From Candidatus Caribbeanibacter nitroreducens (GTDB lineage: Bacteria; Gemmatimonadota; Gemmatimonadetes; Palauibacterales; Palauibacteraceae): 64,000 bases of DNA. Shown here one piece after another: positions 1 to 64,000 of this stretch. Where the stretch lies: positions 12,838 to 76,837 of the forward strand of contig CANPVF010000123.1 of NCBI GenBank assembly GCA_947581645.1, given 5' to 3'. The position numbers and the translations under genes were made by a program. Below the pieces are notes generated by a model that had not been told where the DNA came from, did not search any database, and was given only the letters and a program-made list of their open reading frames with translations. How positions within the stretch are numbered: position 1 is the stretch's first letter; each line of letters opens with the position of its first letter.

Positions 1-447
1 CGGATCTTCATGGCCGTGGTCCTGGGCCTGCTGCTGGCCTTCGGGCTCTCGGTGTGGTGGGAGGTCCGGGCCAGCTCCGAGGAGACCGGGAGCTCCGACG
101 CTGCCGCCGACACGGCTGCCGGGGAGGAGCCGCCGCGGGTGGAGGTGCTGAACGGCGCCGGGGAGCCGGGCATCGCCGAGACCACCGCGGAGCGCCTCCG
201 GAGCCGTGGCTTCGACGTGGTCTTCTACGGGAACGCCGAGGACTTCGACGTCCCGGCGACCCGGGTCATCGCCCGCTCGAACCGGGCCGCGGCCGCCCGG
301 AAGCTGGCGGCCGCCCTGCGCCTGGACAGCGCAGAGAGCGAGCCCCGCCCCGACCTCTACCTGGACGCCACCGTGATCCTCGGCGCCGACTGGCAGCAGC
401 ACATGCCGTCGGCCTCCGGCGACAGCGCGGGAGCGCCCGGAAGCTGA
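1..447 (+). CDS. LytR_C (cell-envelope-related transcriptional attenuator C-terminal) domain protein, 5'-truncated by window edge
   Basis: ORF runs from the window edge. The motif 'VEVLNGAGEPGIAETTAERLRSRGFDV...' is typical of LytR_C domains and the N-terminus is hydrophobic. Family call from memory. Confidence 0.5.
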   Translation, partial: RIFMAVVLGLLLAFGLSVWWEVRASSEETGSSDAAADTAAGEEPPRVEVLNGAGEPGIAETTAERLRSRGFDVVFYGNAEDFDVPATRVIARSNRAAAARKLAAALRLDSAESEPRPDLYLDATVILGADWQQHMPSASGDSAGAPGS

Positions 448-480
448 TCCCCGGGGGGCTCCGGGCCGCCCTCCTGCCGG

Positions 481-1590
481 CTACTCCGCGTCCTCCCCCT
501 CTCCGGACTGCTCCAGGCGGAGCTGGCCGCAGGCGGCGGCGATGTCCCGCCCCCGGGGCTGACGGACCGCCGCGCTGACCCCGTTCCGGTGCAGCCGCCG
601 GGCGAAGGCGGCCACCCGGTCGTCGGGGGTGGGCTCCCACTCCACGGCCGGGATCGGGTTGAAGGGGATCAGGTTCACGAAGCAGTCGAGGTCGGCGCAG
701 AGGTCGGCCAGCTGGTCCGCCAGCTCCTCGCTGTCGTTGAGCCCGTCGATGAGCAGGTACTCGAAGGTCACCCTCCGCCCGGTCTCCGCCTGGTACTCCC
801 GGATCGCCTCCATCAGCTCCGGGATGGGAAACCGCTTCTCGATGCGCATGATCTCCTGCCGGAGATCGTGGTTCGGCGCGTGGAGCGATACCGCCAGCCC
901 GAAGTTCTCCGGCCGCTCCGTCAGGGCGCGGATCCCGGGCACCAGGCCCACCGTGGAGACGGTGATGCGGCGCGCGCCGATCCCGAAGCCGCGGTTCAGC
1001 ACCGTCAGGGCGGGGAAGACGTTGTCCCGGTTCGCCATGGGCTCGCCCATGCCCATGAACACCACGTTCGTGATCTCTCGATCGTACTCCCGCCGGGCGG
1101 CCCGCTGGGCGTTCCGGAACTGGGCCGTGATCTCCTCCGTGCTCAGGTGGCGGTTGAAGCCGAAGTGGCCCGTGGCGCAGAACCTACATCCCAGGGCGCA
1201 GCCCGCCTGCGAGGAGACGCACAGGGTGAGGCGGTCCTCGGTGGGGATCAGGACCGACTCCACCTGTTCGCCGTCCTCCAGCTGCCACAGGTGCTTGATC
1301 GTGCCGTCCTCGGAGCGCGCCGTGTACGCGGGCTCCACGGCGGTGAGCGAGAAGCGGCGGCCGGCCTCGGCCCGCAGCTCGGTGGGGAGGGTGGTGATCT
1401 CGTCGAAGTCCAGGGCGCACTGGTCGTAGACCCAGTTCACGACCTGCTCGGTGCGGAACGACGGCTCCCCGGCCTCCTCCATGAAGGACCCGATCCGCCG
1501 CTCCAGGTCGTCGGGCTCCAGTCCCAGCAGGGGGACGGCGCCGGCGTCGTCGCCGGCGGTCGCGTTCGGGGCGGTGGTCTCGGCGGTCAT
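481..1590 (-). CDS. rlmN: 23S rRNA (adenine2503-C2)-methyltransferase RlmN (radical SAM)
   Basis: Radical-SAM 'CALGCRFCATG' CxxxCxxC motif, 'GMGEPMAN', and C-terminal 'AAACGQL' are typical of the RlmN/Cfr family. ATG at 1590 gives an N-terminal length matching RlmN; the ORF track's earlier start at 1650 is less likely. Confidence 0.85.
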   Translation of the reverse strand: MTAETTAPNATAGDDAGAVPLLGLEPDDLERRIGSFMEEAGEPSFRTEQVVNWVYDQCALDFDEITTLPTELRAEAGRRFSLTAVEPAYTARSEDGTIKHLWQLEDGEQVESVLIPTEDRLTLCVSSQAGCALGCRFCATGHFGFNRHLSTEEITAQFRNAQRAARREYDREITNVVFMGMGEPMANRDNVFPALTVLNRGFGIGARRITVSTVGLVPGIRALTERPENFGLAVSLHAPNHDLRQEIMRIEKRFPIPELMEAIREYQAETGRRVTFEYLLIDGLNDSEELADQLADLCADLDCFVNLIPFNPIPAVEWEPTPDDRVAAFARRLHRNGVSAAVRQPRGRDIAAACGQLRLEQSGEGEDAE

Positions 1591-1908
1591 GCAGGCTCCG
1601 GTGGGGTTCGTGCTCGGTTGCCGGTCCAGAATAGCTCCGGTTATACTCACGGGGCTCGGTTGCCCGACCGGCGGACGCCCGTCGGTCGGGTCTTAATACT
1701 GGACGTGCACCGTCGCCGTTCCCCCGTCCCCTGCCGATCGGCGGCGACGAGCGGCAGCGGCCGACCGCCCCGCGGCGACCATCTTCCCGCTCTCCTCCCC
1801 CGAGGGATGGCCCGTCGTGCCGCGGCCCGGGCGGCGGTTTCCCGACCGGGGGGAGGACGAGCCGGATGCAGCCGACGACCCGAACGACGCGCCAGGGAGG
1901 ACCGGAAG

Positions 1909-3771
1909 GTGACCGAAGGATCGGACGAGGACAGGAGCGAGACCGGAGCCACCGCCCTGCGTGACCTCCGGTGCGGCGAGGTGAGGGCCGGGGACGTCGG
2001 CCGGCAGGTGACGCTGACCGGGTGGGTCCATCGCCGCCGTGACCTGGGCGGCCTCTTCTTCGTCGACCTGCGGGACCGGGCCGGGGTGGTCCAGGTCTCG
2101 CTGGGGCCGGAGTGGACGTCGGAGGAGGCCCTGGAGCTGGGGCAGGAGCTGAATCCGGAGGACGTGATCCGGGTCACGGGCGAGGTGGTCCGTCGGCCCG
2201 AGGACGCGGTGAACCCCGACCTGCCCACCGGTGAGGTGGAGGTGCACGCGGAGGAGGTGGAGCGGCTCTCCGAGGCCGATTCGCTTCCCATCCTCGTGGC
2301 CATGCCTCCCGAGGAGGAGCTCCCCTCCGAGGAGCTCCGGCTCAGGCACCGGGTGCTGGATCTCCGCCGCCCGGAGATGCTGGAGAACTTCCGCGTTCGC
2401 CACCGTGCCACCGCCGCGGCCCGCCGGGCCCTGGACGAGGAGGACTTCCTCGAGGTGGAGACGCCCCTGCTGACCCGGCGGACGCCCGAGGGGGCCCGTG
2501 ACTTCCTGGTCCCGAGCCGCATGCACCGCGGCGAGTTCTACTCCCTGCCGCAGTCGCCCCAGCTCTACAAGCAGCTGCTCATGGTCTCCGGCTTCGACCG
2601 CTACTACCAGGTGGCGAAGTGCCTCCGGGACGAGGACCTGCGTGCGGACCGACAGCCCGAGTTCACCCAGATCGACGCCGAGATGGCCTTCGTGGGGGAG
2701 GAGGACGTGCAGCGCGTCTGCTCCCGCATGCTGGCCCGGATGTGGGAGGAGGGCGCGGGGGTCCGTCCCGAGCTCCCCTTCCCGAAGATCGCCTACGACG
2801 AGGCGTTGGAGCGCTACGGCACCGACTCTCCCGACCTCCGGGTCCCCTGGGAGCTGGAGGACTTCTCCGAGTCCCTCACCGGCATCGGGTTCCGGATCTT
2901 CGACGGGGCGGTGAAGGCCGGCGGACGGGTGCGGGGCTTCGTGGCCAGCACCGGCGCCGGGCAGGAAGCGGCCGCCGATCGCCTCTCCCGCTCGGACCTG
3001 GACGAGCTGGACGCCCTGGCGCAGGACCGGGGAGCCAAGGGCGTGCTGTGGCTGAAGTCGGAGGAGGACGGCTGGTCGGGGCCGCCGGCGCGCTTCCTGG
3101 AGGACCATCCGGAGGCCGCCGAGGCCCTGGGGCGCGATCACGGCGTGGAGCAGGGAGACGTGGTCCTGCTGGTGGCGGGGGCGGACGCGGAGACCGGCCC
3201 GCCGCTCTCCGCCCTCAGGCGGGAGACGGCCCGCCGGCTGGATGCTCTGGAGGAGGACGCTCATCGCTTCGCGTGGATCGTCGAGTATCCGCTCTTCGAG
3301 GAAGATCCCGAGACCGGGGAGCCCGTGCCGAGCCACCACCCGTTCACGCTCCCCAGGACCGACGATCCCGAGCGGGTCGTCGAGGAGCCCCTGGCCGCGA
3401 AGAGCCACGCGTACGACGTCGTGTACAATGGAACGGAGATTTGCAGCGGGAGTATTCGTTGCCACGATTCGGCCCTTCAGCGGGCCATCTTCACGGTTCT
3501 CGGACTCTCCTCCGAGGAGGCGGAACAGCGCTTCGGATTCCTGCTGGAGGCCTTCCGGTACGGCGTTCCGCCGCACGGCGGCTTCGCCGTGGGCCTCGAT
3601 CGGACCGTCGCCCTGCTGGTCGGCGCGGACTCGATCCGTGACGTGATCGCGTTTCCGAAGACGACGGCGGCCCGGGGCCTGATGGAGGGGGCGCCGTCCC
3701 CGGTGGACGAGGCGGAGCTGACCGAGCTGGGCCTGGAGCTCCGGCGCGGAGGATCGGGCCCGCGCGGATGA
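1909..3771 (+). CDS. aspS: aspartyl-tRNA synthetase
   Basis: N-terminal anticodon-binding OB fold 'RCGEVRAGDVGRQVTLTGWVHRRRDLGGLFFVDLRDRAG', class II motifs ('FYSLPQSPQLYKQLLMVSGFDRYYQVAKCLRDEDLRADRQPEFTQID' and 'GFAVGLDR'). GTG start at 1909 is preceded by GGAAG. The upstream part of the 1060-aa track ORF is antisense to rlmN and spurious. Confidence 0.9.
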   Translation: MTEGSDEDRSETGATALRDLRCGEVRAGDVGRQVTLTGWVHRRRDLGGLFFVDLRDRAGVVQVSLGPEWTSEEALELGQELNPEDVIRVTGEVVRRPEDAVNPDLPTGEVEVHAEEVERLSEADSLPILVAMPPEEELPSEELRLRHRVLDLRRPEMLENFRVRHRATAAARRALDEEDFLEVETPLLTRRTPEGARDFLVPSRMHRGEFYSLPQSPQLYKQLLMVSGFDRYYQVAKCLRDEDLRADRQPEFTQIDAEMAFVGEEDVQRVCSRMLARMWEEGAGVRPELPFPKIAYDEALERYGTDSPDLRVPWELEDFSESLTGIGFRIFDGAVKAGGRVRGFVASTGAGQEAAADRLSRSDLDELDALAQDRGAKGVLWLKSEEDGWSGPPARFLEDHPEAAEALGRDHGVEQGDVVLLVAGADAETGPPLSALRRETARRLDALEEDAHRFAWIVEYPLFEEDPETGEPVPSHHPFTLPRTDDPERVVEEPLAAKSHAYDVVYNGTEICSGSIRCHDSALQRAIFTVLGLSSEEAEQRFGFLLEAFRYGVPPHGGFAVGLDRTVALLVGADSIRDVIAFPKTTAARGLMEGAPSPVDEAELTELGLELRRGGSGPRG

Positions 3772-3881
3772 CAGGGACGACACGAACGAGGTAGCACGAG
3801 CATGGACAACGAACGACGGAGCTTCTGACGATCGAACAGCAGAGCGCAGTCGACAGTTCCACCGTCGAGCACCGGCTCTCC

Positions 3882-4838
3882 GTGGAGGGCGCCGACCAGC
3901 TCCTCCTCGCCGGCGTCAACGATTCTCACCTCACCGCCCTGTCCCGCCTGGCCGACTGTCGGGTGATCCTGCGCGGCGACGAGCTCATCCTCTCCGGTCC
4001 CCCCGAGGCGGTCGAGGAAGTCGTCCCCGTGGCGAAGCGGATGGTCCGCCAGGCCCGCCTCCACGAGCCCCTGGACGTGGGCGACGTGGAGCGGTACTAC
4101 CGGGAGGCCACCGACGGCCAGGGCCCCTCGGAGTTCGACGCCTCCTCCGACGAGGCCGAGGAGGTGTCGGTCACGCTCCCCCAGGCCGGGAAGCTGATCC
4201 AGCCCAAGTCGGAAGGGCAGCGGCGGTACCTGGACGCCATGCAGAACAACGACGTCACCGTGGGCATCGGGCCGGCGGGGACGGGGAAGACGTACCTGGC
4301 CGTGGCGAAGGCCGTGGCGGCCCTCCACCGGAAGCGCGTCCGAAAGATCATCCTCACCCGTCCGGCCGTGGAGGCCGGCGAGGAGCTGGGCTTCCTGCCC
4401 GGCGACATCCGGGAGAAGGTGGACCCCTATCTGCGGCCCCTGTACGACGCCCTGGGCGACATGATGCCCCGGGAGGAGATGCAGCGGGCCATCGAGGAGG
4501 AGACGGTGGAGATCGCGCCCCTGGCGTACATGCGGGGGCGGACGCTGTCGGACGCCTTCCTCATCCTGGACGAGGCCCAGAACGCCACCACCGCCCAGAT
4601 GAAGATGTTCCTCACCCGCCTGGGCCTGAACTCGCAGGTGGTCATCACCGGCGACAAGACCCAGATCGACCTCTCGCATCCCGGCGCCTCCGGACTGATC
4701 GAGATCGAGGAGCTCCTGCGCGGCATCGACGGCATCGAGTTCGTCTACCTGAGCGAGACGGACGTCGTGCGCCACCGCCTGGTGAAGGAGATCATCCGGG
4801 CCTACCGGGACCAGGACGACGACGGCGGGCCCAGCTGA
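3882..4838 (+). CDS. phoH: PhoH-like ATPase (YbeZ family)
   Basis: Walker A 'GPAGTGKT' and a PhoH-family core, immediately followed by the yqfF and ybeY homologues as in the conserved ybeZ-ybeY operon. GTG start; the exact start is uncertain. Confidence 0.85.
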   Translation: MEGADQLLLAGVNDSHLTALSRLADCRVILRGDELILSGPPEAVEEVVPVAKRMVRQARLHEPLDVGDVERYYREATDGQGPSEFDASSDEAEEVSVTLPQAGKLIQPKSEGQRRYLDAMQNNDVTVGIGPAGTGKTYLAVAKAVAALHRKRVRKIILTRPAVEAGEELGFLPGDIREKVDPYLRPLYDALGDMMPREEMQRAIEEETVEIAPLAYMRGRTLSDAFLILDEAQNATTAQMKMFLTRLGLNSQVVITGDKTQIDLSHPGASGLIEIEELLRGIDGIEFVYLSETDVVRHRLVKEIIRAYRDQDDDGGPS

Positions 4839-4842
4839 CGAC

Positions 4843-7176
4843 ATGAAGGCCCCCGGCCGATGGCAGAAGTGGCGCCGCAGCCTGCGCGCCGTGGATCGGT
4901 CGCCGGGGAGCGGATGGCGGGAGCGCGTCTCCCACCACGGGTTCCGGGTGCTGATCGCTGCGGCCGGAGCCCTGGCCGTCGTCATCCTCTTCCCCCGGTC
5001 CCCCCTGCCGGACTTCGCCCTCCTGGAGGAGGGCATGGTGGCCCAGGAGGACGTGATCGCCGAGATCCCGTTCACCGTGGAGAAGTCACAGGAGCAGCTG
5101 GAGGAGGAACGGCGGCAGGCGGAGCAGAGCGTGTCGCCGCGCTTCGACCTGGCCCCGGGCGTCGCCGACAGCGCGGCGGCCCGGGTCGAGCGCTTCTTCG
5201 CCGGCCTCGACAGCGTGGCGGCCGCGGGTGGCGGGCGGCAGGCCGTGCGCAGCTGGCTCCAGGGCCGCGGGCTGAGCCCGAGCGCCGAGCAGGTGGACTA
5301 CCTGATGGGCGCCGGGAACCGGGCGCAGCTCCGGAGCGAGCTCACGGGCGCCTTCCGGAGCCTGCTTCCGGACGGCGTGGCCCCCTCCTCGGACCTGCAG
5401 CAGGTGACCGCCCCCCGGGTCGTCGTGCAGCGGTCCGGCGGCGAGGACCGCCTGGTGGACCGGGACTCCGTCACCTCGCTCGGCGAGTTCTACGACCGGG
5501 CCGCGTCCCTACCCCTGGCCGATTCCGCGGCGGCCTCGGTGGCCCTGTACGAGACGATGGTGGTCCGCTTCGCCCGCCCCACCCTGACCCTGGATCGGGC
5601 CGAGACCCGCCAGGCCCGGCGGCAGGCCCGGGCGGCGGTGGCGGAGACGGCCGGCGAAGTGCTGGAGGACGAGCTCATCGTGGCGGCCCACGAGCGGGTC
5701 GGGGCCGCCGAGATGCAGGAGCTGCGGGCGTACCGGGACGCCCTCCTGGAGCGGAGCGCTGCCAGCGGGGAGGGGCGCCTCGTGCAGGGACTCGGCGGGT
5801 TCGCCTACGCCGGGCTCCTCCTGGGCCTCTTCGGCGGCGTCCTCTTCCTGTACCGCCGGGAGGTGTACGAGAGCGCCAGCGGCTTCCTGATCGTCTTCGG
5901 CTCCATGCTGCTCGTCCTGGGGGCCGCCGCCATCGTCGCCCGGACCGAGGCCTCGGTCCTGCTGATCCCGGTGGCCTTCGCCGCGCTGATCACGGGCGTC
6001 CTGTACGACGGCCTGCTGGGCGTGCTCACGACCCTCTTCCTCACGGCGCTCCTGGCCGGACAGCCCCCGTTCGTGGGCATCACCGCTCCCTTCACCGCGG
6101 CGGTGGCCGGGACGGCGGCGGCCGTGGGCGTGCAGTGGATCGAGCGCCGGGCCCAGAGCTGGATGCTCATCGCCGCCGTGGCCGGCGGCTACGTGCTGGC
6201 CGGGGGGACCCTGGCCCTGCTCCGGTACTTCTCGCTGGGCGACCTGGCCGCCGCTGCGGGGTGGGGGAGCGTGAACGCCACCCTGAGCACCGTCCTGGCG
6301 GTGGGCGCCGTGGTGCCGGCCCTGGAGAACCTCACCGGCATCACCACGGACCAGACGCTCCTGGAGCTCTCCGACCTGAACCGGCCTCTCCTCCGCCGCC
6401 TCTCGCGCGAGGCGCCGGGCACCTACGCCCACTCGGTGAACGTGGCCAACCTGTCGGAGGCCGCCTGCCAGGCCATCGGCGCCAACGCGCTTCTGGCCCG
6501 GGTCGGCGTCTACTACCACGACATCGGGAAGATGGCCCGACCCCACTACTTCATCGAGAACCAGCCGAAGGGGCGGAATCCCCACGACCGGCTCCGGCCG
6601 TCGCGCAGCGCGGAGGTGATTCGCGAGCACGTCCGGGAGGGGCTGCGGATGGCGGAGGAGGCGGGCCTGCCGGAGGCCGTGAAGTGCTTCATCAGCGAGC
6701 ACCACGGGACGCGGAAGATCGGCTACTTCCTGGAGAAGGCGAAGCGCGAGGAGCCCGAGCTGGACCTGGATCCGGGCGACTTCGCCTACCCGGGTCCGAA
6801 GCCGCAGCGCAAGGAGACGGCGGTGGTGATGCTGGCCGACGGAATCGAGTCCGCCTGCCGGGCCCTGCAGGATCCGTCGCCGGAGAGGATCCGCGAGGTG
6901 ATCCGTCAGATCATCCGGGAGCGGATCGAGGAGCGCCAGCTGGACCAGTGCCCGCTCACGCTGCGGGACCTGAACCGGATCGAGGACCAGTTCGCCCGTG
7001 TGCTCACGGGCATGTACCACCACCGGATCGACTACCCGTCCGCCGCCGGCGGCGTGACGGCCGAGCCCACCCCCCCACCGGACGTGCGGCCCGAGGAGAC
7101 CCCGGCGGGCTCCGGGCGGGAGGCGCGCACCGGCGGTGAGGCCGCGGGAGCGGCCTCCGCCTCACCGTCCCGGTGA
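4843..7176 (+). CDS. 7TM receptor with intracellular HD hydrolase domain (YqfF / 7TMR-HDED family)
   Basis: Long extracytoplasmic N-region, a block of about 7 TM helices (aa about 320-520), and a C-terminal HD domain ('YYHDIGK...ISEHHGT'). It sits between phoH-like and ybeY and its stop overlaps ybeY (ATGA at 7173-7176). Confidence 0.8.
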   Translation: MKAPGRWQKWRRSLRAVDRSPGSGWRERVSHHGFRVLIAAAGALAVVILFPRSPLPDFALLEEGMVAQEDVIAEIPFTVEKSQEQLEEERRQAEQSVSPRFDLAPGVADSAAARVERFFAGLDSVAAAGGGRQAVRSWLQGRGLSPSAEQVDYLMGAGNRAQLRSELTGAFRSLLPDGVAPSSDLQQVTAPRVVVQRSGGEDRLVDRDSVTSLGEFYDRAASLPLADSAAASVALYETMVVRFARPTLTLDRAETRQARRQARAAVAETAGEVLEDELIVAAHERVGAAEMQELRAYRDALLERSAASGEGRLVQGLGGFAYAGLLLGLFGGVLFLYRREVYESASGFLIVFGSMLLVLGAAAIVARTEASVLLIPVAFAALITGVLYDGLLGVLTTLFLTALLAGQPPFVGITAPFTAAVAGTAAAVGVQWIERRAQSWMLIAAVAGGYVLAGGTLALLRYFSLGDLAAAAGWGSVNATLSTVLAVGAVVPALENLTGITTDQTLLELSDLNRPLLRRLSREAPGTYAHSVNVANLSEAACQAIGANALLARVGVYYHDIGKMARPHYFIENQPKGRNPHDRLRPSRSAEVIREHVREGLRMAEEAGLPEAVKCFISEHHGTRKIGYFLEKAKREEPELDLDPGDFAYPGPKPQRKETAVVMLADGIESACRALQDPSPERIREVIRQIIRERIEERQLDQCPLTLRDLNRIEDQFARVLTGMYHHRIDYPSAAGGVTAEPTPPPDVRPEETPAGSGREARTGGEAAGAASASPSR

Positions 7177-7685
7177 CGGTCGAGCTCCACTTCAACCGCT
7201 TCGACGAGTGGACGGCGGCCCGGGAGGCGCTGCCGGCGGCAGAGCGGGCGGCCCGGGACGCGCTCTCCCGCCGTGATCCTCCGGAGGGCGACGGCGGGGA
7301 GAGCCCGGGCGGAGAGGTCTCCTTCACCTGCCTGGCCGCGGACGAGATCACCGAGATGAACCGCCGCTACCTGGACCGCGACCGCCCCACCGACGTCATC
7401 GCCTTTCCCCTCTCCGACCCCGACGCGCCGCCGGTGGGCGACGTCTACCTGTGTCCGGACGTGGCCCGGGAGTCGGCCGCCGAGCGCGGGCTCCCGGCGG
7501 CGGAGGAGATCGTGCGGCTCGTCGTCCACGGCGCCCTGCACGTCCTGGGGCACGTGCACCCGGAGGGAGAGGGGCGCGAGTCCTCGGAGATGTACCGCCT
7601 GCAGGAGGAGATCGTGGAGCGGGCGCTGGAGCGGGGCGCACCCGGGCGCCGGGGCGGGGCGGCGGAGGGCGAGGACCGGGCGTGA
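7173..7685 (+). CDS. ybeY: rRNA maturation endoribonuclease YbeY
   Basis: Metal-binding motif 'HGALHVLGHVH' (HxxxHxxxxxH) typical of YbeY, with the right size and operon context. Confidence 0.85.
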   Translation: MTVELHFNRFDEWTAAREALPAAERAARDALSRRDPPEGDGGESPGGEVSFTCLAADEITEMNRRYLDRDRPTDVIAFPLSDPDAPPVGDVYLCPDVARESAAERGLPAAEEIVRLVVHGALHVLGHVHPEGEGRESSEMYRLQEEIVERALERGAPGRRGGAAEGEDRA

Positions 7686-8425
7686 AGGAGCTCGGCGAGC
7701 GGCTCCGGCGGTACCTGGTCCTGGGGCTCATCGTCATCGCCCCGCTGGGGGTCACCGCCTTCGTCCTCCGCTGGCTCTTCGAGCGCATCGACGTCATCAT
7801 TGGCCGGTACCTGCCGCCGATCGCCGGGACGCGGTGGCCCGGCCTCGGCATCGCCGCCCTGGTGGTGCTCCTGCTCATCGTCGGGTGGATCTCGGACCGC
7901 ACGCTGGGCCGGCGGGTGCTGGAGCGGTGGAACAACATGCTGTCGCGCGTCCCCCTGGTCCGACGGGTCTACGGCGCGTCCTCGCGGGTCGTGCAGTCGG
8001 TGCTCGACCGGGACGAGAACCTCTTCCGGTACTGCGCCCTCATCGAATACCCGGAGCCGGGCTCCTGGGCGCTGGCCTTCGCCACGGCCCGGGCGCCGGC
8101 GGAGGTGGAGCGGGAGCTCGGGTCCCGTGCGGTGAGCCTGTTCCTGCCCACCGTGCCGAACCCGACGAGCGGATACCTTCTCATCCTGCCGGAGGAGCGG
8201 GTGCGGCGTCTCGAGATGAGCGTGGAGGACGGGTTCCGGATGATCCTCTCCGTGGGAGCGGCCGTGCCCGCCGAGGGCGAGGTCGACGGGGACGGCGTGC
8301 AGCTGGCGGAGGAGCCGGGCAGCGCGCCGCCGGGATCGGCCGGGCCGGCGGAGCTGGACGAACTGGACGAGCTGGACGAGACAGCGGCGAGCGACGCGCC
8401 GGAGGCGAAGGGAGAGTCGGAGTGA
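7682..8425 (+). CDS. DUF502-family membrane protein
   Basis: GTG start overlaps the ybeY stop (GTGA). Two N-terminal TM helices and a conserved 'YLLILPEE' region typical of DUF502; acidic 'DELDELDE' tail. Family assignment from memory. Confidence 0.6.
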   Translation: MKELGERLRRYLVLGLIVIAPLGVTAFVLRWLFERIDVIIGRYLPPIAGTRWPGLGIAALVVLLLIVGWISDRTLGRRVLERWNNMLSRVPLVRRVYGASSRVVQSVLDRDENLFRYCALIEYPEPGSWALAFATARAPAEVERELGSRAVSLFLPTVPNPTSGYLLILPEERVRRLEMSVEDGFRMILSVGAAVPAEGEVDGDGVQLAEEPGSAPPGSAGPAELDELDELDETAASDAPEAKGESE

Positions 8426-9756
8426 AGCCGGAGGAGCGGGGCCCCTATCTCCAGAGCCTGCTGGAGCAGAAGAGCACCGGGGAGGTTCGCGAGTACTTCG
8501 CCAGCCTCCACCCCAGCGACGTCGCGGACCTCCTGGAGGACCTGAACGAGGACGAGCGCCTGTGGGTGCTCTCCATCCTCCCGACGGAGCTGGCCTCGGA
8601 GTCCCTGGCCGAGATGGAGGAGGCCGAGCACCCGGGCGAGCTCCTGACGCGGCTGGACCCGGACCGCGTGGACGAGCTCGTGGCCGAGCTGGCGGACGAC
8701 GACGCGGCGGACCTCATCGGCGAGCTGGGGCCCGAGGAGCAGGCCCGCGTCCTCTCCACCGTGGAGGGCGGGGACGAGATCCAGGAGCTCCTGGAGTACC
8801 CGGAGGAGACGGCGGGCGGGATCATGACCCGCGACCTCATCGCCGTCCCGTCGGGACACACCTGCGGCGAGGCCCTGGACGAGATCCGCCGGCAGGCGGC
8901 CGAGATGGAGGACTTCTACTCCATCTTCGTCACCGACCGGAACGGCAACCTCCGGGGGGTGGTCAGCCTGCAGGACCTGGTGCTGGCCCAGCCCGGGACG
9001 CCGATCCTGGAGGAGGTGGAGGACCCGCCGGCGCTGGTCTCGGTGGAGACGGACCAGGAGGACGTGGGGCGGGCGCTGTCCCGGTACAACATGGCCTCCA
9101 TCGGCGTGGTGGATCCGCTCAACCGGCTCGTGGGTCGCGTCACCTTCGACGACGTGATCGACGTCATCGAGGCGGAGACCACCGAGGACATCCTCCGCTT
9201 CGCCGCGGTCTCCGACGAGGAGGAGGTCCGGGGCGGCACGCGTGAGGCCATCCGGAGCCGGCTCCCGTGGCTCATCGCCAACCTGGGCACCGCCGCCCTG
9301 GCGGCCTCCGTGGTCTGGTACTACCAGGACACCATCGACGCCATCGTCACCCTGGCCGCCGTGATGCCGATCATCGCGGGCATGGGCGGCAACGCCGGTA
9401 CGCAGGCGCTGGCCGTCACGGTCCGACGCATCGCCGTGGCCGACGAGTCCCTCACCGAGCGGTGGCGCGTGGTGGGCAAGGAGGTCGTGGTCGGCCTGGT
9501 GAACGGCCTGGTGCTGGGCGGCATCCTGGCGCTGGCCGGGCTCTTCCTGGCCGGCCAGCCCATGTACGGCCTGGTGGTCATGATGGCCATGTGGGGCAAC
9601 CTGATCGTGGCCTCCTTCGCCGGCGCCTTCATCCCGATCTTCCTCGAGAGCCTGGGGGTGGACCCGGCGGTGGCCTCGTCCATCTTCGTCACCGCCCTCA
9701 CCGACCTGGCCGGCTTCTTCCTGCTGCTGGGCCTGGCGTCGGCCCTGCTGCTCTGA
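8422..9756 (+). CDS. mgtE: magnesium transporter MgtE
   Basis: N-domain, tandem CBS domains ('GIMTRDLIAVPSGHTCGEALDEIRR...') and a C-terminal 5-TM domain with 'MGGNAGTQ' and 'TDLAGFF' motifs. GTG start overlaps the DUF502 stop. Confidence 0.85.
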   Translation: MKPEERGPYLQSLLEQKSTGEVREYFASLHPSDVADLLEDLNEDERLWVLSILPTELASESLAEMEEAEHPGELLTRLDPDRVDELVAELADDDAADLIGELGPEEQARVLSTVEGGDEIQELLEYPEETAGGIMTRDLIAVPSGHTCGEALDEIRRQAAEMEDFYSIFVTDRNGNLRGVVSLQDLVLAQPGTPILEEVEDPPALVSVETDQEDVGRALSRYNMASIGVVDPLNRLVGRVTFDDVIDVIEAETTEDILRFAAVSDEEEVRGGTREAIRSRLPWLIANLGTAALAASVVWYYQDTIDAIVTLAAVMPIIAGMGGNAGTQALAVTVRRIAVADESLTERWRVVGKEVVVGLVNGLVLGGILALAGLFLAGQPMYGLVVMMAMWGNLIVASFAGAFIPIFLESLGVDPAVASSIFVTALTDLAGFFLLLGLASALLL

Positions 9757-9793
9757 TGGTGTTTCGGACACGGAGGACGGGGGGAGCGACCCG

Positions 9794-10828
9794 ATGAACG
9801 GGGTCGGCGGCGGGCGAGAGGAGAGGGGGCCGGAGCCCGGGGAGGAGCCCCCGGCCGGGCTCCTGGAGGAGTTCGGCCGGGGACGGCAGCGGGCCCTGGC
9901 CCGCGCCATCTCCATGGTGGAGGACGAGACGCCCGGATTCGAGGCGCTCCTGGACGCCGTGCACGAGCGGGTGGGGCGGGCGCGGCGGATCGGGATCACG
10001 GGGCCGCCCGGAGCCGGCAAGTCGACCCTGACGAAAGAGCTGGCCCGCTCCTACCGCCAGGAGGGCCTCCGGGTGGGGGTCATCGCCGTGGACCCCACGA
10101 GCCCCTTCAGCGGCGGCGCCCTCCTGGGCGATCGGGTGCGGATGACGGAGCTGGCGTCGGACCGCGGTCTCTTCATCCGCTCCATGGCCAGCCGCGGCTC
10201 CCTGGGAGGGCTGGCCACGTCCACGCGGGAGGCGGCGGACCTGATGGACGCCTTCGGCCTGGAGAGGGTGCTGCTGGAGACGGTGGGCGTCGGGCAGTCG
10301 GAGCTCGAGATCGCCCGCACCGCGGACACCACGGCCGTGGTGCTGGTGCCCGAGTCCGGCGACGGCATCCAGGCCATGAAGGCCGGGCTGAACGAGATCG
10401 CGGACCTCTTCGTGGTGAACAAGGCCGACCGTCCCGGGGCCGACCGGCTGCGCAAGGAGCTCGAGATCATGCAGCGGATCCGGGGCGGCCGGGACGAGGA
10501 GATCGACTGGGAGGTGCCCGTGCTCCAGACCGTCGCGTCCGAGGCGGAGGGCGTCGGCGAGCTCCTGGAGCGGCTGGACGCCCACTTCGGCCGCCTGCGG
10601 GAATCCGGCGCCCTGGAGGCGCGGCGCACGGACGTGCGCGTGGAGCAGGCCCGATCCGTGCTGCTCCGCCGCCTGGAGCGGGCGGCCGACAGCCAGTGGG
10701 AGGAGCGCCGGGACGAGATCCGCCGCCGGCTGGCCTCCGGGGAGGCGTCGCCGTACGCCGTGGCGGCGGAGATGGAGGCCGCCTTCCGCCGCGAGATGGC
10801 CGCCGGGGGGGATCCCGCGCGGAGCTGA
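9794..10828 (+). CDS. meaB: methylmalonyl-CoA mutase-associated G-protein chaperone MeaB/ArgK
   Basis: P-loop 'GITGPPGAGKST', 'VNKADR' and G3 'ETVGVGQSE' motifs of the MeaB/ArgK GTPase family, directly upstream of mutase genes. Confidence 0.85.
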   Translation: MNGVGGGREERGPEPGEEPPAGLLEEFGRGRQRALARAISMVEDETPGFEALLDAVHERVGRARRIGITGPPGAGKSTLTKELARSYRQEGLRVGVIAVDPTSPFSGGALLGDRVRMTELASDRGLFIRSMASRGSLGGLATSTREAADLMDAFGLERVLLETVGVGQSELEIARTADTTAVVLVPESGDGIQAMKAGLNEIADLFVVNKADRPGADRLRKELEIMQRIRGGRDEEIDWEVPVLQTVASEAEGVGELLERLDAHFGRLRESGALEARRTDVRVEQARSVLLRRLERAADSQWEERRDEIRRRLASGEASPYAVAAEMEAAFRREMAAGGDPARS

Positions 10829-10846
10829 TCCGCCGGTGAGCCGTTC

Positions 10847-10869
10847 GGACGGGCGGGCAACGCCCGTCC
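10847..10869 (+). terminator. perfect 9-bp GC hairpin after meaB (candidate terminator/attenuator)
   Basis: ggacgggcg-ggcaa-cgcccgtcc lies 19 nt after the meaB stop. No clear U-tract, as is common in high-GC genomes. Confidence 0.35.
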
Positions 10870-10972
10870 AGGGAACGGAACGCGACACGGGGTGGTATGG
10901 TGAGCGGGAGGATCCCCCGCCCCTGGAGCCGCGGAACCCCGTGCCGCCGCAACCGACTGCCGGAGAGGTACC

Positions 10973-12733
10973 ATGAGCACTGTCGAGCAGGAAGCCGAGC
11001 CCGAGGCCGCAGCCGACGAAGCGGAGGGCGCCCCCGAGCGGGAGGCCCTGGAGGAGGAGGTCCGGCGCAAGCGGCGCGAGCTGGCGGAGCTGGAGCGCGA
11101 GCTGGAGGAGTGGGACGAGGAGTACGACGACGTCCCCAAGCGGGACGCCAACTTCACCTCCGTCTCCGGCCGCGAGGTCCAGCCCCTCCACACCCCGCTG
11201 GACCTGGAGGAGGCCGACTTCGACTACCGGGAGGACCTGGGCTTCCCCGGCGAGTATCCCTTCACGCGGGGCCCGTACCGCAGCATGTACCGGACGAAGC
11301 TGTGGACCATGCGGCAGTTCTCCGGGTTCGCCACCGCCGAGGAGACGAACGAGCGCTACAAGTACCTGCTGGACCAGGGCCAGACGGGCCTGTCGGTGGC
11401 CTTCGACTTCCCCACGCTGATGGGATACGACTCCGACAGCGGGCGGGCCGAGGGCGAGGTCGGGAAGGTCGGCGTGGCCATCTCGAGCCTGGCCGACATG
11501 GAGACGCTCTTCGACGGCATCCCGCTGGACGAGGTGTCGGTCTCCATGACCATCAACGGCCCGGCCATGATGCTCTACTGCTTCCTGCTGGCCGCGGCCG
11601 AGAAGCAGGGCGTCCCCCACGAGGAGGTCCGGGGGACCATCCAGAACGACGTGCTGAAGGAGTTCATGGCCCAGCACGCCTGGATCTTCCCGCCGGAGCC
11701 GGCGCTGAAGATCGTGGCCGACACCTTCGAGTGGTCCTCCCGGAACGCGCCGAAGTTCCACCCCATCTCCATCTCCGGCTATCACATCCGGGAGGCCGGG
11801 GCCACGGCCGCCCAGGAGCTGGCCTACACGCTGAAGAACGGCTTCACCTACGTGGAGAAGGGCCTGGAGCGGGGCCTCGACGTGGACGACTTCGCCCCGC
11901 GGCTCTCCTTCTTCTGGGACGTCCACAACGACTTCTTCGAGGAGATCGCCAAGTTCCGGGCGGCGCGCCGGATCTGGGCCCGGCACATGCGCGAGGAGTA
12001 CGGGGCCGAGGACCCCAGGAGCCTCCGGCTCAGGACCCACGCCCAGACGGCGGGCGTCACCCTCACCGCCCAGCAGCCGCACAACAACATCGTCCGGGTC
12101 GCCTACCAGGCCATGGCGGCGGTGCTCGGCGGCACCCAGTCGCTCCACACCAACGCCATGGACGAGACCCTGGCGCTCCCCACCGAGGAGACGGCGCGCA
12201 TCGCCCTGCGCACCCAGCAGATCCTGGCGCACGAGACCGGCGTTCCGAACAGCATCGACCCCCTGGCGGGCTCCTACTACGTGGAGTCGCTCACGGACGA
12301 GCTGGAGCAGGAGGCCGAGGAGATCTTCGAGGAGATCGACCAGATCGGCGGTGTGGTCGAGGGCATCCGCTCCGGCTACTTCCAGCAGCAGATCGCCGAC
12401 TCCTCCCGCCGCCACCAGCAGGAGGTCGAGTCCGGCGAGCGGACCATCGTCGGCGTGAACGACTTCCAGGTGGAGGAGGACACCTCCATCGACATCCTCA
12501 AGATCGGCGAGGACGCCGGCAGGACCCAGGAGCGGCGCCTGGCGGAGCTCCGGGAGCGACGGGACGACGCCCGGGTGCGGGAGGCCCTGGACCGCCTCCG
12601 CGAGGCCGCCGAGGAGGACGAGAACCTGATGCCGCCGACGCTGGAGGCGGTCCGCGCCTACGCCACCCTTGGCGAGCTCCGTCAGACGCTGGAGGACGTC
12701 TACGGCCGCTTCCAGGAGCCGGTGGGGTTCTGA
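10973..12733 (+). CDS. methylmalonyl-CoA mutase-like, catalytic (N-terminal/large) subunit of a split mutase
   Basis: Acyl-CoA mutase TIM-barrel signature ('[12 protein letters not shown]', '[37 protein letters not shown]'). No B12-binding domain in this ORF. A 60-aa acidic coiled-coil N-extension is present. Substrate (methylmalonyl- versus isobutyryl-/other) is not determinable from sequence. Confidence 0.85.
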
Positions 12734-12871
12734 GCGGACGCCCCTCGACCGACAGACGGACTCCCGCCTCCCCGGTGCCCCGGCTCCGGCCCGCGTTGCT
12801 CACCTCGCGGCGGGCCGGGTATCTTCGCCCGCCGGACCTCTGCACGGGCACCAACCAAGGGACCGACCGAC

Positions 12872-13297
12872 ATGACCGACCGGAAGTACCGGGTGCTGGT
12901 GGCCAAGCCGGGCCTCGACGGACACGACCGCGGCGCCAAGGTGGTGGCCGCGGCGCTGCGCGACGCCGGCTTCGAGGTCATCTACACCGGCCTGCACCAG
13001 ACCCCCGAACAGATCGTGAGCACCGCCGTCCAGGAGGACGTGGACGTGGTGGCCCTCTCCATCCTCTCCGGGGCGCACATGACGCTCTTCCCGAAGGTGC
13101 TGGACCTGCTGGAGGAGGAGGGGCTCGACGACGTCCTGGTCACCGGGGGCGGGATCATCCCCGAGGACGACATCGAGAAGCTGGAGCAGCGCGGCGTCGG
13201 GAAGCTGTTCGGCCCGGGCACCGACACCTCGGAGGCCGTCGACTACATCCGGACCTGGTGCGAGGAGCACCGGGGCGACGGCGCCGGCCGGGAGTGA
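12872..13297 (+). CDS. cobalamin (B12)-binding small subunit of split acyl-CoA mutase
   Basis: B12-binding Rossmann domain with '[25 protein letters not shown]' (DxHxxG motif), 141 aa, directly after the catalytic subunit. Confidence 0.8.
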
Positions 13298-13319
13298 GGG
13301 TGGGAGCGCGGACCCCGGC

Positions 13320-14933
13320 ATGAGCGCACACGACGACACGCGAATGGGCCAGGCGGTGGAGGACCTGGACCGCCTCGAGGAGCGGATCCGCCGCGGCGGC
13401 GGCGAGGAGAAGATCGAGAAGCAGCACGACAAGGGGAAGCTCACCGCCCGGGAGCGGATCGACCTCCTGGTGGATCCGGGCGGCGGCTTCCTGGAGATCG
13501 GGCTGCTGGTGGCCCACGACGAGTACGACGGGGAGGCGCCGGCCGCCGGCGTGGTCACGGGGATCGGCGAGGTCACCGGCCGCGAGGTGGTGATCGTGGC
13601 CAACGACGCCACCGTGAAGGCGGGGGCCTGGTGGCCCGAGACCATCACGAAGATGCTCCGGGCCCAGGAGATCGCCATGCGGTGCCGGATCCCCATCGTC
13701 TACCTGGTGGACTCCGCCGGCGTGAACCTGCCGTACCAGGGCGGCGTGTTCCCGGGGCAGTACGGCGCGAGCCGGATCTTCTACTACAACTCGATCATGC
13801 GGCGCTACCTGGACATCCCGCAGATCTCGGCGGTGATGGGGCCGTGCATCGCCGGCGGCGCTTACCTGCCGGCCCTCTCCGACGTGATCGTCATGGTGGA
13901 GGACACCTCCTTCATGGGGCTCGGAGGCCCCAACCTGGTGAAGGGGGCCACCGGCGAGGAGGTGGAGGCCGACGAGCTGGGCGGGGCCGAGGCGCACAAC
14001 GAGCTCAGCGGGGTGGCCCACTACAGCACGCCCAACGACCGGGCCTGCGTCTCGAAGCTGCGCGACCTGGTGGCCGAGCTGGATCCGCCGGAGCGGCCGG
14101 AGCCCCACTCCGAGCCCCGGGAGCCGGCCCGGGACCCGCGGGACGCCTACGAGATCATGCCCGACGACCACCGGGACGCCTACGAGACCGAGGAGCTGCT
14201 GGGAACGATCCTGGACGAGGGGCACTTCGACGAGTTCCAGGCCGACTACGCCCGTGAGATGTGCACGGCCATCGCGCGCCTGAAGGGGCGGAAGGTCGGC
14301 GTGATCGCCAACCGGCGCGGCATGTTCCCGACCGACGACGGGCCGCCGAAGTTCGGGGGCATCGTCTACGCGGATTCCGCGGAGAAGGTGTCCTACTTCA
14401 TGGAGGTCTGCGACCGCCAGGACACGCCGCTCCTCTTCGTCCAGGACGTGAGCGGGTTCATGGTGGGCAAGGAGGCCGAGCACTCGGGCATCATCCGCGC
14501 CGGCGCCCGGATGGTGGAGTCCATGGCCACGGCCCGGGTGCCGAAGATCGTCCTCACGGTCAACCACGCCAGCGGCGCCGGATACTACGCCATGGCGGGA
14601 CAGGGCTTCGACCCCGACTTCATCTTCTCCTGGCCCACCGGACGGATGGGCGTCATGGAGGGGGAGTCGGCGGTCCGCGCCATCCACGGCCCGAAGATCG
14701 ACGAGGCGAAAGAGGCCGGCGAGGAGCTGCCGGAGGAGATCCGGGAGCAGGTCGAGAAGACGCGGCAGGAGTACGAGAAGCAGCTGGACGCCCGCTACGC
14801 CGGGGCCCGGGGCTTCGTGGACGCCATCATCCGTCCCGAGGACACCCGGGACGTCCTGGAGTTCGCGCTCCGGAGCGCGCTGAACAACCCGGCGCCCCAC
14901 ATCGGAGCCTTCACGCTGACCGACGATGCGTGA
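13320..14933 (+). CDS. acyl-CoA carboxylase carboxyltransferase (beta) subunit (propionyl-CoA carboxylase beta / methylmalonyl-CoA carboxyltransferase family)
   Basis: Full-length (537 aa) duplicated crotonase-like carboxyltransferase domain organisation. N-terminal '...KQHDKGKLTARERIDLL...' and conserved regions are typical of PccB/AccD5. Confidence 0.85.
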   Translation: MSAHDDTRMGQAVEDLDRLEERIRRGGGEEKIEKQHDKGKLTARERIDLLVDPGGGFLEIGLLVAHDEYDGEAPAAGVVTGIGEVTGREVVIVANDATVKAGAWWPETITKMLRAQEIAMRCRIPIVYLVDSAGVNLPYQGGVFPGQYGASRIFYYNSIMRRYLDIPQISAVMGPCIAGGAYLPALSDVIVMVEDTSFMGLGGPNLVKGATGEEVEADELGGAEAHNELSGVAHYSTPNDRACVSKLRDLVAELDPPERPEPHSEPREPARDPRDAYEIMPDDHRDAYETEELLGTILDEGHFDEFQADYAREMCTAIARLKGRKVGVIANRRGMFPTDDGPPKFGGIVYADSAEKVSYFMEVCDRQDTPLLFVQDVSGFMVGKEAEHSGIIRAGARMVESMATARVPKIVLTVNHASGAGYYAMAGQGFDPDFIFSWPTGRMGVMEGESAVRAIHGPKIDEAKEAGEELPEEIREQVEKTRQEYEKQLDARYAGARGFVDAIIRPEDTRDVLEFALRSALNNPAPHIGAFTLTDDA

Positions 14934-15008
14934 GCCGGGACGGGCGCCGGGGGCTCCGGACGGTGGGCCGACGCGAAACGTGACCACGCGCGACGAGGCG
15001 GGACGACG

Positions 15009-16385
15009 ATGAGCGACGATACGGTGCGCGTGGCCTCCGGCCAGGGGTTCTGGGGCGACTGGCTCGAGGCGCCGAAGCTCCAGGTCCGGCAGGGTCCCAT
15101 CGATTACCTGATGCTGGACTACCTGGCCGAGATCACGATGTCCATCATGCAGAAGCAGCGGTCGCGGAACCCGGATGCCGGCTACGCCCGCGACTTCGTG
15201 CCGCTGATCCGGGAGCTGGCGCCGGACCTGATCGAGCGGGACGTGACGGTGGTCTGCAACGCCGGCGGCGTGAACCCGGAGGGATGCCGGGACGCGCTGG
15301 TGGAGATCCTCGCCGACGTCGACCTCCCACGCCCGCTCCGGATCGGGGTGGTCACCGGCGACGACGTCCTGTCCGACATGGACGGCCTCATCGAGCGGGG
15401 GCACGACATGCGGAACATGGAGACCGGGGAGCCGCTCTCCTCGGTCCAGGACCGGGTGCAGGCCGCCAACGCCTACCTGGGTGCCGGCCCCATCGTCGAG
15501 GCCCTGGAGCGGGGGGCCGACGTGGTGGTGACGGGCCGGTCCACGGACACCGCGCTGACCTACGCGCCCCTGATCCACGAGTTCGGCTGGGGCCCGGAGG
15601 ACTGGGACCGGCTGGCCGCCGGCGTGGTGGCGGGCCACATCAACGAGTGCGGCGCCCAGGCGACCGGGGGGAACACCCTGGCCGACTGGCGGAGCGTGGA
15701 CCTGGTGGCGCCGGGATATCCCATCGTGGAGGCCCGGGAGGACGGCAGCTTCGTCGTCACCAAGCACCCGGGGCTCGGGGGACGGGTGACGTGGGCCACG
15801 GTGACCGAGCAGCTGGTGTACGAGATGGGCGATCCCGCGGAGTACATCACGCCGGACTGCGTCGCCGACTTCTCCACCATCGAGCTGGAGGACCTGGGCG
15901 GCGACCGGGTGGAGGTGAAGGGCGTCGAGGGACGGGAGCGGCCGGAGCAGCTGAAGGTATCCATCGCCTACCGGGACGGGTTCAAGGCCACGGGCACGCT
16001 CACCTACGCCTGGCCGGACGCGGTGGAGAAGGCGCGGCGCGCGGACGAGGTCCTCCGCGGCCGCCTGGAGCGTCTCGGGCTCGAGTTCGACGAGATCCGG
16101 ACGGAGCTGGTGGGGGCCGGCGCCTGCCACGGGTCGCTGGCGGGTGAGCCCCCGGAGGAGCTCCCGGAGGTGGAGATGCGGGTGGGCGTCCGGGCCGATC
16201 GCAAGGAGCACGTGGCCCGGTTCACCCGGGAGCTGGCCCCGCTGATCCTGGCCGGCCCGCCCAGCGTCACCGGCTTCGCCGGCGGCCGGCCCAAGGTGCA
16301 GACGATCATGGCTTTCTGGCCGGCGCTGATCGACCGCGAGGTGGTGGACGACCAGGTGGAGGTCCAGATCGTGGAGGCGGCATGA
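15009..16385 (+). CDS. AtuA-like acyclic terpene utilisation family protein (DUF1446)
   Basis: 458-aa protein with an N-terminal 'VASGQGFWGDW' motif and overall profile recalled for DUF1446/AtuA. Biochemical function unknown. Confidence 0.65.
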   Translation: MSDDTVRVASGQGFWGDWLEAPKLQVRQGPIDYLMLDYLAEITMSIMQKQRSRNPDAGYARDFVPLIRELAPDLIERDVTVVCNAGGVNPEGCRDALVEILADVDLPRPLRIGVVTGDDVLSDMDGLIERGHDMRNMETGEPLSSVQDRVQAANAYLGAGPIVEALERGADVVVTGRSTDTALTYAPLIHEFGWGPEDWDRLAAGVVAGHINECGAQATGGNTLADWRSVDLVAPGYPIVEAREDGSFVVTKHPGLGGRVTWATVTEQLVYEMGDPAEYITPDCVADFSTIELEDLGGDRVEVKGVEGRERPEQLKVSIAYRDGFKATGTLTYAWPDAVEKARRADEVLRGRLERLGLEFDEIRTELVGAGACHGSLAGEPPEELPEVEMRVGVRADRKEHVARFTRELAPLILAGPPSVTGFAGGRPKVQTIMAFWPALIDREVVDDQVEVQIVEAA

Positions 16386-16771
16386 AGGTGCAGCTCAGGG
16401 AGGTCGCCTTCGCCCGTTCGGGCGACAAGGGTGACACGGCCAACGTGGGCCTGATCACCTACACGGAGGAGGCCTACGAGGCGCTGGTCCGGGAGGTCAC
16501 CGAGGAGCGGGTCGAGGGACACTTCGGCGAGCTCTGTCAGGGAGGCGTGGAGCGGTACGAGATTCCGAACCTCCGGGCGCTGAACTTCCTCCTGCACGGC
16601 TCCCTGGACGGCGGCGGAACGCGGTCCCTGATGCTCGATGCCCAGGGCAAGACCTTCTCGACGGCCCTCCTGCGGATGGAGGTGGATCTCCCGGAGGAGG
16701 TCGTCGACGGGGTGCGGGACCGGATGCACGAGGAGCGACGGCGCTGGCGCGAGGGGGACGACGGTGAGTGA
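16382..16771 (+). CDS. DUF4387-family small protein (AtuA-associated)
   Basis: 129 aa, start overlaps the stop of the DUF1446 gene (ATGA). 'FARSGDKGDTANVG' is recalled as the DUF4387 signature; these two families are typically adjacent. Confidence 0.55.
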   Translation: MKVQLREVAFARSGDKGDTANVGLITYTEEAYEALVREVTEERVEGHFGELCQGGVERYEIPNLRALNFLLHGSLDGGGTRSLMLDAQGKTFSTALLRMEVDLPEEVVDGVRDRMHEERRRWREGDDGE

Positions 16772-17528
16772 CCTCGTTCACCTGGACGTGGACGACGCCA
16801 CGGGGGTCGCCTGGGTGGTCATGAACCGCCCGGAGCGGCGGAACGCCCTCAACCGCGGGCTGGTGAGGGACCTGAAGCAGGCGTTCCGGGAGGCCGACGG
16901 GGACGAGCGCGTCTCCGCCGCGGTGCTGGCCGGCTCCGGGCCCGACTTCTGCGCCGGGGCGGACCTGGCGGAGATCCGGGAGGCCGTGGAGGAAGGCATC
17001 ACGGCGAACCTGGCGGACGCCGAGTCGATGGGGGAGCTCTTCGTCCTGCTGCGCGGCCTGGAGACGCCGGTGATCGCGGCGGTCCACGGCCGGGCCCTGG
17101 CCGGCGGGAGCGGCCTGGCGGCGGCCTGCGACATGGTGGTGGCGTCCTCCGGCGCGGAGTTCGGCTTTCCGGAGGTGACCATCGGCTTCGTTCCCGCCAT
17201 GGTGATGGCGATCCTTCGGCGGGCCGTGGGCGAGAAGCAGGCTTTCGAGCTCGTGACCACCGGTGACCGGATCGACGCCGAGCGCGCCCGTGAGGTGGGG
17301 CTCGTGAACCGGGTCTACCCGGCCGACGACTTCGACGACCGGACGGAGGAGTTCGTGGAGGACGTGGCCTCCAACAGCGCCACGGCCATGGCCCTGACGA
17401 AGAAGCTCCTCTACCAGATGGACGGACAGAGCTTCCAGTCGGCGATCCAGGCCGGCGCGGAGATGAACGCCCTGGCTCGCCTCACGGAGGACTGCCAGGA
17501 GGGCATCGCCCGCTTCCTGGACGAGTGA
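16764..17528 (+). CDS. enoyl-CoA hydratase/isomerase (crotonase) family protein
   Basis: Crotonase fold motifs ('NRPERRNAL', 'GPDFCAGADL', 'AAVHGRALAGGSGLAAACD'). GTG at 16764 overlaps the upstream stop; start position is uncertain. Confidence 0.75.
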   Translation: MSDLVHLDVDDATGVAWVVMNRPERRNALNRGLVRDLKQAFREADGDERVSAAVLAGSGPDFCAGADLAEIREAVEEGITANLADAESMGELFVLLRGLETPVIAAVHGRALAGGSGLAAACDMVVASSGAEFGFPEVTIGFVPAMVMAILRRAVGEKQAFELVTTGDRIDAERAREVGLVNRVYPADDFDDRTEEFVEDVASNSATAMALTKKLLYQMDGQSFQSAIQAGAEMNALARLTEDCQEGIARFLDE

Positions 17529-17956
17529 GCCGGGACGGCGAGCGACCGGGCCTGGTGCCGCCCCCCGGGCTCCTGATCGCCCTGGCGGCGGCGCTGGCCA
17601 CGGCCGCGGGGTTCGCCGGACGCTTCCGGGAGACCGTGTGGCTGGGGATCCTCCTGGTCTGTGTGGCGGTGGCCTTCGGCATGGTGGCCGGCCTGGCCCT
17701 GCGGGTCTTCTGGCGGGGAGGGCTCGACGACGCCATCACCGGGGCCGGTGGCCGCTACCTCCTGTTCCTGGGCGGCGTGCTCTTCACGGCGGCCGAGGCC
17801 TACGCCTACGGGGTGGCCCTGGAGCAGGGCGCGCCGGCGGCCACGGCGGCCTTCCTGGTGCCCCCGGTGGCCATCGCCGCCCTCGCCTTGCGCAGCGCTG
17901 CGAGCCGGGTGAGGTTCGCGCCGGAGGCGGAGCGGGACGCCACCCCCGGCGACTGA
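17525..17956 (+). CDS. hypothetical small membrane protein
   Basis: GTG start overlapping the hydratase stop; three to four hydrophobic helices. No recognisable family. Confidence 0.4.
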   Translation: MSRDGERPGLVPPPGLLIALAAALATAAGFAGRFRETVWLGILLVCVAVAFGMVAGLALRVFWRGGLDDAITGAGGRYLLFLGGVLFTAAEAYAYGVALEQGAPAATAAFLVPPVAIAALALRSAASRVRFAPEAERDATPGD

Positions 17957-18026
17957 GCGGCCCTCCCGGCCGGATGCCTCCGAGCGACGCTTTCCACATC
18001 CAGGACCTCCAACCGACCCCATCCGA

Positions 18027-18812
18027 ATGTCAGGAACCACCGAGACGAGCGAGCGTGAGCCCGGGGACGGGCCGCCCTCCGATCCGACGCGCTCCCTGGA
18101 CGTCCAGTCCATCGGTCGCCTGGGAGCCGCGGCGGCGTGGATCGCCACACTGGGCGGCGGCGCCGGCTCGTACCTCCTGGTGACCGCCGGGGGGCGCACG
18201 GCGCTGACGGCCGGGATCCTCCTGGGAGTGGTGGCGCTGGCGGGCCTGGCCGTCGCCCTGCAGGCCACCGGGGAGTCGTGGCCCGGCGAGCCGGGATACG
18301 GCGAGGCCGGGGACGGGGAGACCGAGGCCGGCGCCGAGAGGTACCTGCCGCTGGCCGACCGGCTGGCCCTGGGCCTGCTGGGCGGCGCCCTGGGCGGGAT
18401 CGCCGTCACGCTGGGCGTGTGGGTGGCCGACGCCGTCGGGATCGCCGACCTGCTGGGTGTGCAGATCGCCGGCGCCCTGACCGCCACGGCGCTGGGGCTG
18501 CGGGCCTGGTACGGCGCGCTCTGGGGGATCGTGCTGGCCCTCCTCTATCCGCGTCTCCCGGGACGCTCGGCCGTGTCGAGGGGGACGCTGTTCGGCCTCG
18601 CGCCGGCGGTGTACGCGCTCCTGGTCCTGTATCCCCTGGTGCTGGATCTCGGCTGGTTCGGCGCCGACCTCGGCGTCCTCACCTTCGTCTTCGTGGTCCT
18701 CTTCCACCTGCTCTGGGGCGCCGTGGCCGGCGGCCTCTTCCGGTGGGCCGAGGTGACGGACCTCGGCGTGCTGAGCCGTCCCCTGGTGGAGCGTCACTTT
18801 TCCGACGCGTGA
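18027..18812 (+). CDS. hypothetical polytopic membrane protein
   Basis: 261 aa with about 6 hydrophobic Gly/Ala/Leu-rich helices and few Arg, unlike the spurious high-GC ORFs. No family recognised. Confidence 0.5.
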   Translation: MSGTTETSEREPGDGPPSDPTRSLDVQSIGRLGAAAAWIATLGGGAGSYLLVTAGGRTALTAGILLGVVALAGLAVALQATGESWPGEPGYGEAGDGETEAGAERYLPLADRLALGLLGGALGGIAVTLGVWVADAVGIADLLGVQIAGALTATALGLRAWYGALWGIVLALLYPRLPGRSAVSRGTLFGLAPAVYALLVLYPLVLDLGWFGADLGVLTFVFVVLFHLLWGAVAGGLFRWAEVTDLGVLSRPLVERHFSDA

Positions 18813-18818
18813 TCGACG

Positions 18819-19013
18819 GTGAGTGAGCCGCCGACGTCGACCCGGAAGTGGTGGCTGGGCCTCCAGGCGGGCTACGGGCTCGGGGGCGGGGCCGTGTGGG
18901 TCGCCGGCAAGGTCACGGAGAACGAGTTCGTGGCCGGGGCCGGTCTCGGCCTGGTGGTGGCCGCCCTCATCCTCCGGTTCGGCCGCATGGCGGCGGCGGA
19001 CGAAAATGAGTAG
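18819..19013 (+). CDS. hypothetical small membrane protein
   Basis: 64-aa ORF immediately after the previous gene, overlapping the next gene's start. Two hydrophobic segments. Weak support. Confidence 0.3.
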   Translation: MSEPPTSTRKWWLGLQAGYGLGGGAVWVAGKVTENEFVAGAGLGLVVAALILRFGRMAAADENE

Positions 19014-20160
19014 GAACCGGATCCGTCCGCCCGGCGAGGCGCTCGTCGCGATCGTCCTCGCGGCCCTGGCTCTCGGACCGTCGGGCGCCCTCGCCCAGGA
19101 CACCGTACCGGCGCCGGACACCGTCGCGGCGGGAGCGGGAGATGCCTTCTTCGGCCGCTCCTACGCCGTGCTCGCCTACGACGCGGCCTCCGGACAGCTG
19201 GGCGTGGCCGCCGCGTCGACGGAGTTCTCCGTGGCGTCCGACGGGGTGTACCTGGAGCCCGGGACCGGGGCGGTCTCGATCCAGGGACGGGGGAGCGGCG
19301 CCCCGGGGCGGCGGATCATGTCGGCGCTGCGGTCGGGACGGAATCCGGCCTCGGCCCTGGGGACGGCGTCGGGACAGGGGGCCCCGGTGCAGGCCGCCGC
19401 CCTCACGCCCGCCTGCGATCGCGCCACCTCCCGGGCTCCGGGATCGGAGGACGAAGCGGCGAGCCGCCCGGGGCGCTCCGGGGGCGTCTGCTACGTGGCG
19501 CTGGGCGTCCGGCTCCGGAGCTCCCGGAGCATGGATCGCCTGGTGCGTGCCTTCCGGTCCTCCGCCGGCCCCCTGACGGAGCGGCTCCTGGCCACCCTTT
19601 CCGCCATGGAGGGGGCGGCGCGGAACGTCGGCGGCAGCCGGTCGGCGGTGCTCTGGGTCGCCGCCGACGGGGCCGACGGAGCCGTACTGGGCCGACGCGA
19701 GCTGAGGCTCCAGGTGGACGACCACGAGCGTCCGGCGCTGGCCCTGGAGAAGCGTCTCGAGGTGGGGCGCGCCGAGTGGATGGCCGGCCGCGCGAGTCGG
19801 GCCATCGACCGCAGCGCCTACCGGCGGGCGGCCGCGCTGGCCGACTCCTCGCTGGCCCTGGACGTGTCGGCGCCCATGGCGTGGCTCCAGCGGGGACGTG
19901 CGCTTCTCTACATGGGGCGGGAGGAGGCGGCGGAGACCGCCTTCCAGCGGATGCTGGAGCTGGACCCGTTCCTCCTGCGGCTCCTGGGGGACGCCTCCGG
20001 GACCGAGATCACCGTCCGGGAGAGCGTGATACCGTACTATCCGCGGCTGATCCTGCAGCTCGATCTCTACCGCCGGAAGTACTTCGACGGCCTGGACTTC
20101 GGCCCGGAGCCGGCGCCCTTCGGATCGGGAGCGGCCACGCCGGACACGGCGGGCGGGTAG
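19006..20160 (+). CDS. secreted protein, possibly DUF1028/Ntn-hydrolase-like with C-terminal TPR-like helical repeats
   Basis: ATG at 19006 with a Sec signal peptide ('MSRNRIRPPGEALVAIVLAALALGPSGALAQD'). C-terminal helical TPR-like segment. The N-region's resemblance to DUF1028 is weak and the family call is tentative. Confidence 0.45.
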   Translation: MSRNRIRPPGEALVAIVLAALALGPSGALAQDTVPAPDTVAAGAGDAFFGRSYAVLAYDAASGQLGVAAASTEFSVASDGVYLEPGTGAVSIQGRGSGAPGRRIMSALRSGRNPASALGTASGQGAPVQAAALTPACDRATSRAPGSEDEAASRPGRSGGVCYVALGVRLRSSRSMDRLVRAFRSSAGPLTERLLATLSAMEGAARNVGGSRSAVLWVAADGADGAVLGRRELRLQVDDHERPALALEKRLEVGRAEWMAGRASRAIDRSAYRRAAALADSSLALDVSAPMAWLQRGRALLYMGREEAAETAFQRMLELDPFLLRLLGDASGTEITVRESVIPYYPRLILQLDLYRRKYFDGLDFGPEPAPFGSGAATPDTAGG

Positions 20161-20171
20161 AGACGCCCCCC

Positions 20172-20189
20172 GGCCCGTGCGGACGGGTC
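20172..20189. terminator. hairpin between convergent genes (secreted protein gene on + strand, Cys-peptide 1 on - strand)
   Basis: ggcccgt-gcgg-acgggtc is a stem-loop with one G.U pair, followed by a second short palindrome cgtacc-c-ggtacg in the 52-nt convergent intergenic gap. Confidence 0.3.
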
Positions 20190-20212
20190 GGGGAGCGTAC
20201 CCGGTACGGCGT

Positions 20213-20419
20213 CTACTCCATCTCCACCTCGCAGCCCGCCTTGCACCCCTCCCGCCAGCCGTCGCAGTACTCGTCGTCGATCTTCCCGATGGTCACGTTG
20301 CATCCGGCGCCGATCGTCTCGCAGTAGATCCGGCACAGGCCGGCCTCGGCCCGGGGCACGTCCGGGCCGACGATCGAGAACAGTACCAGGGCCGCCGTGG
20401 CGGCCAGCACGCGTCGCAT
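20213..20419 (-). CDS. small secreted six-cysteine peptide (paralog 1), 68 aa precursor
   Basis: Strong RBS (GGGAGAGGAAC) before ATG at 20419. Sec-type signal peptide 'MRRVLAATAALVLFSIVGPDVPRAEA'. Mature region 'GLCRIYCETIGAGCNVTIGKIDDEYCDGWREGCKAGCEVEME' has Cys spacing C-x3-C-x6-C-x11-C-x6-C-x3-C. Paralog of the adjacent peptide gene. Confidence 0.55.
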   Translation of the reverse strand: MRRVLAATAALVLFSIVGPDVPRAEAGLCRIYCETIGAGCNVTIGKIDDEYCDGWREGCKAGCEVEME

Positions 20420-20457
20420 GGTTCCTCTCCCGTGGTGTGGGTCCAGGTGGGGGCGGC

Positions 20458-20655
20458 TCAGAGCCGGGCGATGTTGCAGCCGGCCAGGCAGCCCATGATG
20501 TAGAAGCCGCATCGGAACGACTCGAGGTCGTCGCAGTCCGCGGCCGCCCGCTCTCCGCAGTACTCGGTGCAGGGCTGCGCCCACAGGGGCTCGGGACGTG
20601 GTCCCGTGGCCGAGAGCAGCGACAGGGCGGCGAAGGCGACGAGGAAGCGTCTCAT
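20458..20655 (-). CDS. small secreted six-cysteine peptide (paralog 2), 65 aa precursor
   Basis: ATG at 20655 overlaps the TGA of the upstream TlpA-like gene (ATGA), with a GGGAGA RBS. Signal peptide '[27 protein letters not shown]'. Mature 'PCTEYCGERAAADCDDLESFRCGFYIMGCLAGCNIARL' has Cys spacing C-x3-C-x7-C-x7-C-x6-C-x3-C and shares a 'C.AGC' end with paralog 1. Confidence 0.55.
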   Translation of the reverse strand: MRRFLVAFAALSLLSATGPRPEPLWAQPCTEYCGERAAADCDDLESFRCGFYIMGCLAGCNIARL

Positions 20656-21257
20656 GGTGTTCTCCCGCTGGGGGATGAGATCGGGGCGAATCCCGCCGGG
20701 ACGGTCCCGGCGGGCGACACCCGGCGAAGGCGATCGAGAACCCGGTCCACGTCGGCGGCGGTGAGGACGCCGGCCCTGCTCCACACGAGCCGGCCGCTGC
20801 CGTCCACCAGCTGCGTGGTGGGAACGGCCCGGACGCCCATCAGGTGCGTCGTCCTGTTCCTGTCGGCGGGACCGGCGGCCAGGGCACCGGGAAGCTGCTC
20901 CCGCGCGTAACCGAGGGCGGGGAGCCGCTCCTCCAGCCCCACGGCCACGGCCGGAACGCCCGGAGGGCGCTCCTCCAGCAGCCGGCGCCATGCCGGCAGG
21001 TTCCTGGTGCAGGCCGGACAGGTGGACTGGAAGTAGAGGAGCAGGGCGGGCCGGAAGCGGTCCAGCGCCGCCGTGTCGCCCGTGGCGAGCGAGACCAGGC
21101 CCAGGTCGCCCGGCACGGCCTCGCCGACCTCCACCACCCGGTGCGTCCGCCAGGCCGGCAGGAGGCGGTCGCGGACGAGGAGGGCGGCAGCCGCCGTCAG
21201 CAGGACCGCCGTGGCCGCGTTGAGCCATCGCTCGAATCCGATCCTCGTTCGTCCCAT
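20652..21257 (-). CDS. TlpA/ResA/DsbE-family membrane-anchored thiol:disulfide oxidoreductase (thioredoxin fold, CPAC active site)
   Basis: N-terminal TM anchor '[18 protein letters not shown]', thioredoxin '[15 protein letters not shown]' CxxC motif, cis-Pro region '[18 protein letters not shown]' as in TlpA/ResA. Stop overlaps the start of the first Cys-rich peptide gene. Confidence 0.75.
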
Positions 21258-21455
21258 CTCCGCCCCCGTTCCGGCGTGCCGCTCGTGGTGGGTTCTGTTC
21301 GCGACTCACCGTGCCGGCCGCCCTCAACGCCCCTTCAATCGGACCGTCGCCGGCTGCCGCGCCTCCCGGGAGGATTGAGGGCGTCGTGACGCGGACGGCC
21401 CCCGTGCGTTCCGGGAAGGGACCCGGTCCGGGTCGCGAGCAGGGAAGGGAGAGAC

Positions 21456-22967
21456 GTGGAGGCGGCGGGACGGAGGCCGGAGTCGGGGAGGACGGCGGCG
21501 GGGGAGCGGTGGCTCCGAGACGAGCTCGGTCGGGCCCGCCGGGTGCTCCGCCGCGTGTACGGCCACGCCGACTTCCGCCCCGAGCAGCGTCCCGTGGTGG
21601 CGGCCATGATCGAGGGCCGCGACCTGCTCGCCGTGCTTCCCACCGGAGCGGGGAAGTCCGTCTGCTTCCAGGTTCCCGCCCTGCTGGATCGACGGCTCAC
21701 CGTGGTCGTCTCGCCGCTGGTGGCGCTGATGGACGACCAGGCCACCGGTCTCCGGCAGCGGGGTGTCCACGCCGTGGCCGCGGTTCACGGCGGGCTGTCG
21801 GGCCGGCACCGAAGCGAGGCCCTCGACGAGGCCGCGGAGGGGAAGATCAGGCTGCTCTACGTGGCGCCGGAGCGCCTGGGCTCCCGGCGACTGGAGGCCG
21901 CCCTGGGACGCCGGGAGCTGGGGCCGATCGTGGTGGACGAGGCCCACTGCATCAGCCAGTGGGGGCACGACTTCCGGCCGGCCTACCGCCGGATCGGCGA
22001 GTTCGCAGCGTCGGTGGGTGCGCCGGGACTCGCCGCGTTCACCGCCACGGCGACGCCGGCGGTCGAGCGCGACGTGGTCGAGTCGCTGGGGCTGCAAAGC
22101 CCGGCGCGGATCCGGTACCCCGTGGACCGCCCGAACCTGCTCTGGTCGGCCGGGCGCGCCGCCTCCCGGCGGGCGGGGATCGGGCGGCTCGCCCGGCTGG
22201 CCCGCCGATGCCCCGGGGCGGCGGTCCTCTACGTCGGCACCCGGCGCCGGTGCGTGCGGACGGCCGCGGCCCTCCGCCGCCTGGGCGTGGCCGCGGCCCC
22301 GTATCACGCGGGCCTCCCGGACCGGGACCGGCGGACGGTCCAGCGTGCCTTCCTCGCCGGACGGGTGCGGGCGGTGTGTGCCACCTCCGCCTTCGGCATG
22401 GGCATCGACCACGATTCGGTGCGGCTGGTGGCCCACCTGGGGATCCCCGGGTCGCTGGAGGCCTACGTGCAGGAGGCGGGACGCGCGGGGAGGGACGGGC
22501 GCCCGGCACGCTGTCACCTGGTCTCGGTGCCCGGCGAGGTCGAGCTGCAGGAGCGGCTGGCCTCCCGCCACTGGCCGTCCCCGGAAGCGGTGCGGACGGT
22601 GTGGCGGGCGATGCAGCCCGGGCGGCCCCTCCGTCCCCGGGAGGTGGCCCGCCGGTGCCGGACGGTGGGGCCCGGGGAGCGGGCGGGGGCGCTCCGCGTG
22701 CTGCGGCGGGCCGGCCTCCTGCGCCGGACCGGCGAAGGGCAGGAGAAGCGGCTCCTCCGGGCGCCGGATTGCCTGTGGCGCAGGGTGGACCTGGACGAGC
22801 TACGGCGCGGTCGGGAGCGCGCCCTGGGACGGATCGCTCGCGTGGCGGAGTACGCCGCCGCGTCGGGCTGTCGCCGCGCCGCCATCGCGCGCCACTTCGG
22901 GGATCCGGTCCCGCGGTCCTGCCGGCGGTGCGACGGATGCGCTCCGGCGGCGGGGGTGAGTTTCTGA
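21456..22967 (+). CDS. recQ: RecQ-family ATP-dependent DNA helicase
   Basis: Helicase motifs I 'PTGAGKS', II '[19 protein letters not shown]', and the later helicase/RecQ-C region. GTG start with AGGGAAGGGAGAG RBS. Divergent from the TlpA operon. Confidence 0.85.
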
Positions 22968-23041
22968 GAGGCCGCGAGGTCCGTAAGATGACGCCCGGCC
23001 GTCCGGCCGATCCGCCGATCACCAACCAGGAACGCGGGACG

Positions 23042-24268
23042 ATGATAGACACCGACCTGAGCATGTATCTCGAGGACCACCACCGCATGATGCGGGACAT
23101 GGTCCGGGACTTCGCCGAGAGCGAGATCGCCCCGGTGGCCTCCGAGCACGACGAGAAGGAGGCCTTCCCCTGGGAGAACGCCGCCGCCATGGCCGAGCTG
23201 GGTCTGTTCGGCATCCCGATTCCCGAGGAGTACGGGGGGTCGGGCATGGACCTGCTGGCCGCCGTGGTCGCCGTGGAGGAGCTGGCCCGGGTGGACGCGA
23301 GCCACTCCATCACCGTGGGAGCCCACCTGTCGCTGGCCTGTGAGCCGATCCTCCGCTGGGGGACCGAAGAGCAGAAGGAGAGGTATCTCCAGCCCCTGGC
23401 CAGCGGTCAGGCCCTGGGCGGATTCGGCCTCACCGAGCCCGACGCCGGGTCGGACGCCGGAGGCACGAAGACGAAGGCGGAGAGGACCGACGACGGCTAT
23501 CGGCTGAACGGACAGAAGACCTTCATCACCCACGGCGGCGTCGGGGAAGTCTTCATCGTCGCCGCCCGCACCTCCCCCGGCGACAGCTCGGAGGGGATCT
23601 CCGCCTTCCTCCTGAACAAGGAGACGTGCGAGCCGGAGCGCGCCCGGGAGCTCGGCTTCGGACACGCCGGGAGCCTCGAGCCCATGGAGGGCTTCACCTC
23701 CGGCGACAAGCTGGAGAAGCTGGGCTGGAACGCCTCGGACACCCGCGAGCTGATCCTCCAGGACGTCGAGGTGCCGGCGGACAACCTCCTGGGGGAGGAG
23801 GACCGCGGCTTCCGGATCTTCCTGGACACCCTGGACGGCGGCCGGATCGGCATGGCCGCCCACGCCCTGGGGATCGCGCAGGGGGCGTTCGAGAAGGCGG
23901 CCCGCTACACGGACGAGCGGGAGCAGTTCGACCAGAGGATCAACGACTTCCAGGGCGTCCAGTTCATGCTGTCGGAGATGGCGACGAAGATCCACGCCGC
24001 GCGTCTGATGACGTACCACGCGGCGCGGCTGCGGATGGAGGGCGAGGAGCACAAGAAGGAGGCCTCCATGGCCAAGCTCCACGCCTCGGAGACGGCGATG
24101 GACGTCACGACCCGCGCCGTCCAGCTCCACGGCGGATACGGCTACACCCGCGAGTACGACGTGGAGCGGATGATGCGCGATGCGAAGATCACGGAGATCG
24201 GAGAGGGAACGAGCGAGATCCAGAAGATCGTCATCGCCCGGGAGCTCCTGAACGAGCTCCGGGGGTAG
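23042..24268 (+). CDS. acyl-CoA dehydrogenase
   Basis: ACAD family throughout ('[15 protein letters not shown]', '[11 protein letters not shown]', C-terminal '[32 protein letters not shown]'). ATG at 23042 gives a typical ACAD N-terminus '[14 protein letters not shown]'; an ATG at 22988 is an alternative. The 985-aa track ORF's upstream extension is spurious. Confidence 0.85.
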
Positions 24269-24469
24269 GGGCCGCGACGGTGCCCCTGCGGCGGAGACGG
24301 GTCCGCGGCGCCCGCGTCGGCGACGCGTCACGGCCCCGGCCGCCCCGATCGCTGGACGTTCGTCTCGCTCGTACCCGCCGGGCCGCGTGAGCGGCGCGGA
24401 CGCGAGACACTCAGCCTCAAACAGCTCCCGCTGTCCGGCCGGTGGCCGGGCGGTGGGCCGGACGCGAGC

Positions 24470-25966
24470 ATGAACCGAAAAATCCTGATCAACGCCGTGG
24501 GCCACGAGACCCGCGTGGCCATCCTCGAGGACGGCCAGCTCGTCGAGCTCATGTACGAGCGGCCCGAGACCCGCCGCATGGTGGGCGACATCTATCTGGG
24601 CCGGGTGGAGGCGGTGCTGCCGGGCATCCAGGCCGCCTTCGTGGACATCGGCACCGAGAAGGCCGGGTTCCTCCACGCCTCCGACATCGCCGAGCCCGAC
24701 CGGGACGACGACTCCGGCGGCTACACGCCGATCCAGGACCTGGTGGAGCAGGGCGACGAGATCCTGGTGCAGATCACCAAGGAGCCCATCGGCACGAAGG
24801 GGCCCCGGGTCACCAACGAGGTGAGCATCCCCGGCCGCTTCCTGGTGTGGATGCCCTACGGGGACCGGGTCGGGGTGAGCCGGAAGATCGACGACGAGGG
24901 CGAGCGCGACCGGCTCCGCGACATGGCCCGCGAGCTCCTGGACGACGGTCCGGGGGGCGTGATCGTCCGGACGGTGGGCGAGGAGCTCACCCGCGAGACC
25001 TTCGAGCAGGAGCTCCGGACCCTCCAGGGCACCTGGGAGAAGATCCAGGAGCGGGCCGAGGGGATGAGCGCCCCGTCGATGGTCTACGAGGAGGCCAAGC
25101 TCATCTCCGGGATCATCCGGGACGTGTTCAGCGAGCAGGTGGACCTGCTGACGGTGGACTCCCCGGAGCTGGCCCACGAGATCAAGTCCTACCTGGGCCA
25201 GGTGAACCCGGACCTCGTGAACCGGGTGCAGGTCTACCGCAAGGACGTACCGATCTTCGACGACTACGGCATCGAGGAGGAGATCCGGGGCGCCTTCCGG
25301 CGGAAGGTGGGGCTGGCCTCCGGGGGCCACATCATCATCGAGTCCACCGAGGCCCTCGTCGCGGTGGACGTGAACACCGGCCGCTACACCGGCAAGAAGG
25401 ATCCCGAGGAGACGATCCTCCGGACGAACCTGGACGCCGCCAAGGAGATCTCGCGCCAGCTCCGTCTCCGCGACATCGGTGGAATCATCGTCTGTGATTT
25501 CATCGACATGGAGAAGGAGGAGTACCGGGACCGGGTCCAGAACGAGATGAAGACCTGGCTGGGTCGGGACCGGGCGCGCACCAAGGTGTTCGGGATCTCC
25601 GAGCTGGGGCTCCTGGAGATGAGCCGGCAGCGGGTGCGGCCGAACCTCTACCAGGCCATGACCGAGCGCTGCCCCTCCTGCGAGGGCACGGGGCGCGTCC
25701 TGGCGCCGGAGACCCTGGTCCGGCGCATCGAGCGGGCGGTCCGGCGCGCGGCGTCGAAGGGCGAGGACCGCAAGCTCACGATCCGCGTCCATCCCGAGGT
25801 GGCCCTGTATCTGCTGGAGGACGAGCGGGGCTTCCTGGGCCGGATGAAGGAGGAGGCGGGCATCCAGCTGGACGTCCGGGACGATCCGCTCATGCCCATG
25901 GGGGAGTACCGTCTCCTGGCGGCCCCCTCCGACCAGGACGTGACCAGCCGCTACGCCGTGGCGTGA
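24470..25966 (+). CDS. rng: ribonuclease G / RNase E-family endoribonuclease
   Basis: S1 domain N-terminus ('GDIYLGRVEAVLPGIQAAFVDIG'), DNase I-like region ('ALVAVDVNTGRYTGKKD'), and Zn-link 'CPSCEGTGRV'. At 498 aa it matches RNase G size. Confidence 0.85.
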   Translation: MNRKILINAVGHETRVAILEDGQLVELMYERPETRRMVGDIYLGRVEAVLPGIQAAFVDIGTEKAGFLHASDIAEPDRDDDSGGYTPIQDLVEQGDEILVQITKEPIGTKGPRVTNEVSIPGRFLVWMPYGDRVGVSRKIDDEGERDRLRDMARELLDDGPGGVIVRTVGEELTRETFEQELRTLQGTWEKIQERAEGMSAPSMVYEEAKLISGIIRDVFSEQVDLLTVDSPELAHEIKSYLGQVNPDLVNRVQVYRKDVPIFDDYGIEEEIRGAFRRKVGLASGGHIIIESTEALVAVDVNTGRYTGKKDPEETILRTNLDAAKEISRQLRLRDIGGIIVCDFIDMEKEEYRDRVQNEMKTWLGRDRARTKVFGISELGLLEMSRQRVRPNLYQAMTERCPSCEGTGRVLAPETLVRRIERAVRRAASKGEDRKLTIRVHPEVALYLLEDERGFLGRMKEEAGIQLDVRDDPLMPMGEYRLLAAPSDQDVTSRYAVA

Positions 25967-26002
25967 TCCCGGCCGCCCGGAGCCCGTGGCCCGACTCCTG
26001 CA

Positions 26003-26031
26003 TTGACAGGGGGCGCCGGCGAGCGTAAGGT
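26003..26031 (+). promoter_or_regulatory. sigma70-like promoter candidate upstream of rplU-rpmA
   Basis: TTGACA (26003-26008), a 17-nt spacer, then TAAGGT (26026-26031). It lies about 140 nt upstream of the rplU ATG in the rng-rplU intergenic region. Confidence 0.4.
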
Positions 26032-26170
26032 AGCGGGCCGCTGACGCCCCGGGCTCCCGTCCCGGACGCGGCGCCCCAGCGATCGCCACAGCCGGGCTCT
26101 CCGGCGGCACGACGAGGTACCGAGCGACCGTTCGACGACCACCGAGATTCCCCAGACGGCCGAACAAGTC

Positions 26171-26950
26171 ATGTACGCGATCTTCCGCGCGAAAGGAAAG
26201 CAGTTCCGGGCCGAGCCGGACAAGACGATCCGGATCCCGAGCCTGGACGCCGAGCCCGGCGACACCGTGACCTTCGACGAGATCCTCCTCGCCGAGGAGA
26301 ACGGCGACGTCCACGTGGGCCGCCCCACCCTGCACGGAGGAGCCGTGTCGGCGGAGGTGGTGGAGCACGGCAAGGGCGACAAGATCATCGTCTTCAAGCG
26401 GAAGAAGCGGAAGAACTACCGCCGCAAGTACGGCCACCGCCAGCCGTACACGGAGATCCGGGTCGTGGACATCGACCTGGGCGAGCCGGGCGAGGCCGGC
26501 CCCGCGCCGGAGACCGCCGAGGAGGTGGCGCCGGAAGAGGCGCCGGAGCCGACCGCCGCCGAGGAGGCCGGGGAAGAGGCGGAGGAGGCCGCGGCCGACG
26601 AGGTGGACATCACCGACGCCGCCGAGGAGCTGGCCGACGAGCACGGCATCGACGTCGCGACCATCGACGGCACCGGCAAGGGCGGGCGAGTGCTCAAGTC
26701 CGACGTGCAGGACGCCGTCGACGCGCAGGAAGCCGACGAGGCGGAAGAGGAGGACGAGGCGGAGCCGGTCCGGGCCGAGGAGGAGCAGGGGCTCGCGGCC
26801 GAGGACGTGGACATCACCGACGCCGCCCGGGAGCTGGCCGACGAGCACGGCATCGACATCACGACCATCGACGGCACCGGCAAGGACGGGCGGGTTCTCA
26901 AGTCCGACGTGCAGGACGCCGTCGACGCCCAGGCGGGGAGCGAGGAGTAG
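26171..26950 (+). CDS. rplU: 50S ribosomal protein L21 with long C-terminal extension containing two E3-binding-domain-like repeats
   Basis: N-terminal about 105 aa is canonical L21 ('[40 protein letters not shown]...[31 protein letters not shown]'). It is followed by an Ala/Pro/Glu-rich linker and two 42-aa repeats '[42 protein letters not shown]'. rpmA is directly downstream. Confidence 0.8.
26597..26937 (+). repeat. in-frame tandem direct repeat inside rplU (two about 126-nt units, period 204 nt, about 90% aa identity)
   Basis: Units at 26603-26728 and 26807-26932 are near-identical at the nucleotide level and encode peripheral-subunit-binding-domain-like modules. Confidence 0.8.
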
Positions 26951-27104
26951 AGGGACGACCGGCGCCTCCCGGGGGAGCTCCCGGGAACAGCGACGGGGCT
27001 CGCCGGTACCGCCAACCGGCGAGTCGGCCGGACCACGGGAGGTGCGAGCACTCCCGACGCCGGCGACGCGAGCGAAGAGACGCATCACCGACCGCGAGGA
27101 CACG

Positions 27105-27365
27105 ATGGCTCACAAGAAGGGCGCAGGCTCCACTCAGAACGTCCACGACAGCAATCCCCAGTACCGGGGCATCAAGATGTACGGGGGCGAGCGGGCCCGG
27201 CCGGGCAACATCATCGTCCGCCAGTGCGGGACGAAGATCCACCCCGGCATCAACGTGGACCGCGGCAAGGACGACACCCTGTTCGCCACCGAGAATGGCG
27301 TCGTGACGTTCACGAGGCGCGGCGGCGGGCGGAAGTTCGTCAGCGTGGTGCCGGACGAGGCCTGA
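27105..27365 (+). CDS. rpmA: 50S ribosomal protein L27
   Basis: '[29 protein letters not shown]' is the highly conserved L27 N-terminus; 86 aa. Confidence 0.9.
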
Positions 27366-27490
27366 GCGACCCGGCCGGCCGCCGGCGTCGTCGGCAGCCG
27401 GCAGGACAGAGCACCGAGCGAGTGGACGAGCCCCGGCCCCAGCGGCCGGGGCTTTCGTCGTCGAAGGTTCAACGTCGGAGAGGAACGTCG

Positions 27491-29134
27491 ATGCGAGTAC
27501 CCGAGGCCCTGGGGGCGGGCCTGGTGGAGCTGGGCGTGGATCACGTCTTCGGCGTCGTCGGGAGCGGCAACTTCGAGGTCACGAACGCCCTGGAGGCCGC
27601 CGGCGCCCGTTTCGTGGCCGCCCGCCACGAGTGCGGGGCCGTGTGCATGGCCGACGGCTACGCCCGCGTCACGGGCCGCGTGGGCGTGGCCACGGTCCAC
27701 CAGGGCCCGGGCCTCACCAACGCCGCCACCGGGCTCACGGAGGCCGCCAAGGCGCGCACGCCCCTGCTCCTCCTCGCCGGCGACACCTCCGCCGGAGCCG
27801 TGCGCTCCAACTTCCGCATCGACCAGGACGACCTGGCGGAGTCGGTGGAGGCCGTGCCGGAGCGGGTCCACTCGCCGGAGAGCGCCATGGAGGACCTGGC
27901 CCGGGCTCACCGCCGGGCCGTCCGGGACCGACGTGCGGTGGTGCTGAACCTCCCGCTGGACGTGCAGTCCGGCCGGGTACCCGACGGGGCCGAGCTCCCG
28001 CCCTCGCCGTCCCTCCGCCCGCCGCCCCCCGGTGAGGAGGCGGTCCGGGAGGTGGCGGACCTGGTAGAGCGGGCCGAGCGTCCGGCCATCGTCGCCGGAC
28101 GGGGCGCCGTGCTCTCCGGCGCCGGGGAGAGCCTGGAGGAGCTGGGCCGGCGGATCGGGGCCGTCCTGGCCACCTCCGCCAACGGAAACGGCCTGTTCGC
28201 CGACAGCCCGTACGCCGTCGGCATCTCCGGAGGGTTCGCCTCGCCGACGGCCGCGGAGCTCCTGGAGGAGGCCGACCTCCTGCTGGCCTTCGGCGCCTCG
28301 CTCAACATGTGGACCACGCGGCACGGTACCTTCGCCGGCCCGGACACGGCGGTGGTCCAGGTGGACGTGGAGCCCGCGGCCATCGGGGCCGAGCGGCCGG
28401 TGGACGCCGGGATCGTGGCCGACGCCGATCGGACCGCTCGTGCCCTGACGGCCGAGCTGGACCGACGCGGGCACGACGCAACGGGATTCCGGGGCGAGGG
28501 GCTCGAGGACCGGATCGCCGCCGGACGCTGGAAGGAGGAGCCCTACGAGGACGAGTCCACCGCCCGCACCGTGGACCCCCGGACGCTCTCCGTCGCCCTG
28601 GACGAGCTGCTGCCCGAGGAGCGGACCCTGGCCGTGGACTCCGGCCACTTCATGGGATGGCCGGCCATGTACCTGGACGTCCCGGACCCGGCCGGCTTCG
28701 TCTTCAACCAGTCCTACCAGTCGGTGGGGCTGGGGCTCGGAGCGGCCATCGGCGCCGCGGTGGCCCGCCCGGACCGGATCACCGTGGCGGCGCTGGGCGA
28801 CGGCGGCGCCTTCATGGCCCTGGGAGAGCTGGACACCGCCGCGCGCCTCGACCTGCCGCTTCTGGCGGTGGTCTACAACGATTCCGCGTACGGGGCCGAG
28901 GTGCACCACTTCGGGCCCCACGGCGATCCGGTGGACATCGTCCAGTTCCCGGACAGCGACTTCGCGGCCCTGGGCCGGGCCGCCGGCTGCCGGGGCGTCA
29001 CCGTGCGCTCCCGCGACGACCTGGCCCCCGTGGCCGACTGGGCCGGGGAGCCGGACGGCCCCCTGGTCGTGGACGCGAAGGTCACCCCGGACGTCGTCGC
29101 CGGGTGGCTGGAGGACGCCTTCCGAGCCCACTGA
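27491..29134 (+). CDS. thiamine-pyrophosphate-dependent enzyme (acetolactate synthase / benzoylformate decarboxylase-like)
   Basis: Three-domain TPP enzyme layout: N-terminal Pyr domain 'GVDHVFGVVGSGN', central domain, and C-terminal PP domain with 'GDGGAFMAL...NDSAYG' Mg-TPP motif (GDG-x24-NN like). RBS GGAGAGGAAC before ATG. Confidence 0.8.
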   Translation: MRVPEALGAGLVELGVDHVFGVVGSGNFEVTNALEAAGARFVAARHECGAVCMADGYARVTGRVGVATVHQGPGLTNAATGLTEAAKARTPLLLLAGDTSAGAVRSNFRIDQDDLAESVEAVPERVHSPESAMEDLARAHRRAVRDRRAVVLNLPLDVQSGRVPDGAELPPSPSLRPPPPGEEAVREVADLVERAERPAIVAGRGAVLSGAGESLEELGRRIGAVLATSANGNGLFADSPYAVGISGGFASPTAAELLEEADLLLAFGASLNMWTTRHGTFAGPDTAVVQVDVEPAAIGAERPVDAGIVADADRTARALTAELDRRGHDATGFRGEGLEDRIAAGRWKEEPYEDESTARTVDPRTLSVALDELLPEERTLAVDSGHFMGWPAMYLDVPDPAGFVFNQSYQSVGLGLGAAIGAAVARPDRITVAALGDGGAFMALGELDTAARLDLPLLAVVYNDSAYGAEVHHFGPHGDPVDIVQFPDSDFAALGRAAGCRGVTVRSRDDLAPVADWAGEPDGPLVVDAKVTPDVVAGWLEDAFRAH

Positions 29135-29171
29135 TCGACGCGACACTCGAACGCAGCCCGGAGGAGACCGC

Positions 29172-29948
29172 ATGAGCACGCTGGCCGACCTCGCCGCAGG
29201 CATGAGCGACGGCTCCGTGGAGGTGGTGGACCTGACCGCCCCGCTGAGCGAGGAGACACCCGTCATCCAGCTCCCGGAGCCCCTGGCCAACACCCCGGGG
29301 CTGAGAATCGAGGAGCTGAGCCGGTACGACGACCGGGGGCCGGCCTGGTACTGGAACGTCCTGCACGTGGGCGAGCACGCCGGGACCCACTTCGACGCCC
29401 CCGTGCACTGGGTCACCGGCGAGGACGGCCCCGACGTCTCCGAAGTGCCGGCCGAGGACCTGGTGGGGCCCGCGGCGGTCATCGACATGAGCCGGGAGGT
29501 GGAGGAGGACCCCGACTTCCTGCTGGAGGTGGAGCACGTCCGCCGGTGGGAGGAGGAGCACGGCTCGCTGCCCGAGGGAGGCTGGCTCCTCTACCGGACC
29601 GGATGGGACGCCCGCTCGGAGGACGAGGAGGCCTTCCTCAACGTCGACGGGGACGGCGTCTCACACACCCCCGGCATCTCGGTGGAGTGCGCCCGCTGGC
29701 TGGCCCAGGAGGCACCGATCGTCGGCCTGGGCGTCGAGACGGTGGGCACGGACGCCGGGGCCGCGGCGGACTTCGACCCGCCGTTCCCCGTGCACTCTTT
29801 CCTCCTCGGGGCGGAGAAGTACGGCGTCACGCAGCTCCAGAATCTCGACCGGTTGCCGCCGACGGGGAGCATCGTGATGGTGGCACCGCTGCCCGTGGAG
29901 GACGGGTCGGGCAGCCCGTGCCGGGTTCTCGCACTGACGACACACTGA
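29172..29948 (+). CDS. cyclase-family protein (kynurenine formamidase-like)
   Basis: 'HVGEHAGTHFDAPVHW' (HxGTHxDxPxH) motif characteristic of the putative cyclase/arylformamidase family. Confidence 0.75.
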   Translation: MSTLADLAAGMSDGSVEVVDLTAPLSEETPVIQLPEPLANTPGLRIEELSRYDDRGPAWYWNVLHVGEHAGTHFDAPVHWVTGEDGPDVSEVPAEDLVGPAAVIDMSREVEEDPDFLLEVEHVRRWEEEHGSLPEGGWLLYRTGWDARSEDEEAFLNVDGDGVSHTPGISVECARWLAQEAPIVGLGVETVGTDAGAAADFDPPFPVHSFLLGAEKYGVTQLQNLDRLPPTGSIVMVAPLPVEDGSGSPCRVLALTTH

Positions 29949-29958
29949 GGAGGAGAAG

Positions 29959-30231
29959 ATGGTCGCTGCAGTGGTGATGATCGACTGCGTACGGGACGCG
30001 ATCCCCGACGTGGCGAAGGAGGTCGCCGGCATCGAGGGCGTCGCCGAGACGTACTCGGTCTCCGGCAAGCGCGACGTGGTCGCCATCGTCCGCGTCACCG
30101 AGTGGGAGCGGATCGCGGAGGTCGTGACCGAGGGCATCGCCGACGTGGACGGCATCGAGGACACGGAGACCATGGTGGCCTTCCGGGTCCACTCCGACCG
30201 CGAGCTGGCGGCGGCCTACGAGGGGTTCTAG
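29959..30231 (+). CDS. Lrp/AsnC ligand-binding (RAM) domain stand-alone protein
   Basis: 90 aa; 'VVMIDCVRDAIPDVAKEVAGIEGVAETYSVSGKRDVVAIVRV' matches the AsnC_trans_reg/RAM domain pattern. No HTH. Confidence 0.6.
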   Translation: MVAAVVMIDCVRDAIPDVAKEVAGIEGVAETYSVSGKRDVVAIVRVTEWERIAEVVTEGIADVDGIEDTETMVAFRVHSDRELAAAYEGF

Positions 30232-30301
30232 CAGACCATCCGGCGGGGACGGTGCCGCGCATCCCCGGGAGACCGACCGGGGGACCGGCCCTCCCGGGGC
30301 G

Positions 30302-31081
30302 CTACCGCCCCTCGAACTCCGCCTCCCGCTTCTCCAGGAAGGCGCTGACCCCCTCCTCCTTGTCGTCGGTGGAGAAGAGGAGGCTGAACCAGCCGCGCTC
30401 GAACTTGAGGCCCTGGTCCAGGGGCATCCGGCGGGAGGCCAGGATCGACTCCTTGGCGGCCTGCAGCGCCACCGGGCTCTTGTCGCCGATGGTCCGGGCC
30501 AGCTCCATGGACTCCTCCCGGAGCCGCTCGTCCTCGGTGACCTGGTCGACGAGACCGATCTCGCCGGCCCGCTCCGCGCTGATCTGCTCGCCGGTGAGCA
30601 CCATCCGCATGGCCTGTCCCTCGCCCACCAGGCGCGGCAGCCGCTGGGTCCCGCCGCCGCCGGGGATGATCCCCAGGTTGATCTCGGGCTGACCGAGGCG
30701 GGCGGACTCCGCCGCCACCCGGATGTCGCACGCCATGGCCAGCTCGCACCCTCCGCCGAGGCAGTAGCCGTTGATCATGGCGATCACCGGCTTCGGGAAC
30801 TCCTCGACGCGGGAGTAGATGTCGCCGGCCTGCATGCTCCGGTACTGCTCCACGGGACGGGCGTCCCTGAACTCGCCGATGTCCGCCCCGGCGACGAAGG
30901 CCTTGTCGCCGGCCCCGGTGAGGACCACGACGCGGACGTCGTCGTCCTCCTTCAGCTCGTCCAGCGCCCCCGTGATGGCGCACCGCACCTCGCCGTTCAG
31001 GGCGTTCATCTTGTCCGGGCGGTTCACCGTGAGCAGCGCCACGTGACCGTCCAGCTTCTCCGTCGTCAGCACGTCGCTCAT
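30302..31081 (-). CDS. enoyl-CoA hydratase (crotonase)
   Basis: 'LTVNRPDKMNAL', 'GAGDKAFVAGADI', 'INGYCLGGGCELAMACD' are canonical crotonase motifs. Confidence 0.85.
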   Translation of the reverse strand: MSDVLTTEKLDGHVALLTVNRPDKMNALNGEVRCAITGALDELKEDDDVRVVVLTGAGDKAFVAGADIGEFRDARPVEQYRSMQAGDIYSRVEEFPKPVIAMINGYCLGGGCELAMACDIRVAAESARLGQPEINLGIIPGGGGTQRLPRLVGEGQAMRMVLTGEQISAERAGEIGLVDQVTEDERLREESMELARTIGDKSPVALQAAKESILASRRMPLDQGLKFERGWFSLLFSTDDKEEGVSAFLEKREAEFEGR

Positions 31082-31136
31082 CGTCTGTCTCCTCGGTCCG
31101 ACGTCGTCGTTCGCTCGCGTCTCTCCGTCGCTGCCG

Positions 31137-32087
31137 TCACCACTGGTAGAAGCCCTCGCCGCTCTTCCTCCCGAGCCGGCCCTCCTCGACCATCTCCACC
31201 AGCAGCTCCGGCGGTTCGAAGCGGTCCCCCTCCAGCTCGCTGTCCAGGTAGCGCGCGATCTCCAGGCGCGTGTCCAGGCCCACCAGGTCGGTGAGCCGGA
31301 GGGGACCGATGGGGTGGTTGTAGCCGAGCTCCATGGCCTGATCGATGTCCTCGGCCGACGCCACGCCCTCCTGGAGCATCCGGATCGCCTCGAGCCCCAG
31401 GACCACGCCCAGGCGCGAGGAGGCGAACCCCGGGGAGTCGCAGACCACGATGGGCGTCTTGTCGGCCTCGCGGGCCAGGGCCACGGCGCGGGCCACCTGC
31501 CGCGGGTCGCTCTCGTCGCCGCGCACCACCTCCACCAGGTCCATGATGTGGACCGGGTTGAAGAAGTGGGTGCCCACGACCCGCTCCCGCGGTTCCAGGG
31601 CCGCGGCCAGGTCGGTGATCGAGAGCGAGGAGGTGTTGCTGGCCAGCAGCGCGTCGTCCGCGGCGTGGGCGGCGGCCTCGGCCAGCACCTCCTGCTTCAG
31701 CTCCAGGTCCTCGGGCACCGCCTCGATGACCACGGCGGCCCCGGCGGCCGCCTCCGACACCGTGCTGCAGGTGGTGAGCCGGGAGAGGGCGCCGTCGCGC
31801 GTCATCGGCGCCACCTTCTCCAGCTCCACGCCCTGCTCCAGGTTGTCGCGGATCCGGGCCACCGCGTGCTCGAGGGCCTCGGGGTCCACGTCCTGCAGGC
31901 GGACGGGATGGCCCGCCATCGCCATCAGCTGCGCGATGCCGTGCCCCATCGTCCCGGCGCCCAGGACGGCCACCAGCCCCTCGGGCGCCGGCTCGTCCTC
32001 CGGCAGGTCCTCGGTGGCCGGGCACTCTTCGAGCACGCCGGCGAAGGAGGTGGGGCGGGGGGATTCCCCGGTCTCGCCGTCATCCAT
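31137..32087 (-). CDS. 3-hydroxyacyl-CoA dehydrogenase (3-hydroxybutyryl-CoA dehydrogenase-like)
   Basis: NAD Rossmann 'VAVLGAGTMGHGIAQ', 'NTSSLSIT', and C-terminal 3HCDH domain 'GPLRLTDLVGLD'. Confidence 0.85.
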   Translation of the reverse strand: MDDGETGESPRPTSFAGVLEECPATEDLPEDEPAPEGLVAVLGAGTMGHGIAQLMAMAGHPVRLQDVDPEALEHAVARIRDNLEQGVELEKVAPMTRDGALSRLTTCSTVSEAAAGAAVVIEAVPEDLELKQEVLAEAAAHAADDALLASNTSSLSITDLAAALEPRERVVGTHFFNPVHIMDLVEVVRGDESDPRQVARAVALAREADKTPIVVCDSPGFASSRLGVVLGLEAIRMLQEGVASAEDIDQAMELGYNHPIGPLRLTDLVGLDTRLEIARYLDSELEGDRFEPPELLVEMVEEGRLGRKSGEGFYQW

Positions 32088-32610
32088 CGATCTGATCCTC
32101 CGGTGGCTCTGACCAGTCCAGCGGGCGGCGGCGCATGACCTCGACGGCCCGGAAGCCGAGCTCGTCGGCGATCTCGTTGGCCAGCACGTTGTCGGCCCCG
32201 GTGAACATCCGGAGCTCGGTCAGCTCCAGCTCCCGGGCCCAGCGGAAGGCGGCGGAGAGGAGCCGCTTCAGGTTGCCCCGCTTCCGGGCGTCGGGCCGGA
32301 CGTAGGGCGTCTGCAGCCGCGCGTACTGCGGGGGCTGGAAGTAGGGAAGGTTGTCCTCGACGAAGCAGGTGAGCATGCCGTCCAGGCCGCCGTCCTTGCG
32401 GGCGATCACGAAGACCGCCGACTCCTCGCCGCCGATGTGGCGCCGGAAGAACTCCTTCCGCTCCGCCAGGGCGTCGGGCGCCGGGCGGTAGGCCGGGTTG
32501 TCCCGGTGCGCCCGGATGTAGTGGCTCCACAGGGCCACGACCTCCTCGAGGTCGGCCTCCGTGGCCCGACGCACCTCCGTCTCGTCGTTCATCGCGTTCC
32601 GTTCGCTCAT
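32080..32610 (-). CDS. GNAT-family N-acetyltransferase
   Basis: 176 aa; acetyl-CoA binding region '[25 protein letters not shown]' (R/Q-x-x-G-x-G/A-like motif A). Confidence 0.7.
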
Positions 32611-33443
32611 GTCCCGAATTCGGGGTCGCGCTTCTCCAGGAAGGCCCGGACGCCCTCGCGGGCGTCCGGAGACTCGAAGCAGCGGGTCTGCGCCTCGAGC
32701 TCGTAGTCCAGCATCTCCTCCAGCGAGGCGTCCAGGCTCCGGCGCACGGCCCGCTTCGCCAGGCGGAGCGGCAGGGCCGGCTTCTCGACCAGCCGTCCGG
32801 CCAGCTCCTCGACTTCCGTCCGCAGCTCGTCGTCGGCCACGACGCGGTTGACCAGCCCGATGCGCTCCGCCTCACGGGCCTCCACCATCTCGCCGGTGAA
32901 GATCAGCTCCGCGGCCTTCGCCGGGCCGACCAGGCGGGGGAGAAAGTACGTGCCGCCCCAGTCCGGGTGCAGGCCGATGCGGTTGAAGGTCTGTCCGATG
33001 CTGGCGCTCTCGGCGGCGATCCTCAGGTCACAGGAGAGGGCCAGGTTCGCCCCGCCGCCGGCCGCCGGGCCGTTCAGCGCGGCGATCACCGGCTTCGGCA
33101 TCTCCACCACCGCCGTCACCACCCGGCGGCCGGCGTCCACCAGGGCCCGCGCCTCCTCCAGCCGCTGGCCCTCGATGAGTTCGGACAGATAGCGGACGTC
33201 GGCGCCGGCGGCGAAGGCCCGCCCCCGGCCCGTCACGACCACCACGCGGGCCTCGTCGTCGGCTCCGAGCCGCTCCAGTCCGTCGGCGATCTCGTCCCGC
33301 ATGTCGCCGTGGAAGGCGTTCAGCTTCTCGGGCCGGTTCAGGGTGAGGCGGCCCACGCCGTCCTCCACCGAGACCAGGACCCGGGGCTCCTCCCCGGCAG
33401 CCCCGGACTCCCCCGTCGTCCCGTCGCCGGCGGCCGGGCTCAC
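32607..33443 (-). CDS. enoyl-CoA hydratase/isomerase family protein
   Basis: Crotonase motifs '[12 protein letters not shown]', '[12 protein letters not shown]', '[18 protein letters not shown]'. GTG start overlapping the thiolase stop (GTGA); the track ORF's longer N-extension is spurious. Confidence 0.75.
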
Positions 33444-34684
33444 GTCGTCCCCTCGCGGTGGACGACCGAGGCGATGCCCTGTCCCACGCCGATGCACATG
33501 GTCACCAGGCCGGTGTCGGCCCCGCGTCGTCCCATCTCGTGCACCAGGGTGGTGAGCAGCCGGGCCCCGGTGCACCCCAGGGGATGGCCCAGGGCGATGG
33601 CCCCGCCGTTCACGTTCACCCGCTCCGGGTCCAGGCCCAGCTCGTCGATGCACGGGAGCGCCTGGGCGGCGAAGGCCTCGTTCAGCTCCACCAGGTCCAG
33701 GTCGCCGGCCTCCAGCCCGGCCCGGTCCAGGGCCTTGCGGGTCGCGGGGATGGGGCCGAGGCCCATGCAGGAGGGGTCGACGCCGGCCACGGCGGATCTC
33801 CCCACCCGTGCCATCGGCTCCAGCCCCAGCTCGCCGGCGGCGCGGCGGCTGGTCACCAGCAGGGCCGCCGCCCCGTCGTTGATCCCGGACGAGGTGCCCG
33901 CGGTCACGGTGCCGTCCTCGCGGAAGGCCGGCGGCAGCCGGGTCAGGCCCTCCGCCGTCACGCTCGGGCGCGGGTGCTCGTCCTTCTCCACGGTGACCGT
34001 CTCCCCGTCCGGGCCCGGCGCCTCCACGGGCACGATCTCGTCCTGGAAGCGGTCCTCCTCCAGGGCCCGGGCCGCCCGGCGCTGGCTCTCGGCGGCGAAG
34101 GCCTCCTGCTCCTCGCGGCTCACTCCGTACCGGTCGGCCACCACCTCGGCGGTCTCGCCCAGCCCCACGGTCCACTCCTCGGGCATCTCCGGGTTGGTGA
34201 AGCGCCACCCGACGGTGGTGTCCTCGGTGTCGGGGGAGGTCCGCGGGAAGCCGCGCTCGGGCTTGAGCGTCACCCAGGGGGCGCGGGACATGCTCTCCAC
34301 GCCGCCGGCGACGAAGACCTCGCCCTCGCCGCACCGGATCGATTGCCCGGCGCTGACCACGGCCTGCAGGCCGGAGCCGCAGAGACGGTTCACGGTCTGC
34401 CCGGCGACCTCCACCGGGAGGCCGGCCAGGAGGGCGGACATCCGGGCCACGTTGCGGTTGTCCTCGCCCGCCTGGTTCGTGCACCCCATGACCACGTCCT
34501 CCACCCGGTCGGGCGGGACGCCGGTGCGCTCCACCAGCGCCTCGATGGCCCGGGCCAGCAGGTCGTCCGGGCGGACGCGGGCCAGGGCGCCGCCGTGTCG
34601 CCCCACGGGGGTACGGACGGCGTCGACGACGACCGGATCCAGCGGTCCGTCCGCCCCCTCCCGGCTCAGTCCAGGTTCACCCAT
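33440..34684 (-). CDS. acetyl-CoA C-acyltransferase (thiolase)
   Basis: Thiolase active-site regions ('[11 protein letters not shown]' Cys, 'NEAFAAQ', C-terminal '[11 protein letters not shown]' and 'MCIGVGQG'). ATG at 34684 gives a typical '[15 protein letters not shown]' N-terminus. Confidence 0.85.
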
Positions 34685-36105
34685 ACGCTCTTCGTCTGGG
34701 TGTATTCGTCCAGGGCCTGCTTCCCGAGCTCGCGGCCGAACCCGGACTGCTTGTAGCCGCCGAAGGGGGACGCGCTGTCGTAGCGGTTGTAGGTGTTCAC
34801 CCACACCGTGCCCGCCTGCACGTCCCGGGCGAAGCGGTGCGCCTTCCCCACGTCGCGTGTCCACACGCCGGCGGCCAGCCCGTAGATGGTCTGGTTGGCC
34901 TGCTCGACGGCGTTCTCCAGTCCGTCGAAGGTCAGGGTGGCCAGCACCGGCCCGAAGATCTCCTCCCGGGCGATGGTCATCTCGGGGTCCACGTCGTCGA
35001 AGATCGTGGCCTCGACGAAGTAGCCGGTCCCGTCGACGGAGGTGGTCCCGCCGCCGGCCACCAGGCGGGCGCCATCGTCGCGTCCGGCCTCGATGTACTT
35101 CATCACCCGATCCCGCTGCTCCGCGGAGACCAGGGGGCCGAGCCGCGTGCCCGCCTCGGTGGGGTCGCCGGGCTTCATCTTCTCGGTCCGCTCCAGGAGC
35201 CGTTCCATGAACTCGTCGTGGATCGACTCCTCCAGGTACAGGCGGGAGCCCGCGGCACAGACCTCCCCCTTGCCGTAGAAGATGCCGGTGGTGGCGCCGC
35301 GGACGGCGGCCTCCACGTCGGCGTCGGCGAAGACCACGTTCGGCGACTTGCCGCCCAGCTCCAGGTGGACCTCGGTCAGGTTCTCGGCCGCCGACCGCAT
35401 CACCTTCTTACCCGTTTCCACCGAGCCGGTGAAGGAGATCTTGTCCACGTACGGGTGCTCCACCAGCGCCTGGCCCGTGGGCTCGCCGCGGCCCGGAATC
35501 ACGTTCAGCACGCCGGGCGGGAAGCCGGCCTCCAGGGCCAGCTCCCCGAGCTTGAGGGCCGTGAGCGGCGTCTGCTCCGCGGGCTTCAGCACCACCGAGT
35601 TCCCGCAGGCGAGCGCCGGAGCCACCTTCCAGGAGGCCAGCGATAGCGGGTAGTTCCACGGGACGATGGCTCCCACCACGCCCAGGGGCTCCCGCCTCGT
35701 GTAATTCAGGAAGGGGCCGGAGACGGGAATCGTCTTCCCGCCCACCTTGTCGGCCCACCCGGCGAAGTAGCGGTAGTTCTCGATCACCGACGGGAGGTCG
35801 ACGCGGGAGGACTCGAAGGAGGGCTTGCCGTTGTCCCGCGTCTCGATTTCGGCCAGCTCCGACGCCCGCTCCTCGATGAGGTCGGCGAGCCGGTTCAGGA
35901 GTCGCGCGCGGTGGTGCGGGTCCATGCCCCGCCACTCGTCGCTCTCGAAGGCCTCCCGGGCCGACCGGACGGCGTCGTCCACCTGGTCCGGTCCGGCCTC
36001 CGCCACCTCGGCGATGGTCTCCTCGGTGAACGGGTTCACGTCCTCGAAGCGGCCGGCCCCGTCGACCCACTCGCCGCCGATCAGGAGATCGGTCCTGAGC
36101 TCCAT
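34666..36105 (-). CDS. NAD(P)-dependent aldehyde dehydrogenase
   Basis: ALDH signatures 'ELGGKSP' (catalytic Glu) and '[10 protein letters not shown]' (catalytic Cys), plus 'GYFVEATIF'. 479 aa. Confidence 0.9.
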
Positions 36106-36115
36106 GGCGACCTCC

Positions 36116-36904
36116 TCAGGAACCGGAGAACTCGGCGTCGCGCTTCTCCAGATACGCGCTCAGGCCCTCGTCGGCGTCGGCCGACTGGAAGAGCTGCTGC
36201 TGCAGCTCCCGCTCGATGGCCAGGCCCTCGGAGAAGGGGACCTCGCAGCCGCTGCACACGGCGCGCTTGATGCCCCCCACCGCCTTCGACGCCTTGTTCG
36301 GCGGGGTGAAGCCGCGGGCGTAGTCCATGACCTGGTCCAGGAAGTCGTCGCCCTCGAAGACCTTGTTGAGCAGGCCGAGCTCCTCGCCCCGGTCGAAGCC
36401 GAAGGTGTCGCCCTCGGCCATGATCTCCACGGCCTTCGAGCGGCCGAGGATCCGGCCCAGGCGCTGCGTTCCGCCGGTGCCCGGCAGCACCCCCAGGTTC
36501 ACCTCGGGGAAGCCCATGGCCCCGGCGTCCTTCTTCGCGATTCGGAGGTCGGCGGCCAGGGCGATCTCCAGCCCGCCGCCGACGGTGTGGCCGTTCAGGG
36601 CGGCGATGACGAGCATGGGGCTCTGCTCCAGCCGGTTCAGGGTCTCGTTGGCGTGGAGACAGAAGTAGTACTTGAAGTGCGGATCCGACTCGTCGAGCAT
36701 CTGGATGTTGGCCCCGGCGGAGAAGAACTTGTCCCCGGCGCCGCGGAGAACCAGGACGTGGACGTCCTCGTCGAAGCGGGCGTCGAGGATCGCCTCGTCC
36801 ATCTGGCGCATCATCTCGTAGGTGTAGGTGTTGGCAGGAGGATCGTCCATCGTGATGATCCCCACGCCGTCGTCGACTTCGTAGTGGATGAGCTCGTCCG
36901 CCAT
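36116..36904 (-). CDS. enoyl-CoA hydratase/isomerase family protein
   Basis: ATG at 36904 with AGAGAGGAG RBS. Crotonase motifs 'GAGDKFFSAGANI', 'ALNGHTVGGGLEIALAAD'. Confidence 0.8.
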   Translation of the reverse strand: MADELIHYEVDDGVGIITMDDPPANTYTYEMMRQMDEAILDARFDEDVHVLVLRGAGDKFFSAGANIQMLDESDPHFKYYFCLHANETLNRLEQSPMLVIAALNGHTVGGGLEIALAADLRIAKKDAGAMGFPEVNLGVLPGTGGTQRLGRILGRSKAVEIMAEGDTFGFDRGEELGLLNKVFEGDDFLDQVMDYARGFTPPNKASKAVGGIKRAVCSGCEVPFSEGLAIERELQQQLFQSADADEGLSAYLEKRDAEFSGS

Positions 36905-37115
36905 GGTGGGCTCCTCTCTGTGTCCGAGTCGTGGCGCCGATCGCGGGCGGAGGACGACGACAGCGGTCCGGTCCCGGTGCGGTCGTCGTGCCCGTGCCTC
37001 GGGCTCCGGCAACGTGCGCGGAAGGAGCAAAGTATCCCTTCCGAACTCGCGTCCACAAGCAGACAGCCGGTCGGCGGCCCGCCCGGCGAGTCCTCAATCA
37101 GGAAGGTGGAGCAGG

Positions 37116-37514
37116 ATGGAGATCACGGTTCTGGGTGAGACGGAGCTGGTCGTCACGAACAGCGGCGCCGGGCTGACCGTCCGGGAAGAGGAGGGAGGGC
37201 GCTTCGGGCCGCTGCCGATGATGGCCGCGTCGCTGGGCACCTGTACCCTGTCGGTGCTCCTGAGCTGGGCGGAGAACGCCGACCTCGACCCCTCCGAGCT
37301 GGAGGTGGTCGTACGGTGGGAGTACGTGGACGACCCCTACCGCGTCGGGAGCTACGAACAGGAGATCCGCTGGCCGGGGCTCCCGGAGGATCGGTTCACG
37401 GCCGCCCGGCGCGTGGCCGACCAGTGCACGGTGCACCACACCCTGGAGCACCCGCCGGAGATGACCACGCGGGTGGCGGGCGACGGCGAGGACGGGGCGG
37501 ACGGGGACGAGTAA
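37116..37514 (+). CDS. OsmC/Ohr-family protein
   Basis: 132 aa; 'AASLGTCTLSVLLSWAEN' and 'ADQCTVHHTL' provide the two conserved Cys typical of OsmC-like peroxiredoxins. RBS GGAAGGTGGAG before ATG. Confidence 0.6.
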   Translation: MEITVLGETELVVTNSGAGLTVREEEGGRFGPLPMMAASLGTCTLSVLLSWAENADLDPSELEVVVRWEYVDDPYRVGSYEQEIRWPGLPEDRFTAARRVADQCTVHHTLEHPPEMTTRVAGDGEDGADGDE

Positions 37515-37569
37515 GGCCCCCGCGGGCGGCCCGTCGCGGGGGCGGCGATCCGCCGGTGGTGCCCGGCCG

Positions 37570-38403
37570 TCAGCCCCCCGGCTCCCGACCGACACGGCCC
37601 GGGTCCACGGCCCGGCCCTCGGGCCCCAGGTCGGGCTCCTCCCGCAGGTCGCTCCACAGGTACGCGGCCGTGCCGCCCAGGGCGATGACCGCGAAGCCGA
37701 ACCACTGGACCGCGTACCAGAAGTGCGGGCCGGGGTCCGGGGACGGCGCGGCCAGGACCTCCGGCAGGCGATCCTCCTCCCCGCCGGCTCTCCGTCGCTC
37801 GCCGCGCCCCTCCTCCGCCGTCCGCTGCACGTAGAGCGGAGCCACGGGGTACGGGAGCGAGTCCGCGAGGGCGGCCACGTCCACGTGGCTCGCCACCAGG
37901 TGCGGCTCCCCGTCCACCGAGTCCCGGGTGACGCCGGCTTCCTGTTCGGTGACGCTCGGAAGCAGGACGCCGGTCACCGAGACCGCGGAGTCGGGCCCGC
38001 TCGACGGCCTGCCCCGGGACAGGGGGGCGTGGACACCGTCGGCTGCGGGAATCCATCCGCGGACCACCAGGAGCGCCGGGGCCCCGTCGCGGCGGAGAGG
38101 GGTCACCACGTAGACGCCGGGCGTGCCGCCGTGGGCCCGGCCGCGGAGCACGATCTCGCGGCCGTAGTCGTACCGGCCCCCGACCCGAACCCGCCGCCAG
38201 GCCAGGGAGTCGGACGCCAGCGTCGTCGACGCGGCGTCCAGCGCCGGCGCCGACAGCCGGGAGCGGAGCGTGTCGTTCCGCGCCTGGCGCTGGCCGTGAC
38301 GGTCGGCCTGCCACAGCCCCAGGCCGGAGAAGAGGCCGGCCGCGCCGAGGGCCACGGCCAGCAGGATCCAGTGTCGGGTCTCGAGTCGGTGGAATCGGTT
38401 CAC
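37570..38403 (-). CDS. SURF1-family protein (cytochrome oxidase assembly)
   Basis: N- and C-terminal TM helices flanking a periplasmic domain, with conserved 'RGW' ('LLVVRGWIP') and 'HFWYAVQWFGFA' motifs typical of Surf1/Shy1. Confidence 0.7.
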   Translation of the reverse strand: MNRFHRLETRHWILLAVALGAAGLFSGLGLWQADRHGQRQARNDTLRSRLSAPALDAASTTLASDSLAWRRVRVGGRYDYGREIVLRGRAHGGTPGVYVVTPLRRDGAPALLVVRGWIPAADGVHAPLSRGRPSSGPDSAVSVTGVLLPSVTEQEAGVTRDSVDGEPHLVASHVDVAALADSLPYPVAPLYVQRTAEEGRGERRRAGGEEDRLPEVLAAPSPDPGPHFWYAVQWFGFAVIALGGTAAYLWSDLREEPDLGPEGRAVDPGRVGREPGG

Positions 38404-38537
38404 GGGGGCGGGAAACTCCGCCGCGTCCCTCGATGCGGCAACCGTCCCTGTCGCCGCCCGCGGGCCGGCTCCATCTTGGCCGTCCGCGGACGGGCTCGAA
38501 TCGAGGCGGTGCGCCGGACAGGGAGAGGAGAGGCGAC

Positions 38538-39182
38538 GTGGCCGAGGCCAGGGGACCGGTGGGACCGGACGAGGCGTACGACATCCTGCGGGCGCTCAGC
38601 TCGCCGCTGGTGGCCATCACGACCCGCCGCGGCGACCGGGTGAACGGCATGATCGCCAACAGCGCGCTGCGCGCCTCCCTCGTCCCCGGCCGCCAGCGGG
38701 TGGCCAACTACGTCTTCAAGAAGCACCTGACCCACGAGCTCCTCGTGGAGACCGGCCGGTACGTGCTGCACCTCCTGGCCCGGGACCAGTGGGACGTGAT
38801 CCGCGCCCTGGGCTTCGAGTCCGGTCGGGAGCGCGACAAGATCGAGGACGTGCCGCATGGCTTCACGGACACCTGGCAGCTGCCCGTCCTCGAGGGCTGT
38901 GTGGCATGGATGCGGTGCGAGGTGGCCAACGTGATGGACACCGGCGCGTCGACCTTCTTCATGGGCGACATCCGCGAGGTGCACCGGGGGAGCGGGGACG
39001 AGGTGATGGACAGCGCGTACTTCCGCGAGAATGCCCCCGACGCGTGGGAGGAGCCCTACCGGCGAAACCTGCGGGAGACGCAGGAGCAGGCCCGCCGGAT
39101 GCAGGGAGAGATCGACGACCGCCCGTGGCGGCGGCTGAGGCGCTTCGGCGCGGACGGGGAGGGGACTGAGGGCGGCCCGTGA
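38538..39182 (+). CDS. flavin reductase-like (FMN-binding split-barrel) domain protein
   Basis: 'VAITTRRGDRVNGMIANS' and later blocks match the flavin_reduct family. GTG start with GGGAGAGGAGAGG RBS. Confidence 0.65.
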   Translation: MAEARGPVGPDEAYDILRALSSPLVAITTRRGDRVNGMIANSALRASLVPGRQRVANYVFKKHLTHELLVETGRYVLHLLARDQWDVIRALGFESGRERDKIEDVPHGFTDTWQLPVLEGCVAWMRCEVANVMDTGASTFFMGDIREVHRGSGDEVMDSAYFRENAPDAWEEPYRRNLRETQEQARRMQGEIDDRPWRRLRRFGADGEGTEGGP

Positions 39183-39190
39183 CGGGCCGG

Positions 39191-39213
39191 GGGGCGGACG
39201 GATCGTCCGCCCC
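39191..39213 (+). terminator. GC-rich perfect hairpin downstream of the flavin reductase gene (candidate intrinsic terminator)
   Basis: ggggcggacg-gat-cgtccgcccc forms a perfect 10-bp inverted repeat, followed by 'tt'. Lies 9 nt after the stop codon. Confidence 0.4.
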
Positions 39214-39296
39214 TTGACCGCGGGCGGCTCCGGTGCCTTCGTAGGAGACCCCGCCCGCCCGGGTCTTCGGTGGCGCGGCGGGCGGTACGGTCTCGA

Positions 39297-39380
39297 GCCG
39301 GGGTGGCGGAACTGGCATACGCAGCGGACTTAAAATCCGCCGGCCTTCGGGCCATGTGGGTTCAAATCCCGCCCCCGGCA
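39297..39380 (+). tRNA. tRNA-Leu (anticodon TAA), class II with long variable arm
   Basis: Manual cloverleaf: acceptor GCCGGGG/CCCCGGC, anticodon stem GCGGA/TCCGC with loop CTTAAAA (anticodon UAA), variable-arm hairpin GGCC-TTCG-GGCC, T-arm GTGGG-TTCAAAT-CCCGC, discriminator A. No encoded CCA. Confidence 0.8.
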
Positions 39381-39395
39381 CTGATGTCGGGTTCG

Positions 39396-40754
39396 CTATG
39401 ACCCGGATCCCGCCGCTCTCCGTCGTTGCGCGGCCGATCGGGGCGACGCCCCGTCCTCACGATCCACGTTCCCGGCCTCGCGGCTGGGGAGCCCCAGCTG
39501 CAGAGCGCGGGTGACGACTTCCGGGTCGAACTGCTCGCCCGCATTCTCCTCGAGCTCCTCTGCGACGACCGACGGCGGCAGCGGCGCCTGATAGGACCGC
39601 TCACTGCGCATGGCGTCGATCGCGTCGACGACACTGATGATGCGAGCCGGCAGTGGGATCTCCTCTCCCGCCAGGCCGTCCGGGTAGCCCGCGCCGTCCC
39701 AGCGCTCGTGATGGTGGCGTACGCCTCCGAGCACTTCGTCGTCCAGCGCCCGAACCTCCGACAGCAGCTCCTCGCCCCGGATGGGGTGCTGTTCGATCAG
39801 TTCCCGCTGCTCCTCGCTGAGAGGACCGTCCTTGGTGAGCACACCCTGAAAGATCATCTCCAGCTTTCCGATGTCGTGCAGCAGGGCGGCGTATTCGACC
39901 ACCTCCACCTCGGAGGCGCCGAGGTCCAGGACCTCTGCGATTTCCCGACAGCGCCGCGCCACGCGCACGGAGTGACCCGAGGTGTAGGGATCCTGCTTCT
40001 CGAGCAGGGTGACGAGCATGCCCACCAGATCCCAGAGGACCTCGTGCAGGTGGGTCTGAACGGTCGTGAAGACGTGGGCCGCGACCAGCGGCAGGCCGAG
40101 CAGGGGCAGGGCGAGGGCCCCCCAGTCCAGGTACAGGTGGACCACCAGGAACGTGAGCACGGCGACGCCAAGGTCGACGGCGATGTTCAGCTCGTCGCGG
40201 ACCTTCTTCCAGCTGAGCCACCATTCGTCCTCTCCGGTGGCCGTGATGATCGAGGCGTACGCAACCGTGTTGACCGCGAAGAAGGTCACCGTGGCGGCCA
40301 GGTACGCCACGAACGTCGGGGCGGGGCGCAGCTCGGCGCCGGATCCCACCGCCCCCCCGAGGAACACGTAGACCCCGGCCGCCAGCACGGCCGACAGACT
40401 GATCTGGGCGACGTTGAAGATGGTCCGGCGAGCGGGGCGGGCCCGGTAGAGCCCGAACACGAGCGGTCCGGAGAGCGCCACCAGTCCCGTCCCCGCCGGT
40501 CCGACGACGACCATGGCCGCCAGGATGGGAATGTGGTCCAGCATGATACGACTGCCGTGGCGGCGGTACTCCACCCCTGCCAGCTCGGAGACCACCGCGA
40601 GCGCGGCCAGGGCGGCAACGAGGGCCCACCACGTCGGGCGGGCGAGCGCGGGCCCGGCCGTCAGGACGGCGGCCGCGAGCGCCAGAGCGGCGATCCCGGC
40701 GGTTGCAGCGATCACCTGGCGCGGACGGAGCGTACGGAAGAGTTGCTGGGCCAC
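39396..40754 (-). CDS. HD-GYP domain protein with N-terminal multi-TM sensor domain (c-di-GMP phosphodiesterase family)
   Basis: C-terminal HD-GYP domain ('HSVRVARRCREIAE', 'AALLHDIGK', 'HHERWDGAGYPDGL'). About 6 N-terminal TM helices. Start uncertain: the track ORF extends to a GTG at 40898 with no RBS. Confidence 0.75.
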   Translation of the reverse strand: MAQQLFRTLRPRQVIAATAGIAALALAAAVLTAGPALARPTWWALVAALAALAVVSELAGVEYRRHGSRIMLDHIPILAAMVVVGPAGTGLVALSGPLVFGLYRARPARRTIFNVAQISLSAVLAAGVYVFLGGAVGSGAELRPAPTFVAYLAATVTFFAVNTVAYASIITATGEDEWWLSWKKVRDELNIAVDLGVAVLTFLVVHLYLDWGALALPLLGLPLVAAHVFTTVQTHLHEVLWDLVGMLVTLLEKQDPYTSGHSVRVARRCREIAEVLDLGASEVEVVEYAALLHDIGKLEMIFQGVLTKDGPLSEEQRELIEQHPIRGEELLSEVRALDDEVLGGVRHHHERWDGAGYPDGLAGEEIPLPARIISVVDAIDAMRSERSYQAPLPPSVVAEELEENAGEQFDPEVVTRALQLGLPSREAGNVDREDGASPRSAAQRRRAAGSGS

Positions 40755-41172
40755 GAACGTTGGAGGGCTCGGAGACCGGGGGCGGACACGTTCCGAACTG
40801 GCGCAGGCGACGTTCCGCCGCCGCCATCCCGTGAGGTCGGAGGGGTATAAGTACGTTTGCCGGACTACATGGGCCGCCTCCCGATATCCCCAACGCACAG
40901 AGGGTACATTGCCCCACGTAGAAAATGACGGCCATCTGTCAGCGGCCGGAACGGGGGCATCGGGATCCCGATTCGGTTGATGCTGTCACGAATGGGCTCG
41001 CAGAAGGAGCCGGGTCAGGGGCTGAGCCCGTCCGAAGGGGTGGCAGGATGCAAGGAGCCTTGAACATTGCGGGATAGATCGCCCTCGTGCCCCCGGTGGG
41101 CTGCGAGGTGCGCGTCCGTGCGGTACCGGATCAATCAATCAGGAGCGTCTCCCGTCTCCCAACGGGGAACGG

Positions 41173-41478
41173 TCAGACCGGGTCCAGGCGTATCCGAACC
41201 GGCCGCTCCGTCCAGTCCGGCTCCGCGGTCCGGTCCGCCTCCACCGGGTCGAGGCGGAACCGTGCCTTGGCCGCCTCCTCGACGTCCGTGTGGTAGTCGA
41301 CCGTCACGCCCCCCTCCTCGAGCCAGTCGCTGAGGGGAGGATGCAGGTCGGCCGCCCCGATCGTGAAGCGGTACCCCCCGTCCCCGGTCTGCTCGAAGTC
41401 GCGGGGCGGCCGGGTGAACTCGTGCACCTCGTCCTCCCCGTCCAGGGGGCGCCGAAATCCGGGCATTCCCATGGGCAT
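41173..41478 (-). CDS. hypothetical protein (101 aa)
   Basis: GGAGAGG RBS before ATG at 41478. Acidic soluble protein, no family recognised. Confidence 0.4.
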   Translation of the reverse strand: MPMGMPGFRRPLDGEDEVHEFTRPPRDFEQTGDGGYRFTIGAADLHPPLSDWLEEGGVTVDYHTDVEEAAKARFRLDPVEADRTAEPDWTERPVRIRLDPV

Positions 41479-41620
41479 GTCCTCTCCGGTCGATACTCTG
41501 TCTCGTCTCGCCGTCCCGCCCCTGAAGATCGTCGGCGCCCGCTTCCGGGTCCATCGCTCGCCAGGGCGCGGTTCGCCGGACGCGCGGTGCCCGGAGGGGC
41601 TGTGCGGTGACGGGTCCGGC

Positions 41621-42535
41621 TCACCACCACCCGGCGGCCGTCACCAGGAGCGCGTAGACGGCGGGCAGGTAGAGCAGGGTGCCGAGGAAGAGTCGGCGCG
41701 CCCCGCGGTCCGAGGGGCTCACGCCCACGGGGAGCGCCAGAGCGATCAGGCCTCCCCCCAGCGCCGACGCCCCGGCGGCGTAGCCCGCCCCCAGCCCGCC
41801 GGCCGCCCACGGGAGGAGGGACGTGGCGGCGAGCAGGACGGTGGTCGACACCGCCGCCACCGACGTGGCGCCTCCGTCCGGGCGCAGGGTGGCCAGCGTC
41901 CGGAAGCCGCCGCGGCGGTAGTCCTCCCGGAGCAGCCAGTCCAGGGCGAAGAAGTGGGGCAGCTGCCACAGGAAGAGGAGGGCGAACAGGATCCAGGCCT
42001 CCGCCGAGAGCTCGCCGGCCGCCGCCTGCCAGCCGCCGAGGATCGGAAGGGCGCCCGGGACGCCGCCGACGATGGTCGCCAGCCAGGTGTGACGCTTGAG
42101 CGGCGTGTAGACCAGGTCGTAGACGGCCACGGTCAGCGCCGCCAGCGCCGCGGCCACGGGATCCACCAGCAGGAGGACCGCCGGCCCGCCGGCGGCCAGC
42201 AGGAGGCCGAAGCCCAGCGCCGCGCCGGAGGAGAGCCTGTCCCCGGGGAGCGGCCGATCCCGGGTGCGGCGCATGCGGGCGTCGGCGGCCCGCTCCAGCC
42301 ACTGGTTCAGGGCGTTCGTGCCCCCGGCGGCCAGCGCGGTGCCGAGCAGGGTGAGGGCCAGATCAAGCAGTCGGCCGTCCAGGTGGGCGGCCTCCAGCTC
42401 CCAGCCCGGGCCCGCGCCCAGCAGGAAGCCGACGCCGGCGCTGAGGACCACGAAGCCGGTGATGCCCGGCTTGGTCAGCTCCAGGCAGGCCCGGACCGCG
42501 CCCCGAACTGCGGGCGGCTCTCCGTCCTCCCTCAT
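41621..42535 (-). CDS. ctaB: protoheme IX farnesyltransferase (heme O synthase)
   Basis: UbiA-family polyprenyltransferase with about 8-9 TM helices and motifs typical of CyoE/CtaB ('GTNALNQWLERAADARMRRTRDRPLP'). Sits downstream of oxidase subunit genes. Confidence 0.85.
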   Translation of the reverse strand: MREDGEPPAVRGAVRACLELTKPGITGFVVLSAGVGFLLGAGPGWELEAAHLDGRLLDLALTLLGTALAAGGTNALNQWLERAADARMRRTRDRPLPGDRLSSGAALGFGLLLAAGGPAVLLLVDPVAAALAALTVAVYDLVYTPLKRHTWLATIVGGVPGALPILGGWQAAAGELSAEAWILFALLFLWQLPHFFALDWLLREDYRRGGFRTLATLRPDGGATSVAAVSTTVLLAATSLLPWAAGGLGAGYAAGASALGGGLIALALPVGVSPSDRGARRLFLGTLLYLPAVYALLVTAAGWW

Positions 42536-42573
42536 CCTTCCATCATCGCTCGTTGCGTCCGTCGCTGGCCGCG

Positions 42574-42750
42574 CTACGCGCCGAAGGTCGCCGTCAGGGA
42601 GCGAACGAAGCTGATCACCGACACCACGAACAGCAGGCCGAGCACGATCATCGCCGGCCAGTAGCCCGGATCCGTCTCGTCGTTGGCCGGGTCCGACGGG
42701 TCGCGTCGACCGGAGTCAGCGCCCGGCGCTTCAGCCTTCTCGTCTCTCAT
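42574..42750 (-). CDS. hypothetical 58-aa single-TM protein in oxidase operon (not in ORF track)
   Basis: My own translation gives 'MRDEKAEAPGADSGRRDPSDPANDETDPGYWPAMIVLGLLFVVSVISFVRSLTATFGA'. It is preceded by a strong RBS GAAGGAGGAGCC and lies between oxidase subunit I and ctaB. Confidence 0.4.
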   Translation of the reverse strand: MRDEKAEAPGADSGRRDPSDPANDETDPGYWPAMIVLGLLFVVSVISFVRSLTATFGA

Positions 42751-42823
42751 CGCCTGGCTCCTCCTTCACGGTGGAATCGATGCAGAATCGAACCTCGAAC
42801 CGGAGTCGATGACGGTGTCCTCC

Positions 42824-44533
42824 TCATGCCCCGAATTCCCACAGCCGGGCCAGCCACATCCAGTCCACTGCGTAGAAGAGGCCCAGCACGAAGAGCAGGA
42901 AGGCCGTCAGGGCCGCCGTGCCACGCATCGAGGTCAGGTGGGCCGACGTCCCGACCGTCTCCAGGCCGGAGTAGTCGGGCAGCATCTCCGAGGGGCGGGT
43001 CTCCTCGCCGAACAGGAGCGACCCCACGGCCACGATCACGAAGGCCGCCCCGGCGAGCACCGCCAGCACCGCGGTCACCCCCATGACGCCGAACAGAGGA
43101 GCGGACGCGGAGAAGTCGAACGCGGTGCCCGGGAGGTCCATCACCGACGGATGGCGGCGCGGCACCCCGTAGATGATGCCGATGTCCATCATCGCCAGCA
43201 CGACGATGCCCATGGCCCCGGCGTAGAAGAACGGCTGCGCCTTCGCCATCCACTTGGCCACCCAGTCGCGCCGGAAGAGCAGCTTGATGCCGTAGAAGGC
43301 GAAGCCCATGAAGGCCAGGGTCGTGCCCACCGCGACGGTGCCGTGGAAGTGGCCGGGCACGGCGAAGGTGTTGTGGCGGAGCGTGTTGAGCTGCATCTGC
43401 CCCATGAGGACGCCGGTGATGCCGCCCATGAAGCCGAAGAGGATGATGCTGAACGTGGTGGCCGAGAACCCGGGATCCGACCACGGGGCGCTCTTGAGCC
43501 ACCCGAACCATCCGTCGCCGAGCCCCTTCCGGCGGCGTCCCACCTCCAGGCCCGCCGGGATGGAGAAGGCGTGGATCAGGCTGGCCAGCACGGCCCCGTA
43601 GGTGGCGTACGAGCAGTTCCACATCCTCCACCCGGAGGAGACCACCGGGTCCGCGAGGATGTGGTGGGCCGCGCCCAGGTTGATGAAGAACACGTACAGG
43701 ATGAACGCCGACCGGGAGACTTTCTCGCTGATGACCTCCGCGCCGCCGGCCACGTAGGTCATGAAGTACCAGACGGTGATCATGGCCACGAGATTGATCT
43801 GCTGGGTGCCGTGGCCGATGGTCCAGTACATCTGCCGGTACCAGGAGGCGTCGATGCTCTCCAGCGCCCCGATCCGCCACAGGAAGGTGGGCACGTAGGT
43901 GATCAGGCCGCCCAGGAGCGCCTCCAGGGCGATGATGGAGGTCATGAAGGCCCCGAAGGTCACCAGCGGCAGCGACCGGTCCGGGTTCTCGACCTTCTCC
44001 TGCCAGATCGAGGTGAAGAAGGGCAGGGCGGCGACCACGGCGCCCAGGATGAAGAGGATCGCCCCCAGGTAGAAGAGCGGATGGGACTCCAGCGGGGCGT
44101 AGGAGGTGAGGAGCGGCTGGTAGTTCGGCGGGCTCGAGACCCACACGGCGTACAGGATGAGGCCCGCCGAGCCGACCATCAGGCTCCAGCCGGTCCACGC
44201 CAGCTTCGGCGCCGGCAGCTTCCGGCCCAGCACCATCGGCCCGCCCACGTACAGGATGGCGATCTCCATGAAGACCATCCAGAAGATGAGCAGGCTCCAC
44301 GCGTGCACGCTGAGCCACTTGTAGAAGTCGGCGGCCGGGAGGAGCCCCACCGCCTCCCACCGGGTGAGGGCCACCAGCAGCGCCGCGATCCCGCCCAGCA
44401 CCATCGCCACGACGGCGGTGATCACGAACAGCTTCACCGGCCGCTCGGCCGAGCGGTGCAGCTTCAGGCCGGTGACCGAGCAGCTGCGGAAGCCGTCCTC
44501 GTCGTAGGGTGCCGACAGCAGCGCGAGATTCAT
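42824..44533 (-). CDS. cbaA: heme-copper oxidase subunit I, B-family (ba3-type) cytochrome c oxidase
   Basis: 569 aa, about 13 TM helices, heme/CuB ligand regions ('ESHPLFYLGAILF', 'AAHHILADPV', 'GHFHGTVAVGTT'). The B-family call rests on its pairing with a single-TM subunit II and a IIa-like ORF. Confidence 0.85.
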   Translation of the reverse strand: MNLALLSAPYDEDGFRSCSVTGLKLHRSAERPVKLFVITAVVAMVLGGIAALLVALTRWEAVGLLPAADFYKWLSVHAWSLLIFWMVFMEIAILYVGGPMVLGRKLPAPKLAWTGWSLMVGSAGLILYAVWVSSPPNYQPLLTSYAPLESHPLFYLGAILFILGAVVAALPFFTSIWQEKVENPDRSLPLVTFGAFMTSIIALEALLGGLITYVPTFLWRIGALESIDASWYRQMYWTIGHGTQQINLVAMITVWYFMTYVAGGAEVISEKVSRSAFILYVFFINLGAAHHILADPVVSSGWRMWNCSYATYGAVLASLIHAFSIPAGLEVGRRRKGLGDGWFGWLKSAPWSDPGFSATTFSIILFGFMGGITGVLMGQMQLNTLRHNTFAVPGHFHGTVAVGTTLAFMGFAFYGIKLLFRRDWVAKWMAKAQPFFYAGAMGIVVLAMMDIGIIYGVPRRHPSVMDLPGTAFDFSASAPLFGVMGVTAVLAVLAGAAFVIVAVGSLLFGEETRPSEMLPDYSGLETVGTSAHLTSMRGTAALTAFLLFVLGLFYAVDWMWLARLWEFGA

Positions 44534-45081
44534 CAGCTACCCCCCTCCACCACGACGAACTTGCCCTGCATGCCGCTGTGGCCGAGCCCGCAGAACTCGT
44601 TGCAGACGACCCGGTAGGTGCCGGGGTCGTCGAAGGTCATGGGCACGACCCACTCGTAGCCGGGCAGCATCTGCAGGTTGAACTGCTGGATCAGGTCGTC
44701 CTCGTCCCGCACGGAGAAGCCGTGCTGGACGTCGTAGCTGCCCAGGTGCACCCGGTACTCCCGGCCGGCCTCGAGCACGACGGGAAGTCCGTCGAAGCCG
44801 AACTGCAGCCCCGCGATGTAGACGTCCCGGCCGGCGGGCCTGAGTCCCTGCTCGGTGCGGGTGGCCTTCTCCTTGTACGCGGCCACCTGCTTCCGGTACT
44901 GGGCGGAGCTAGTGGTATAGGTGCGGCCGGTGGGATTCTGGTCGCCGATGTGCATCCACCCGAACATCCACCCGAAGAGGATGACGGCGGTGATGATGCT
45001 CGCCCCGAGCCATTTCTTCTCGGTCGACGCCAGCGGGTTGTCCCACCAGTTGCCGTCCGGGGATCGAATCGGGGAGCTCAT
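44533..45081 (-). CDS. cbaB: cytochrome c oxidase subunit II, single-TM ba3-type (CuA cupredoxin)
   Basis: One TM helix and a cupredoxin domain with CuA ligands 'H...CNEFCGLGHSGM'. Stop overlaps the subunit I start by 1 nt. Confidence 0.85.
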   Translation of the reverse strand: MSSPIRSPDGNWWDNPLASTEKKWLGASIITAVILFGWMFGWMHIGDQNPTGRTYTTSSAQYRKQVAAYKEKATRTEQGLRPAGRDVYIAGLQFGFDGLPVVLEAGREYRVHLGSYDVQHGFSVRDEDDLIQQFNLQMLPGYEWVVPMTFDDPGTYRVVCNEFCGLGHSGMQGKFVVVEGGS

Positions 45082-45082
45082 C

Positions 45083-45248
45083 TCAACCTCCCGCGCCCGG
45101 CACGGAGAGGATGTCGACCAGGCCCCAGATCACGTAGGAGAGGAACCAGAAGACGATCGCGGCGCCGGCGATGAGCCAGACGCTGTCGTAGAGCTGCTGG
45201 GGCCAGGGGGGGGCGTCGTCGGCGGAAGCCGTCTCGTCATCGGACATC
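45083..45248 (-). CDS. candidate oxidase subunit IIa-like single-TM peptide (54 aa)
   Basis: GGGAGG RBS before ATG at 45248. 'QQLYDSVWLIAGAAIVFWFLSYVIWGLVDIL' is a single TM. Position matches cbaD immediately upstream of subunit II in ba3 operons. Confidence 0.45.
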
Positions 45249-45299
45249 ACGGACCTCCCGTGGGCCAGATGCGCGTGAACCGTCGGAGGCGATTCGGCC

Positions 45300-45340
45300 G
45301 CCTGCCCGGAGTTTCTAATAAAGGACCTCGATATGAGCAA
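45300..45340 (-). promoter_or_regulatory. AT-rich patch upstream of the oxidase operon (candidate promoter)
   Basis: Minus-strand 'cTTGCTCatatcgaggtcctTTATTAGaaact' is the most AT-rich stretch in the window, about 55-90 nt upstream of the IIa start. It has -35/-10-like hexamers with roughly a 14-15-nt spacer. Confidence 0.3.
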
Positions 45341-45407
45341 GCCGACCCGCCGGTGCGATCGGGGGACGGGACCCCGTCCGCGACCGGCCCGGTGATGTCC
45401 CTTCCGG

Positions 45408-47237
45408 TCAGGCGGACCGGGGGTTTTCGGCGGCCTCCGCCTCGCCGCCCTCCCCGGGATCGAGTTCGACCCCGGTCGGCTCCTCGTCCCGCCGCTGCAG
45501 CGTCCACAGCTCCGCGTATCGGCCGTCCCGCCGCAGGAGCTCCCGGTGGGATCCCGACTCGACGAGCCGTCCGTCCTCCAGGACGAAGATCGTGTCCGCG
45601 TCCTCGATGGTGCTCAGGCGATGCGCGATGACCACCGAGGTGAGCCGGTCGCCGCGGGCGAAGAGTCCGTCGAGCGCGTCCTGGATGACCGCCTCCGATT
45701 CGCTGTCGAGGTCCGAGGTGGCCTCGTCCAGCAGCAGGAGGCGGGCGTCGGCGAGGATCGCCCGGGCAATGGCCACCCGCTGCTTCTGTCCGCCGGAGAG
45801 CCGGACGCCGCGCTCGCCGATCTCCGTGGCGTAGCCCTGCGGCAGCCGGCGGATGAAGCCGTCGGCGTTGGCCATTCGGGCCGCCCGGCGCACCGCGTCG
45901 TCGGACGCACCGGGCTCGGCGTAACGGATGTTGTCGGCCACCGTGCCGGAGAAGAGCGTCGGATCCTGGGGCACCAGGGCGATGTGCCGCCGCAGGGCCG
46001 ACAGCTCGAACCGTCGCACGTCCCGGCCGCCGATCGCGACGCGGCCCTCGTCCGGATCCCGGAAGCGGCCGATGAGGTTGGCCACCGTGCTCTTCCCGGC
46101 TCCCGACGAGCCCACCAGGGCGGCGGTCCGACCGGGCTCGATGCGGAGCGAGAGATCATCGAGTGCCGGCTCGTCGGCGCCCGGATACGTGAAGCGAACG
46201 TCCTCGAGCTCGACCGCACCGACGGGCACCTCCTCCACGTGGCCGCCGGTCTCGGGGGCCGTGTCCACCAGGTCGGAGAGCCGCTCCAGGGCCGCCATCC
46301 CGGCCTGCAGCTTGTCGTTGAAGAACATCACCGACTGCACCGGACCCTGCAGCTGGCGCTGGTACATGATGAACGCCGTGAGCTCGCCGAGCGTGAGGCT
46401 GCCGCCCACCACCATCCCCCCGCCGATCAGGAGCAGGGCCCCGATGGCGTAGTTGGCCGTGATGTTGATGAGGCCCTCCATCTTCCCGACGTCCTTGCGG
46501 CGGTCCAGGTTGATGTCGACGTAGGCCCGGTTCTGGGTGCCGAAGCGGTCCCGCTCCTGCTGCTCGCCGACGAAGGCCTTCACCACCCGGATGTTCGAAA
46601 TCGTCTCCGTCGACGTGGCCGTCAGGCGCGCCACCGTCTCGCGGATGCTGCGGGACGCGGTGCGGAGAGGCTCCTGGAAGTGGTAGGTGATGGCGGCCAG
46701 GACGGGGAGCACCACCAGGTTCACCAGGGCCAGCTTCCAGTTCATCCATACAAGGACGCCGGCGACCACCAGGATGGAGACGAGCTGGCCCGAGAGGCGC
46801 GAGGCCGCCGCCTGGATCATGCCCTCCAGGGCGTTCGGGTCGCTCACGACGCGCGAGCTGAGCGAGCCGGACTGCTCGTCGTCGAAGCGGGAGACGGGCA
46901 ACGTGAGGAGATGCTCGTAGGCCTGCATCCGCACGTCGCTCACCACCTGCTGGGTGAGCGCGAAGCTCCAGTACATGCCCCCGTACTCGACGACGGCCCG
47001 GAACAGGTAGAAGCCCGCGAACGCGACGCCGAACCACAGGAAGCGTGAGCTGTCGCCGGCGGGTATCACCACGTCGAAGGCGTAGCGGACGAACTGGGGG
47101 CCCGCCGCCTCCAGGGCCGCGGTGAAGCTGATGAGCAGGGCCACCGCCACCACACGGTTCCGGTACGGCCTCAGGACGCCCCACAGCCGCTTCAGGATGG
47201 ACAGCGTGGATTTTCGGTCGGTCGCCGTGTCGGCCAT
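45408..47237 (-). CDS. ABC transporter, fused permease/ATP-binding protein (MsbA-like exporter)
   Basis: N-terminal 6-TM domain plus a nucleotide-binding domain with Walker A 'GSSGAGKST', signature 'LSGGQKQR', Walker B 'LLLDEATS'. Confidence 0.85.
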   Translation of the reverse strand: MADTATDRKSTLSILKRLWGVLRPYRNRVVAVALLISFTAALEAAGPQFVRYAFDVVIPAGDSSRFLWFGVAFAGFYLFRAVVEYGGMYWSFALTQQVVSDVRMQAYEHLLTLPVSRFDDEQSGSLSSRVVSDPNALEGMIQAAASRLSGQLVSILVVAGVLVWMNWKLALVNLVVLPVLAAITYHFQEPLRTASRSIRETVARLTATSTETISNIRVVKAFVGEQQERDRFGTQNRAYVDINLDRRKDVGKMEGLINITANYAIGALLLIGGGMVVGGSLTLGELTAFIMYQRQLQGPVQSVMFFNDKLQAGMAALERLSDLVDTAPETGGHVEEVPVGAVELEDVRFTYPGADEPALDDLSLRIEPGRTAALVGSSGAGKSTVANLIGRFRDPDEGRVAIGGRDVRRFELSALRRHIALVPQDPTLFSGTVADNIRYAEPGASDDAVRRAARMANADGFIRRLPQGYATEIGERGVRLSGGQKQRVAIARAILADARLLLLDEATSDLDSESEAVIQDALDGLFARGDRLTSVVIAHRLSTIEDADTIFVLEDGRLVESGSHRELLRRDGRYAELWTLQRRDEEPTGVELDPGEGGEAEAAENPRSA

Positions 47238-47447
47238 GGGGGGTGGGACTGTGAGGAGCGAGGACGCAGAAACCGATGCGCGGACAGTCGCCGTGTTGCC
47301 GGTTCACAGGCTGTGCCAGTGGAAGGACGGCGGCCGACGAACGGTGAGCTTGCCACGGGGCAGAACGAGCCGGACAATCGGGTACGGCAGGGCTGGACCC
47401 CGATCACGATCGAGGCGAGCACCGTCGCTCGAGTCCCGGGAGGAGGC

Positions 47448-47894
47448 GTGCGGAAACGGTGTACGGCAATCGCGGCCGCGGCGCTCCTGGTCGCTGCGTG
47501 TGACATCGGCCCGACGGCGCCGGAGTCCCTCAGCCGGGCCGGCGGCGATCCGGTTCGCGTGGCGGGGTGGGTGATCTACGGCGCCCGGGAGGTCGCCCCG
47601 CGGAACATGTGGGAGCGGCAGTACAGGGGCGCGGACGAGGCCATCCGGGAGGCGGACGGGGACCTCTCGCGCGTGCGCTGGTTCCTGGCGGACTCGATGC
47701 GCGGCGAGGAGCGCATCTGGTACGCCCGGGGGCTGTGGCTGGAGCCGCACACGATCGTGATGGCACAGGAGGCCGCGGACAGCAGGACGGGGGTGTGCCA
47801 CGAATCCGTGCACGAGATCCTGCAGACCAGGGACCACGGAGAGCCCGTCTTCGATCGGTGCCCCTTCGACACGACGAGCGGAGGTGACGGATGA
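47448..47894 (+). CDS. hypothetical lipoprotein with HExxH motif
   Basis: GTG start with GGGAGGAGG RBS. Signal peptide with lipobox 'LLVAAC'. Contains 'VCHESVHEIL' (HExxH). Stop overlaps the next gene's start (ATGA). Confidence 0.45.
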   Translation: MRKRCTAIAAAALLVAACDIGPTAPESLSRAGGDPVRVAGWVIYGAREVAPRNMWERQYRGADEAIREADGDLSRVRWFLADSMRGEERIWYARGLWLEPHTIVMAQEAADSRTGVCHESVHEILQTRDHGEPVFDRCPFDTTSGGDG

Positions 47895-48466
47895 TCGACG
47901 TGCTGGGGTTCGCGGGGAGCCTGAGGAGCGGGTCCCTGAACCGGAAGCTGCTGGAGTCCGCGCAGCGGTGCGCTGCCGAGGGCCTCCGGATCGAGCGGTT
48001 CCCCATCGACGACATTCCGCTCTACGACGCGGATCGGGACACGGAGGAGCGCCGGCCCCGGCCCGTGCGGGAGTTCAAGCGCGCCATCGACGAGGCGGAC
48101 GCCCTCCTGGTGGCGACGCCGGAGTACAACCAGGGGCTGCCGGGCGTCACGAAGAACGCCATCGACTGGGCGTCGCGACCGGGCCGTGACTCCGTGCTGC
48201 GGGGAAAGCCCGCCGGCATCATGGGCGCCACCATGGGGCCCTGGGGGACCGCCCGCAGCCAGGAGCAGCTGAAGCTGGCCCTCTCGGCCCCGCTCGCCCG
48301 TGTGATGCCCCACCCGGGCCTGTACGTGCGGCGGGCGCACGAGAAGTTCGACGAGGACGGGCGGCTCGTGGACGACGAGACCCGCCGTCGGCTCACCGGG
48401 TACCTGGAGAAGCTGGGGGAATGGGTGCGAGAGGTGGGAGACGTGAAGGCGGGACGCCGGGGCTGA
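47891..48466 (+). CDS. NAD(P)H-dependent FMN reductase family protein
   Basis: Flavodoxin-like 'VLGFAGSLRSGSLNRKLL' N-terminus and 'ALLVATPEYNQGLPGVTKNAIDW' are typical of the NADPH-dependent FMN reductase family. Confidence 0.8.
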   Translation: MIDVLGFAGSLRSGSLNRKLLESAQRCAAEGLRIERFPIDDIPLYDADRDTEERRPRPVREFKRAIDEADALLVATPEYNQGLPGVTKNAIDWASRPGRDSVLRGKPAGIMGATMGPWGTARSQEQLKLALSAPLARVMPHPGLYVRRAHEKFDEDGRLVDDETRRRLTGYLEKLGEWVREVGDVKAGRRG

Positions 48467-48477
48467 GGGCCGCTCAC

Positions 48478-49113
48478 ATGGAGGGACGCCCCGACCCTGC
48501 CGACGCGGTCGACGACGCGCGTGCCGACGACCGCGGCGCGCTGGAGACGCTCCGGGAGGCCACCCGGGGCGAGCACGAGCGGACCGAGCGGGCCATCGAA
48601 GGCCGGTTCTTCGGCGCCTCCGGGGGCATCGACCGGCGGGGCTACCGCGCGCTCCTGGAGGCCTTCCTGGGGCTCTACCGGCCGCTGGACGAGCGACTCG
48701 TACCCGCGTCCCGGCGACACCTGGCCTCCCTCCGTTACCGGCGGCGCGCGGACCGGATCGAGCGGGACCTGAGAGTCCTCGGCTGCAGCGAGGATCACCT
48801 GGACGAGCTCCCGACGTTCCCCCGCGACGAGCTTCCGGACGTCGACGGGCCGCACCGGCTGCTGGGATGCCTCTACGTGGTCGAGGGATCGGAGCTCGGA
48901 GGCCGGGTGATCCGGAAGCGCCTGGAGAAGGAGCTGGACGACGACGCTCTCCGCGCGGACGCCTTCTTCGGCACGGACCCGGGCCGGGTCCGGGAGCGCT
49001 GGACCGAGTTCCGGGCGGAGCTCGAGGACCGGCTGGCTCCCGGCGGCCCGGTGGAGGAGGCGGCGGAGGCGGCCCGGGCCACGTTCGGCGCCTTCCGGAG
49101 GTGGATGTCGTGA
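48478..49113 (+). CDS. heme oxygenase (biliverdin-producing, BphO-like)
   Basis: 211-aa all-helical protein. 'LREATRGEHERTE' matches the proximal-His helix region of HemO/BphO. Its stop overlaps the GTG start of the phytochrome gene (GTGA), the classic bphO-bphP arrangement. Confidence 0.65.
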   Translation: MEGRPDPADAVDDARADDRGALETLREATRGEHERTERAIEGRFFGASGGIDRRGYRALLEAFLGLYRPLDERLVPASRRHLASLRYRRRADRIERDLRVLGCSEDHLDELPTFPRDELPDVDGPHRLLGCLYVVEGSELGGRVIRKRLEKELDDDALRADAFFGTDPGRVRERWTEFRAELEDRLAPGGPVEEAAEAARATFGAFRRWMS

Positions 49114-51257
49114 GCGATCGGACGTTCCGCACCACCGGCAGCCTGGCCGTCGAGCCGGACATCGACCTGGAGGCCTGTCACACGGATCCGATCCACCGGT
49201 TCGCCTCCATCCAGGGGCACGGGACGTTCCTGCAGGTGGACCCGCAGGAGAAGCGCGTCCTGTCGGTGGCCGCCAACGTGGCGGACTACCTGGACCGGCC
49301 GGCGGACGACGTCGTCGGCGCTTCGACGGCAGCCCTCTTCGACCGCGGGTTCACGGCCAGGATCGAGCACTGGCCCCGGGGCGGCCGATCCGTCCGGGAG
49401 CGGCTCGTCCACGAGGGTGCGACCGGACGGCTCTCGGTCACGCTCTTCCCGGTGGGCGACACCTCCGGGATGGAGATCGAGCGGGCGCCGAGCGGCGGGG
49501 ACGTCCCCGAGGAGCTGATGATCAACGCCCGTCCCACGCTGGACCGCCTCCGCGGCCTCGACTCCCGCGAGGAGCTCTTCGGGGAGAGCGTGCGCGCGGT
49601 CCGACGCGTCTCGGGCTTCGACCGTGTGATGATGTACCGGTTCGACGAGGACGGCCACGGCTCCGTCGTCGCCGAGGACCGTCGCGACGACGTGAAGTCC
49701 TACCTCGGCCAGCACTTTCCCGCCTCGGACATCCCGGAGCCCGCCCGGCGCCTCTATCGGACGAACGGGATCCGGTACATCCCGGACGTGGACTACGCCC
49801 CGGTGGCGATCACGGGCCCGCAGGGAAAACGCCGCCGGGAGGAGCTGGACCTGACGCACTCGTTCCTGCGGGGCGTGCCGGAAGTGCATCGCCAGTACCT
49901 CCGGAACATGGGAGTCGGGTCGTCCCTCTCGGTCGCCGTCGTGGCGGAGGGCGAGCTCTGGGGGCTCATCGCCTGCCACGGCGTCGAGGCCCGTCGGATC
50001 GGCTGGGCCAGACGGAGCCTGTGCGAGCTCATCGGATCCACGGTCTCGCAGCAGATCGAACGACTGCGTGCCGGAGAGGAGCGGCGTCGCCGCCAGAGCG
50101 TACACCGCCTGGAAGACCGGCTCGAGTCGCCGACGGATCACACCGATCTGTTCGAACAGCTCCGGAGCGAGAGGTCACGGCTCCTGTCGCTCGTGGACGC
50201 CACGGCCTTCTACCTCCGGTTCGCCGGCCAGTCGCTGTGGCTCGCCGAGGACGGGTCGAGCGAGCCGCCGGAGGGGCTCGTGGAGCACGCCTCGAGCCAG
50301 CTGGACGGGAGGAAGTCGGCGGCCGTCCGATCCATCGCCGGCGAGCTGGACGACCGGTGGGAGCACTCGGAGCGATTCAGCGGCCTCCTGGCCGTCCGCC
50401 TGGGGCACTCGCCCCGTCACTTCTGCGCCTGGTTCCGGCCGGAGCATCGGGAGTCCATCGAGTGGGGCGGGGACCCGAGGCAGCCGGCCCGGGTGGACCC
50501 GGAGGGCGGGCTCTCGCCGCGGGACTCCTTCGAGGCCTGGACGCAGATCGTCTCCGGGCGGGCCCCGCGGTGGACGGACATGGACCGGATCACGGCCCGG
50601 GAGCTGGCGAAGCTCCTGGACGAGATGTTCATCGAGGTCCAGTCACATCGCCTCCAGCGCGTCAACCAGCAGCTCACGGAGAGAAACGCCGCGCTCGAGC
50701 AGGCGAAGAGCAGCCTGGAGGAGGCCAACGCCCGGCGCGAAGAGCTGCTGGAGGAGATGAAGGAGCTGGCCCGGACGGACGAGCTGACGGGACTCGCCAA
50801 CCGCCGCGAGCTCATGCGTCGTCTGGACGAGGAGGTCGACCGCGCCCGCCGCTACGGCAACTCGCTCTCGCTCGCCATCCTGGACCTGGACCGCTTCAAG
50901 GACGTGAACGACCGTCACGGGCATCAGGTCGGCGACCGGGTCCTGCGGCGCGTCGGGAAGCTCCTGGAGGAACGGACGCGCTCGCCGGACGTGGCGGGGC
51001 GGTACGGCGGGGAGGAGTTCGGGCTCGTCCTCCCCGAATCCGCCGCGGAGGAGGCGGTGGCGCTGAGCGAGCGCATTCTGGAGCGTATCCGTGACCTGAC
51101 GTTCGAGGTGGACGGCCGGACGTTCGGCATCACGGCCAGCGTGGGTGTGGCCGAGCTCCGGGACGGGGAAGAGCCGACGGACCGGCTGATCCGGACGGCG
51201 GACGAGGCGCTGTACAGGGCCAAGGAGGAGGGAAGGGACCGGGTCGTAGCCGGCTGA
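49110..51257 (+). CDS. bphP: bacteriophytochrome photoreceptor with C-terminal GGDEF diguanylate cyclase output (PAS-GAF-PHY-GGDEF)
   Basis: N-terminal 'LEACHTDPIHRFASIQGHG' provides the biliverdin-binding Cys and PAS motif. GAF 'VMMYRFDEDGHGSVVAED...YLGQHFPASDIP', PHY domain, then 'GGEEFGLVL' GGDEF active site. Confidence 0.85.
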   Translation: MSDRTFRTTGSLAVEPDIDLEACHTDPIHRFASIQGHGTFLQVDPQEKRVLSVAANVADYLDRPADDVVGASTAALFDRGFTARIEHWPRGGRSVRERLVHEGATGRLSVTLFPVGDTSGMEIERAPSGGDVPEELMINARPTLDRLRGLDSREELFGESVRAVRRVSGFDRVMMYRFDEDGHGSVVAEDRRDDVKSYLGQHFPASDIPEPARRLYRTNGIRYIPDVDYAPVAITGPQGKRRREELDLTHSFLRGVPEVHRQYLRNMGVGSSLSVAVVAEGELWGLIACHGVEARRIGWARRSLCELIGSTVSQQIERLRAGEERRRRQSVHRLEDRLESPTDHTDLFEQLRSERSRLLSLVDATAFYLRFAGQSLWLAEDGSSEPPEGLVEHASSQLDGRKSAAVRSIAGELDDRWEHSERFSGLLAVRLGHSPRHFCAWFRPEHRESIEWGGDPRQPARVDPEGGLSPRDSFEAWTQIVSGRAPRWTDMDRITARELAKLLDEMFIEVQSHRLQRVNQQLTERNAALEQAKSSLEEANARREELLEEMKELARTDELTGLANRRELMRRLDEEVDRARRYGNSLSLAILDLDRFKDVNDRHGHQVGDRVLRRVGKLLEERTRSPDVAGRYGGEEFGLVLPESAAEEAVALSERILERIRDLTFEVDGRTFGITASVGVAELRDGEEPTDRLIRTADEALYRAKEEGRDRVVAG

Positions 51258-51272
51258 GCCGTCCCCGTCGCC

Positions 51273-51677
51273 TCAGCCGTGGCCGTGACCGTCCGCCGCG
51301 TCTCCCTCCCCGTGGTCGACCTCACGGGCCTCCGCCAGGTACATCCGGTTTCCGTCGGGGTCCTCGAAGTAGGCCAGGGGCACCGCGGTGTCCTCGGTGA
51401 GATCGGTGACGAAGGTCACGCCCCGATCCGACAGCTCGCTCACGACCCGTTCCAGGTCGCCGTCGACGTGGAAGCCCAGCGTCGTGGAGCCGGATTCGCC
51501 CACCGTGGCGCTGTCCATGGCGTCGTGCAGCCCCACGGCGAAGCCGTCGGGAGCCCGCACCACCGCCCATCCGGGGCCCGCCCGGTAGGCCAGATCCAGG
51601 CCCAGGGTCTCGGTGTAGAACTCCAGCGCCCGGTCCACGTCCGTGACGTAGACCGTGACCATGCCGCCGGTGATCAT
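51273..51677 (-). CDS. VOC-family (glyoxalase/bleomycin-resistance-like) protein
   Basis: 134-aa two-module beta-alpha-beta-beta-beta fold pattern ('VTVYVTDVDRALEFY', 'GFHVDGDLERVV'). Confidence 0.65.
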   Translation of the reverse strand: MITGGMVTVYVTDVDRALEFYTETLGLDLAYRAGPGWAVVRAPDGFAVGLHDAMDSATVGESGSTTLGFHVDGDLERVVSELSDRGVTFVTDLTEDTAVPLAYFEDPDGNRMYLAEAREVDHGEGDAADGHGHG

Positions 51678-51711
51678 CGGAGCTACCCCTGCTCGTCTGG
51701 CGGAGGCGGGC

Positions 51712-52074
51712 TCAGCTGTCGGAGATCGTGTCCAGCGTCGAGCGGATCGACCGGAGCGTTCGGTGATACGCCGGATGGGTCTCGGCGCTCGGCAGGACCG
51801 CCTCCAGCTCGTCGAGCTGGCCCTGGATGCGCTGGCTGCGCTGCATCCTCTGCTCCCGCTCGGCGGGAGGCGCGGCGTAGACGGTCTCGGCCGGAGCGGC
51901 CCGGAGCTTCTCGACCGTGGACGAGAGCCGGGTGGTCTCCTGTCGCAGGGAGTCCGCCACGGAGACCGGTACCGTGCCCTGGCCGGCCCGATACCACATG
52001 AACCCCAGGACCACCGCCACCAGGGCGGCGATTGCGGTGAAGACCTTCCAGGGCGTCGCGTCTGAATCGCTCAT
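51712..52074 (-). CDS. hypothetical membrane-anchored protein
   Basis: Start overlaps the stop of the upstream S9 peptidase gene. One N-terminal TM then a helical region. No family. Confidence 0.4.
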   Translation of the reverse strand: MSDSDATPWKVFTAIAALVAVVLGFMWYRAGQGTVPVSVADSLRQETTRLSSTVEKLRAAPAETVYAAPPAEREQRMQRSQRIQGQLDELEAVLPSAETHPAYHRTLRSIRSTLDTISDS

Positions 52075-54197
52075 CGTGTTTCCTCGTCTTCGTTTCCGGG
52101 ACGCTCAGGCGCCGTCCAATCTTGCTGGCCCCGCACCCACTTCTGCAACCACCGGAGTTCCTCGATTCGCCGGGTGCGGTCGTGGCGGGGCTCCGAGATG
52201 CCGTGTCCCTCGCGCGGGAAGCGGATGAAGCGGGTCGGGACGTCGAACCACCGGAGCGCCTGGTGGAAGTTCATGGACTGCCCCATGGTGTCGATCCGGT
52301 CCTCCTCGCCGTGGAAGAGGATCGTCGGCGTCTCCACCTGGTCCATGTGGGTGTAGGAGGAGCGCTCGTCCCAGAACTCACCGTTGGACCAGGGATCGCC
52401 GCCCAGGTACCACCGGACGACGTCGTAGTGGAACCCCTGACCGAACTCGCTGGGCCAGTCCGACACCATGGCGCCGAGGCTCGCGGCCTCGAAGCGATCG
52501 GTCTGCGTGATCGTCCACCCGCCCAGGATCCCGCCGTAGCTCCATCCCTTGACAGCCAGGGAGTCGCCGTGGGCGACCCCGCGCTCCAGCATGTGGTCGA
52601 CGCCGGTCATCACGTCCCGGTAATCACCGCCTCCGATGTCCTCCATGTTGCCACGCAGGAACGCGTCCCCGTAGCCGGTGGAGCCGCGGACGTTGGGCTG
52701 GAGCACCGCGTACCCGTGGGCCGCCAGGACCTGGACGTCGGTGTCGAAGGAGCGGGTGAACACACCCGCCGGGCCGCCGTGGATGTTGACCACGAACGCG
52801 CCGGGACTCGACCAGCCGGCGGCCCGCCCGCCGCCGTCGGTCTCCGGCGGGCGCCAGAGAAGGCCCTCGATCTCGGTCCCGTCCTCGCTCGTCCAGTGGA
52901 CCTCCTCCGGCGTCGCCAGCGACTTCGCCTCCACGTCCGGGTTGGCCCGCGTCAGACGGGTGGGAGAGATCCGGCCGTCGCCTCCGGAGGGGAGGTCCGC
53001 CACGTAGAGGTCTCCGGGGCGCGTCGGCGTCTCCAGCGTGTAGGCCACGCGACCGCCGTCGCCGGTGAACGCGAAGTCGGCGGACCCCACGGTGCCCGCG
53101 TGCCGGGAGATCTGCCGCGGCTCGGAGCCGCTTTCCGGCCGTACCCGGTAGAGGTTGGACGTGGTGCTGTCCAGTGCGGTGAACAGGATCGATCTCCCGT
53201 CCGGCGACCAGCGATACTGGCCGATGGCCGGCTGGAAGTCCGCCAGGAGCTGGCGCGTCTCTCCGCTCTCCAGGTCCATGGCGTACAGGTTCCCCTGGTC
53301 CAGGCGCCAGTCCTGCCGGTCCGGCGCCATGAAGGTCAGGGTCTCCCCGTCCGGGCTCCACGCCGGATCGGACTCCGGGGCGTCGTTGTCGGTGAGCACG
53401 CGGATCTCCCCGCCCCCGCCCGGGACCACCGCGAGCTCCGCGTTGTTCGCGTCGTTCCGATGCTGCTCGGTGCGGAACGTGAAGGCCACGCGGCGACCCT
53501 CGGGCCCGACGGCGAAGTCGGCCACGGCCCGCTCACCCTCGGTGACGGGACGGGCCTCGCCGGAGTCCGGGTGTGCGGCGACGCGCCACAGGTTCGTCCA
53601 CCGGTGGCGGACCTGCCCGTTCGGTCCCTCGTTCACGAAGACCGCGTCGTAGCCGTTCTCCCGCCGCTCCTCCTCCTCGTCGGTGAGGCTGTCGTCGGCG
53701 GCGAAGTAGATGTGCTCGCCGTCGGGGCCCCAGCGATAGTCCCCGACGGAGGTGACGTGCTCGGTGAGCTGCCGGGCTTCGCCTCCGTCCGCGGGGAGCA
53801 GGAAGAGCTGGCGGACCTCGTCGTCTCCCTCGCCCGCCGGCCGGAGAAAGGCGAGCCACTCGCCGTCCGGCGACCAGCGCGGGGCGGCGTCGCCCTCCCC
53901 GGAGGTGTAGGGCCTCGCGTTCTCCCCGTCCGCTCCGACGATCCACAGGCGGCCGTCCCGCTCGTTGTCCTCCCAGTCGAGCTCGCTTCGGGCGTAGACC
54001 ACCTGCTCTCCGTCGGGGGAGAGGCGGGGGTTGCCGACGTCCACCAGGCCGATGGCATCGTCGACGGTGAACAGGTCGCCGGTGTCCGCCGCCGCGGCGG
54101 GGCCGGGTCCGGGCGACGCGGCTGCGGCGTCGGGAGCCGGGACCAGCATCAGGGACGTGGCCAGGAGGGCGATCAGGGGGCGCGTACGGCTCGTCAT
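52071..54197 (-). CDS. S9-family serine peptidase with N-terminal beta-propeller (prolyl oligopeptidase / acylaminoacyl-peptidase-like), secreted
   Basis: Signal peptide, repeated propeller blades, and a C-terminal alpha/beta-hydrolase with 'GWSYGG' nucleophile elbow. Confidence 0.85.
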   Translation of the reverse strand: MTSRTRPLIALLATSLMLVPAPDAAAASPGPGPAAAADTGDLFTVDDAIGLVDVGNPRLSPDGEQVVYARSELDWEDNERDGRLWIVGADGENARPYTSGEGDAAPRWSPDGEWLAFLRPAGEGDDEVRQLFLLPADGGEARQLTEHVTSVGDYRWGPDGEHIYFAADDSLTDEEEERRENGYDAVFVNEGPNGQVRHRWTNLWRVAAHPDSGEARPVTEGERAVADFAVGPEGRRVAFTFRTEQHRNDANNAELAVVPGGGGEIRVLTDNDAPESDPAWSPDGETLTFMAPDRQDWRLDQGNLYAMDLESGETRQLLADFQPAIGQYRWSPDGRSILFTALDSTTSNLYRVRPESGSEPRQISRHAGTVGSADFAFTGDGGRVAYTLETPTRPGDLYVADLPSGGDGRISPTRLTRANPDVEAKSLATPEEVHWTSEDGTEIEGLLWRPPETDGGGRAAGWSSPGAFVVNIHGGPAGVFTRSFDTDVQVLAAHGYAVLQPNVRGSTGYGDAFLRGNMEDIGGGDYRDVMTGVDHMLERGVAHGDSLAVKGWSYGGILGGWTITQTDRFEAASLGAMVSDWPSEFGQGFHYDVVRWYLGGDPWSNGEFWDERSSYTHMDQVETPTILFHGEEDRIDTMGQSMNFHQALRWFDVPTRFIRFPREGHGISEPRHDRTRRIEELRWLQKWVRGQQDWTAPERPGNEDEETR

Positions 54198-54314
54198 GGT
54201 AAGCTCCTCCGGATCTCTCGTCGGCCGGTGACCGTGGCCGACTCTGATGAAGCTCGGGTGAATCTCAGGTGCGCGGGTGACGAACGGGGATTGTGCTGGC
54301 GCGGCGCCGGCGGC

Positions 54315-54785
54315 TCATCTGTTCCGTCCCGGCAGGTCGTCCGGGAGTCGTTCGAGGCCCCCGGAGGCCATGGACCAGTCGATCAGGAGCTGACGCGCCT
54401 CCTCGGAGAGTCGCGCCTCCGGATGCATGATCCGGTAGCTCGTCGGGGGCATGGCGTCGCTCTCCACCTCGTCGCCGATCTCGCCGATCAGGTCGCGGGC
54501 CTCCTCCGGGTCGGTGGGCCAGTCCGTGAGGTTCATGTGCTCGCGGCCCTGGTGGACGTCGTTGGCGACGTACCAGGAGACGGGCGCCACGCGGCTGTAC
54601 CAGGGCCAGTCGGTGCGGTTCGAGTGGCAGTCCCAGCACGCACGGCGCAGGACGCTGTCCACGTCGGCCGGGGCACTGATCACATTCTCCACCGGCGGAT
54701 TCGTCCGGTCGACGGGCACGAACTGTATGCCGACGACCGCGACGACCAGGAGGCCGCCGGCGATCTTCCACCACGAGCGGTCCAT
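54315..54785 (-). CDS. haem-binding domain protein (single CxxCH)
   Basis: N-terminal TM anchor and a 'CWDCHS' heme c-binding motif. Size and motif fit the Haem_bd family as recalled. Confidence 0.6.
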   Translation of the reverse strand: MDRSWWKIAGGLLVVAVVGIQFVPVDRTNPPVENVISAPADVDSVLRRACWDCHSNRTDWPWYSRVAPVSWYVANDVHQGREHMNLTDWPTDPEEARDLIGEIGDEVESDAMPPTSYRIMHPEARLSEEARQLLIDWSMASGGLERLPDDLPGRNR

Positions 54786-54942
54786 GCGGAGGGGCCTCGG
54801 GCCTGTTCCGGTGGGGACGACGAGCGAGCGACGGGCAATCGTACCCCGACTTGCCTCGCGGCGACAATCGGCCTATTCACAGTTCGGCTCGACGGATGAC
54901 CGCGCGCAGCGACCGATTCAGAAGGAGGACCCTCCGGACCCG

Positions 54943-55746
54943 ATGAAGCCGACGACCGCCACCCGCGTCTTCGCCCTGGCCGCCGCACTCCTCCTGACCG
55001 GCTCCTCCCCAGCGGCTGCCCAGGAGTTCCAGTGGCCCGACGAGCCGGAGAACCTGGAGGTGCTCCCGGACACCCTCGGGCCCGACGGCCTCCGCCGAAC
55101 CATGGGCCACTTCACCGAAGCGCTGGGAGTCCGGTGCTCGTACTGCCACGTCGGGGAGGAGGGCGCGCCGCTGTCCGAGTACGACTTCGCCTCCGACGAC
55201 AACGACCACAAGCAGGCGGCCCGGGTGATGCTCCGGATGGTCGAGGCCATCAACTCCGAACACCTGGAGCAGCTGGAGCACGAGCACCAGGGCGAGGGGC
55301 ACGCCCAAGCCGGCTACACGCTCCCCGCGGACCGGGAGGTGAACTGCATCACCTGCCACCGCGGGACCGACCGTCCGGCCATGATCGAGGACGTGCTGGC
55401 GGGGGTCATCGAGCGGGACGGCGTCGGGGCCGCCGTGAAGCGATACGAGCAGCTCCGGGAGGAGTACTACGGCAGCTTCGCCTACGATTTCACGGTGGGT
55501 CCGCTGAGCGAGCTCGCCCGCAACCTGGCGACCCGCGGGCAGACGGACGCCGCGGTCCGGATGGCGGAGCTCGAGGTGAAGCATCACCAGGAGAGCTACC
55601 GGGCTCACTTCGTGCTGGCCCAGATGCTGGATCAGGCCGGAGACCGGGAGCGCGCCGTGGAGAGCATACAGCGGGCTCTGGACCTGGCCCCCGACGAGGC
55701 CCGATCGTTCCTCCAGCGGCAGCTGGAGCGCATTCGCGGCGGCTGA
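54943..55746 (+). CDS. secreted di-heme c-type cytochrome with C-terminal TPR-like region
   Basis: Signal peptide and two CxxCH motifs ('CSYCH', 'CITCH'), then a C-terminal helical repeat. Divergent from the Haem_bd gene. Confidence 0.6.
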   Translation: MKPTTATRVFALAAALLLTGSSPAAAQEFQWPDEPENLEVLPDTLGPDGLRRTMGHFTEALGVRCSYCHVGEEGAPLSEYDFASDDNDHKQAARVMLRMVEAINSEHLEQLEHEHQGEGHAQAGYTLPADREVNCITCHRGTDRPAMIEDVLAGVIERDGVGAAVKRYEQLREEYYGSFAYDFTVGPLSELARNLATRGQTDAAVRMAELEVKHHQESYRAHFVLAQMLDQAGDRERAVESIQRALDLAPDEARSFLQRQLERIRGG

Positions 55747-55907
55747 GCGGGAGTCGGGAGCCCGAGCCGAGCGTTGGCCGGGCGAGGACCCCGGTGTATC
55801 TTGAACCCGGCCCCGCGCGGCCGGGGCAGCTCGAGCACCGGCGGGAGCACCGTCGATCCCGGTCGCCCGGACGAGCGTCCCCCCTCACCTGAGCACGGAG
55901 GAATGCA

Positions 55908-56162
55908 GTGTCGCCCGGAGCGGTTTGGGTGATGTACGCGGGCAGGAAGTCCTCGTCCCCCATGGAGGAGGACGAGCCCGAGGAAAAGCAGGAGTTCAGG
56001 GATTCCGATGACGCCCGCCGCGCTGCCCGGGCGTATCTCCGCGACCGCTGCGGCGGGGACGCCGAGCTCGAGGAGCTGGTGGAGGGGGGATCGCTGTTCG
56101 TGAAGGCCAAGGACGAGCCGTACTCCGTGCGGATCGAACGAAAGCTCACCACCGAGGCCTGA
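55908..56162 (+). CDS. hypothetical protein (weak)
   Basis: Track ORF only; acidic; start unclear. Confidence 0.25.
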   Translation: MSPGAVWVMYAGRKSSSPMEEDEPEEKQEFRDSDDARRAARAYLRDRCGGDAELEELVEGGSLFVKAKDEPYSVRIERKLTTEA

Positions 56163-56167
56163 GGACG

Positions 56168-56752
56168 ATGCTTCTGTCGGGAGGGCGGCACCCGGGTCCC
56201 CGGGGGCACCGCGCTCTCCCGCTCCTCGCCGCCGCCGCGGCGGCGTACCTCTTCTTTCCTCTCCCGGCCCGAGCCCAGGACGGGGGGGCGAACGTCCGGC
56301 TCGTCTCGGCGCTCGGTCCGATCGTGCTCGACGGCGACTTCGGCCTCGAGGCGGCGACGGGCGTCGAGCTGCAGTGGAGCCGCTTCGCCGCCGCCCTCCG
56401 CGGCGCGGAGCTGGCCCTGGTTCCCGGCGAGGCGGAATCCGGCTACGCCTGGGAGACCCTGTCCAACGGTCAGCGGCGGTGCCGCGAGGCCGCTACCGGC
56501 AGGTTCGCGTCGGACACCCGCTGCATCGAGCTGGCCGCGGCCTTCGGCGTCTCCGCGGAGACCTCCTGGCGCGTCAGCCGGGGACGGCGCCCCCTGCACC
56601 TCGGCGCGGGCTTCCGCGCCGGGGAGGGGGGTGGCCCGTACGGCACCGTGAGGTGGCGCGCCGTGCCCGGAGCCGGCAGCGACTGGCACCTGCGGGCGTC
56701 GGCAGGGCCGTCGCTCTTCCGGCTGGCCGCCGGCTTCGGACTCTCCCTCTGA
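56168..56752 (+). CDS. hypothetical secreted protein
   Basis: Signal peptide 'LLAAAAAAYLFFPLPARAQD'. No family. Confidence 0.4.
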   Translation: MLLSGGRHPGPRGHRALPLLAAAAAAYLFFPLPARAQDGGANVRLVSALGPIVLDGDFGLEAATGVELQWSRFAAALRGAELALVPGEAESGYAWETLSNGQRRCREAATGRFASDTRCIELAAAFGVSAETSWRVSRGRRPLHLGAGFRAGEGGGPYGTVRWRAVPGAGSDWHLRASAGPSLFRLAAGFGLSL

Positions 56753-56777
56753 GGTCCTCCTGAGGTCCTCCGGCCGT

Positions 56778-57335
56778 GTGCCCGGGCGAGGGAGCGCCGG
56801 GTCTCCCGTGCCCATTCCCGCGCTGGTCATGCTCGGCGCGGCGACGCTGACGGCGGCCTGCGGCGGAGGCGGGCCGGGGCCCGGCGACGGGGCCGGAGCC
56901 CCGGATCGGGGTCCGCCGGCGGCCGCTTCCGTGGAATGGGCCGGGCTCCGCTACGAGGTCTCGGTGCTGGCGAGCCCGGAGGACCGGATCCGGCTACGGG
57001 CGGAGGTGACCAACGTGACCGGGCGCTACCGGGAGGCGGAGCTCCCGTGGTGCCTGATCCGGGCCCGGCTGCACCGCGACGGCCGCGTCGTCTGGGATCA
57101 GGCCCGGGCGGAGGGCTGCGGCGACGGGATCAGACTGATCCGCCTGGAGAGCGGCCGGTCGGAGGAGTTCCGGCGCACGCTCGGCGCGGACCGCGTGCTG
57201 GGGGACAGCCTCGCGCCCGGCCGCTTCGAAGTGAGCGTGCGGCTTCCCCGTGCCCGGGGCCTCGGACCTCCCCGCGCCGAGATGGAGCTGAGGCTGGGGA
57301 CCGTCACGCTGGAGCGGTCCGAGGGCGCCCGGTAG
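56778..57335 (+). CDS. hypothetical lipoprotein
   Basis: Lipobox 'LTAAC' after an N-terminal hydrophobic segment. No family. Confidence 0.4.
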   Translation: MPGRGSAGSPVPIPALVMLGAATLTAACGGGGPGPGDGAGAPDRGPPAAASVEWAGLRYEVSVLASPEDRIRLRAEVTNVTGRYREAELPWCLIRARLHRDGRVVWDQARAEGCGDGIRLIRLESGRSEEFRRTLGADRVLGDSLAPGRFEVSVRLPRARGLGPPRAEMELRLGTVTLERSEGAR

Positions 57336-57350
57336 CCGCCGGGCGGCGGG

Positions 57351-58316
57351 TCAGGCCTCCTGCTCGGAGCGGGTCAGCCCCAGGTCCAGCTCGTCGGCCA
57401 CGAGCGATCGGCCGCCGGCCTTCACCGTCAGCACGGGGGGAACGCTCCGGCGGATGACGCCCTCGGCCACCGACCCCAGCAGGGCCCGCTTCACGCCCGT
57501 GAGTCCGTGAGTGCCGACCACCACCAGGTCGGCTCCGTTCTCCGCGGCGAAGTCGGCGATGCCGGGCGCCGGCCGATCCTCGACCACGTGGACGGAGGCG
57601 TGGATTCCCGCCTCCTCGATGCGACCCAGCGCCTTCTCCAGCCGCTCGGTGACGCGCTCCTTGATCTCGGCGGCCATCTGCTCGCCGGTGAGGGGGGCGG
57701 GATAGTAGAAGTCCGGGTACGTGATCTCCTCGATGACGTGCAGGAGCTGCAGGTCGGCGTCGAACTCGCGGGCGAGCCCGACGGCGTGCTGCAGCGCCAG
57801 CTCCGAGTGCTTCGAGAAGTCCACCGGCGCCAGGATCGTCCCGAAGCCCGCCACCGTCGCCGGCTCCTCCTGCTCACGGGCGGTGAGCACGGGGCAGGGG
57901 ACGCGGCGCACGACTTCCTCGGTGACGCTGCCCAGCATCAGGTGCCGCAGCCCCCGTCGCCCGTGGGTGCCCATGACCACGAGGTCGATGTCCTTCTCGT
58001 CGACGTACTCCATCACGACCGGCGGCGCGGAGATGCCCCTGCGCTGCTCCCGCACCACGGTGAGCGGCTCGGGGGCGTGCTCCTCGACGATGTCCTTCAT
58101 CCGGGCGTCCGCCCGCTGCTCCAGCTCCGTCGTCAGGCTCTCCATCTCCGGGAAGTGGTGGCTCGGATTGGCCGGGTCCGACGCGTGCAGCACGTTGGCA
58201 TGGAGAAGATGGAGCTCGGCGTCGTGCGCCTCGGCCAGCGCCACCGCGTAGGGGAGGGCCTGACGGGAGGACTCCGAGAAGTCCGTCGGGAAGAGAATCC
58301 GGTCGATGTTCAGCAT
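57351..58316 (-). CDS. tandem universal stress protein (UspA) domain protein
   Basis: Two UspA domains, each with 'VVMGTHGRRGLRHLMLGSV' / 'VVVGTHGLTGVKRALLGSV' ATP-binding motifs. ATG at 58316 with GAGGA RBS. Confidence 0.8.
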   Translation of the reverse strand: MLNIDRILFPTDFSESSRQALPYAVALAEAHDAELHLLHANVLHASDPANPSHHFPEMESLTTELEQRADARMKDIVEEHAPEPLTVVREQRRGISAPPVVMEYVDEKDIDLVVMGTHGRRGLRHLMLGSVTEEVVRRVPCPVLTAREQEEPATVAGFGTILAPVDFSKHSELALQHAVGLAREFDADLQLLHVIEEITYPDFYYPAPLTGEQMAAEIKERVTERLEKALGRIEEAGIHASVHVVEDRPAPGIADFAAENGADLVVVGTHGLTGVKRALLGSVAEGVIRRSVPPVLTVKAGGRSLVADELDLGLTRSEQEA

Positions 58317-58502
58317 GGATGGTCCTCGGCTCACGGTTTCCGTTCACACGTCGCGAAGCGTCCGAATCGGCCGGTCCGCACCGGCCGCGCGGAACGTCAC
58401 GGCCAACCTACCGCGGGTCGCGGAGGGAGCGAAGTCGGGAGATCTCGCACGCCGGGGTGGAGAAAGGGAGACCGTCCCCGTGGGGAAACCCCCGCCCGCC
58501 GA

Positions 58503-59159
58503 TCACACCTCCTTCAGGAGCCCGACCTTCAGGGCGAACCGCACCAGCTCGGAGCGGTGGTTCAGCTCCAGCTTCTTCATGATCCGTGACCGGTAGGTGT
58601 CCACGGTCTTGGGGGAGATGAAGAGCTTCTCGCCGATCTCCCGGGAGCTGAAGCCCTCGGCCGTGAGCGCCAGGACCTCCTGCTCGCGGGAGCTGAGCTC
58701 GTGGAGGCGGCTCTGCTCGCCTCCCTCCTCGGCAGCCTTGTACTCCTTCAGGAGGAGCTTGGTGGCCTGCGGCGGGAGGTAGACCTCGCCCTTGGCCACG
58801 ACGTTGATGGCCTCCACCAGATCACGGTCGGCGCTGGTCTTGGTCAGGTACCCGCTGGCGCCCGCCTCCACCACGGGGACCAGGTACTCCTCCTCGGCGT
58901 GCACCGTGAGCACGAGGACGTCCACGTCCAGGTCCAGCGCGGAGATGCGGCGCGTGGCCTCCAGGCCGTCGGCCTCCGGCATGGAGAGGTCCATGATCAC
59001 GATGTCCGGATCCTCGGTCCTGGCCATATCCACGGCCTCGTCGCCGTCGGAGGCCTCGCCCACGATTGCGATGTTGCTCTCGGCATCCAGGAGGGCCCTG
59101 AGCCCCGCCCGAAACATGGCGTGGTCGTCGGCCAGAAGTACCTGGATCGGCCTGCCCAT
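58503..59159 (-). CDS. NarL/FixJ-family response regulator (REC + LuxR-type HTH)
   Basis: Receiver 'VLLADDH...DIVIMDLSMP' with phospho-Asp. C-terminal 'LSSREQEVLALTAEGFSSREIGEKLFISPKTVDTYRSRIMKKL' HTH. Confidence 0.85.
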   Translation of the reverse strand: MGRPIQVLLADDHAMFRAGLRALLDAESNIAIVGEASDGDEAVDMARTEDPDIVIMDLSMPEADGLEATRRISALDLDVDVLVLTVHAEEEYLVPVVEAGASGYLTKTSADRDLVEAINVVAKGEVYLPPQATKLLLKEYKAAEEGGEQSRLHELSSREQEVLALTAEGFSSREIGEKLFISPKTVDTYRSRIMKKLELNHRSELVRFALKVGLLKEV

Positions 59160-59406
59160 GTCAGTTCCTTCCCCGTGACTCTCTGTCCCGATTCGACGCG
59201 GCCGTGTGGGAGTTTTCCCGACCGGAGGGGCGGATCGGCCCTACGGCGGTCGCCCGCCGTTGCCCGACAGATCGGTGGCGTGACCGCCGGTAGGTTCCGG
59301 ATCGTACAGCGAAGAGGCGACCCCCTGCCCCCGAGATGACACCCATGAAGCATATCCAGCCACTACCGTCCGGACCAGAACGCGCCAGAAGCGGCGCCAG
59401 CGGACG

Positions 59407-60474
59407 ATGACCCCGGCGCGTCACGGTTGGATCGGCACCCTCCTGGGCGTGCCGCTCGGCTACAAGCTGGTGGCGGCCAGCGTCGCGGTAGCCGCGGCCG
59501 TGGCGGCGGTGACGCTTGTGGCGGTGCGGCACGTCCCGGCCGTGCAGGCGGCGCCGGACGGCCTCGTGATCGCCGGTGCATTCGCCGTCGGCGGCGTGCT
59601 CCTGGCCGTGCTGCACGGAGCGCTGGTGCGGCTGGCACTGCGTCCGATACGGGAGCTCGAGCGGGTCGCCGGGCGGGTCGAGGCGGGCGACTTCTCGGCT
59701 CGCGCGGAGCCCACGCTCTTCGCCGATCGGCAGCTGGAGCAGATCGCGGGGCAGTTCAACGACGCGCTGGACGGGATCACGGAGCTCCGGGCACGGCTGC
59801 GCGAGGTGGCGCGGCGCAGCGTGGAGCGGCGCGAGGAGGAGCGCCGGGCCCTGGCCGGTCACCTGCAGGAGGACGTGGCCCAGCGGATCGCCGCCTGTCT
59901 CCTCAAGCTCAAGGTGGCCCGCTCACCCGCCGACGACGAGGAGCGGAACGCCCTCCTCGACGAGCTCCGCGAGGAGGCGGCGTCGGTGCTGGAGAGCGTG
60001 CGTGGCCTCGCCCGGGATCTCCACCCGCCGGAGCTCGGGGACATCGGCGTGGGGCGGGCGATCCAGGCCTTCGCGCGCTCCTTCGCCGAGTCCACCGGGA
60101 TCGACGTGGAGGTGGAGCGGGACCCGGTGAACGGCGTCCTCGACGAGGAGGGGCGCCTGGCCCTCTATCGTATCGCCCAGGACCTGCTGATGAACGTGGT
60201 CCAGCGGACGCAGTGCCGCGACGTCGAGATGCGGCTCCGGACCAGCCCGGATCGGGTGACTCTGGAGCTGGCGGGACGCATGGAGGGACCGGCGGTGTCG
60301 GCGCGCTGGGCACGCTGGCCGGACTCGCCGGAGCTCACGGAGATCCGTGAGCGGGCGGTCTACGTCGGCGGCCGCGTGGTGGCCGACGGGGCGTCCGGCC
60401 CGGGGCGGATCCGGGTCGAGCTGCCGGCGGCCGTGCGCCAGGACGGTGCGGCTCGAGCGGCAGCAGTCGGATGA
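59407..60474 (+). CDS. sensor histidine kinase (two TM, HAMP, HisKA_3-type dimerisation, HATPase)
   Basis: Two TM helices, HAMP-like 'LRPIRELERVAGRVEAGDF', H-box 'LAGHLQEDVAQRIAA', and a C-terminal ATPase region. Divergent from the NarL-type regulator. Confidence 0.7.
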   Translation: MTPARHGWIGTLLGVPLGYKLVAASVAVAAAVAAVTLVAVRHVPAVQAAPDGLVIAGAFAVGGVLLAVLHGALVRLALRPIRELERVAGRVEAGDFSARAEPTLFADRQLEQIAGQFNDALDGITELRARLREVARRSVERREEERRALAGHLQEDVAQRIAACLLKLKVARSPADDEERNALLDELREEAASVLESVRGLARDLHPPELGDIGVGRAIQAFARSFAESTGIDVEVERDPVNGVLDEEGRLALYRIAQDLLMNVVQRTQCRDVEMRLRTSPDRVTLELAGRMEGPAVSARWARWPDSPELTEIRERAVYVGGRVVADGASGPGRIRVELPAAVRQDGAARAAAVG

Positions 60475-60660
60475 CCGCCGGGAGTCCGATCGGGCCTACG
60501 GGCCGGGTCCGATCCACCGGGAGGGCGGGAGGCCCGGCCCGCACGACTTGACCGATCGTCCCCCCGGGATTCCACTCTCCCCGGGGCAACGTCTCGCCGG
60601 TCCCCGTTGTTGGGAGGACAGAACCCGCGGGGACCGCCGCTCGGGGACGAGGGACGCAGG

Positions 60661-62010
60661 ATGGTCAAGAGGCTCTTCCAGAAGATCGTCGACGTCCGCG
60701 ACGAAGAGCTGAAGGCCCTCCTGTGGGCCACCGCCTACGGCTTCTTCATCCTGTTCTCCTACTACATCCTGCGGGCGGTCCGGGACGACATCAGCTCCGC
60801 CGACCGGGGCAACCTGCAGCTCCTCTGGACGGCGGTCTTCTTCGTGATGCTGGGGGCGGTCCCGCTCTACTCCTGGGTCTCGTCCCGCCTGAAGCGCACG
60901 GACTTCGTGCCGCTGGCCAACCGCTTCTTCATCGCCTGTCTGGTGGCGTTCTTCGCCGCCCTGGTGCTGCTCCCCGCCGGGGCCCGCCCCTGGATCGACC
61001 GCGTGTTCTACGTCTGGACCAGCGTCTTCGCCCTCTTCGTGGTCACGGTGTTCTGGGGGTTCGTGAACGACTGCTTCGACAACGACCAGGGGCGCCGTCT
61101 GTACGCGTTCATCGCCGTGGGCAGCTCCCTGGGGGGCATCGTCGGCTCCTCGGTCACCGCCGGCATCGCCGAGGCGGTGCCCACGTTCGGCCTCCTGCTG
61201 GTGGCCTGCGTGCCCCTGGAGGCGGCCTCCTGGTGCGTGAAGCCCATGAACCGGTGGTTCGCCGGCGAGGACCTGGAGTCGATCCGGGGGACGGAGGAGC
61301 GCCCGGACGAGGGCGAAGGCGACGCCGACGAGGTGGACGAGCCCCTGGCGGGGGACGCGTGGAGCGGCATCAAGGTGGTGTTCAGCAACCGCTACCTGCT
61401 GGGGATCGCGGCGTTCATCGCGCTCATGACCTTCGCGTCCACCATCCTCTACTTCGAGCAGGCCCACCTGGTGGGAGAGGCGATCTCCGACCGGGGGGAG
61501 CGCACCGCGTTCTACGCACAGATCGACCTGGCCGTGAACGTCCTCACGATCGTCTTTCAGGTGTACCTGACGGCCCGGATCATACGGGCGGTGGGCGTGG
61601 GGGTGAGCCTGGCGCTGATTCCGGCCCTGGCGTGCCTCGGGTTCGCGGCCCTGGGGGCCGTCCCGTCGCTGGCCGTGCTCGTGGTCGTGCAGGTAGCCTA
61701 TCGCGCCGGCCGGTACGGGGTCACGAGGCCGGCCCGGGAGATCCTGTTCACCGTCGTCGGACGGGAGCAGAAGTACAAATCGAAGGCCTTCATCGACGCT
61801 GCGGTGTACCGGGGCGGGGACCTGACCAGCGGCTGGATCTTCGCCGGCCTCCAGGCCCTGGGCCTCTCGCTGGGGGCCATCGCCCTGACGGCGGCTCCGG
61901 TGGCCGGCCTCTGGGCGCTGCTGGGGCTCAACCTGGGAGGAGAGCAGGACGAGAAGGCCGCGGCGGAGGACGCCGGGTCGTCCGGGACCGGGGTGGCGCC
62001 GACGGGATGA
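60661..62010 (+). CDS. TLC-family (ATP/ADP translocase / NTT nucleotide transporter-like) membrane transporter
   Basis: 12 predicted TM helices. N-terminal 'FFILFSYYILRAVRDDI' matches the TLC family 'ILF.Y.ILR..KD' signature as recalled. Central acidic loop. Confidence 0.65.
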   Translation: MVKRLFQKIVDVRDEELKALLWATAYGFFILFSYYILRAVRDDISSADRGNLQLLWTAVFFVMLGAVPLYSWVSSRLKRTDFVPLANRFFIACLVAFFAALVLLPAGARPWIDRVFYVWTSVFALFVVTVFWGFVNDCFDNDQGRRLYAFIAVGSSLGGIVGSSVTAGIAEAVPTFGLLLVACVPLEAASWCVKPMNRWFAGEDLESIRGTEERPDEGEGDADEVDEPLAGDAWSGIKVVFSNRYLLGIAAFIALMTFASTILYFEQAHLVGEAISDRGERTAFYAQIDLAVNVLTIVFQVYLTARIIRAVGVGVSLALIPALACLGFAALGAVPSLAVLVVVQVAYRAGRYGVTRPAREILFTVVGREQKYKSKAFIDAAVYRGGDLTSGWIFAGLQALGLSLGAIALTAAPVAGLWALLGLNLGGEQDEKAAAEDAGSSGTGVAPTG

Positions 62011-62059
62011 CGGGCCGCACTGTATCGCGACGTTTCACCATCGCGCAGGGAGGATTCAG

Positions 62060-62998
62060 ATGACGCTGTCGAGACGGGACCTGCTCAGGCTCGGACTGGG
62101 CGCCGGAGCCTTCCTCGCCGTCGGCGGCGGGGCGGGACGGGCGTCGGGGCGCGGGCTCCGGGAGATCCAGGAGGCGGACCTGATCCACCACACCATCCCC
62201 TCGAGCGGAGAGCGGATCCCGGCCATCGGGATCGGGATGCGGAACTACCGCACCGAGTGGATCGAGGAGGAGGGGCGGTATCGGCGCACGATCGAGGCCT
62301 TCCACGAGATGGGCGGCCGCGTGCTGGACACGGCCCCGTCCTACGGCGACTCGGAGAGCCACCTGGGCCGCATCCTGGAGGAGCTCGGGGTCCGGGAGGA
62401 CATGTTCATCGCCACCAAGGTGGACCGCCGGGGACGGGAGGCCGGGGTCGAGCGCATGGAGGCCTCGCTGGACCGGATCGGCACCGACTACGTGGACCTG
62501 ATGCAGGTCCACAACCTCCGGGGGTGGGAGACGCAGCTGGAGACCCTGCGGGACTGGAAGGAGGAGGGCCGGGTCCGGTACCTGGGGATCACCACCTCCA
62601 GCGACCGACAGTACGACCAGATGGCCCGAATCATGGAGCGGGAGGAGCTCGACTTCATCCAGGTCGACTACTCGCTGGGCGACAGGAGCGCCGCGGACCG
62701 GATCCTGCCCATGGCCCGGGAGCGGGAGATCGCCACCCTGATCAACCTGCCGTTCGGCCGCGGCGAGCTGTTCGAGGCGGTGGAGGGGGAGCCCCTGCCC
62801 GACTGGGCCGGAGAGATCGACGCCGACACCTGGGCGCAGGTCTTCCTCAAGTACGTGATCTCACACCCGGCCGTCACGGTGGCCATCCCCGGGACCACGG
62901 AGCCGGGGCACGCCCGGGACAACGTGGGCGCCATGATGGGGCGGCTCCCGGACCCGCCCATGCGGCGGAAGATCGAGGAGACCTACGACGCCCTCTAG
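62060..62998 (+). CDS. aldo/keto reductase with Tat signal peptide
   Basis: 'MTLSRRDLLRLGLGAGA' twin-arginine signal. AKR motifs 'LDTAPSYGDSE', 'YVDLMQVHN', 'YLGITTS'. Confidence 0.8.
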   Translation: MTLSRRDLLRLGLGAGAFLAVGGGAGRASGRGLREIQEADLIHHTIPSSGERIPAIGIGMRNYRTEWIEEEGRYRRTIEAFHEMGGRVLDTAPSYGDSESHLGRILEELGVREDMFIATKVDRRGREAGVERMEASLDRIGTDYVDLMQVHNLRGWETQLETLRDWKEEGRVRYLGITTSSDRQYDQMARIMEREELDFIQVDYSLGDRSAADRILPMAREREIATLINLPFGRGELFEAVEGEPLPDWAGEIDADTWAQVFLKYVISHPAVTVAIPGTTEPGHARDNVGAMMGRLPDPPMRRKIEETYDAL

Positions 62999-63280
62999 CC
63001 CTCGGCCGAGAGGTTGTGCACCAGGTGCCGGGCGAAGTCGTCCAGGGGCATCGTCTTGATCCGCGTGTTGCGCTTCTCCTGGTACGGTTCCAGGCAGTCG
63101 TCGTGGACGAAGGTCACCTCCCGGTAGGCGGCGGTTTCCTTCCGCTCCCAGCCGGCGCGGCCGTCGGAGCCGGGCTCGATGGTCCGGTCGCAGTACTCGC
63201 ACTTCACCAGGGGGCAGAAGCCGTCCGGTCCGCCGCGCTTGACGGTGGCCTTCTTCAGCTGTCGAACGACCAGGGGCATG
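62995..63280 (-). CDS. hypothetical small Cys-containing protein (95 aa)
   Basis: Strong RBS GAAGGAGGA before ATG at 63280. Contains 'FCPLVKCEYCDRT...HDDC' (possible Zn-ribbon-like). The track ORF's longer N-extension is Arg/Ser/Thr-rich and probably spurious. Confidence 0.4.
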
Positions 63281-63346
63281 GCGATCCTCCTTCGGAGGTG
63301 TTCGGGTCGCGGGAGATCGGGTAGGGGTGAGCGGAGACGTGGCCGT

Positions 63347-63907
63347 CTACGGCCTGGAACGGGGATAGGGACGAACGACGCTGGCCTGGGGGCCCTCCTC
63401 TCCGGACTCCTCGGCGAACGCCACCGGCGTGCCCTTCTCCAGCTGCTCGAAATCGCCCTCTCGAACGTCGTTCTCGTGGAAGTAGATCTCCCGCCCGTCC
63501 TCGCTCTCGATGAACCCGTAGCCCTCGCCCAGGAAGAGATCCCGGACCCGGCCCACGCTGTCCACGTCCGGGTGCTTGACGTCACCGCGCTGCTTGCGCG
63601 CGTAATCCTCCAGCTGCCGCTCCATGGCGTGGAAGGCCGAGGTGAGAGCCACGGACAGCTCCTCCCGGGAGGGATCGTCGCCCGGGTCCTGGCTCACCAC
63701 GAGCTCCTTCCCCGGCACCCGTGCGTCGATGCGCACGTGGTACTGGTTGCCGGTCTCGTGTCGCTTGTGCGGCATCTCCACCATGACCCGGCAGGTGATG
63801 ATGGGCTCGTAGAAGTTCTCCAGATTCTCGATCCTCCCGCGGATGTCCCGCTTGAGTTCCTCGGTAGGCTCCAGGTTGCGGAAGCTGATCTCCGGTGGTG
63901 TCTCCAT
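63347..63907 (-). CDS. hpf: ribosome hibernation-promoting factor (S30AE/HPF N-domain) fused to a C-terminal cold-shock domain
   Basis: N-terminal 'ISFRNLEPTEELKRDIRGRIENLENFYEPIITCRVMVE...VRIDARVPGKELVV...SAFHAMERQLEDYARKQRG' matches the HPF/YfiA fold pattern. C-terminal 'GRVRDLFLGEGYGFIESEDGREIYFHENDV...GTPVAFAEESGEEGPQASVV' aligns along the whole length with CspA (RNP1 'GYGFI', RNP2 'IYFHE'). Strong RBS GAGGAGGAA. Confidence 0.75.
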   Translation of the reverse strand: METPPEISFRNLEPTEELKRDIRGRIENLENFYEPIITCRVMVEMPHKRHETGNQYHVRIDARVPGKELVVSQDPGDDPSREELSVALTSAFHAMERQLEDYARKQRGDVKHPDVDSVGRVRDLFLGEGYGFIESEDGREIYFHENDVREGDFEQLEKGTPVAFAEESGEEGPQASVVRPYPRSRP

Positions 63908-64000
63908 CGTATTCCTCCTCGATGTCTCGTCGTCGACGTGCGTGGACGGTGCGGCGGGCTCCGTGGGGAGCGCTCATACGGGGCTCCGGTCCGCCACGAA

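Follow-up and report, generated by a model that had tools for sequence, protein, structure and literature searches.

Three consecutive genes lie on the minus strand of the 64,000-nucleotide window (the whole stretch of DNA analysed, from Candidatus Caribbeanibacter nitroreducens): a gene for a thioredoxin-like protein (Trx) followed by two very small genes, pepA and pepB (Table 1). Trx carries a hydrophobic N-terminal segment, an STCPAC motif at residues 78-83 and VPTT at residues 145-148, which correspond to the membrane anchor, CPAC active site and cis-Pro loop already pointed out in an earlier, sequence-only reading of this DNA. Both peptide precursors begin with MRR, followed by a hydrophobic stretch and an AxA-like site (LWA/Q, AEA/G). 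The framework of pepA is C-x3-C-x7-C-x7-C-x6-C-x3-C, with the C-terminal end ...GCLAGCNIARL, and that of pepB is C-x3-C-x6-C-x11-C-x6-C-x3-C. The two peptides are 39% identical with all six cysteines aligned, which supports their being ancient paralogs and bears out the tandem six-cysteine pair with a shared framework that had been recognised before. The proposed coupling of the small ORFs 3' of Trx was likewise found in the sequence, with a 38-nt spacer, a ribosome-binding site before pepB and an ATGA (20652-20655) in which the Trx TGA (20654-20652) overlaps the pepA ATG (20655-20653).

Table 1. Features of the Trx-pepA-pepB locus (positions in the window; a dot marks a feature without strand).
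Feature	Position	Strand	Basis or remark
Trx gene, 201 aa	20652..21257	-	ATG start; ORF map and sequence
pepA, 65-aa precursor	20458..20655	-	ORF map, sequence, homologs
pepA predicted Sec signal peptide, residues 1-26	20578-20655	-	sequence
pepA mature part, 39 aa, six Cys	20461-20577	-	sequence
pepB, 68-aa precursor, pepA paralog	20213..20419	-	ORF map, sequence
pepB predicted signal peptide, residues 1-26	20342-20419	-	sequence
pepB mature part, 42 aa, six Cys	20216-20341	-	sequence
Coupling element: Shine-Dalgarno and ATGA overlap	20652..20666	-	sequence
GGGAGA Shine-Dalgarno inside Trx 3' end	20661-20666	-	sequence
pepA-pepB spacer, 38 nt	20420..20457	-	carries pepB Shine-Dalgarno
pepB Shine-Dalgarno GGGAGAGG	20424-20431	-	4 nt 5' of pepB ATG
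Divergent intergenic region Trx/recQ	21258..21455	.	presumed operon promoter region
recQ	21456-22967	+	Pfam/NCBIfam scans

The layout was compared across related loci. The ATGA overlap, although present in the source sequence, is not universal: about 10 of 43 loci have it, a count that depends on the start codons chosen, while in 32 further loci Trx and pepA are separated by 4-58 nt. Altogether the Trx stop and the pepA start overlap or lie within 60 nt of each other in 42 of the 43. Shine-Dalgarno sites precede pepA and pepB at all loci, the one before pepB being an AGGAG-type motif placed 4-9 nt 5' of its ATG, and the pepA-pepB spacer measures 12-55 nt in nearly all of them. The C-terminal sequence G-R-x-P of Trx is kept only in the clade with the ATGA overlap, as expected if the overlapped ribosome-binding site and start codon constrain the end of the upstream protein. 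The common strand, the short gaps and the occurrence of ATGA overlaps in several clades indicate, at the level of gene layout, a single transcription and translation unit. A promoter scan of the Trx/recQ intergenic region gave no match to the sigma-70 consensus, and promoter and terminator scans of the minus strand yielded nothing useful.

The window has a G+C content of 71.7% and contains many long spurious ORFs, so that small frames such as pepA and pepB could in principle be chance openings rather than genes. Against this, the frame is intact and all six cysteines are present in 37 of 37 loci for each peptide, down to about 30% peptide identity; loss of conservation in related genomes, which had been named as a possible refutation, was thus not what we found. 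The in-frame GC3 of the two small ORFs is 0.89 and 0.96, a Shine-Dalgarno site and an ATG are present at all loci, and the structure predicted for the mature peptide is confident (see below). The Trx-pepA-pepB trio was also called by gene finders in independent assemblies. Median dN/dS ratios of the mature parts were 0.38 for pepA and 0.51 for pepB, values that are only moderately low and, with dS near saturation, are given little weight here. By these comparative criteria all three genes are real and conserved, and the conservation data effectively refute the chance-frame explanation, whose probability we regard as practically nil.

Trx, pepA and pepB were found in the same order and on the same strand at all of the approximately 45 related loci with enough flanking sequence, and this order holds down to 34-38% Trx identity. 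Trx homologues are therefore accompanied by cysteine-rich ORFs well beyond the source genome, and the self-contained module suggested earlier is seen as three genes co-inherited at these loci. (A scan of GTDB genomes with the overly strict pattern STCPACxRNL returned a single locus.) A mature-peptide HMM profile, run exhaustively against 1.84 billion representatives, gave 12 matches, of which 11 were genuine peptide clusters (50% identity) of 66-75-aa six-cysteine proteins; the twelfth, P0072, was a spurious repeat protein. All named members of the peptide family belong to Gemmatimonadota (Palauibacterales and relatives), and the carriers of the trio are uncultured marine and soil Gemmatimonadota. 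The Trx orthogroup, delimited at E <=1e-37 with the next match dropping to 3e-16, has an equally narrow phyletic range, and both families end abruptly. The trio is a conserved envelope trait that defines the uncultured and physiologically little-known PAUC43f/Palauibacterales group of marine Gemmatimonadota.

The sequence-only reading had described the surroundings as a locally accessory-looking patch. This description did not survive the comparison: in about 20 divergent loci the trio occupies a fixed slot, with recQ divergent upstream and a cysteine-free membrane protein, ECH and AtuA downstream, and the only clade-specific inserts at the locus are a DUF1028-TPR gene and a 64-aa ORF. Given this fixed syntenic position, the trio is, as judged from gene order, a vertically inherited, lineage-specific module. 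The neighbouring membrane protein (18027-18812) was considered as a DsbB/VKOR/MauE-like redox partner and set aside, as it has no cysteine; it gave no Pfam match. In one subclade, represented by L005, a 5.4-kb inserted block separates Trx from the peptide pair. This locus was initially a candidate for a Trx gene without peptides, which was dropped when the pair was found 5.4 kb downstream, past the block. In a relative of L005, L052, no peptides occur within 5.9 kb of Trx, where the contig ends.

Gene order is conserved over the entire neighbourhood in this lineage, and adjacency by itself therefore says less about a functional link than it would if the surrounding genes were shuffled. Trx could then be a general envelope reductase, acting for example in the maturation of cytochromes or other proteins, while the peptides would be oxidised by the general Dsb machinery and co-occurrence would be inherited rather than selected. 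The distances seen in L005 and L052 speak for this explanation. It is opposed by the common strand, the gaps of at most 60 nt and the ATGA overlaps in several clades, and by the narrow and abruptly ending range that the Trx orthogroup and the peptides share. A secreted six-cysteine ORF, non-homologous to the peptides, likewise lies downstream of the thioredoxin of the nearest out-group (L055), and this again argues against the absence of a dedicated link. Overall we consider that absence very unlikely.

In alignments of 15 to 22 divergent Trx orthologs, C80-x-x-C83, W90 and V145-P146-T147 are invariant, and the motif STCP(A/T/V)C was found in 94 of about 100 orthologs. The anchor is an 18-residue hydrophobic segment starting near residue 10, with a mean Kyte-Doolittle value of 2.3. 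Its flanks have a median net charge of +3 on the N-terminal side and 0 on the C-terminal side, the former exceeding the latter in 82 of 100 orthologs; on this positive-inside count the protein is predicted to be N-in/C-out, with its domain facing the periplasm. The earlier assignment to the TlpA/ResA family stood only at the level of the superfamily. Matches to Pfam (Thioredoxin_2, E 0.027; Redoxin, E 0.04) were both below gathering thresholds, and those to NCBIfam (dsbE, 5e-5; StoA; ResA) were all far under the cut-offs. A profile of the Trx family reached StoA/ResA/DsbE structures in the PDB at E values from 5e-8 to 1e-2 (3hdc, 4.9e-8; StoA, 1.7e-7; ResA, 3.6e-6; CcmG, 8e-3), and 'TlpA family protein disulfide reductase' is the name that the homologs carry at NCBI. 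ResA-like reductases typically have an acidic residue after beta3, which is not always kept in the wider Trx orthogroup. These profile matches support a divergent TlpA/ResA/DsbE-like protein, assigned to the superfamily and to none of its subfamilies. Trx shares with TlpA, ResA, StoA and CcmG (DsbE) an N-terminal anchor and, after it, a thioredoxin domain (about 150 aa) with CxxC and cis-Pro loop, and the CPTC variant of some orthologs is also a CcmG-type motif. Each known member of that family serves a narrow set of envelope substrates. Trx differs from them in that the usual tryptophan before the first cysteine is replaced by threonine (S-T-C-P-x-C), in that no ccm/ccs, sco or spore genes lie near it, and in its apparent substrates, which are two previously undescribed mini-proteins.

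The peptides themselves had been thought to belong to no described family, and the searches agree. Against Pfam and NCBIfam they gave only a chance match to 'Big defensin' (E 0.12), the peptide profile gave a single chance match against PDB sequences (E 0.57), and the search of 1.84 billion proteins returned nothing but the family itself and P0072. Foldseek against the PDB produced three matches only, at E values of about 8, which are not significant. Neither tblastn against phage and plasmid sequences nor scanning IMG/VR gave a peptide match, and we found no description of such bacterial peptides in the literature. Within these databases the family is not described before. The mature mini-proteins are 39-46 residues long across the family and anionic, with a median net charge of -2; in pepA the median number of both histidines and methionines is 0, with no conserved auxiliary ligands such as these, whereas the segment YIxGCLAGCN is conserved at 97-100%. 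The beginning MRRFL had raised the possibility of Tat export. This was rejected, as other clades have KR, RN, RI or KI in place of RR (MKR, MRN, MRI, MKI); by this lack of conservation the signals are shown to be of the Sec type, not of the Tat type.

AlphaFold2 modelled mature pepA with a pLDDT of 90.3 as a helix (residues 3-14), a turn and a second helix (residues 21-38). The cysteines of each helix fall on one face (i, i+4, i+11/12). Their spacing in pepA is 3,7,7,6,3 in 37 loci and 3,9,7,6,3 in 2, and in pepB it is 3,6,n,6,3, where n is only 10, 11 or 12. The spacing is thus palindromic, with constant index sums for C1+C6, C2+C5 and C3+C4, and length changes occur almost only in the turn. 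This pattern fits three nested disulfides between the helices; the predicted disulfides and their nested connectivity we infer from the spacing and the helix periodicity. A glycine precedes C5 and C6 (GCxxGC) in 97-100% of sequences and an Ala-Ala pair is found in helix 1 in 95-100%, a pattern that fits very close helix packing. The number of cysteines is even (six) in 37 of 39 loci for each paralog. Together, the palindromic ladder, the invariant Gly/Ala of the interface and the even cysteine number make the comparison lean towards structural disulfides rather than metal thiolates. A helical wheel of the pepA consensus revealed a second conserved hydrophobic stripe (W25-L28-A32-I36-L39), probably a binding surface for pepB, for another copy of pepA or for the membrane.

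The same cysteines could alternatively be reduced and bind soft metals such as Cu(I), with the peptides acting as periplasmic metal carriers or buffers and the TlpA-like protein as their reductant; TlpA reduces Sco/CoxB. The geometry would be, for example, that of a Cu4S6-type cluster, or of a pepA/pepB four-helix bundle with 12 inward cysteines resembling a miniature Csp. Such a role would agree with the location of all cysteines on a single face of each helix, with the reductases that are the nearest structural relatives of Trx and the reductase name given to its homologs, and with the net negative charge of the peptides. The module belongs to the conserved core, where homeostasis functions would be expected, both paralogs are kept in every lineage with the extra stripe of pepA needing a partner, and at L054 each paralog has a seventh cysteine. 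However, there are no conserved His, Met or other auxiliary ligands, the peptides resemble neither Csp/DUF326 nor any metal-binding family, and export by Sec instead of Tat means that no cofactor is loaded before export. The Gly/Ala of the interface also suggest helices closer together than a metal cluster permits. The conserved neighbourhood contains no copper or metal genes. As for the CuA-containing ba3 oxidase that had been linked to the module, a heme-copper oxidase does exist about 22 kb away (COX1 at 42824-44536, with a weak adjoining COX2 match), but it is unlinked and synteny gives it no support. We therefore hold a metal-thiolate role to be unlikely, though worth keeping in view; if true, the peptides would be periplasmic metal buffers of a new kind.

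Csp are described as helical proteins with many cysteines on the inward faces of their helices (PMC5171941). Csp1 is exported; the Csp monomer is a bundle of four helices and more than 100 aa, with a Tat signal in the exported form, whereas the present peptides are predicted to have two helices, 39-46 aa, six cysteines and a Sec signal, and have no Pfam or PDB sequence match. Csp is not known to have a thioredoxin partner. The fully specified version, in which a hetero-oligomeric bundle of pepA and pepB with 12 or more inward thiolates would buffer periplasmic Cu(I) or another soft metal while the TlpA-like reductase keeps it reduced, seems to us distinctly unlikely. Such a bundle would be a pared-down analogue of the copper storage proteins, exported and encoded by two genes, and the first metal buffer of the periplasm to be maintained by a thioredoxin.

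Adjacent small paralogs with GxxxG-like motifs (GCLAG) also recall a two-peptide antimicrobial or signalling pair, bacteriocin-like or alpha-hairpinin-like, for which Trx would be a folding accessory. Dedicated oxidoreductases are known from bacteriocin operons, where PedC for pediocin and BdbA/BdbB for sublancin have this role. The peptides are nevertheless anionic, and in a diderm a Sec signal takes its cargo no further than the periplasm. Within 6 kb there is no gene for an exporter, a leader peptidase or immunity, and there are no plasmid, phage or viral copies. The trio is a fixed syntenic core trait for which no strain-level presence or absence was seen, and the strong conservation of pepA is unlike that of fast-evolving toxins. 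The toxin or bacteriocin function put forward earlier is accordingly disfavoured, and we judge an antimicrobial or signalling pair highly improbable. Two known classes were discarded. Class IIb two-peptide bacteriocins carry leaders of the double-glycine type and come with an ABC exporter/peptidase of their own and an immunity gene next to them, whereas here the signals are of the Sec/AxA type and four independent long loci have no transporter or peptidase within 6 kb. SCIFF/ranthipeptides have six cysteines in forty-five residues, no signal peptide and an adjacent radical-SAM/SPASM maturase; here signal peptides are present, with no NCBIfam match and no radical-SAM gene in the neighbourhood.

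We propose instead that the peptides are dedicated periplasmic substrates of Trx in a vertically inherited three-gene operon, and give this reading about an even chance of being right. The product of the first gene would be a TlpA/ResA/DsbE-type thiol-disulfide oxidoreductase, anchored in the membrane and exposing its domain to the periplasm, and those of the next two its substrates, a pair of anciently duplicated, Sec-exported mini-proteins. Each would fold as an antiparallel alpha-hairpin with its six cysteines along the helix-helix interface, closed by three nested disulfides, C1-C6, C2-C5 and C3-C4, arranged like the rungs of a ladder. Such pairing cannot be reached by oxidising neighbouring cysteines as they exit Sec, and the CX3C pairs would mis-oxidise; hence the proposed role of Trx, which, being co-expressed, would reduce or isomerise wrong pairs, or keep the thiols reduced until the hairpin forms. 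Mature pepA and pepB would then remain in the periplasm. We infer in this way the disulfide state, the pairing of the cysteines, the action of Trx on the peptides as its substrates, be it by reduction or by isomerisation, and the final location in the periplasm. If the proposal is true, one thioredoxin-fold enzyme with two 4-kDa substrates would offer a clean model for the making or proofreading of non-consecutive disulfides in the bacterial envelope.

Precedents for a thioredoxin-fold protein dedicated to a cysteine-rich exported product include TlpA, as the reductant of Sco/CoxB, and the out-group pair at L055. Another is MauD, a thioredoxin-fold CxxC protein co-encoded with a small, extremely cysteine-rich periplasmic product: it is dedicated to the six disulfides of methylamine dehydrogenase and is needed for those of the small subunit (bioRxiv 10.64898/2026.03.05.709764). 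The present locus lacks mau genes and a TTQ cofactor, gave no match with the MauD model and, in contrast with MauD/MauE, has no CXC membrane partner, the conserved membrane neighbour being free of cysteine; its products are 4-kDa hairpins and not an enzyme subunit. Small Tim (twin-CX3C) and twin-CX9C (CHCH) proteins with Mia40 offer another likeness, with helical hairpins, nested disulfides and a dedicated oxidoreductase in a compartment that is the homologue of the periplasm. One of the three Foldseek matches was a small Tim chain, at a non-significant E of 8.6. The peptides are non-homologous to these proteins and half their size, with three (proposed) disulfides instead of two and a Sec signal peptide, and their partner enzyme, unlike Mia40, has the thioredoxin fold.

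Alpha-hairpinins are defined by the motif XnC1X3C2XnC3X3C4Xn, with four cysteines and nested C1-C4 and C2-C3 bonds (PMC7191063). The outer four cysteines of pepA and pepB fit the CX3C...CX3C pattern of these and of animal CS-alpha/alpha toxins, and the predicted helix-turn-helix is shared, but an extra inner pair brings the total to six, outside the four-cysteine definition. Alpha-hairpinins are cationic plant peptides with antimicrobial or trypsin-inhibitory activity. The present peptides are bacterial and anionic, and each is made as a Sec precursor of its own, not from a vicilin-type or modular precursor as in plants. As there is no sequence similarity, the likeness is, on that comparison, a convergence of a simple fold and not homology. 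An alpha-hairpin held by three disulfide staples would, if true, be a new bacterial scaffold of interest for peptide engineering.

Re-reading the window bore out the sequence-only description of a thioredoxin-like oxidoreductase gene (Trx) followed on the minus strand by two small genes, pepA and pepB: the open reading frames, the ATGA overlap, the signals and the six cysteines of each product were accurately described. The Shine-Dalgarno sequence of pepA, GGGAGA, lies within the Trx gene, 5 nt before the pepA ATG. Both precursors start with MRR, followed by a hydrophobic stretch and an AxA-like site (LWA↓Q in pepA, AEA↓G in pepB), leaving mature mini-proteins of 39 and 42 residues, respectively, with six cysteines each. 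The two paralogs are 39% identical, with all six cysteines aligned. In-frame GC3 was 0.89 and 0.96 for the two small ORFs, in a window of 71.7% G+C. This composition also gives rise to very long ORFs, the largest of 1529 aa, antisense or out of frame to real genes; a GC3/GC2 filter cut the window to about 39 plausible genes. The DNA comes from a metagenomic contig; an identical trio was present in two independent assemblies, and all three genes were predicted by gene callers.

Features of the window and, where an L number is given, of related loci
Feature	Position	Strand	Remarks
AtuA, AtuA-ferredoxin-like and enoyl-CoA hydratase genes	15009-17528	+	carboxyltransferase further upstream
Multi-pass membrane protein	18027-18812	+	261 aa; no Cys; no Pfam/NCBIfam match
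64-aa ORF	18819-19013	+	inserted with the DUF1028-TPR gene between pepB and the membrane protein
DUF1028-TPR gene	19006-20160	+	DUF1028 (Ntn-hydrolase-like) and TPR; secreted protein
pepB	20213..20419	-	68-aa ORF; start 38 nt past pepA stop, 4 nt past GGGAGAGG
pepA	20458..20655	-	65-aa ORF; ATG overlaps Trx stop as ATGA
Trx	20652..21257	-	201-aa ORF; N-terminal hydrophobic segment; S-T-C-P-A-C at residues 78-83; V-P-T-T at 145-148
Spurious long open frame	21311-24268	+	one example of many
Spurious long open frame	22514-27103	-	one example of many
SURF1 assembly factor	37570-38595	-	about 4 kb from the oxidase genes
COX1 (heme-copper oxidase subunit I)	42824-44536	-	within 42824-45129; E 9e-52
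Weak COX2-like gene	within 42824-45129	-	upstream of COX1; E 0.004
Beta-propeller lipoprotein locus	L009 626-1510
Beta-propeller lipoprotein locus	L052 1771-5314
Beta-propeller lipoprotein genes	upstream of recQ		L017, L020, L024, L026, L028, L030, L033, L035, L040, L042, L049

A word-indexed search returned 39 Trx homologs (46-95% identity) and 24 peptide homologs, and 41 additional loci came from a scan of JGI metagenomes using the peptide alignment. A script run over all loci found the order Trx, pepA, pepB on one strand in every sufficiently long one, including a GTDB MAG (L006), an NCBI MAG with a Trx of 47% identity (L003) and two members at the edge of the Trx orthogroup (L053, L054). 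Cysteine-rich ORFs adjoined the Trx homologs in these related loci: the pepA start lay at most 60 nt from the Trx stop in 42 of 43, and in about ten the two genes overlap by 4 nt. The spacer between pepA and pepB measured 12-55 nt in nearly all loci, and AGGAG-type Shine-Dalgarno sites preceded both genes in every locus. A C-terminal G-R-x-P motif of Trx was conserved solely in the clade with the ATGA overlap, as expected if the overlapped ribosome-binding site constrains this end of the protein. One locus, L005, was only an apparent exception: its peptide pair is present 5.4 kb downstream of Trx, past an inserted gene block; no peptides were found in its relative L052 within the 5.9 kb examined, up to the contig end. 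The inserted block (in L005 4871-12495) encodes a beta-propeller protein and several unknown proteins, with a BlaI/CopY-type Penicillinase_R repressor gene directly upstream of pepA on the opposite strand, and recQ is truncated (312 aa) in this subclade. A merely syntenic, non-functional adjacency of Trx and the peptides is improbable, given the tight spacing, the gene overlaps and the matching phyletic ranges.

The trio occupies a fixed slot, with recQ upstream and divergent and, on the other strand downstream, a Cys-free membrane protein, then enoyl-CoA hydratase, AtuA-ferredoxin, AtuA and carboxyltransferase. It is therefore a lineage-specific core trait, vertically inherited, and not part of an accessory-looking patch as had been supposed. 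The AtuA/enoyl-CoA hydratase genes form a conserved acyl-CoA/terpenoid-type catabolic cluster that anchors the synteny of the region.

The small ORFs are conserved in related genomes: in 37 loci for pepA and 37 for pepB, no frame was broken and all six cysteines (C1 to C6 from the N-terminus) were invariant. Their spacing is 3,7,7,6,3 in pepA (37 loci; 3,9,7,6,3 in two) and 3,6,n,6,3 in pepB (n = 10, 11 or 12), a palindromic pattern whose length variation is almost wholly central. Also near-invariant are the tyrosine preceding C2, the glycines preceding C5 and C6 (G-C-x-x-G-C) and, in pepA, an Ala-Ala in helix 1 and the stretch Y-I-x-G-C-L-A-G-C-N. Median pairwise dN/dS of the mature parts was 0.38 for pepA and 0.51 for pepB, values of little weight with dS near saturation. 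Every sub-lineage carries both paralogs, so the duplication is older than the split between these lineages, and neither copy has been lost since. Extra cysteines occur in L054 (2681-3194), at the end of pepA as a seventh (…GVTNC) and in pepB as a CC doublet at C1, where they possibly form an intermolecular A-B disulfide, and in L053 (4843-5079), in pepB only.

AlphaFold2 modelled mature pepA from a 24-sequence alignment as two helices (residues 3-14 and 21-38) joined by a turn (15-20), with a pLDDT of 90.3 and a pTM of 0.61; in the full precursor (pLDDT 76.7) the signal peptide formed a separate helix. The cysteines fall at i, i+4, i+11/12 in helix 1 and at i, i+7, i+11 in helix 2, on one helical face, and summing the indices of C1+C6, C2+C5 and C3+C4 gives a constant value (34/34/34 in pepB, 31/31/32 in pepA), as would be expected of an antiparallel hairpin held by a ladder of three nested cross-links. 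In the consensus sequences pepB has polar outer faces. In pepA, conserved hydrophobic residues (W, L, A, I, L) also line helix 2 on the side facing away from the cysteines, from which we infer that pepA probably binds a partner.

When 1.84 billion cluster representatives were searched exhaustively by HMMER with a profile of the mature peptides, only 12 proteins were retrieved, eleven of them secreted six-Cys peptides of 66-75 aa with the same design and one a spurious repeat protein. Source names, where there were any, read 'hypothetical protein' (Gemmatimonadota MAGs), 'marine benthic group bacterium' and Candidatus Benthicola marisminoris, which belongs to the order Palauibacterales (PAUC43f). 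Searched against Pfam, NCBIfam, PDB sequences, phages, plasmids and IMG/VR, the peptides matched nothing, in agreement with the initial impression that they belong to no described family. The Trx orthogroup is likewise sharply bounded (about 100 clusters at E <= 1e-37, next match at 3e-16). That a thioredoxin-fold enzyme can be dedicated to a Cys-rich exported product encoded alongside it is already known in principle; literature and library searches yielded no description of the peptide family, the divergent Trx branch, a bacterial three-staple hairpin design or the paired paralogs. The trio offers a clean, conserved and testable module in an uncultured lineage, with no bearing on a major open question.

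Trx itself matched curated models (Pfam, NCBIfam) below threshold only. The profile of its orthogroup matched the structures of 3hdc, StoA, ResA, DsbE/CcmG and DsbF (E 5e-8 to 1e-2), all extracytoplasmic thioredoxin-like proteins. The active site reads S-T-C-P-(A/T/V)-C in 94 of about 100 orthologs, threonine replacing the usual tryptophan ahead of the first cysteine, and 92 of about 100 have no cysteine other than the active-site pair. ResA-like reductases typically carry an acidic residue after strand 3; the Trx of the window has E109 there, a position that is non-invariant in the wider group. In 82 of 100 orthologs the flank N-terminal to the hydrophobic segment is more positive than the one after it (median +3 vs 0), so that an N-in/C-out anchor and a periplasmic domain are predicted. 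There are hints that this Trx branch is habitually paired with small Cys-rich exported products more widely. Its nearest out-group member (P0186; L055, region 386-1288), which comes from a lower-GC organism and is a canonical Redoxin carrying TTCPVCQKNLPAW, has a C-P-x-C-x-x-N-L-P-A-W signature in common with the trio's Trx; 36 nt after its gene lies an ORF of 84 aa that encodes a signal peptide and six cysteines. The framework of that ORF, C-x5-C-x7-C-x8-C-x16-C-x5-C, is unrelated to that of the peptides, and its score of -1.7 against the peptide HMM marks it as non-homologous to pepA/pepB. After another out-group Trx (L056), an ORF begins with a signal peptide but runs off the end of the contig.

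Tat export, suggested by the Tat-like MRRFL start, was rejected, as other clades have KR, RN, RI, KI or RH in place of the RR pair. This variability, together with AxA-type cleavage sites directly ahead of the Cys domain in all clades, leads us to conclude that the peptides are putative Sec substrates. In a diderm such as Gemmatimonadota, the Sec route leads no further than the periplasm if no other system takes over, and no further export system is encoded near the trio. We propose, with middling confidence, that the mini-proteins are dedicated periplasmic substrates of Trx, which would act on both of them, each folding to a hairpin with three nested disulfides as staples. Consecutive oxidation would mispair the CX3C neighbours, and a co-expressed reductase/isomerase would therefore be a sensible requirement. 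TlpA acting for Sco/CoxB is a precedent. Another is MauD, which serves the six disulfides in methylamine dehydrogenase (bioRxiv 10.64898/2026.03.05.709764). In the main rival reading, which we consider unlikely, the thiols would remain reduced to bind a soft metal, and a reductase would likewise be needed. The toxin, bacteriocin or signal role put forward in the sequence-only reading is disfavoured, and a bacteriocin or signal seems improbable: it conflicts with the charge of the mature peptides (median net -2 for pepA and pepB alike), the Sec route, the core-gene behaviour of the trio and the lack of exporter or immunity genes.

The heme-copper oxidase noted at the outset is indeed present about 22 kb off, but it lies outside the conserved neighbourhood of the trio. 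The downstream membrane protein (about 240-260 aa, without cysteines or family match) has a homolog convergent to pepB, usually immediately next to it, in about 20 related loci; it may cooperate functionally with the trio or just share its synteny. The DUF1028-TPR gene and the 64-aa ORF are limited to the clade of the window (including L006 and L007) and absent from L003, L053, L054 and the marine clades. In the marine clades, genes for weakly DUF5128-like six-bladed beta-propeller lipoproteins are found repeatedly no more than about 3 kb from the trio; the window has no homolog at that position, and in L009 one such gene, on the strand of pepB, has a 4-nt overlap with the pepB stop.

What the first reader, a model, noticed from the sequence alone, without database searches (positions are those of the whole stretch)
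26171..26950. Ribosomal protein L21 carrying an E2-like linker and two tandem peripheral-subunit-binding-domain (E3-binding)-like repeats
Seen in sequence: rplU encodes a canonical about 105-aa L21. The protein then continues for about 150 aa: an Ala/Pro/Glu-rich segment (like the flexible linkers of 2-oxoacid dehydrogenase E2 chains), followed by two 42-aa modules that are about 90% identical to each other, '[17 protein letters not shown](V/I)(A/T)TIDGTGK(G/D)[15 protein letters not shown]', separated by another acidic linker. The nucleotide repeat has a 204-nt period.

Established knowledge: the module pattern (helix ... G-T-G-x-x-G-R-(I/V)-x-K-x-D-V) is the signature of the peripheral subunit-binding domain of E2 acyltransferases, which docks E3/E1.

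Inference: a protein-protein docking module duplicated on a core ribosomal protein could recruit a partner (for example an RNase, helicase or a lipoamide dehydrogenase-like protein) to the 50S subunit. Directly upstream is the RNase G/E-family gene.
Basis: partly seen in the sequence, partly recalled or inferred. Interest (0 to 1): 0.6.

Follow-up and report, generated by a model that had tools for sequence, protein, structure and literature searches.

The report
Ribosomal protein L21 with PSBD tail
A core ribosomal protein (bL21) of an uncultured marine Gemmatimonadota lineage ends in a long flexible arm carrying two copies of the small docking domain that normally holds pyruvate-dehydrogenase-type complexes together; similar tails occur on two other ribosomal proteins in other gene sets, so some ribosomes may tether a partner that has not been identified.

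Summary
ORF 26171-26950 (+) encodes 259 aa: a full bL21 core, a disordered Ala/Pro/Glu linker and two PSBD (Pfam E3_binding) modules. Pfam scores the pair at E=2.6e-23. An AlphaFold model of one module matches only solved PSBDs (TM 0.75-0.88).

It is not an assembly artefact. All 120 best homologues carry L21+PSBD, with 1-3 modules. The tail is clade-specific: Palauibacter/Carthagonibacter-type Gemmatimonadota have it, while Gemmatimonadaceae and Longimicrobiales have plain 103-112-aa L21.

New here: PSBD tails also sit on bL20 in Rubrobacter (including cultured R. tropicus), on bS16 in an unidentified lineage, and on small phage proteins beside head genes. These modules share a signature rare in the E2 sample (Glu before GTG, no Pro after it, net negative charge). 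One E3/E1-contacting arginine is invariant. A second is kept in single/terminal modules and mostly lost in internal ones.

Best reading: a swinging-arm tether that docks an unidentified partner on the solvent face of the 50S. This is inference only. The RNase G link is unsupported, because tail-less relatives share the synteny. No paper on this was found. I rate it a new variant of a known kind, interest about 0.6.

The parts
26171..26950 (+). rplU coding sequence: bL21 with C-terminal tail, 259 aa plus stop
   Evidence: ORF list. Pfam L21 plus 2x E3_binding. Identical protein P0001 is annotated as 50S L21 in a Ca. Palauibacterales MAG.
26171..26479 (+). bL21 core, residues 1-103, pI 9.4
   Evidence: PF00829 over 1-101, full-length profile match. 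TIGR00061 111.5 bits against a cutoff of 43.7. AF2 pLDDT about 86-97, all-beta.
26480..26596 (+). Linker 1, residues 104-142, Ala/Pro/Glu-rich, 14 acidic and 0 basic residues
   Evidence: Composition. AF2 pLDDT below 50 for 117-142 with no secondary structure. Not alignable between homologues; length 22-90 aa across the family.
26597..26734 (+). PSBD module 1 (internal), residues 143-188; Glu at the Arg135-equivalent position
   Evidence: One of the two Pfam E3_binding stretches. AF2 pLDDT about 90, helices 149-158 and 176-196. Residue mapping from the alignment to 3duf_I/1w3d.
26735..26800 (+). Linker 2, residues 189-210, acidic (11 D+E, 1 K+R)
   Evidence: AF2 pLDDT below 50 for residues 198-206.
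26801..26938 (+). PSBD module 2 (terminal), residues 211-256; keeps Arg at the Arg135- and Arg156-equivalent positions
   Evidence: Best Pfam E3_binding stretch 218-248. AF2 pLDDT 92-97. Module-only model pLDDT 91.3. Foldseek top 35 PDB hits are all PSBDs, e.g. 3rnm_E TM 0.83 rmsd 1.1 A and 1w85_I.
26573..26959 (+). DNA direct repeat, two 183-nt copies (26573-26755 and 26777-26959), period 204 nt
   Evidence: the repeat finder family D1, 85% identity. Codon comparison over the copies gives 4 synonymous and 17 non-synonymous differing codons, most of them in the linker parts.
24470..25966 (+). Upstream RNase E/G family gene (498 aa); context only, not part of the feature
   Evidence: PF10150 E=9e-100. 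The adjacency is conserved in tail-less relatives.
26951..27104 (+). Structured 154-nt rplU-rpmA spacer, three hairpins
   Evidence: RNA fold -78.2 kcal/mol, z = -2.76, 0 of 200 shuffles as stable. In related loci rpmA starts within a few nt of the rplU stop.
27105..27365 (+). rpmA (bL27), operon partner
   Evidence: PF01016 E=8.3e-33.

Best explanation
The gene makes a normal bL21 that sits in the uL13-bL20-bL21 lobe on the solvent side of the 50S. From it projects a 'swinging arm' of about 150 residues: a disordered Ala/Pro/Glu linker, then two small folded PSBD modules separated by a second linker. The architecture copies the anchor-linker-docking-domain logic of E2 chains, and by analogy that of bL12. 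The most likely function is to dock a soluble partner protein onto the ribosome surface through the canonical PSBD face of the terminal module. PSBDs usually bind across the two-fold axis of a dimeric enzyme. The partner is unknown. Charge and stoichiometry arguments make high-affinity capture of E3/E1 of the 2-oxoacid dehydrogenases less likely than a different or weaker partner. Shown here: the domain identity, the fold, the disorder of the linkers, the clade-wide conservation and the parallel tails on other ribosomal proteins. Inferred: that the tail binds anything at all, and where it points on the ribosome.
For: (1) The modules are a real PSBD by sequence and predicted fold.
(2) What is conserved is the module, not the linker. 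The module alignment has a mean column identity of 72%. The linker varies from 22 to 90 aa, and its net charge is negative in 73 homologues, positive in 37 and zero in 10. This argues against a purely electrostatic tail.
(3) In nearly every homologue listed in full, the last module ends 1-13 residues before the C-terminus.
(4) The Arg156-equivalent is invariant in 143/143 modules. The Arg135-equivalent is Arg in 87/99 single modules and Arg/Lys in 14/21 terminal modules, but Arg in only 3/23 internal modules. Internal modules still fold confidently without it. Its retention at the tip therefore looks functional rather than structural.
(5) PSBD tails recur on other solvent-side ribosomal proteins. 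bL20 carries 1-3 modules in Rubrobacter, within a genuine rpmI-rplT-pheST operon. bS16 carries one module within ffh-rpsP-khpA-rimM.
(6) bL20 and bL21 lie in the same solvent-side lobe near the stalk base (PMC9687910).
Against: No partner has been identified, and no tool here could test binding. No gene co-occurs with the tail in the flanks. The bS16 modules have Asn at the Arg156 position, and most bL20 modules have Glu at the Arg135 position, so the canonical contact residues are not universally kept. The invariant residues are largely the fold-determining motif of this tiny domain, so conservation alone does not prove binding. This genome has a generally acidic proteome (median pI 4.79 for 21 proteins), so part of the tail's extreme charge is a genome-wide trait.
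Confidence: 0.42

Rival explanations
1. Canonical function retained. The tail binds dihydrolipoamide dehydrogenase (E3) and/or E1 of the organism's own 2-oxoacid dehydrogenase complexes. This parks these enzymes on ribosomes, or titrates them, and so couples central carbon metabolism to ribosome abundance.
For: The modules pass the Pfam E3_binding threshold by a wide margin. They are about 40% identical to solved PSBDs bound to E3 or E1 (3rnm_E, 1w85_I, 1ebd_C). The terminal module keeps the Arg135 and Arg156 equivalents. Palauibacterales are reported to encode complete or nearly complete TCA cycles (PMC10469786).
Against: The Arg139-equivalent is Glu/Asp in most modules, and the modules are net -3 to -8 against about +1 for the nearest E2 modules. 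From my own knowledge, the E3/E1 sites contacted by PSBDs are acidic. The modules carry a signature rare in the E2 sample: Glu before GTG in 91-100% of ribosomal-protein modules against 10% of E2 modules, and no Pro after GTG against 65% in E2. Inference: ribosomes outnumber E3 dimers, and one PSBD occupies one E3 dimer, so tight binding would strip E3 from the dehydrogenase complexes. No E2, E3 or E1 gene lies in the window or in the 80 related loci (for PSBD-bearing genes).
Confidence: 0.17
2. There is no specific partner. The tail is a hydrophilic 'bristle' that raises the solubility and colloidal stability of a large particle (or of free, very basic bL21 before assembly). The ultrafast-folding PSBD serves only as a compact cap that protects the disordered C-terminus.
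For: The extension of this protein has 54 acidic and 8 basic residues and lowers the pI from 9.4 to 4.3. The host proteome is acid-shifted. The ACAD orthologue is more acidic in tail-bearing lineages (p=1e-7). The same module type is found on other large-particle proteins: bL20, bS16, phasin-like proteins, and small phage proteins encoded beside major head, portal and adaptor genes. A relative (L026) has a 168-aa L21 with an Ala/Glu/Thr tail and no PSBD.
Against: A third of the homologues have net basic, Lys-rich linkers while keeping the module. RNase G orthologues are no more acidic in tail-bearing than in tail-less lineages (pI 6.43 against 6.73, p=0.72). The Arg135-equivalent is kept in terminal modules and lost in internal ones, which is not expected for a passive cap. 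Module sequence is conserved at 72% mean column identity across lineages whose L21 proteins are only about 55-65% identical overall.
Confidence: 0.2
3. The module acts within the translation machinery. It binds a basic ribosomal protein, rRNA or a neighbouring ribosome (for example to cluster or hibernate ribosomes), or it binds mRNA as reported for a chloroplast E2 PSBD.
For: The E3-binding domain of Chlamydomonas DLA2 binds psbA RNA and competes with E3 in vitro (bioRxiv 10.1101/831339). The carriers bL20, bL21 and bS16 are all rRNA-bound, solvent-side proteins. One contig encodes an IF2 N-terminal domain followed by the same module (P0240).
Against: The net negative charge of the modules argues against direct RNA binding. 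P0240 is a single 1-kb contig, and the other Gemmatimonadota IF2 N-terminal fragments lack the module. No structural or co-variation evidence was obtained.
Confidence: 0.12
4. The two-module form is an assembly artefact (expansion of a repeat in a short-read MAG), or the extension is not translated.
For: Close relatives differ in copy number. P0004 (87% identical over the aligned part) has one module, and P0003 has a truncated first module. The two copies here are unusually similar to each other: 90% within the protein against about 68% to the same-position modules of other proteins.
Against: Twenty other proteins from independent JGI, ENA, NCBI and Logan assemblies carry two or three modules with diverged sequences. 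The identical protein is recorded in four sources. The two copies differ at about 10-15% of nucleotides and sit in one uninterrupted frame with GC3 0.94. A one-module tail would leave the main finding unchanged.
Confidence: 0.03

Closest known systems
Peripheral subunit-binding domain (PSBD, Pfam PF02817 E3_binding) of E2 acyltransferases and E3BP
   Same: Same fold and motif: helix, loop, G-T-G-x-x-G-R-(I/V)-x-K-x-D-V, helix. About 40% identity and TM 0.75-0.88 to solved PSBDs. Flanked by Ala/Pro-rich flexible linkers, and tandem copies occur.
   Different: Attached to a ribosomal protein rather than placed between lipoyl and catalytic domains. Net acidic. Glu precedes the GTG turn and no Pro follows it. 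The Arg139-equivalent is acidic. Internal copies lose the Arg135-equivalent. Binding to E3/E1 is untested.
bL12 (L7/L12) stalk protein
   Same: Works alike in design: a ribosome anchor, a flexible Ala-rich hinge, and a small acidic globular domain on the end that captures soluble factors (my own knowledge).
   Different: No sequence or fold relationship. bL12 is multi-copy on uL10 at the factor-binding site, while this tail comes from bL21 on the solvent-side lobe (PMC9687910). bL12's partners are known, and here none is.
Lineage-specific extensions of bL21 and other ribosomal proteins (chloroplast bL21c; long-L21 NCBIfam models NF008915/NF008916; L20 'sunset domain variant' NF051450 and 'L20/unknown domain fusion' NF011109)
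   Same: bL21 tolerates large surface extensions. Spinach bL21c has 97 extra residues on the solvent side (PMC5071890). Curated models exist for long L21 and for L20 fused to extra domains.
   Different: This protein is far below the cutoffs of the long-L21 models (98 against 193 bits; 81 against 281 bits). Rubrobacter L20 is below those of the L20 fusion models. None of those extensions is described as a PSBD.
RNA-binding moonlighting of the E3-binding domain of Chlamydomonas chloroplast E2 (DLA2)
   Same: A PSBD linked to translation: it binds psbA mRNA and competes with E3 (10.1101/831339).
   Different: That is a PSBD within a bona fide E2. The modules here are strongly acidic and sit on the ribosome itself.

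Membership tests
Bacterial ribosomal protein bL21 (PF00829 / TIGR00061) | Full-length match to the family profile above the curated threshold | tested here: met
   PF00829 over 1-101 of a 99-position profile, 125 bits against 27. TIGR00061 111.5 bits against 43.7.
Bacterial ribosomal protein bL21 (PF00829 / TIGR00061) | rplU-rpmA operon context | tested here: met
   L27 gene lies 154 nt downstream. The same RNase G-rplU-rpmA order is found in 26 of 28 tail-bearing and 50 of 52 tail-less related loci.
Bacterial ribosomal protein bL21 (PF00829 / TIGR00061) | Incorporation into the 50S subunit | not testable with these tools
   Assumed from orthology. No second rplU was seen in the window.
Peripheral subunit-binding domain (PF02817) | Profile match above the gathering score | tested here: met
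   Two stretches, 82.4 bits against 23.7, E=2.6e-23.
Peripheral subunit-binding domain (PF02817) | Two-helix PSBD fold | tested here: met
   AF2 model pLDDT 91.3. The 35 best Foldseek PDB matches are all PSBDs, with rmsd about 1 A. This rests on a predicted structure, not a solved one.
Peripheral subunit-binding domain (PF02817) | Basic contact residues for E3/E1 (Arg135, Arg139, Arg156 of B. stearothermophilus E2p; my own knowledge of 1EBD/1W85) | tested here: inconclusive
   Arg156-equivalent 143/143. Arg135-equivalent kept in module 2 and in 87/99 single modules, but Glu in module 1 and Arg in only 3/23 internal modules. Arg139-equivalent is Asp here and Glu in most.
Peripheral subunit-binding domain (PF02817) | Binds E3 and/or E1 | not testable with these tools
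   No complex prediction or same-genome E3/E1 sequences were available.
2-oxoacid dehydrogenase E2 acyltransferase | Lipoyl domain(s) and C-terminal catalytic (2-oxoacid_dh) domain | tested here: not met
   Pfam finds only L21 and E3_binding. All E2 NCBIfam models are far below cutoff, e.g. 70.8 against 722 bits. This protein is not an E2.
Acidic non-E2 PSBD modules on ribosomal and phage proteins (a grouping proposed here, not a curated family) | Glu immediately before GTG, no Pro after GTG, net negative charge, C-terminal position after a low-complexity linker | tested here: met
   Glu before GTG in 132/145 bL21, 291/314 bL20 and 6/6 bS16 modules, against 8/79 E2 modules. Charge medians -5, -7.5 and -7 against +1. 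Terminal position. Caveat: the E2 sample is only the 38 E2 proteins closest to the L21 profile.

The most novel reading that the evidence does not exclude
Several unrelated bacterial lineages, and their phages, use an acidic PSBD subtype as a general surface adaptor. Displayed on flexible arms from ribosomes (bL21, bL20, bS16), phage heads and phasin-like proteins, it would dock one common cellular receptor: either a 2-oxoacid-dehydrogenase component (E3/E1) or an unknown dimeric protein. On this reading, ribosomes in these organisms would be physically coupled to a metabolic enzyme or to a shared scaffold. That would be a kind of ribosome-associated machinery not described so far.
Probability: 0.15. 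Interest if true: 0.85.

Novelty: new variant of a known kind. Interest (0 to 1): 0.6.

Why it matters
Bacterial ribosomal proteins are among the most conserved proteins known. A folded protein-protein docking domain borrowed from the pyruvate/2-oxoglutarate dehydrogenase complexes is not an expected appendage. Here it is conserved across a whole clade on bL21. It also recurs on bL20, which lies in the same 50S surface lobe, and on bS16.

If the tail recruits a partner, it defines a new ribosome-associated factor, or a link between translation and central metabolism. If it does not, it shows that PSBDs can be reused as inert caps on particle-stabilising tails. That would also bear on the phage head proteins and phasin-like proteins that carry the same module.

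The question is directly testable. The bL20 version exists in cultured Rubrobacter, so pull-downs, ribosome proteomics and cryo-EM are feasible without cultivating Palauibacterales.

Tried and rejected
- Exact-sequence lookup of P0001 for genomic context found no record. Context came from the window and the genome scan instead.
- Looking for the organism's own E2 PSBD, as a control for charge and contact residues: a six-frame motif scan of the window plus 80 related loci (about 1 Mb) found PSBD motifs only in rplU.
- The afdb50 fold library was not available, so no UniProt-named carriers could be listed.
- PHROGs gave no family for ten small PSBD-tipped proteins.
- Cluster lookups gave no organism names for the bS16 carriers or their neighbours. 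Their lineage stays unknown (locus GC 56%).
- Ten literature searches found no paper describing a PSBD on a ribosomal protein. They also found no open paper giving the Arg135/139/156 contacts, nor any on the 'sunset domain'.
- Rfam found no ribosomal-protein leader near rplU, only one tRNA in the window. The promoter/terminator scan gave nothing useful.
- Rejected idea, that the tail merely tracks an acidic proteome. The evidence is mixed: RNase G shows no difference and ACAD does. Lys-rich linkers are common.
- Rejected idea, a functional link to RNase G. The synteny is shared with tail-less relatives.
- The ungapped L21-core identity matrix is out of register for some sequences and was not used.
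- The IF2_N+PSBD protein P0240 is a singleton on a 1-kb contig and was not used as evidence.
Full report
**1. What is in the sequence**

ORF 26171..26950 on the + strand starts with ATG and encodes 259 aa. Its codon-position GC (GC3 0.94, GC2 0.44) matches the other real genes of this 71.7% GC window.

Pfam assigns residues 1-101 to Ribosomal_L21p (E=1.3e-36, full profile). It finds two stretches of E3_binding PF02817 (E=2.6e-23, 82.4 bits against a gathering score of 23.7).

The DNA holds a direct repeat of 183 nt, 26573-26755 and 26777-26959. The copies are 85% identical and 204 nt apart. The two protein modules are 90% identical over their 40-aa core and 83% over 46 aa.

The segment between the core and module 1 (residues 104-142) and the one between the modules (189-210) are Ala/Pro/Glu-rich. 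The extension as a whole has 54 acidic and 8 basic residues and brings the protein's pI from 9.4 (core) to 4.3.

The gene upstream is an RNase E/G family protein and the gene downstream is bL27.

**2. Is the module really a PSBD?**

A phmmer search of the tail against PDB sequences returns almost only PSBDs of E2 chains. Examples are B. stearothermophilus E2p (3duf_I, 1w3d, 1ebd_C, 2pdd), human E2b (2coo, 3rnm_E) and Thermus (2eq7_C).

AlphaFold2 on an alignment of 120 homologues gives four regions:
- a confident beta-rich L21 core;
- a linker with pLDDT below 50 and no secondary structure;
- two confident helix-loop-helix modules (pLDDT about 90-97);
- a second low-confidence linker.

A model of the module alone (pLDDT 91.3) was searched against the PDB with Foldseek. 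The 35 best matches are all PSBDs, free or bound to E3 or E1, with TM 0.75-0.88, rmsd about 1 A and about 40% identity. Beyond them nothing is significant.

The protein is not an E2. No lipoyl or catalytic domain is found, and all E2 NCBIfam models are far below their cutoffs.

**3. Distribution**

The protein search found 752 relatives at E<=1e-5. All 120 listed carry PF00829+PF02817. Those with names are Gemmatimonadota, Ca. Palauibacterales, Ca. Palauibacter or Gemmatimonadales MAGs. An identical protein is annotated in a Ca. Palauibacterales MAG.

By motif count, 98 have one module, 19 have two, two have three, and one escaped the strict motif.

A scan of one genome per GTDB species returned 80 rplU loci, all Gemmatimonadota. 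Translating each gave two groups:
- 28 loci have the linker plus PSBD tail. They include Ca. Palauibacter, Ca. Carthagonibacter and many unnamed MAGs.
- 52 loci do not. The Gemmatimonadaceae and Longimicrobiales entries are 103-112 aa with no tail. One MAG (L026) has a 168-aa L21 with an Ala/Glu/Thr tail and no PSBD. Two loci (L027, L056) run off the contig end, so their tail status is unknown.

Palauibacterales is the uncultured marine PAUC43f group (PMC10469786).

The tail is thus a clade-specific, conserved feature, not an assembly artefact. Only the copy number in this genome could still be questioned. Close relatives have one module (P0004) or a truncated first module (P0003). The two copies here are more alike (90%) than positional orthologues are (about 68%), which suggests a recent duplication or gene conversion.

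**4. What is conserved**

The module alignment has 72% mean column identity.

The linker is not alignable. It ranges from 22 to 90 aa with composition A 31%, E 20%, P 17%, K 10%. Its net charge is negative in 73 homologues, positive in 37 and zero in 10.

In nearly every homologue listed in full, the last module ends 1-13 residues before the C-terminus.

The alignment to B. stearothermophilus E2p allows a mapping onto the three arginines that contact E3 and E1 in 1EBD/1W85. Their role is from my own knowledge; the numbering checks against the 3duf_I coordinates. The results:
- The Arg156-equivalent is invariant (143/143 modules).
- The Arg135-equivalent is Arg in 87/99 single modules and Arg/Lys in 14/21 terminal modules. 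In internal modules it is Arg in only 3/23 and otherwise E, A, I or G.
- The Arg139-equivalent is Glu in most modules and Asp in this protein.

In this window, module 1 has Glu and module 2 has Arg at the Arg135 position. Internal modules still fold confidently. Retention of that arginine at the tip therefore looks like a functional constraint rather than a structural one.

**5. Parallels found here**

A profile of the module was searched against 1.84 billion representative proteins. It found 13,256 hits at E<=1e-3. Among the best 150 are many carriers that are not E2.

*bL20.* P0220 is Ribosomal_L20 plus two E3_binding modules, encoded in an rpmI-rplT-(SpoU)-pheS-pheT operon. A search with it listed 120 proteins, all with L20+PSBD. 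Named ones include Rubrobacter sp. MAGs and cultured Rubrobacter tropicus. Of the 119 homologues, 95 have two modules, 13 have three and 11 have one. A second set of shorter (about 230-aa) L20+PSBD proteins also exists.

*bS16.* Four representative proteins of 239-264 aa (plus two further cluster members) are Ribosomal_S16, a long acidic linker and one C-terminal module. They sit in an ffh-rpsP-khpA-rimM operon. Their lineage could not be named.

*Comparison of the modules.* Scored against the L21-module profile, the medians are 72 bits for bS16, 83.5 for L21 itself, 44 for bL20 and 40 for E2.

The ribosomal modules share features that are rare in the E2 modules sampled:
- Glu precedes the GTG turn in 132/145 bL21, 291/314 bL20 and 6/6 bS16 modules, against 8/79 E2 modules.
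- Pro follows GTG in 51/79 E2 modules and in none of the ribosomal ones.
- Median net charge is -5 (bL21), -7.5 (bL20) and -7 (bS16), against +1 (E2).

bL20 and bL21 belong to the same solvent-side lobe near the stalk base, together with uL13 (PMC9687910). bS16 is on the small subunit, so the theme is solvent-exposed ribosomal proteins rather than one spot.

*Other carriers.* These include phasin-like proteins with 3-4 modules and a Ser/Thr kinase with three.

There are also many small proteins of about 90-170 aa on phage contigs. Twenty-six IMG/VR contigs carry the module, mostly at the C-terminus. Where neighbours could be named they are major head or virion structural proteins, portal, or head-tail adaptor. 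One lies in a replication module.

**6. Context**

The order RecQ-ACAD-RNase G-rplU-rpmA is found in tail-bearing and tail-less Gemmatimonadota alike. The RNase G adjacency is therefore ancestral and says nothing about the tail. No gene in the flanks co-occurs with the tail.

The TPP enzyme, cyclase and AsnC-type genes downstream of rpmA are absent from that position in all related loci.

This genome's proteins are unusually acidic: the median pI of 21 non-ribosomal proteins is 4.79. Part of the tail's extreme charge is therefore a genome-wide trait. Across lineages the picture is mixed. RNase G orthologues are equally charged with and without the tail (p=0.72), while ACAD is more acidic in tail-bearing lineages (p=1e-7).

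**7. How it most likely works**

The anatomy is anchor, disordered linker, then one to three small folded modules at the very end. This is the swinging-arm design of E2 chains and, functionally, of bL12.

The conserved element is the module, not the charge or length of the arm. A known binding hot spot is kept specifically in the terminal module. Similar tails have been added to three different solvent-side ribosomal proteins.

I therefore consider a docking tether for a soluble partner the best explanation (confidence about 0.4). Only the structure and the conservation are shown. Binding is inferred.

Three points argue against tight E3/E1 capture as the partner:
- the acidic character of the modules;
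- the signature that is rare in the E2 sample;
- stoichiometry, which is inference: ribosomes would outnumber and sequester E3, since one PSBD occupies one E3 dimer.

It still cannot be excluded (about 0.17).

A passive solubilising tail with the PSBD as a mere cap is a serious rival (about 0.2). The module's presence on other large particles (phage heads, phasin-like proteins) and the tail-only variant L026 make it attractive. The Lys-rich linkers and the terminal-specific arginine make it less so.

Binding within the translation machinery or to RNA has one precedent, the DLA2 E3-binding domain (10.1101/831339). It is disfavoured by the negative charge (about 0.12).

An assembly artefact is very unlikely (about 0.03).

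**8. Novelty**

Databases already tag these proteins with both Pfam domains. NCBI has curated models for other long L21 forms and for L20 fused to other domains. Neither the L21 here nor Rubrobacter L20 reaches the cutoffs of those models.

Ten full-text searches found no description of a PSBD on a ribosomal protein.

I rate it a new variant of a known kind: a known domain and a known type of ribosomal-protein extension, in a combination that appears unstudied, with recurrent occurrences that make it worth an experiment.

Noticed in passing
L081:582-1427 (P0220); P0342 (Rubrobacter tropicus): Ribosomal protein bL20 carries a linker and mostly two or three C-terminal PSBD modules in Rubrobacter and related Actinomycetota. 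Of 119 homologues, 95 have two modules, 13 have three and 11 have one. It lies in a normal rpmI-rplT-pheST operon. bL20 is in the same 50S lobe as bL21.
   Followed up: partly
L082:6001-6786 (P0430); also P0408, P0421, P0441: Ribosomal protein bS16 with a very long acidic linker and one C-terminal PSBD, in an ffh-rpsP-khpA-rimM operon. The module is almost of the L21 type (72 bits against the L21-module profile) but has Asn in place of the invariant Arg of G-R. The lineage could not be identified (locus GC 56%).
   Followed up: partly
L084:1399-1902; L085-L110 (IMG/VR contigs); L083:6987-7451: Small phage proteins of about 90-170 aa end in the same acidic PSBD type. Where neighbours are recognisable, they lie next to major head or virion structural, portal or head-tail adaptor genes, the usual place of head decoration proteins. 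One lies in a RecT/DnaB replication module. No PHROG family matches them.
   Followed up: partly
P0122, P0123, P0126, P0402 and others; P0130: Other non-E2 PSBD carriers: proteins with a weak phasin-like N-terminal region and three or four PSBD modules (some with G-L instead of G-R), and a Ser/Thr protein kinase with three C-terminal PSBDs.
   Followed up: no
P0240 (ENA, 1044-bp contig): An IF-2 N-terminal domain followed by an Arg-rich stretch, an acidic linker and an L21-type PSBD. The IF2_N part resembles Gemmatimonadota IF-2, but other such fragments lack the module. It is a single short contig and could be chimeric.
   Followed up: partly
L026:8001-8507 (OY282356.1, Gemmatimonadota MAG chromosome): A 168-aa L21 with an Ala/Glu/Thr-rich repetitive tail and no PSBD. 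It is either a tail that lost its module or an independent extension.
   Followed up: no
window 26951-27104: The rplU-rpmA spacer is 154 nt and folds into three GC-rich hairpins (-78.2 kcal/mol, z -2.76). In related loci rpmA follows rplU within a few nucleotides. It may be a processing or attenuation element specific to this genome.
   Followed up: partly
window 27521-30231: A TPP-dependent enzyme (acetolactate-synthase-like, three TPP_enzyme domains), a putative cyclase and a small AsnC-type ligand-binding protein sit directly after rpmA. None of the 80 related loci has them there; those that extend far enough have enoyl-CoA hydratase and 3-hydroxyacyl-CoA dehydrogenase genes downstream instead. 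This looks like a local insertion.
   Followed up: partly
window, whole: Acid-shifted proteome: the median pI of 21 non-ribosomal proteins is 4.79. RNase G has pI 4.97 here against a median of 6.4 in relatives. This suggests a salt-adapted sub-lineage.
   Followed up: partly
window 22514-27103 (- strand) and 21311-24268 (+): Very long ORFs (1529 aa and 985 aa) overlap real genes on the opposite strand or in other frames. They are artefacts of the 72% GC content, not genes.
   Followed up: yes
window 39297-39380 (+): One tRNA gene, the only Rfam match in the window at gathering threshold.
   Followed up: no
window 15009-17528, 23111-24268, 31137-32087: Cluster of fatty-acid and terpene degradation genes around the ribosomal operon: AtuA, enoyl-CoA hydratase, acyl-CoA dehydrogenase and 3-hydroxyacyl-CoA dehydrogenase. 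Two conserved ORFs without Pfam matches lie at 18027-18812 (+) and 20652-21257 (-).
   Followed up: no

Follow-up and report, generated by a model that had tools for sequence, protein, structure and literature searches.

The gene chain at 47448–51257 of the window (the whole 64,000-nt stretch of DNA that was analyzed) very probably has as its functional core a two-gene unit, a heme oxygenase (HO) and a PadC-type bacteriophytochrome diguanylate cyclase. The lipoprotein and FMN reductase genes ahead of it would be separate from this unit and probably co-transcribed with it, with the reductase at most an optional contributor. The four consecutive plus-strand genes, with their overlapping stops and starts, were read in the sequence as the first-pass annotation had described them: a small lipoprotein, an FMN reductase (PF03358), an HO (PF01126), and a PAS-GAF-PHY-GGDEF phytochrome. 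Third-position GC is high across all four ORFs (0.87–0.93), and all four assignments are correct, with Pfam scores far over the cut-offs for the three enzymes and a lipobox for the lipoprotein.

The junctions between the genes are tight. An ATGA at 47891–47894 is common to the lipoprotein stop and the FMN reductase start, with a GGAGG 6 nt upstream, and a GTGA at 49110–49113 is common to the HO stop and the GTG start of the phytochrome, both as annotated before; between the reductase stop (48464–48466) and the HO ATG at 48478 the gap reads 11 nt and not the 12 nt given earlier. The same ATGA overlap and 11-nt gap pack the reductase and HO genes in a related lineage, L089. A scan of the gene chain found no terminator-like site between the four genes, and a scan for sigma-70-like promoters gave two matches in the region, where shuffled sequence would yield 0.1. 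The first of these consensus matches (TTGCCA-17-GACAAT; 47350–47378, plus strand) precedes the lipoprotein start by about 70 nt and is a candidate operon promoter. Because of the overlaps, the lack of a terminator-like site, and this promoter-like site ahead of the lipoprotein, a single transcript for all four genes is likely in this genome. The second match (47866–47895) falls at the lipoprotein/reductase junction, and a separate start could therefore lie there, which qualifies the co-transcription proposed in the first-pass annotation.

The composition of the chain was compared across ten related metagenome lineages that share the same chromosomal slot, between an ABC transporter gene and a glyoxalase gene, both on the minus strand. 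The latter, a convergent glyoxalase/VOC-family gene (51273–51677; PF00903, E = 5e-13), bounds the variable slot on the right without belonging to the module, and it adjoins the slot in all related contigs of sufficient length. All four genes are present in the lineage of the window itself (window/L088) and in L089. The slot holds lipoprotein, HO, and PadC in L081–83 and L086; reductase, HO, and PadC in L091; lipoprotein and reductase in L092/93 and L142; and the lipoprotein alone in L084/85, L143, and L146/147. Nine of the ten lineages carry the lipoprotein, and HO and PadC are always kept or lost jointly.

Remnants of the missing genes were found in five of these contigs. L081 is without window positions 47957–48424, so that 66 nt remain at the start of its reductase gene and 42 nt at the end; L086 is without 47922–48510; in L091 the lipoprotein gene is reduced to its last 20 codons; L146 is without approximately 47883–51196 and retains the last 61 nt of PadC; and in L143 the first 26 nt are left of the reductase gene. 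These remnants prove that genes were deleted, and they suggest that the four-gene state is ancestral for the clade. Two independent deletions with different end points removed the reductase and left HO-PadC intact (L081–83 and L086), and where the reductase or the lipoprotein is gone, PadC is still full length and 84% identical. Because the relatives deleted the reductase or the lipoprotein independently of the pair, only HO and the phytochrome appear to act as a functional pair; to judge from the slot, the lipoprotein, the reductase, and HO-PadC are three separate evolutionary and functional units.

The first-pass annotation had cast the FMN reductase as a plausible dedicated, NADPH-driven electron donor for the HO, which would make the chain a self-sufficient four-gene (or three-gene) light-to-c-di-GMP module. 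Heme cleavage by HO needs seven electrons, and flavoproteins can serve bacterial HOs. The tight packing, the absence of a terminator-like site in the scanned chain, and the suggested ancestral four-gene state all speak for such a role, as does the order reductase-HO-PadC kept in window/L088, L089, and L091, three lineages in which co-expression is supported. Against it, the reductase is dispensed with twice where HO-PadC stays and is retained without HO-PadC in L092/93 and L142. Counted at the slot, on short metagenome contigs that allow a second reductase copy elsewhere in the genome, the reductase and HO-PadC occur together in three lineages, HO-PadC only in two, the reductase only in two, and neither in three, so that the co-occurrence named earlier as a check gives no association over the ten lineages. 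Furthermore, no reductase homologue lies near HO or the phytochrome in any of 61 loci sampled from other taxa (48 distant HO loci and 13 phytochrome loci whose photosensory core matches). As each of the three units has been deleted alone in sister lineages, the reductase is at most an optional HO reductant and not a dedicated partner, and we consider a dedicated donor improbable.

The identity of the reductase also argues against a dedicated role. The 191-residue protein (47891–48466, plus strand) is an NAD(P)H-dependent FMN reductase that matches PF03358 over the full domain (124.6 bits against a cut-off of 24; E = 3e-36), and its best solved relatives are 1RTT (PA1204; E = 1e-37 over 182 residues), YieF 3SVL (E = 4e-28), and the chromate reductase 4HS4 (E = 3e-21). 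JGI names on its homologues read 'chromate reductase / NAD(P)H dehydrogenase (quinone)', and 7368 homologues were found at E ≤ 1e-20 among the candidates scored. By sequence it is a generic enzyme of the ChrR/YieF/PA1204 class of quinone/chromate reductases, with which it shares the full PF03358 domain; its place beside an HO gene is unusual for that class, yet variable within the lineage. The NCBIfam equivalogs SsuE, MsuE, and ArsH were rejected for this protein (27.5 against 292, 27.0 against 164, and 24.7 against 212 bits, respectively). A literature search found no paper that joins the three terms of the dedicated-donor proposal. It is doubtful, though conceivable, that a ChrR-class reductase serves as a facultative, operon-encoded reductant feeding a BphO-type HO in those lineages that keep it; such a flavoprotein-to-HO route is not known from bacteriophytochrome systems.

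At the head of the chain, the gene at 47448–47894 (plus strand) encodes a small lipoprotein of 148 residues. Its N-terminus, MRKRCTAIAAAALLVAAC, fits the lipobox [LVI][ASTVI][GAS]C with LVAAC, and at least 90% of 146 family members share the lipobox Cys18. The first-pass annotation had left the protein unexplained, and a search of Pfam and NCBIfam with it indeed gave no match; from its predicted structure it can now be placed as a zincin-like HExxH protein of minimal size, and its family, which is unannotated, has 155 cluster representatives at 50% identity. In the structural model, which is a confident one, the HExxH lies on an active-site helix, and this helix packs against a mixed beta-sheet. 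The HExxH (HESVH; H118, E119, and H122) is invariant in the family, His130 is near-invariant eight residues past H122 (HExxH-x7-H) and is the likely candidate for the third metal ligand, and C138 is also conserved. In gluzincins and minigluzincins the third zinc ligand is a Glu on the following 'glutamate helix'. With His130 in that role, the HExxH-x7-H of the lipoprotein would have neither the Glu ligand of the gluzincins nor the HExxHxxGxxH spacing of the metzincins. The minimal zincins compared were the minigluzincins projannalysin (4JIX), proabylysin (4JIU), and selecase (4QHF), together with snapalysin, YbeY, and SprT/Wss1, and no sequence similarity to them was detectable (no Pfam match; Foldseek E ≥ 0.75). 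The lipoprotein further differs from them in its lipid anchor, predicted export, and conserved Cys pair, and we do not class it as a minigluzincin. The evidence favors a new family of minimal zincins, and the lipoprotein quite possibly founds one that is lipid-anchored, has about 100 mature residues, and is unrelated in sequence to the catalogued peptidase families.

A scheme in which all four genes act jointly, for example with an exported zincin-like lipoprotein that is controlled by light or c-di-GMP and frees or processes either a source of heme or a target in the envelope, would give this protein a part in the module. Its position as first gene, overlapping the reductase start, and its near-constant presence in the slot are in line with such a scheme. 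However, it remains alone after everything else is lost (L084, L143, and L146) and is itself lost from L091, where HO-PadC is kept; a 39%-identical family member in L144 has no adjoining reductase or photoreceptor; none of the 61 HO/phytochrome loci of other taxa has a lipoprotein match; and the lipoprotein is predicted to be exported while the other three proteins are cytoplasmic. The lipoprotein is not tied to the photoreceptor, contrary to its earlier description as a module partner, and joint action of the four genes is very improbable.

The HO gene (48478–49113, plus strand), which starts 11 nt past the reductase stop, encodes a BphO-type enzyme of 211 residues. The earlier HO assignment is upheld by the profile search, with PF01126 matched at 50.9 bits against a cut-off of 23 (E = 2e-13) over profile positions 4–202 of 204. 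Similarity to HemO (1J77), the Leptospira HO (5KZL), and HO-1 is weak, and the best PDB match reaches only E = 1e-3. His33, which lies within LREATRGEHERTE, aligns to the His of the HO-1 KEATKEVH segment and to that of the Leptospira HO, a position that we take to be that of the proximal, heme-ligand His. The distal-helix motif LYVVEGSELGG aligns with LYCAEGSNLGA of HemO, and both H33 and EGSELGG are unchanged in five HO orthologues. In the bphO-bphP operons of Deinococcus radiodurans and Pseudomonas aeruginosa, the HO gene lies directly ahead of the bacteriophytochrome gene. Here too the HO gene is directly upstream of the phytochrome gene, with a 4-nt stop/start overlap, although the output is a diguanylate cyclase and not a histidine kinase, and the HO is a divergent member by its Pfam score. 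A phytochrome gene adjoins HO in about two-thirds of the 48 distant HO loci, mostly directly downstream and on the same strand.

The phytochrome (49110–51257, plus strand) is a 715-residue PadC-type bacteriophytochrome diguanylate cyclase with a PAS-GAF-PHY photosensory core, a coiled-coil linker, and a GGDEF domain. The Pfam domains occur in the order PAS_2, GAF, PHY, and GGDEF, with scores of 39.9, 55.7, 105.2, and 154.7 bits, respectively (GGDEF PF00990, E = 2e-45), and with no other domain, which is the PadC architecture. Residues 20–713 align end to end with residues 16–683 of IsPadC 5LLW (phmmer, E = 6e-86), a phytochrome-activated diguanylyl cyclase from Idiomarina sp. A28L with a solved structure (PDB 5LLW, 5LLX, and 6ET7; Gourinchas et al. 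2017, PMC5336353). BphG-type phytochrome-GGDEF proteins are further known kin. The predicted biliverdin attachment site, Cys23 in the N-terminal extension (codon at 49176–49178, plus strand), falls in LEACHTDPIH, which aligns with IAACDQEPIH of IsPadC, and the chromophore pocket also retains D207-I-P, H260, and H290. The tongue motifs W452GG and PRDSF470 (PRxSF) are present, and the GGDEF domain carries the active-site GGEEF (residues 633–637) and an RxxD I-site, RSPD (624–627; both within 50979–51020, plus strand). The motifs quoted in the first-pass annotation (LEACHTDPIH, GGEEF, and HESVH in the lipoprotein) are all there. IsPadC and this protein have in common the N-terminal Cys, DIP, the PRxSF/WGG tongue, the linker Asn pair, DxLT, GG(D/E)EF, and the RxxD I-site. 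Because the end-to-end alignment and the motifs are retained, HO and PadC can be read as an ordinary bphO-bphP-type light-to-c-di-GMP unit of a known kind, in agreement with the earlier pairing and its phytochrome-GGDEF (BphG/PadC-like) reading.

The coiled-coil sensor-effector linker spans approximately residues 497–556 (50598–50777, plus strand) and ends at DELT557 (DxLT). It is about 21 residues, or three heptads, longer than that of IsPadC (the phmmer alignment to 5LLW opens a gap of 21 residues), and its VNQQLTERN holds two Asn spaced seven residues; the heptad register, DxLT end, and conserved Asn of PadC linkers thus all appear to be kept. PadC linkers vary heptad-wise, by one or two heptads, and depending on its composition a linker can blunt the response or invert it (PMC5336353); the three-heptad difference here exceeds those reported. 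Overall similarity to IsPadC is only moderate; the host is a Gemmatimonadota genome of 72% GC, and next to the Cys the sequence (CHTDPIHRFASIQGHG) does not follow the usual pattern, C-x-x-EPIH-IPG-x-IQP-x-G, that IsPadC shows. The divergence at the Cys, together with the long linker, could be taken to indicate a degenerate, light-insensitive phytochrome or a GGDEF domain that is merely a c-di-GMP receptor and drives no light-dependent synthesis, but this is a remote prospect, as every motif checked in the chromophore pocket, tongue, A-site, and I-site is intact, the four sister contigs with a complete gene keep the protein at full length and 84–93% identity, and an intact HO always accompanies it.

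In the two-gene HO-PadC unit, the HO would cleave heme to biliverdin, which would attach to Cys23 of the phytochrome. The PHY tongue and the coiled-coil linker would then relay red/far-red photoconversion to the C-terminal GGDEF domain, altering c-di-GMP synthesis, with the RxxD I-site providing product inhibition. The family assignments of the two proteins are shown by the sequence; the light response and any downstream targets are inferred, and light could either activate or inhibit the cyclase.

A second gene with a possible link to c-di-GMP lies upstream on the minus strand (39396–40898). It encodes a membrane HD-GYP protein (HD_5, E = 1e-33; weak MASE9) with HD341, HHE396, and GYP404 motifs, a possible c-di-GMP phosphodiesterase. 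The first-pass annotation had noted this gene at 9 kb; it is located 6.5–8 kb upstream of the module, and we regard it as context only.

Four plus-strand open reading frames fill positions 47448–51257 (third-position GC 0.87–0.93, in a window of 70–75% GC throughout) and encode a small lipoprotein (47448–47894), an FMN reductase (47891–48466), a BphO-type heme oxygenase (HO, 48478–49113) and a bacteriophytochrome diguanylate cyclase (PadC, 49110–51257). The first-pass annotation described these genes as chained by start/stop overlaps, and this arrangement can be read directly from the sequence: ATGA at 47891–47894, preceded at a distance of 6 nt by GGAGG, combines the lipoprotein stop with the reductase start, and GTGA at 49110–49113 combines the HO stop with the GTG start of the phytochrome gene. 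The short gap between the reductase stop (48466) and the HO ATG (48478) is also present, at 11 nt rather than the 12 nt first reported. A promoter-like match lies at 47350–47378 and a second, from the same scan, at 47866–47895 on the lipoprotein/reductase junction; a sequence scan found no terminator-like site within the four-gene chain. The domain assignments proposed for the last three genes are confirmed by Pfam, with matches to FMN_red (E = 3e-36) in the reductase, Heme_oxygenase (E = 2e-13, 50.9 bits against a cut-off of 23) in the HO, and PAS_2 (E = 8e-10), GAF (E = 1e-14), PHY (E = 3e-30) and GGDEF (E = 2e-45) in the phytochrome.

Among 5.8 billion proteins only ten are close homologues of the lipoprotein, each encoded on a short assembled contig; for the reductase, about a dozen homologues exceed 68% identity. 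Retrieval of the contigs that carry them gave ten lineages with the same chromosomal slot (L-numbers denote these contigs or lineages), which is bordered by a divergent ABC transporter gene on one side and by a convergent glyoxalase gene, a 120-aa gene and an S9 peptidase gene on the other. Five distinct slot contents occur across the ten lineages: lipoprotein, reductase, HO and PadC (window/L088, L089/90); lipoprotein, HO and PadC (L081–83, L086); reductase, HO and PadC (L091); lipoprotein and reductase (L092/93, L142); and lipoprotein only (L084/85, L143, L146/147). The L087 contig shows lipoprotein and reductase and then ends. HO and PadC are kept together or lost together in every one of the ten, and PadC is full length and 84% identical in lineages that lack the reductase or the lipoprotein. 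Overlaps and tight packing had suggested a four-gene "module", and the natural deletion series in sister lineages, which shows three independent units, is a caution against such a reading.

The reductase had been proposed as the dedicated electron donor of the HO, a role that fails the test of co-occurrence, as its presence is uncorrelated with HO–PadC in the ten lineages (three with both, two with HO–PadC only, two with the reductase only and three with neither). Outside the clade, tblastn detected no reductase or lipoprotein homologue in 48 HO loci (E ≤ 1e-3), nor in 13 loci with a matching phytochrome photosensory core (E ≤ 1e-5). The protein is a generic enzyme of the ChrR/YieF/PA1204 class (1RTT, E = 1e-37, with further matches to YieF and chromate reductases) that scores far under the cut-offs for SsuE, MsuE and ArsH, and its homologues number in the thousands, with JGI names of chromate or quinone reductase. 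Given this class, the uncorrelated presence, the lack of such neighbours elsewhere and the deletions in which HO–PadC is kept, the reductase is, on these comparisons, not a dedicated HO partner. It is possible that it acts as an optional HO donor where it is present, and genomes that lost the operon copy could possibly hold a second copy elsewhere. We found no literature linking a bacteriophytochrome, a heme oxygenase and an FMN reductase, and nothing pertinent on HO electron donors except the Leptospira FNR–HO. Another flavin reductase, unrelated to this one (PF01613 Flavin_Reduct, E = 3e-25), is encoded about 9 kb upstream at 38433–39182 (+), adjoining SURF1 and cytochrome oxidase genes; as a candidate HO reductant it ranks neither above nor below the operon enzyme.

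DNA alignments against the window show that the slot differences are deletions with leftovers. L081 lacks 47957–48424 but retains 66 nt from the beginning of the reductase gene and 42 nt from its end. The segment missing from L086 is 47922–48510, with end points unlike those of L081, and in L091 the lipoprotein is reduced to its last 20 codons. In L146 approximately 47883–51196 is absent and the final 61 nt of PadC remain, in L143 the first 26 nt of the reductase survive, and the L142 alignment extends 24 nt beyond the stop codon of the reductase and reaches the start of HO. A midpoint-rooted lipoprotein tree hinted instead at a single late insertion of HO–PadC, which we dropped because the remnants in L146, L142 and L143 favour deletions. 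As these remnants comprise the PadC 3′ end, the reductase–HO junction and the reductase 5′ end, the four-gene state is probably ancestral for most of the clade, with the locus decaying by deletion.

The slot (47883–51272) is a deletion hot spot, with at least six different deletions of differing end points in L081, L084, L086, L091, L092, L142, L143 and L146, several of which leave gene stubs of 26–66 nt. In L081 (955–1080) the reductase remnant forms a 41-codon open reading frame that opens at the former ATGA junction with the lipoprotein and closes in a GTGA shared with the HO start, and it may preserve translational coupling from lipoprotein to HO. L092 lacks exactly 48468–51271, with no visible remnant, and this segment is flanked by the similar 3′ ends of the reductase (GCCGGGGCTGAG, 48456–48467) and PadC (GCCGGCTGAG, 51249–51258) genes. 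The similar sequence GCCGG(GG)CTGAG was considered as a deletion or insertion site and set aside, since a match this short cannot be weighed in DNA of 72% GC.

The HO–PadC pair is an ordinary bphO–bphP arrangement with a PadC-type output, a known class. A phytochrome gene adjoins the HO gene in about two-thirds of the 48 metagenome HO loci (HOs 28–43% identical), usually immediately 3′ to it and co-oriented. The HO is divergent, yet the proximal-His segment LREATRGEHERTE is present and aligns with KEATKEVH of HO-1 and with the Leptospira HO; neither this segment nor the distal motif LYVVEGSELGG varies among five orthologues. The best solved relative of the phytochrome is IsPadC of Idiomarina (5LLW; residues 20–713 against 16–683, E = 6e-86), a phytochrome-activated diguanylyl cyclase. 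All PadC motifs examined are intact, including Cys23 in LEACHTDPIH, which aligns with the IsPadC Cys, D207-I-P, H260 and H290, the PHY tongue (W452GG and PRDSF470), DELT557 at the linker end, and an RSPD624 I-site five residues ahead of GGEEF633. The linker has two Asn seven residues apart, as in described PadCs, but in the alignment to 5LLW it is 21 residues (about three heptads) longer than that of IsPadC. Natural PadC linkers differ by one or two heptads, and their composition is able to invert the light response (PMC5336353), so the sign of the response here is not predictable. The added length matters in that linker length and composition govern both the sign of the light response and its dynamic range. 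With this pair, a family employed in near-infrared optogenetics gains a high-GC PadC of probable Gemmatimonadota origin; in a scan of species-representative genomes, the closest phytochrome shared only 33% identity.

Neither Pfam nor NCBIfam matches the lipoprotein, and a Pfam scan of all 11 close family members at E ≤ 10 returned only noise. An exhaustive profile search gave 155 cluster representatives at 50% identity (E ≤ 1e-3), nearly all of 100–190 residues; of those inspected, the majority carry a signal peptide and a lipobox-type Cys at the N-terminus. Over the resulting 146-sequence alignment H118 and H122 are invariant, and C18 (lipobox), W78, G95, I103, E119, H130 and C138 are conserved at 90% or more, which defines the motif HExxH-x7-H...C with a near-invariant His eight residues after HExxH. 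Most of the family has an "ExC" Cys near position 63, whereas the subfamily of the window lacks it and has Cys117 beside His118. AlphaFold gave an unusable model from the 11 close homologues alone (pLDDT 39), and we therefore used the 146-sequence alignment, from which a confident model was obtained (pLDDT 92.1, pTM 0.82) in which seven short beta-strands are predicted ahead of the HExxH helix. A Foldseek search of this model against the PDB returned no significant match. Cluster look-ups for eight members gave no name other than "hypothetical protein", and the sole named organism is a Gemmatimonadetes MAG. We read the protein as a predicted exported, lipid-anchored, minimal zincin-like protein; the family is previously unannotated and, judged from the model, minimal zincin-like. 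A family of such very small HExxH proteins may provide a new, minimal scaffold for metallopeptidases. No reductase or photoreceptor gene lies beside a 39%-identical family member, and we read the lipoprotein as a syntenic neighbour rather than a component of the photoreceptor system.

An HD-GYP gene had also been noted 9 kb upstream; the gene is there (39396–40898, −; HD_5, E = 1e-33; HD, HHE and GYP motifs), at a distance of 6.5–8 kb. It encodes a membrane protein with a weak N-terminal MASE9 match, and its 3′ end lies 16 nt from a tRNA gene (39297–39380, +), the only Rfam match in the window. The scanned parts of the window showed no photosynthesis gene cluster, no PilZ gene and no additional GGDEF/EAL gene; phytochromes are common in non-phototrophs. 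The closest homologues with a named organism suggest Gemmatimonadota. Upstream neighbours encode cytochrome oxidase subunit I, a heme O synthase-like UbiA protein, SURF1, an ABC exporter, the Flavin_Reduct protein and beta-oxidation enzymes, and downstream are genes for the S9 peptidase, a haem-binding protein, a cytochrome c–TPR protein, a tandem Usp protein and a LuxR-type two-component pair. The 120-aa gene (51712–52074, −), which has no Pfam match, and the S9 prolyl-oligopeptidase-family gene (52071–54197, −) overlap by 4 nt at the start of the latter; L088, L089 and L092/93 all have this pair. The Haem_bd protein gene (PF14376; 54315–54785, −) is divergent to a gene (54946–55746, +) for a protein with a CytoC_RC-like heme-binding segment and TPR repeats; with the oxidase genes, this pair, which is conserved in L092/93, makes the neighbourhood rich in heme proteins.
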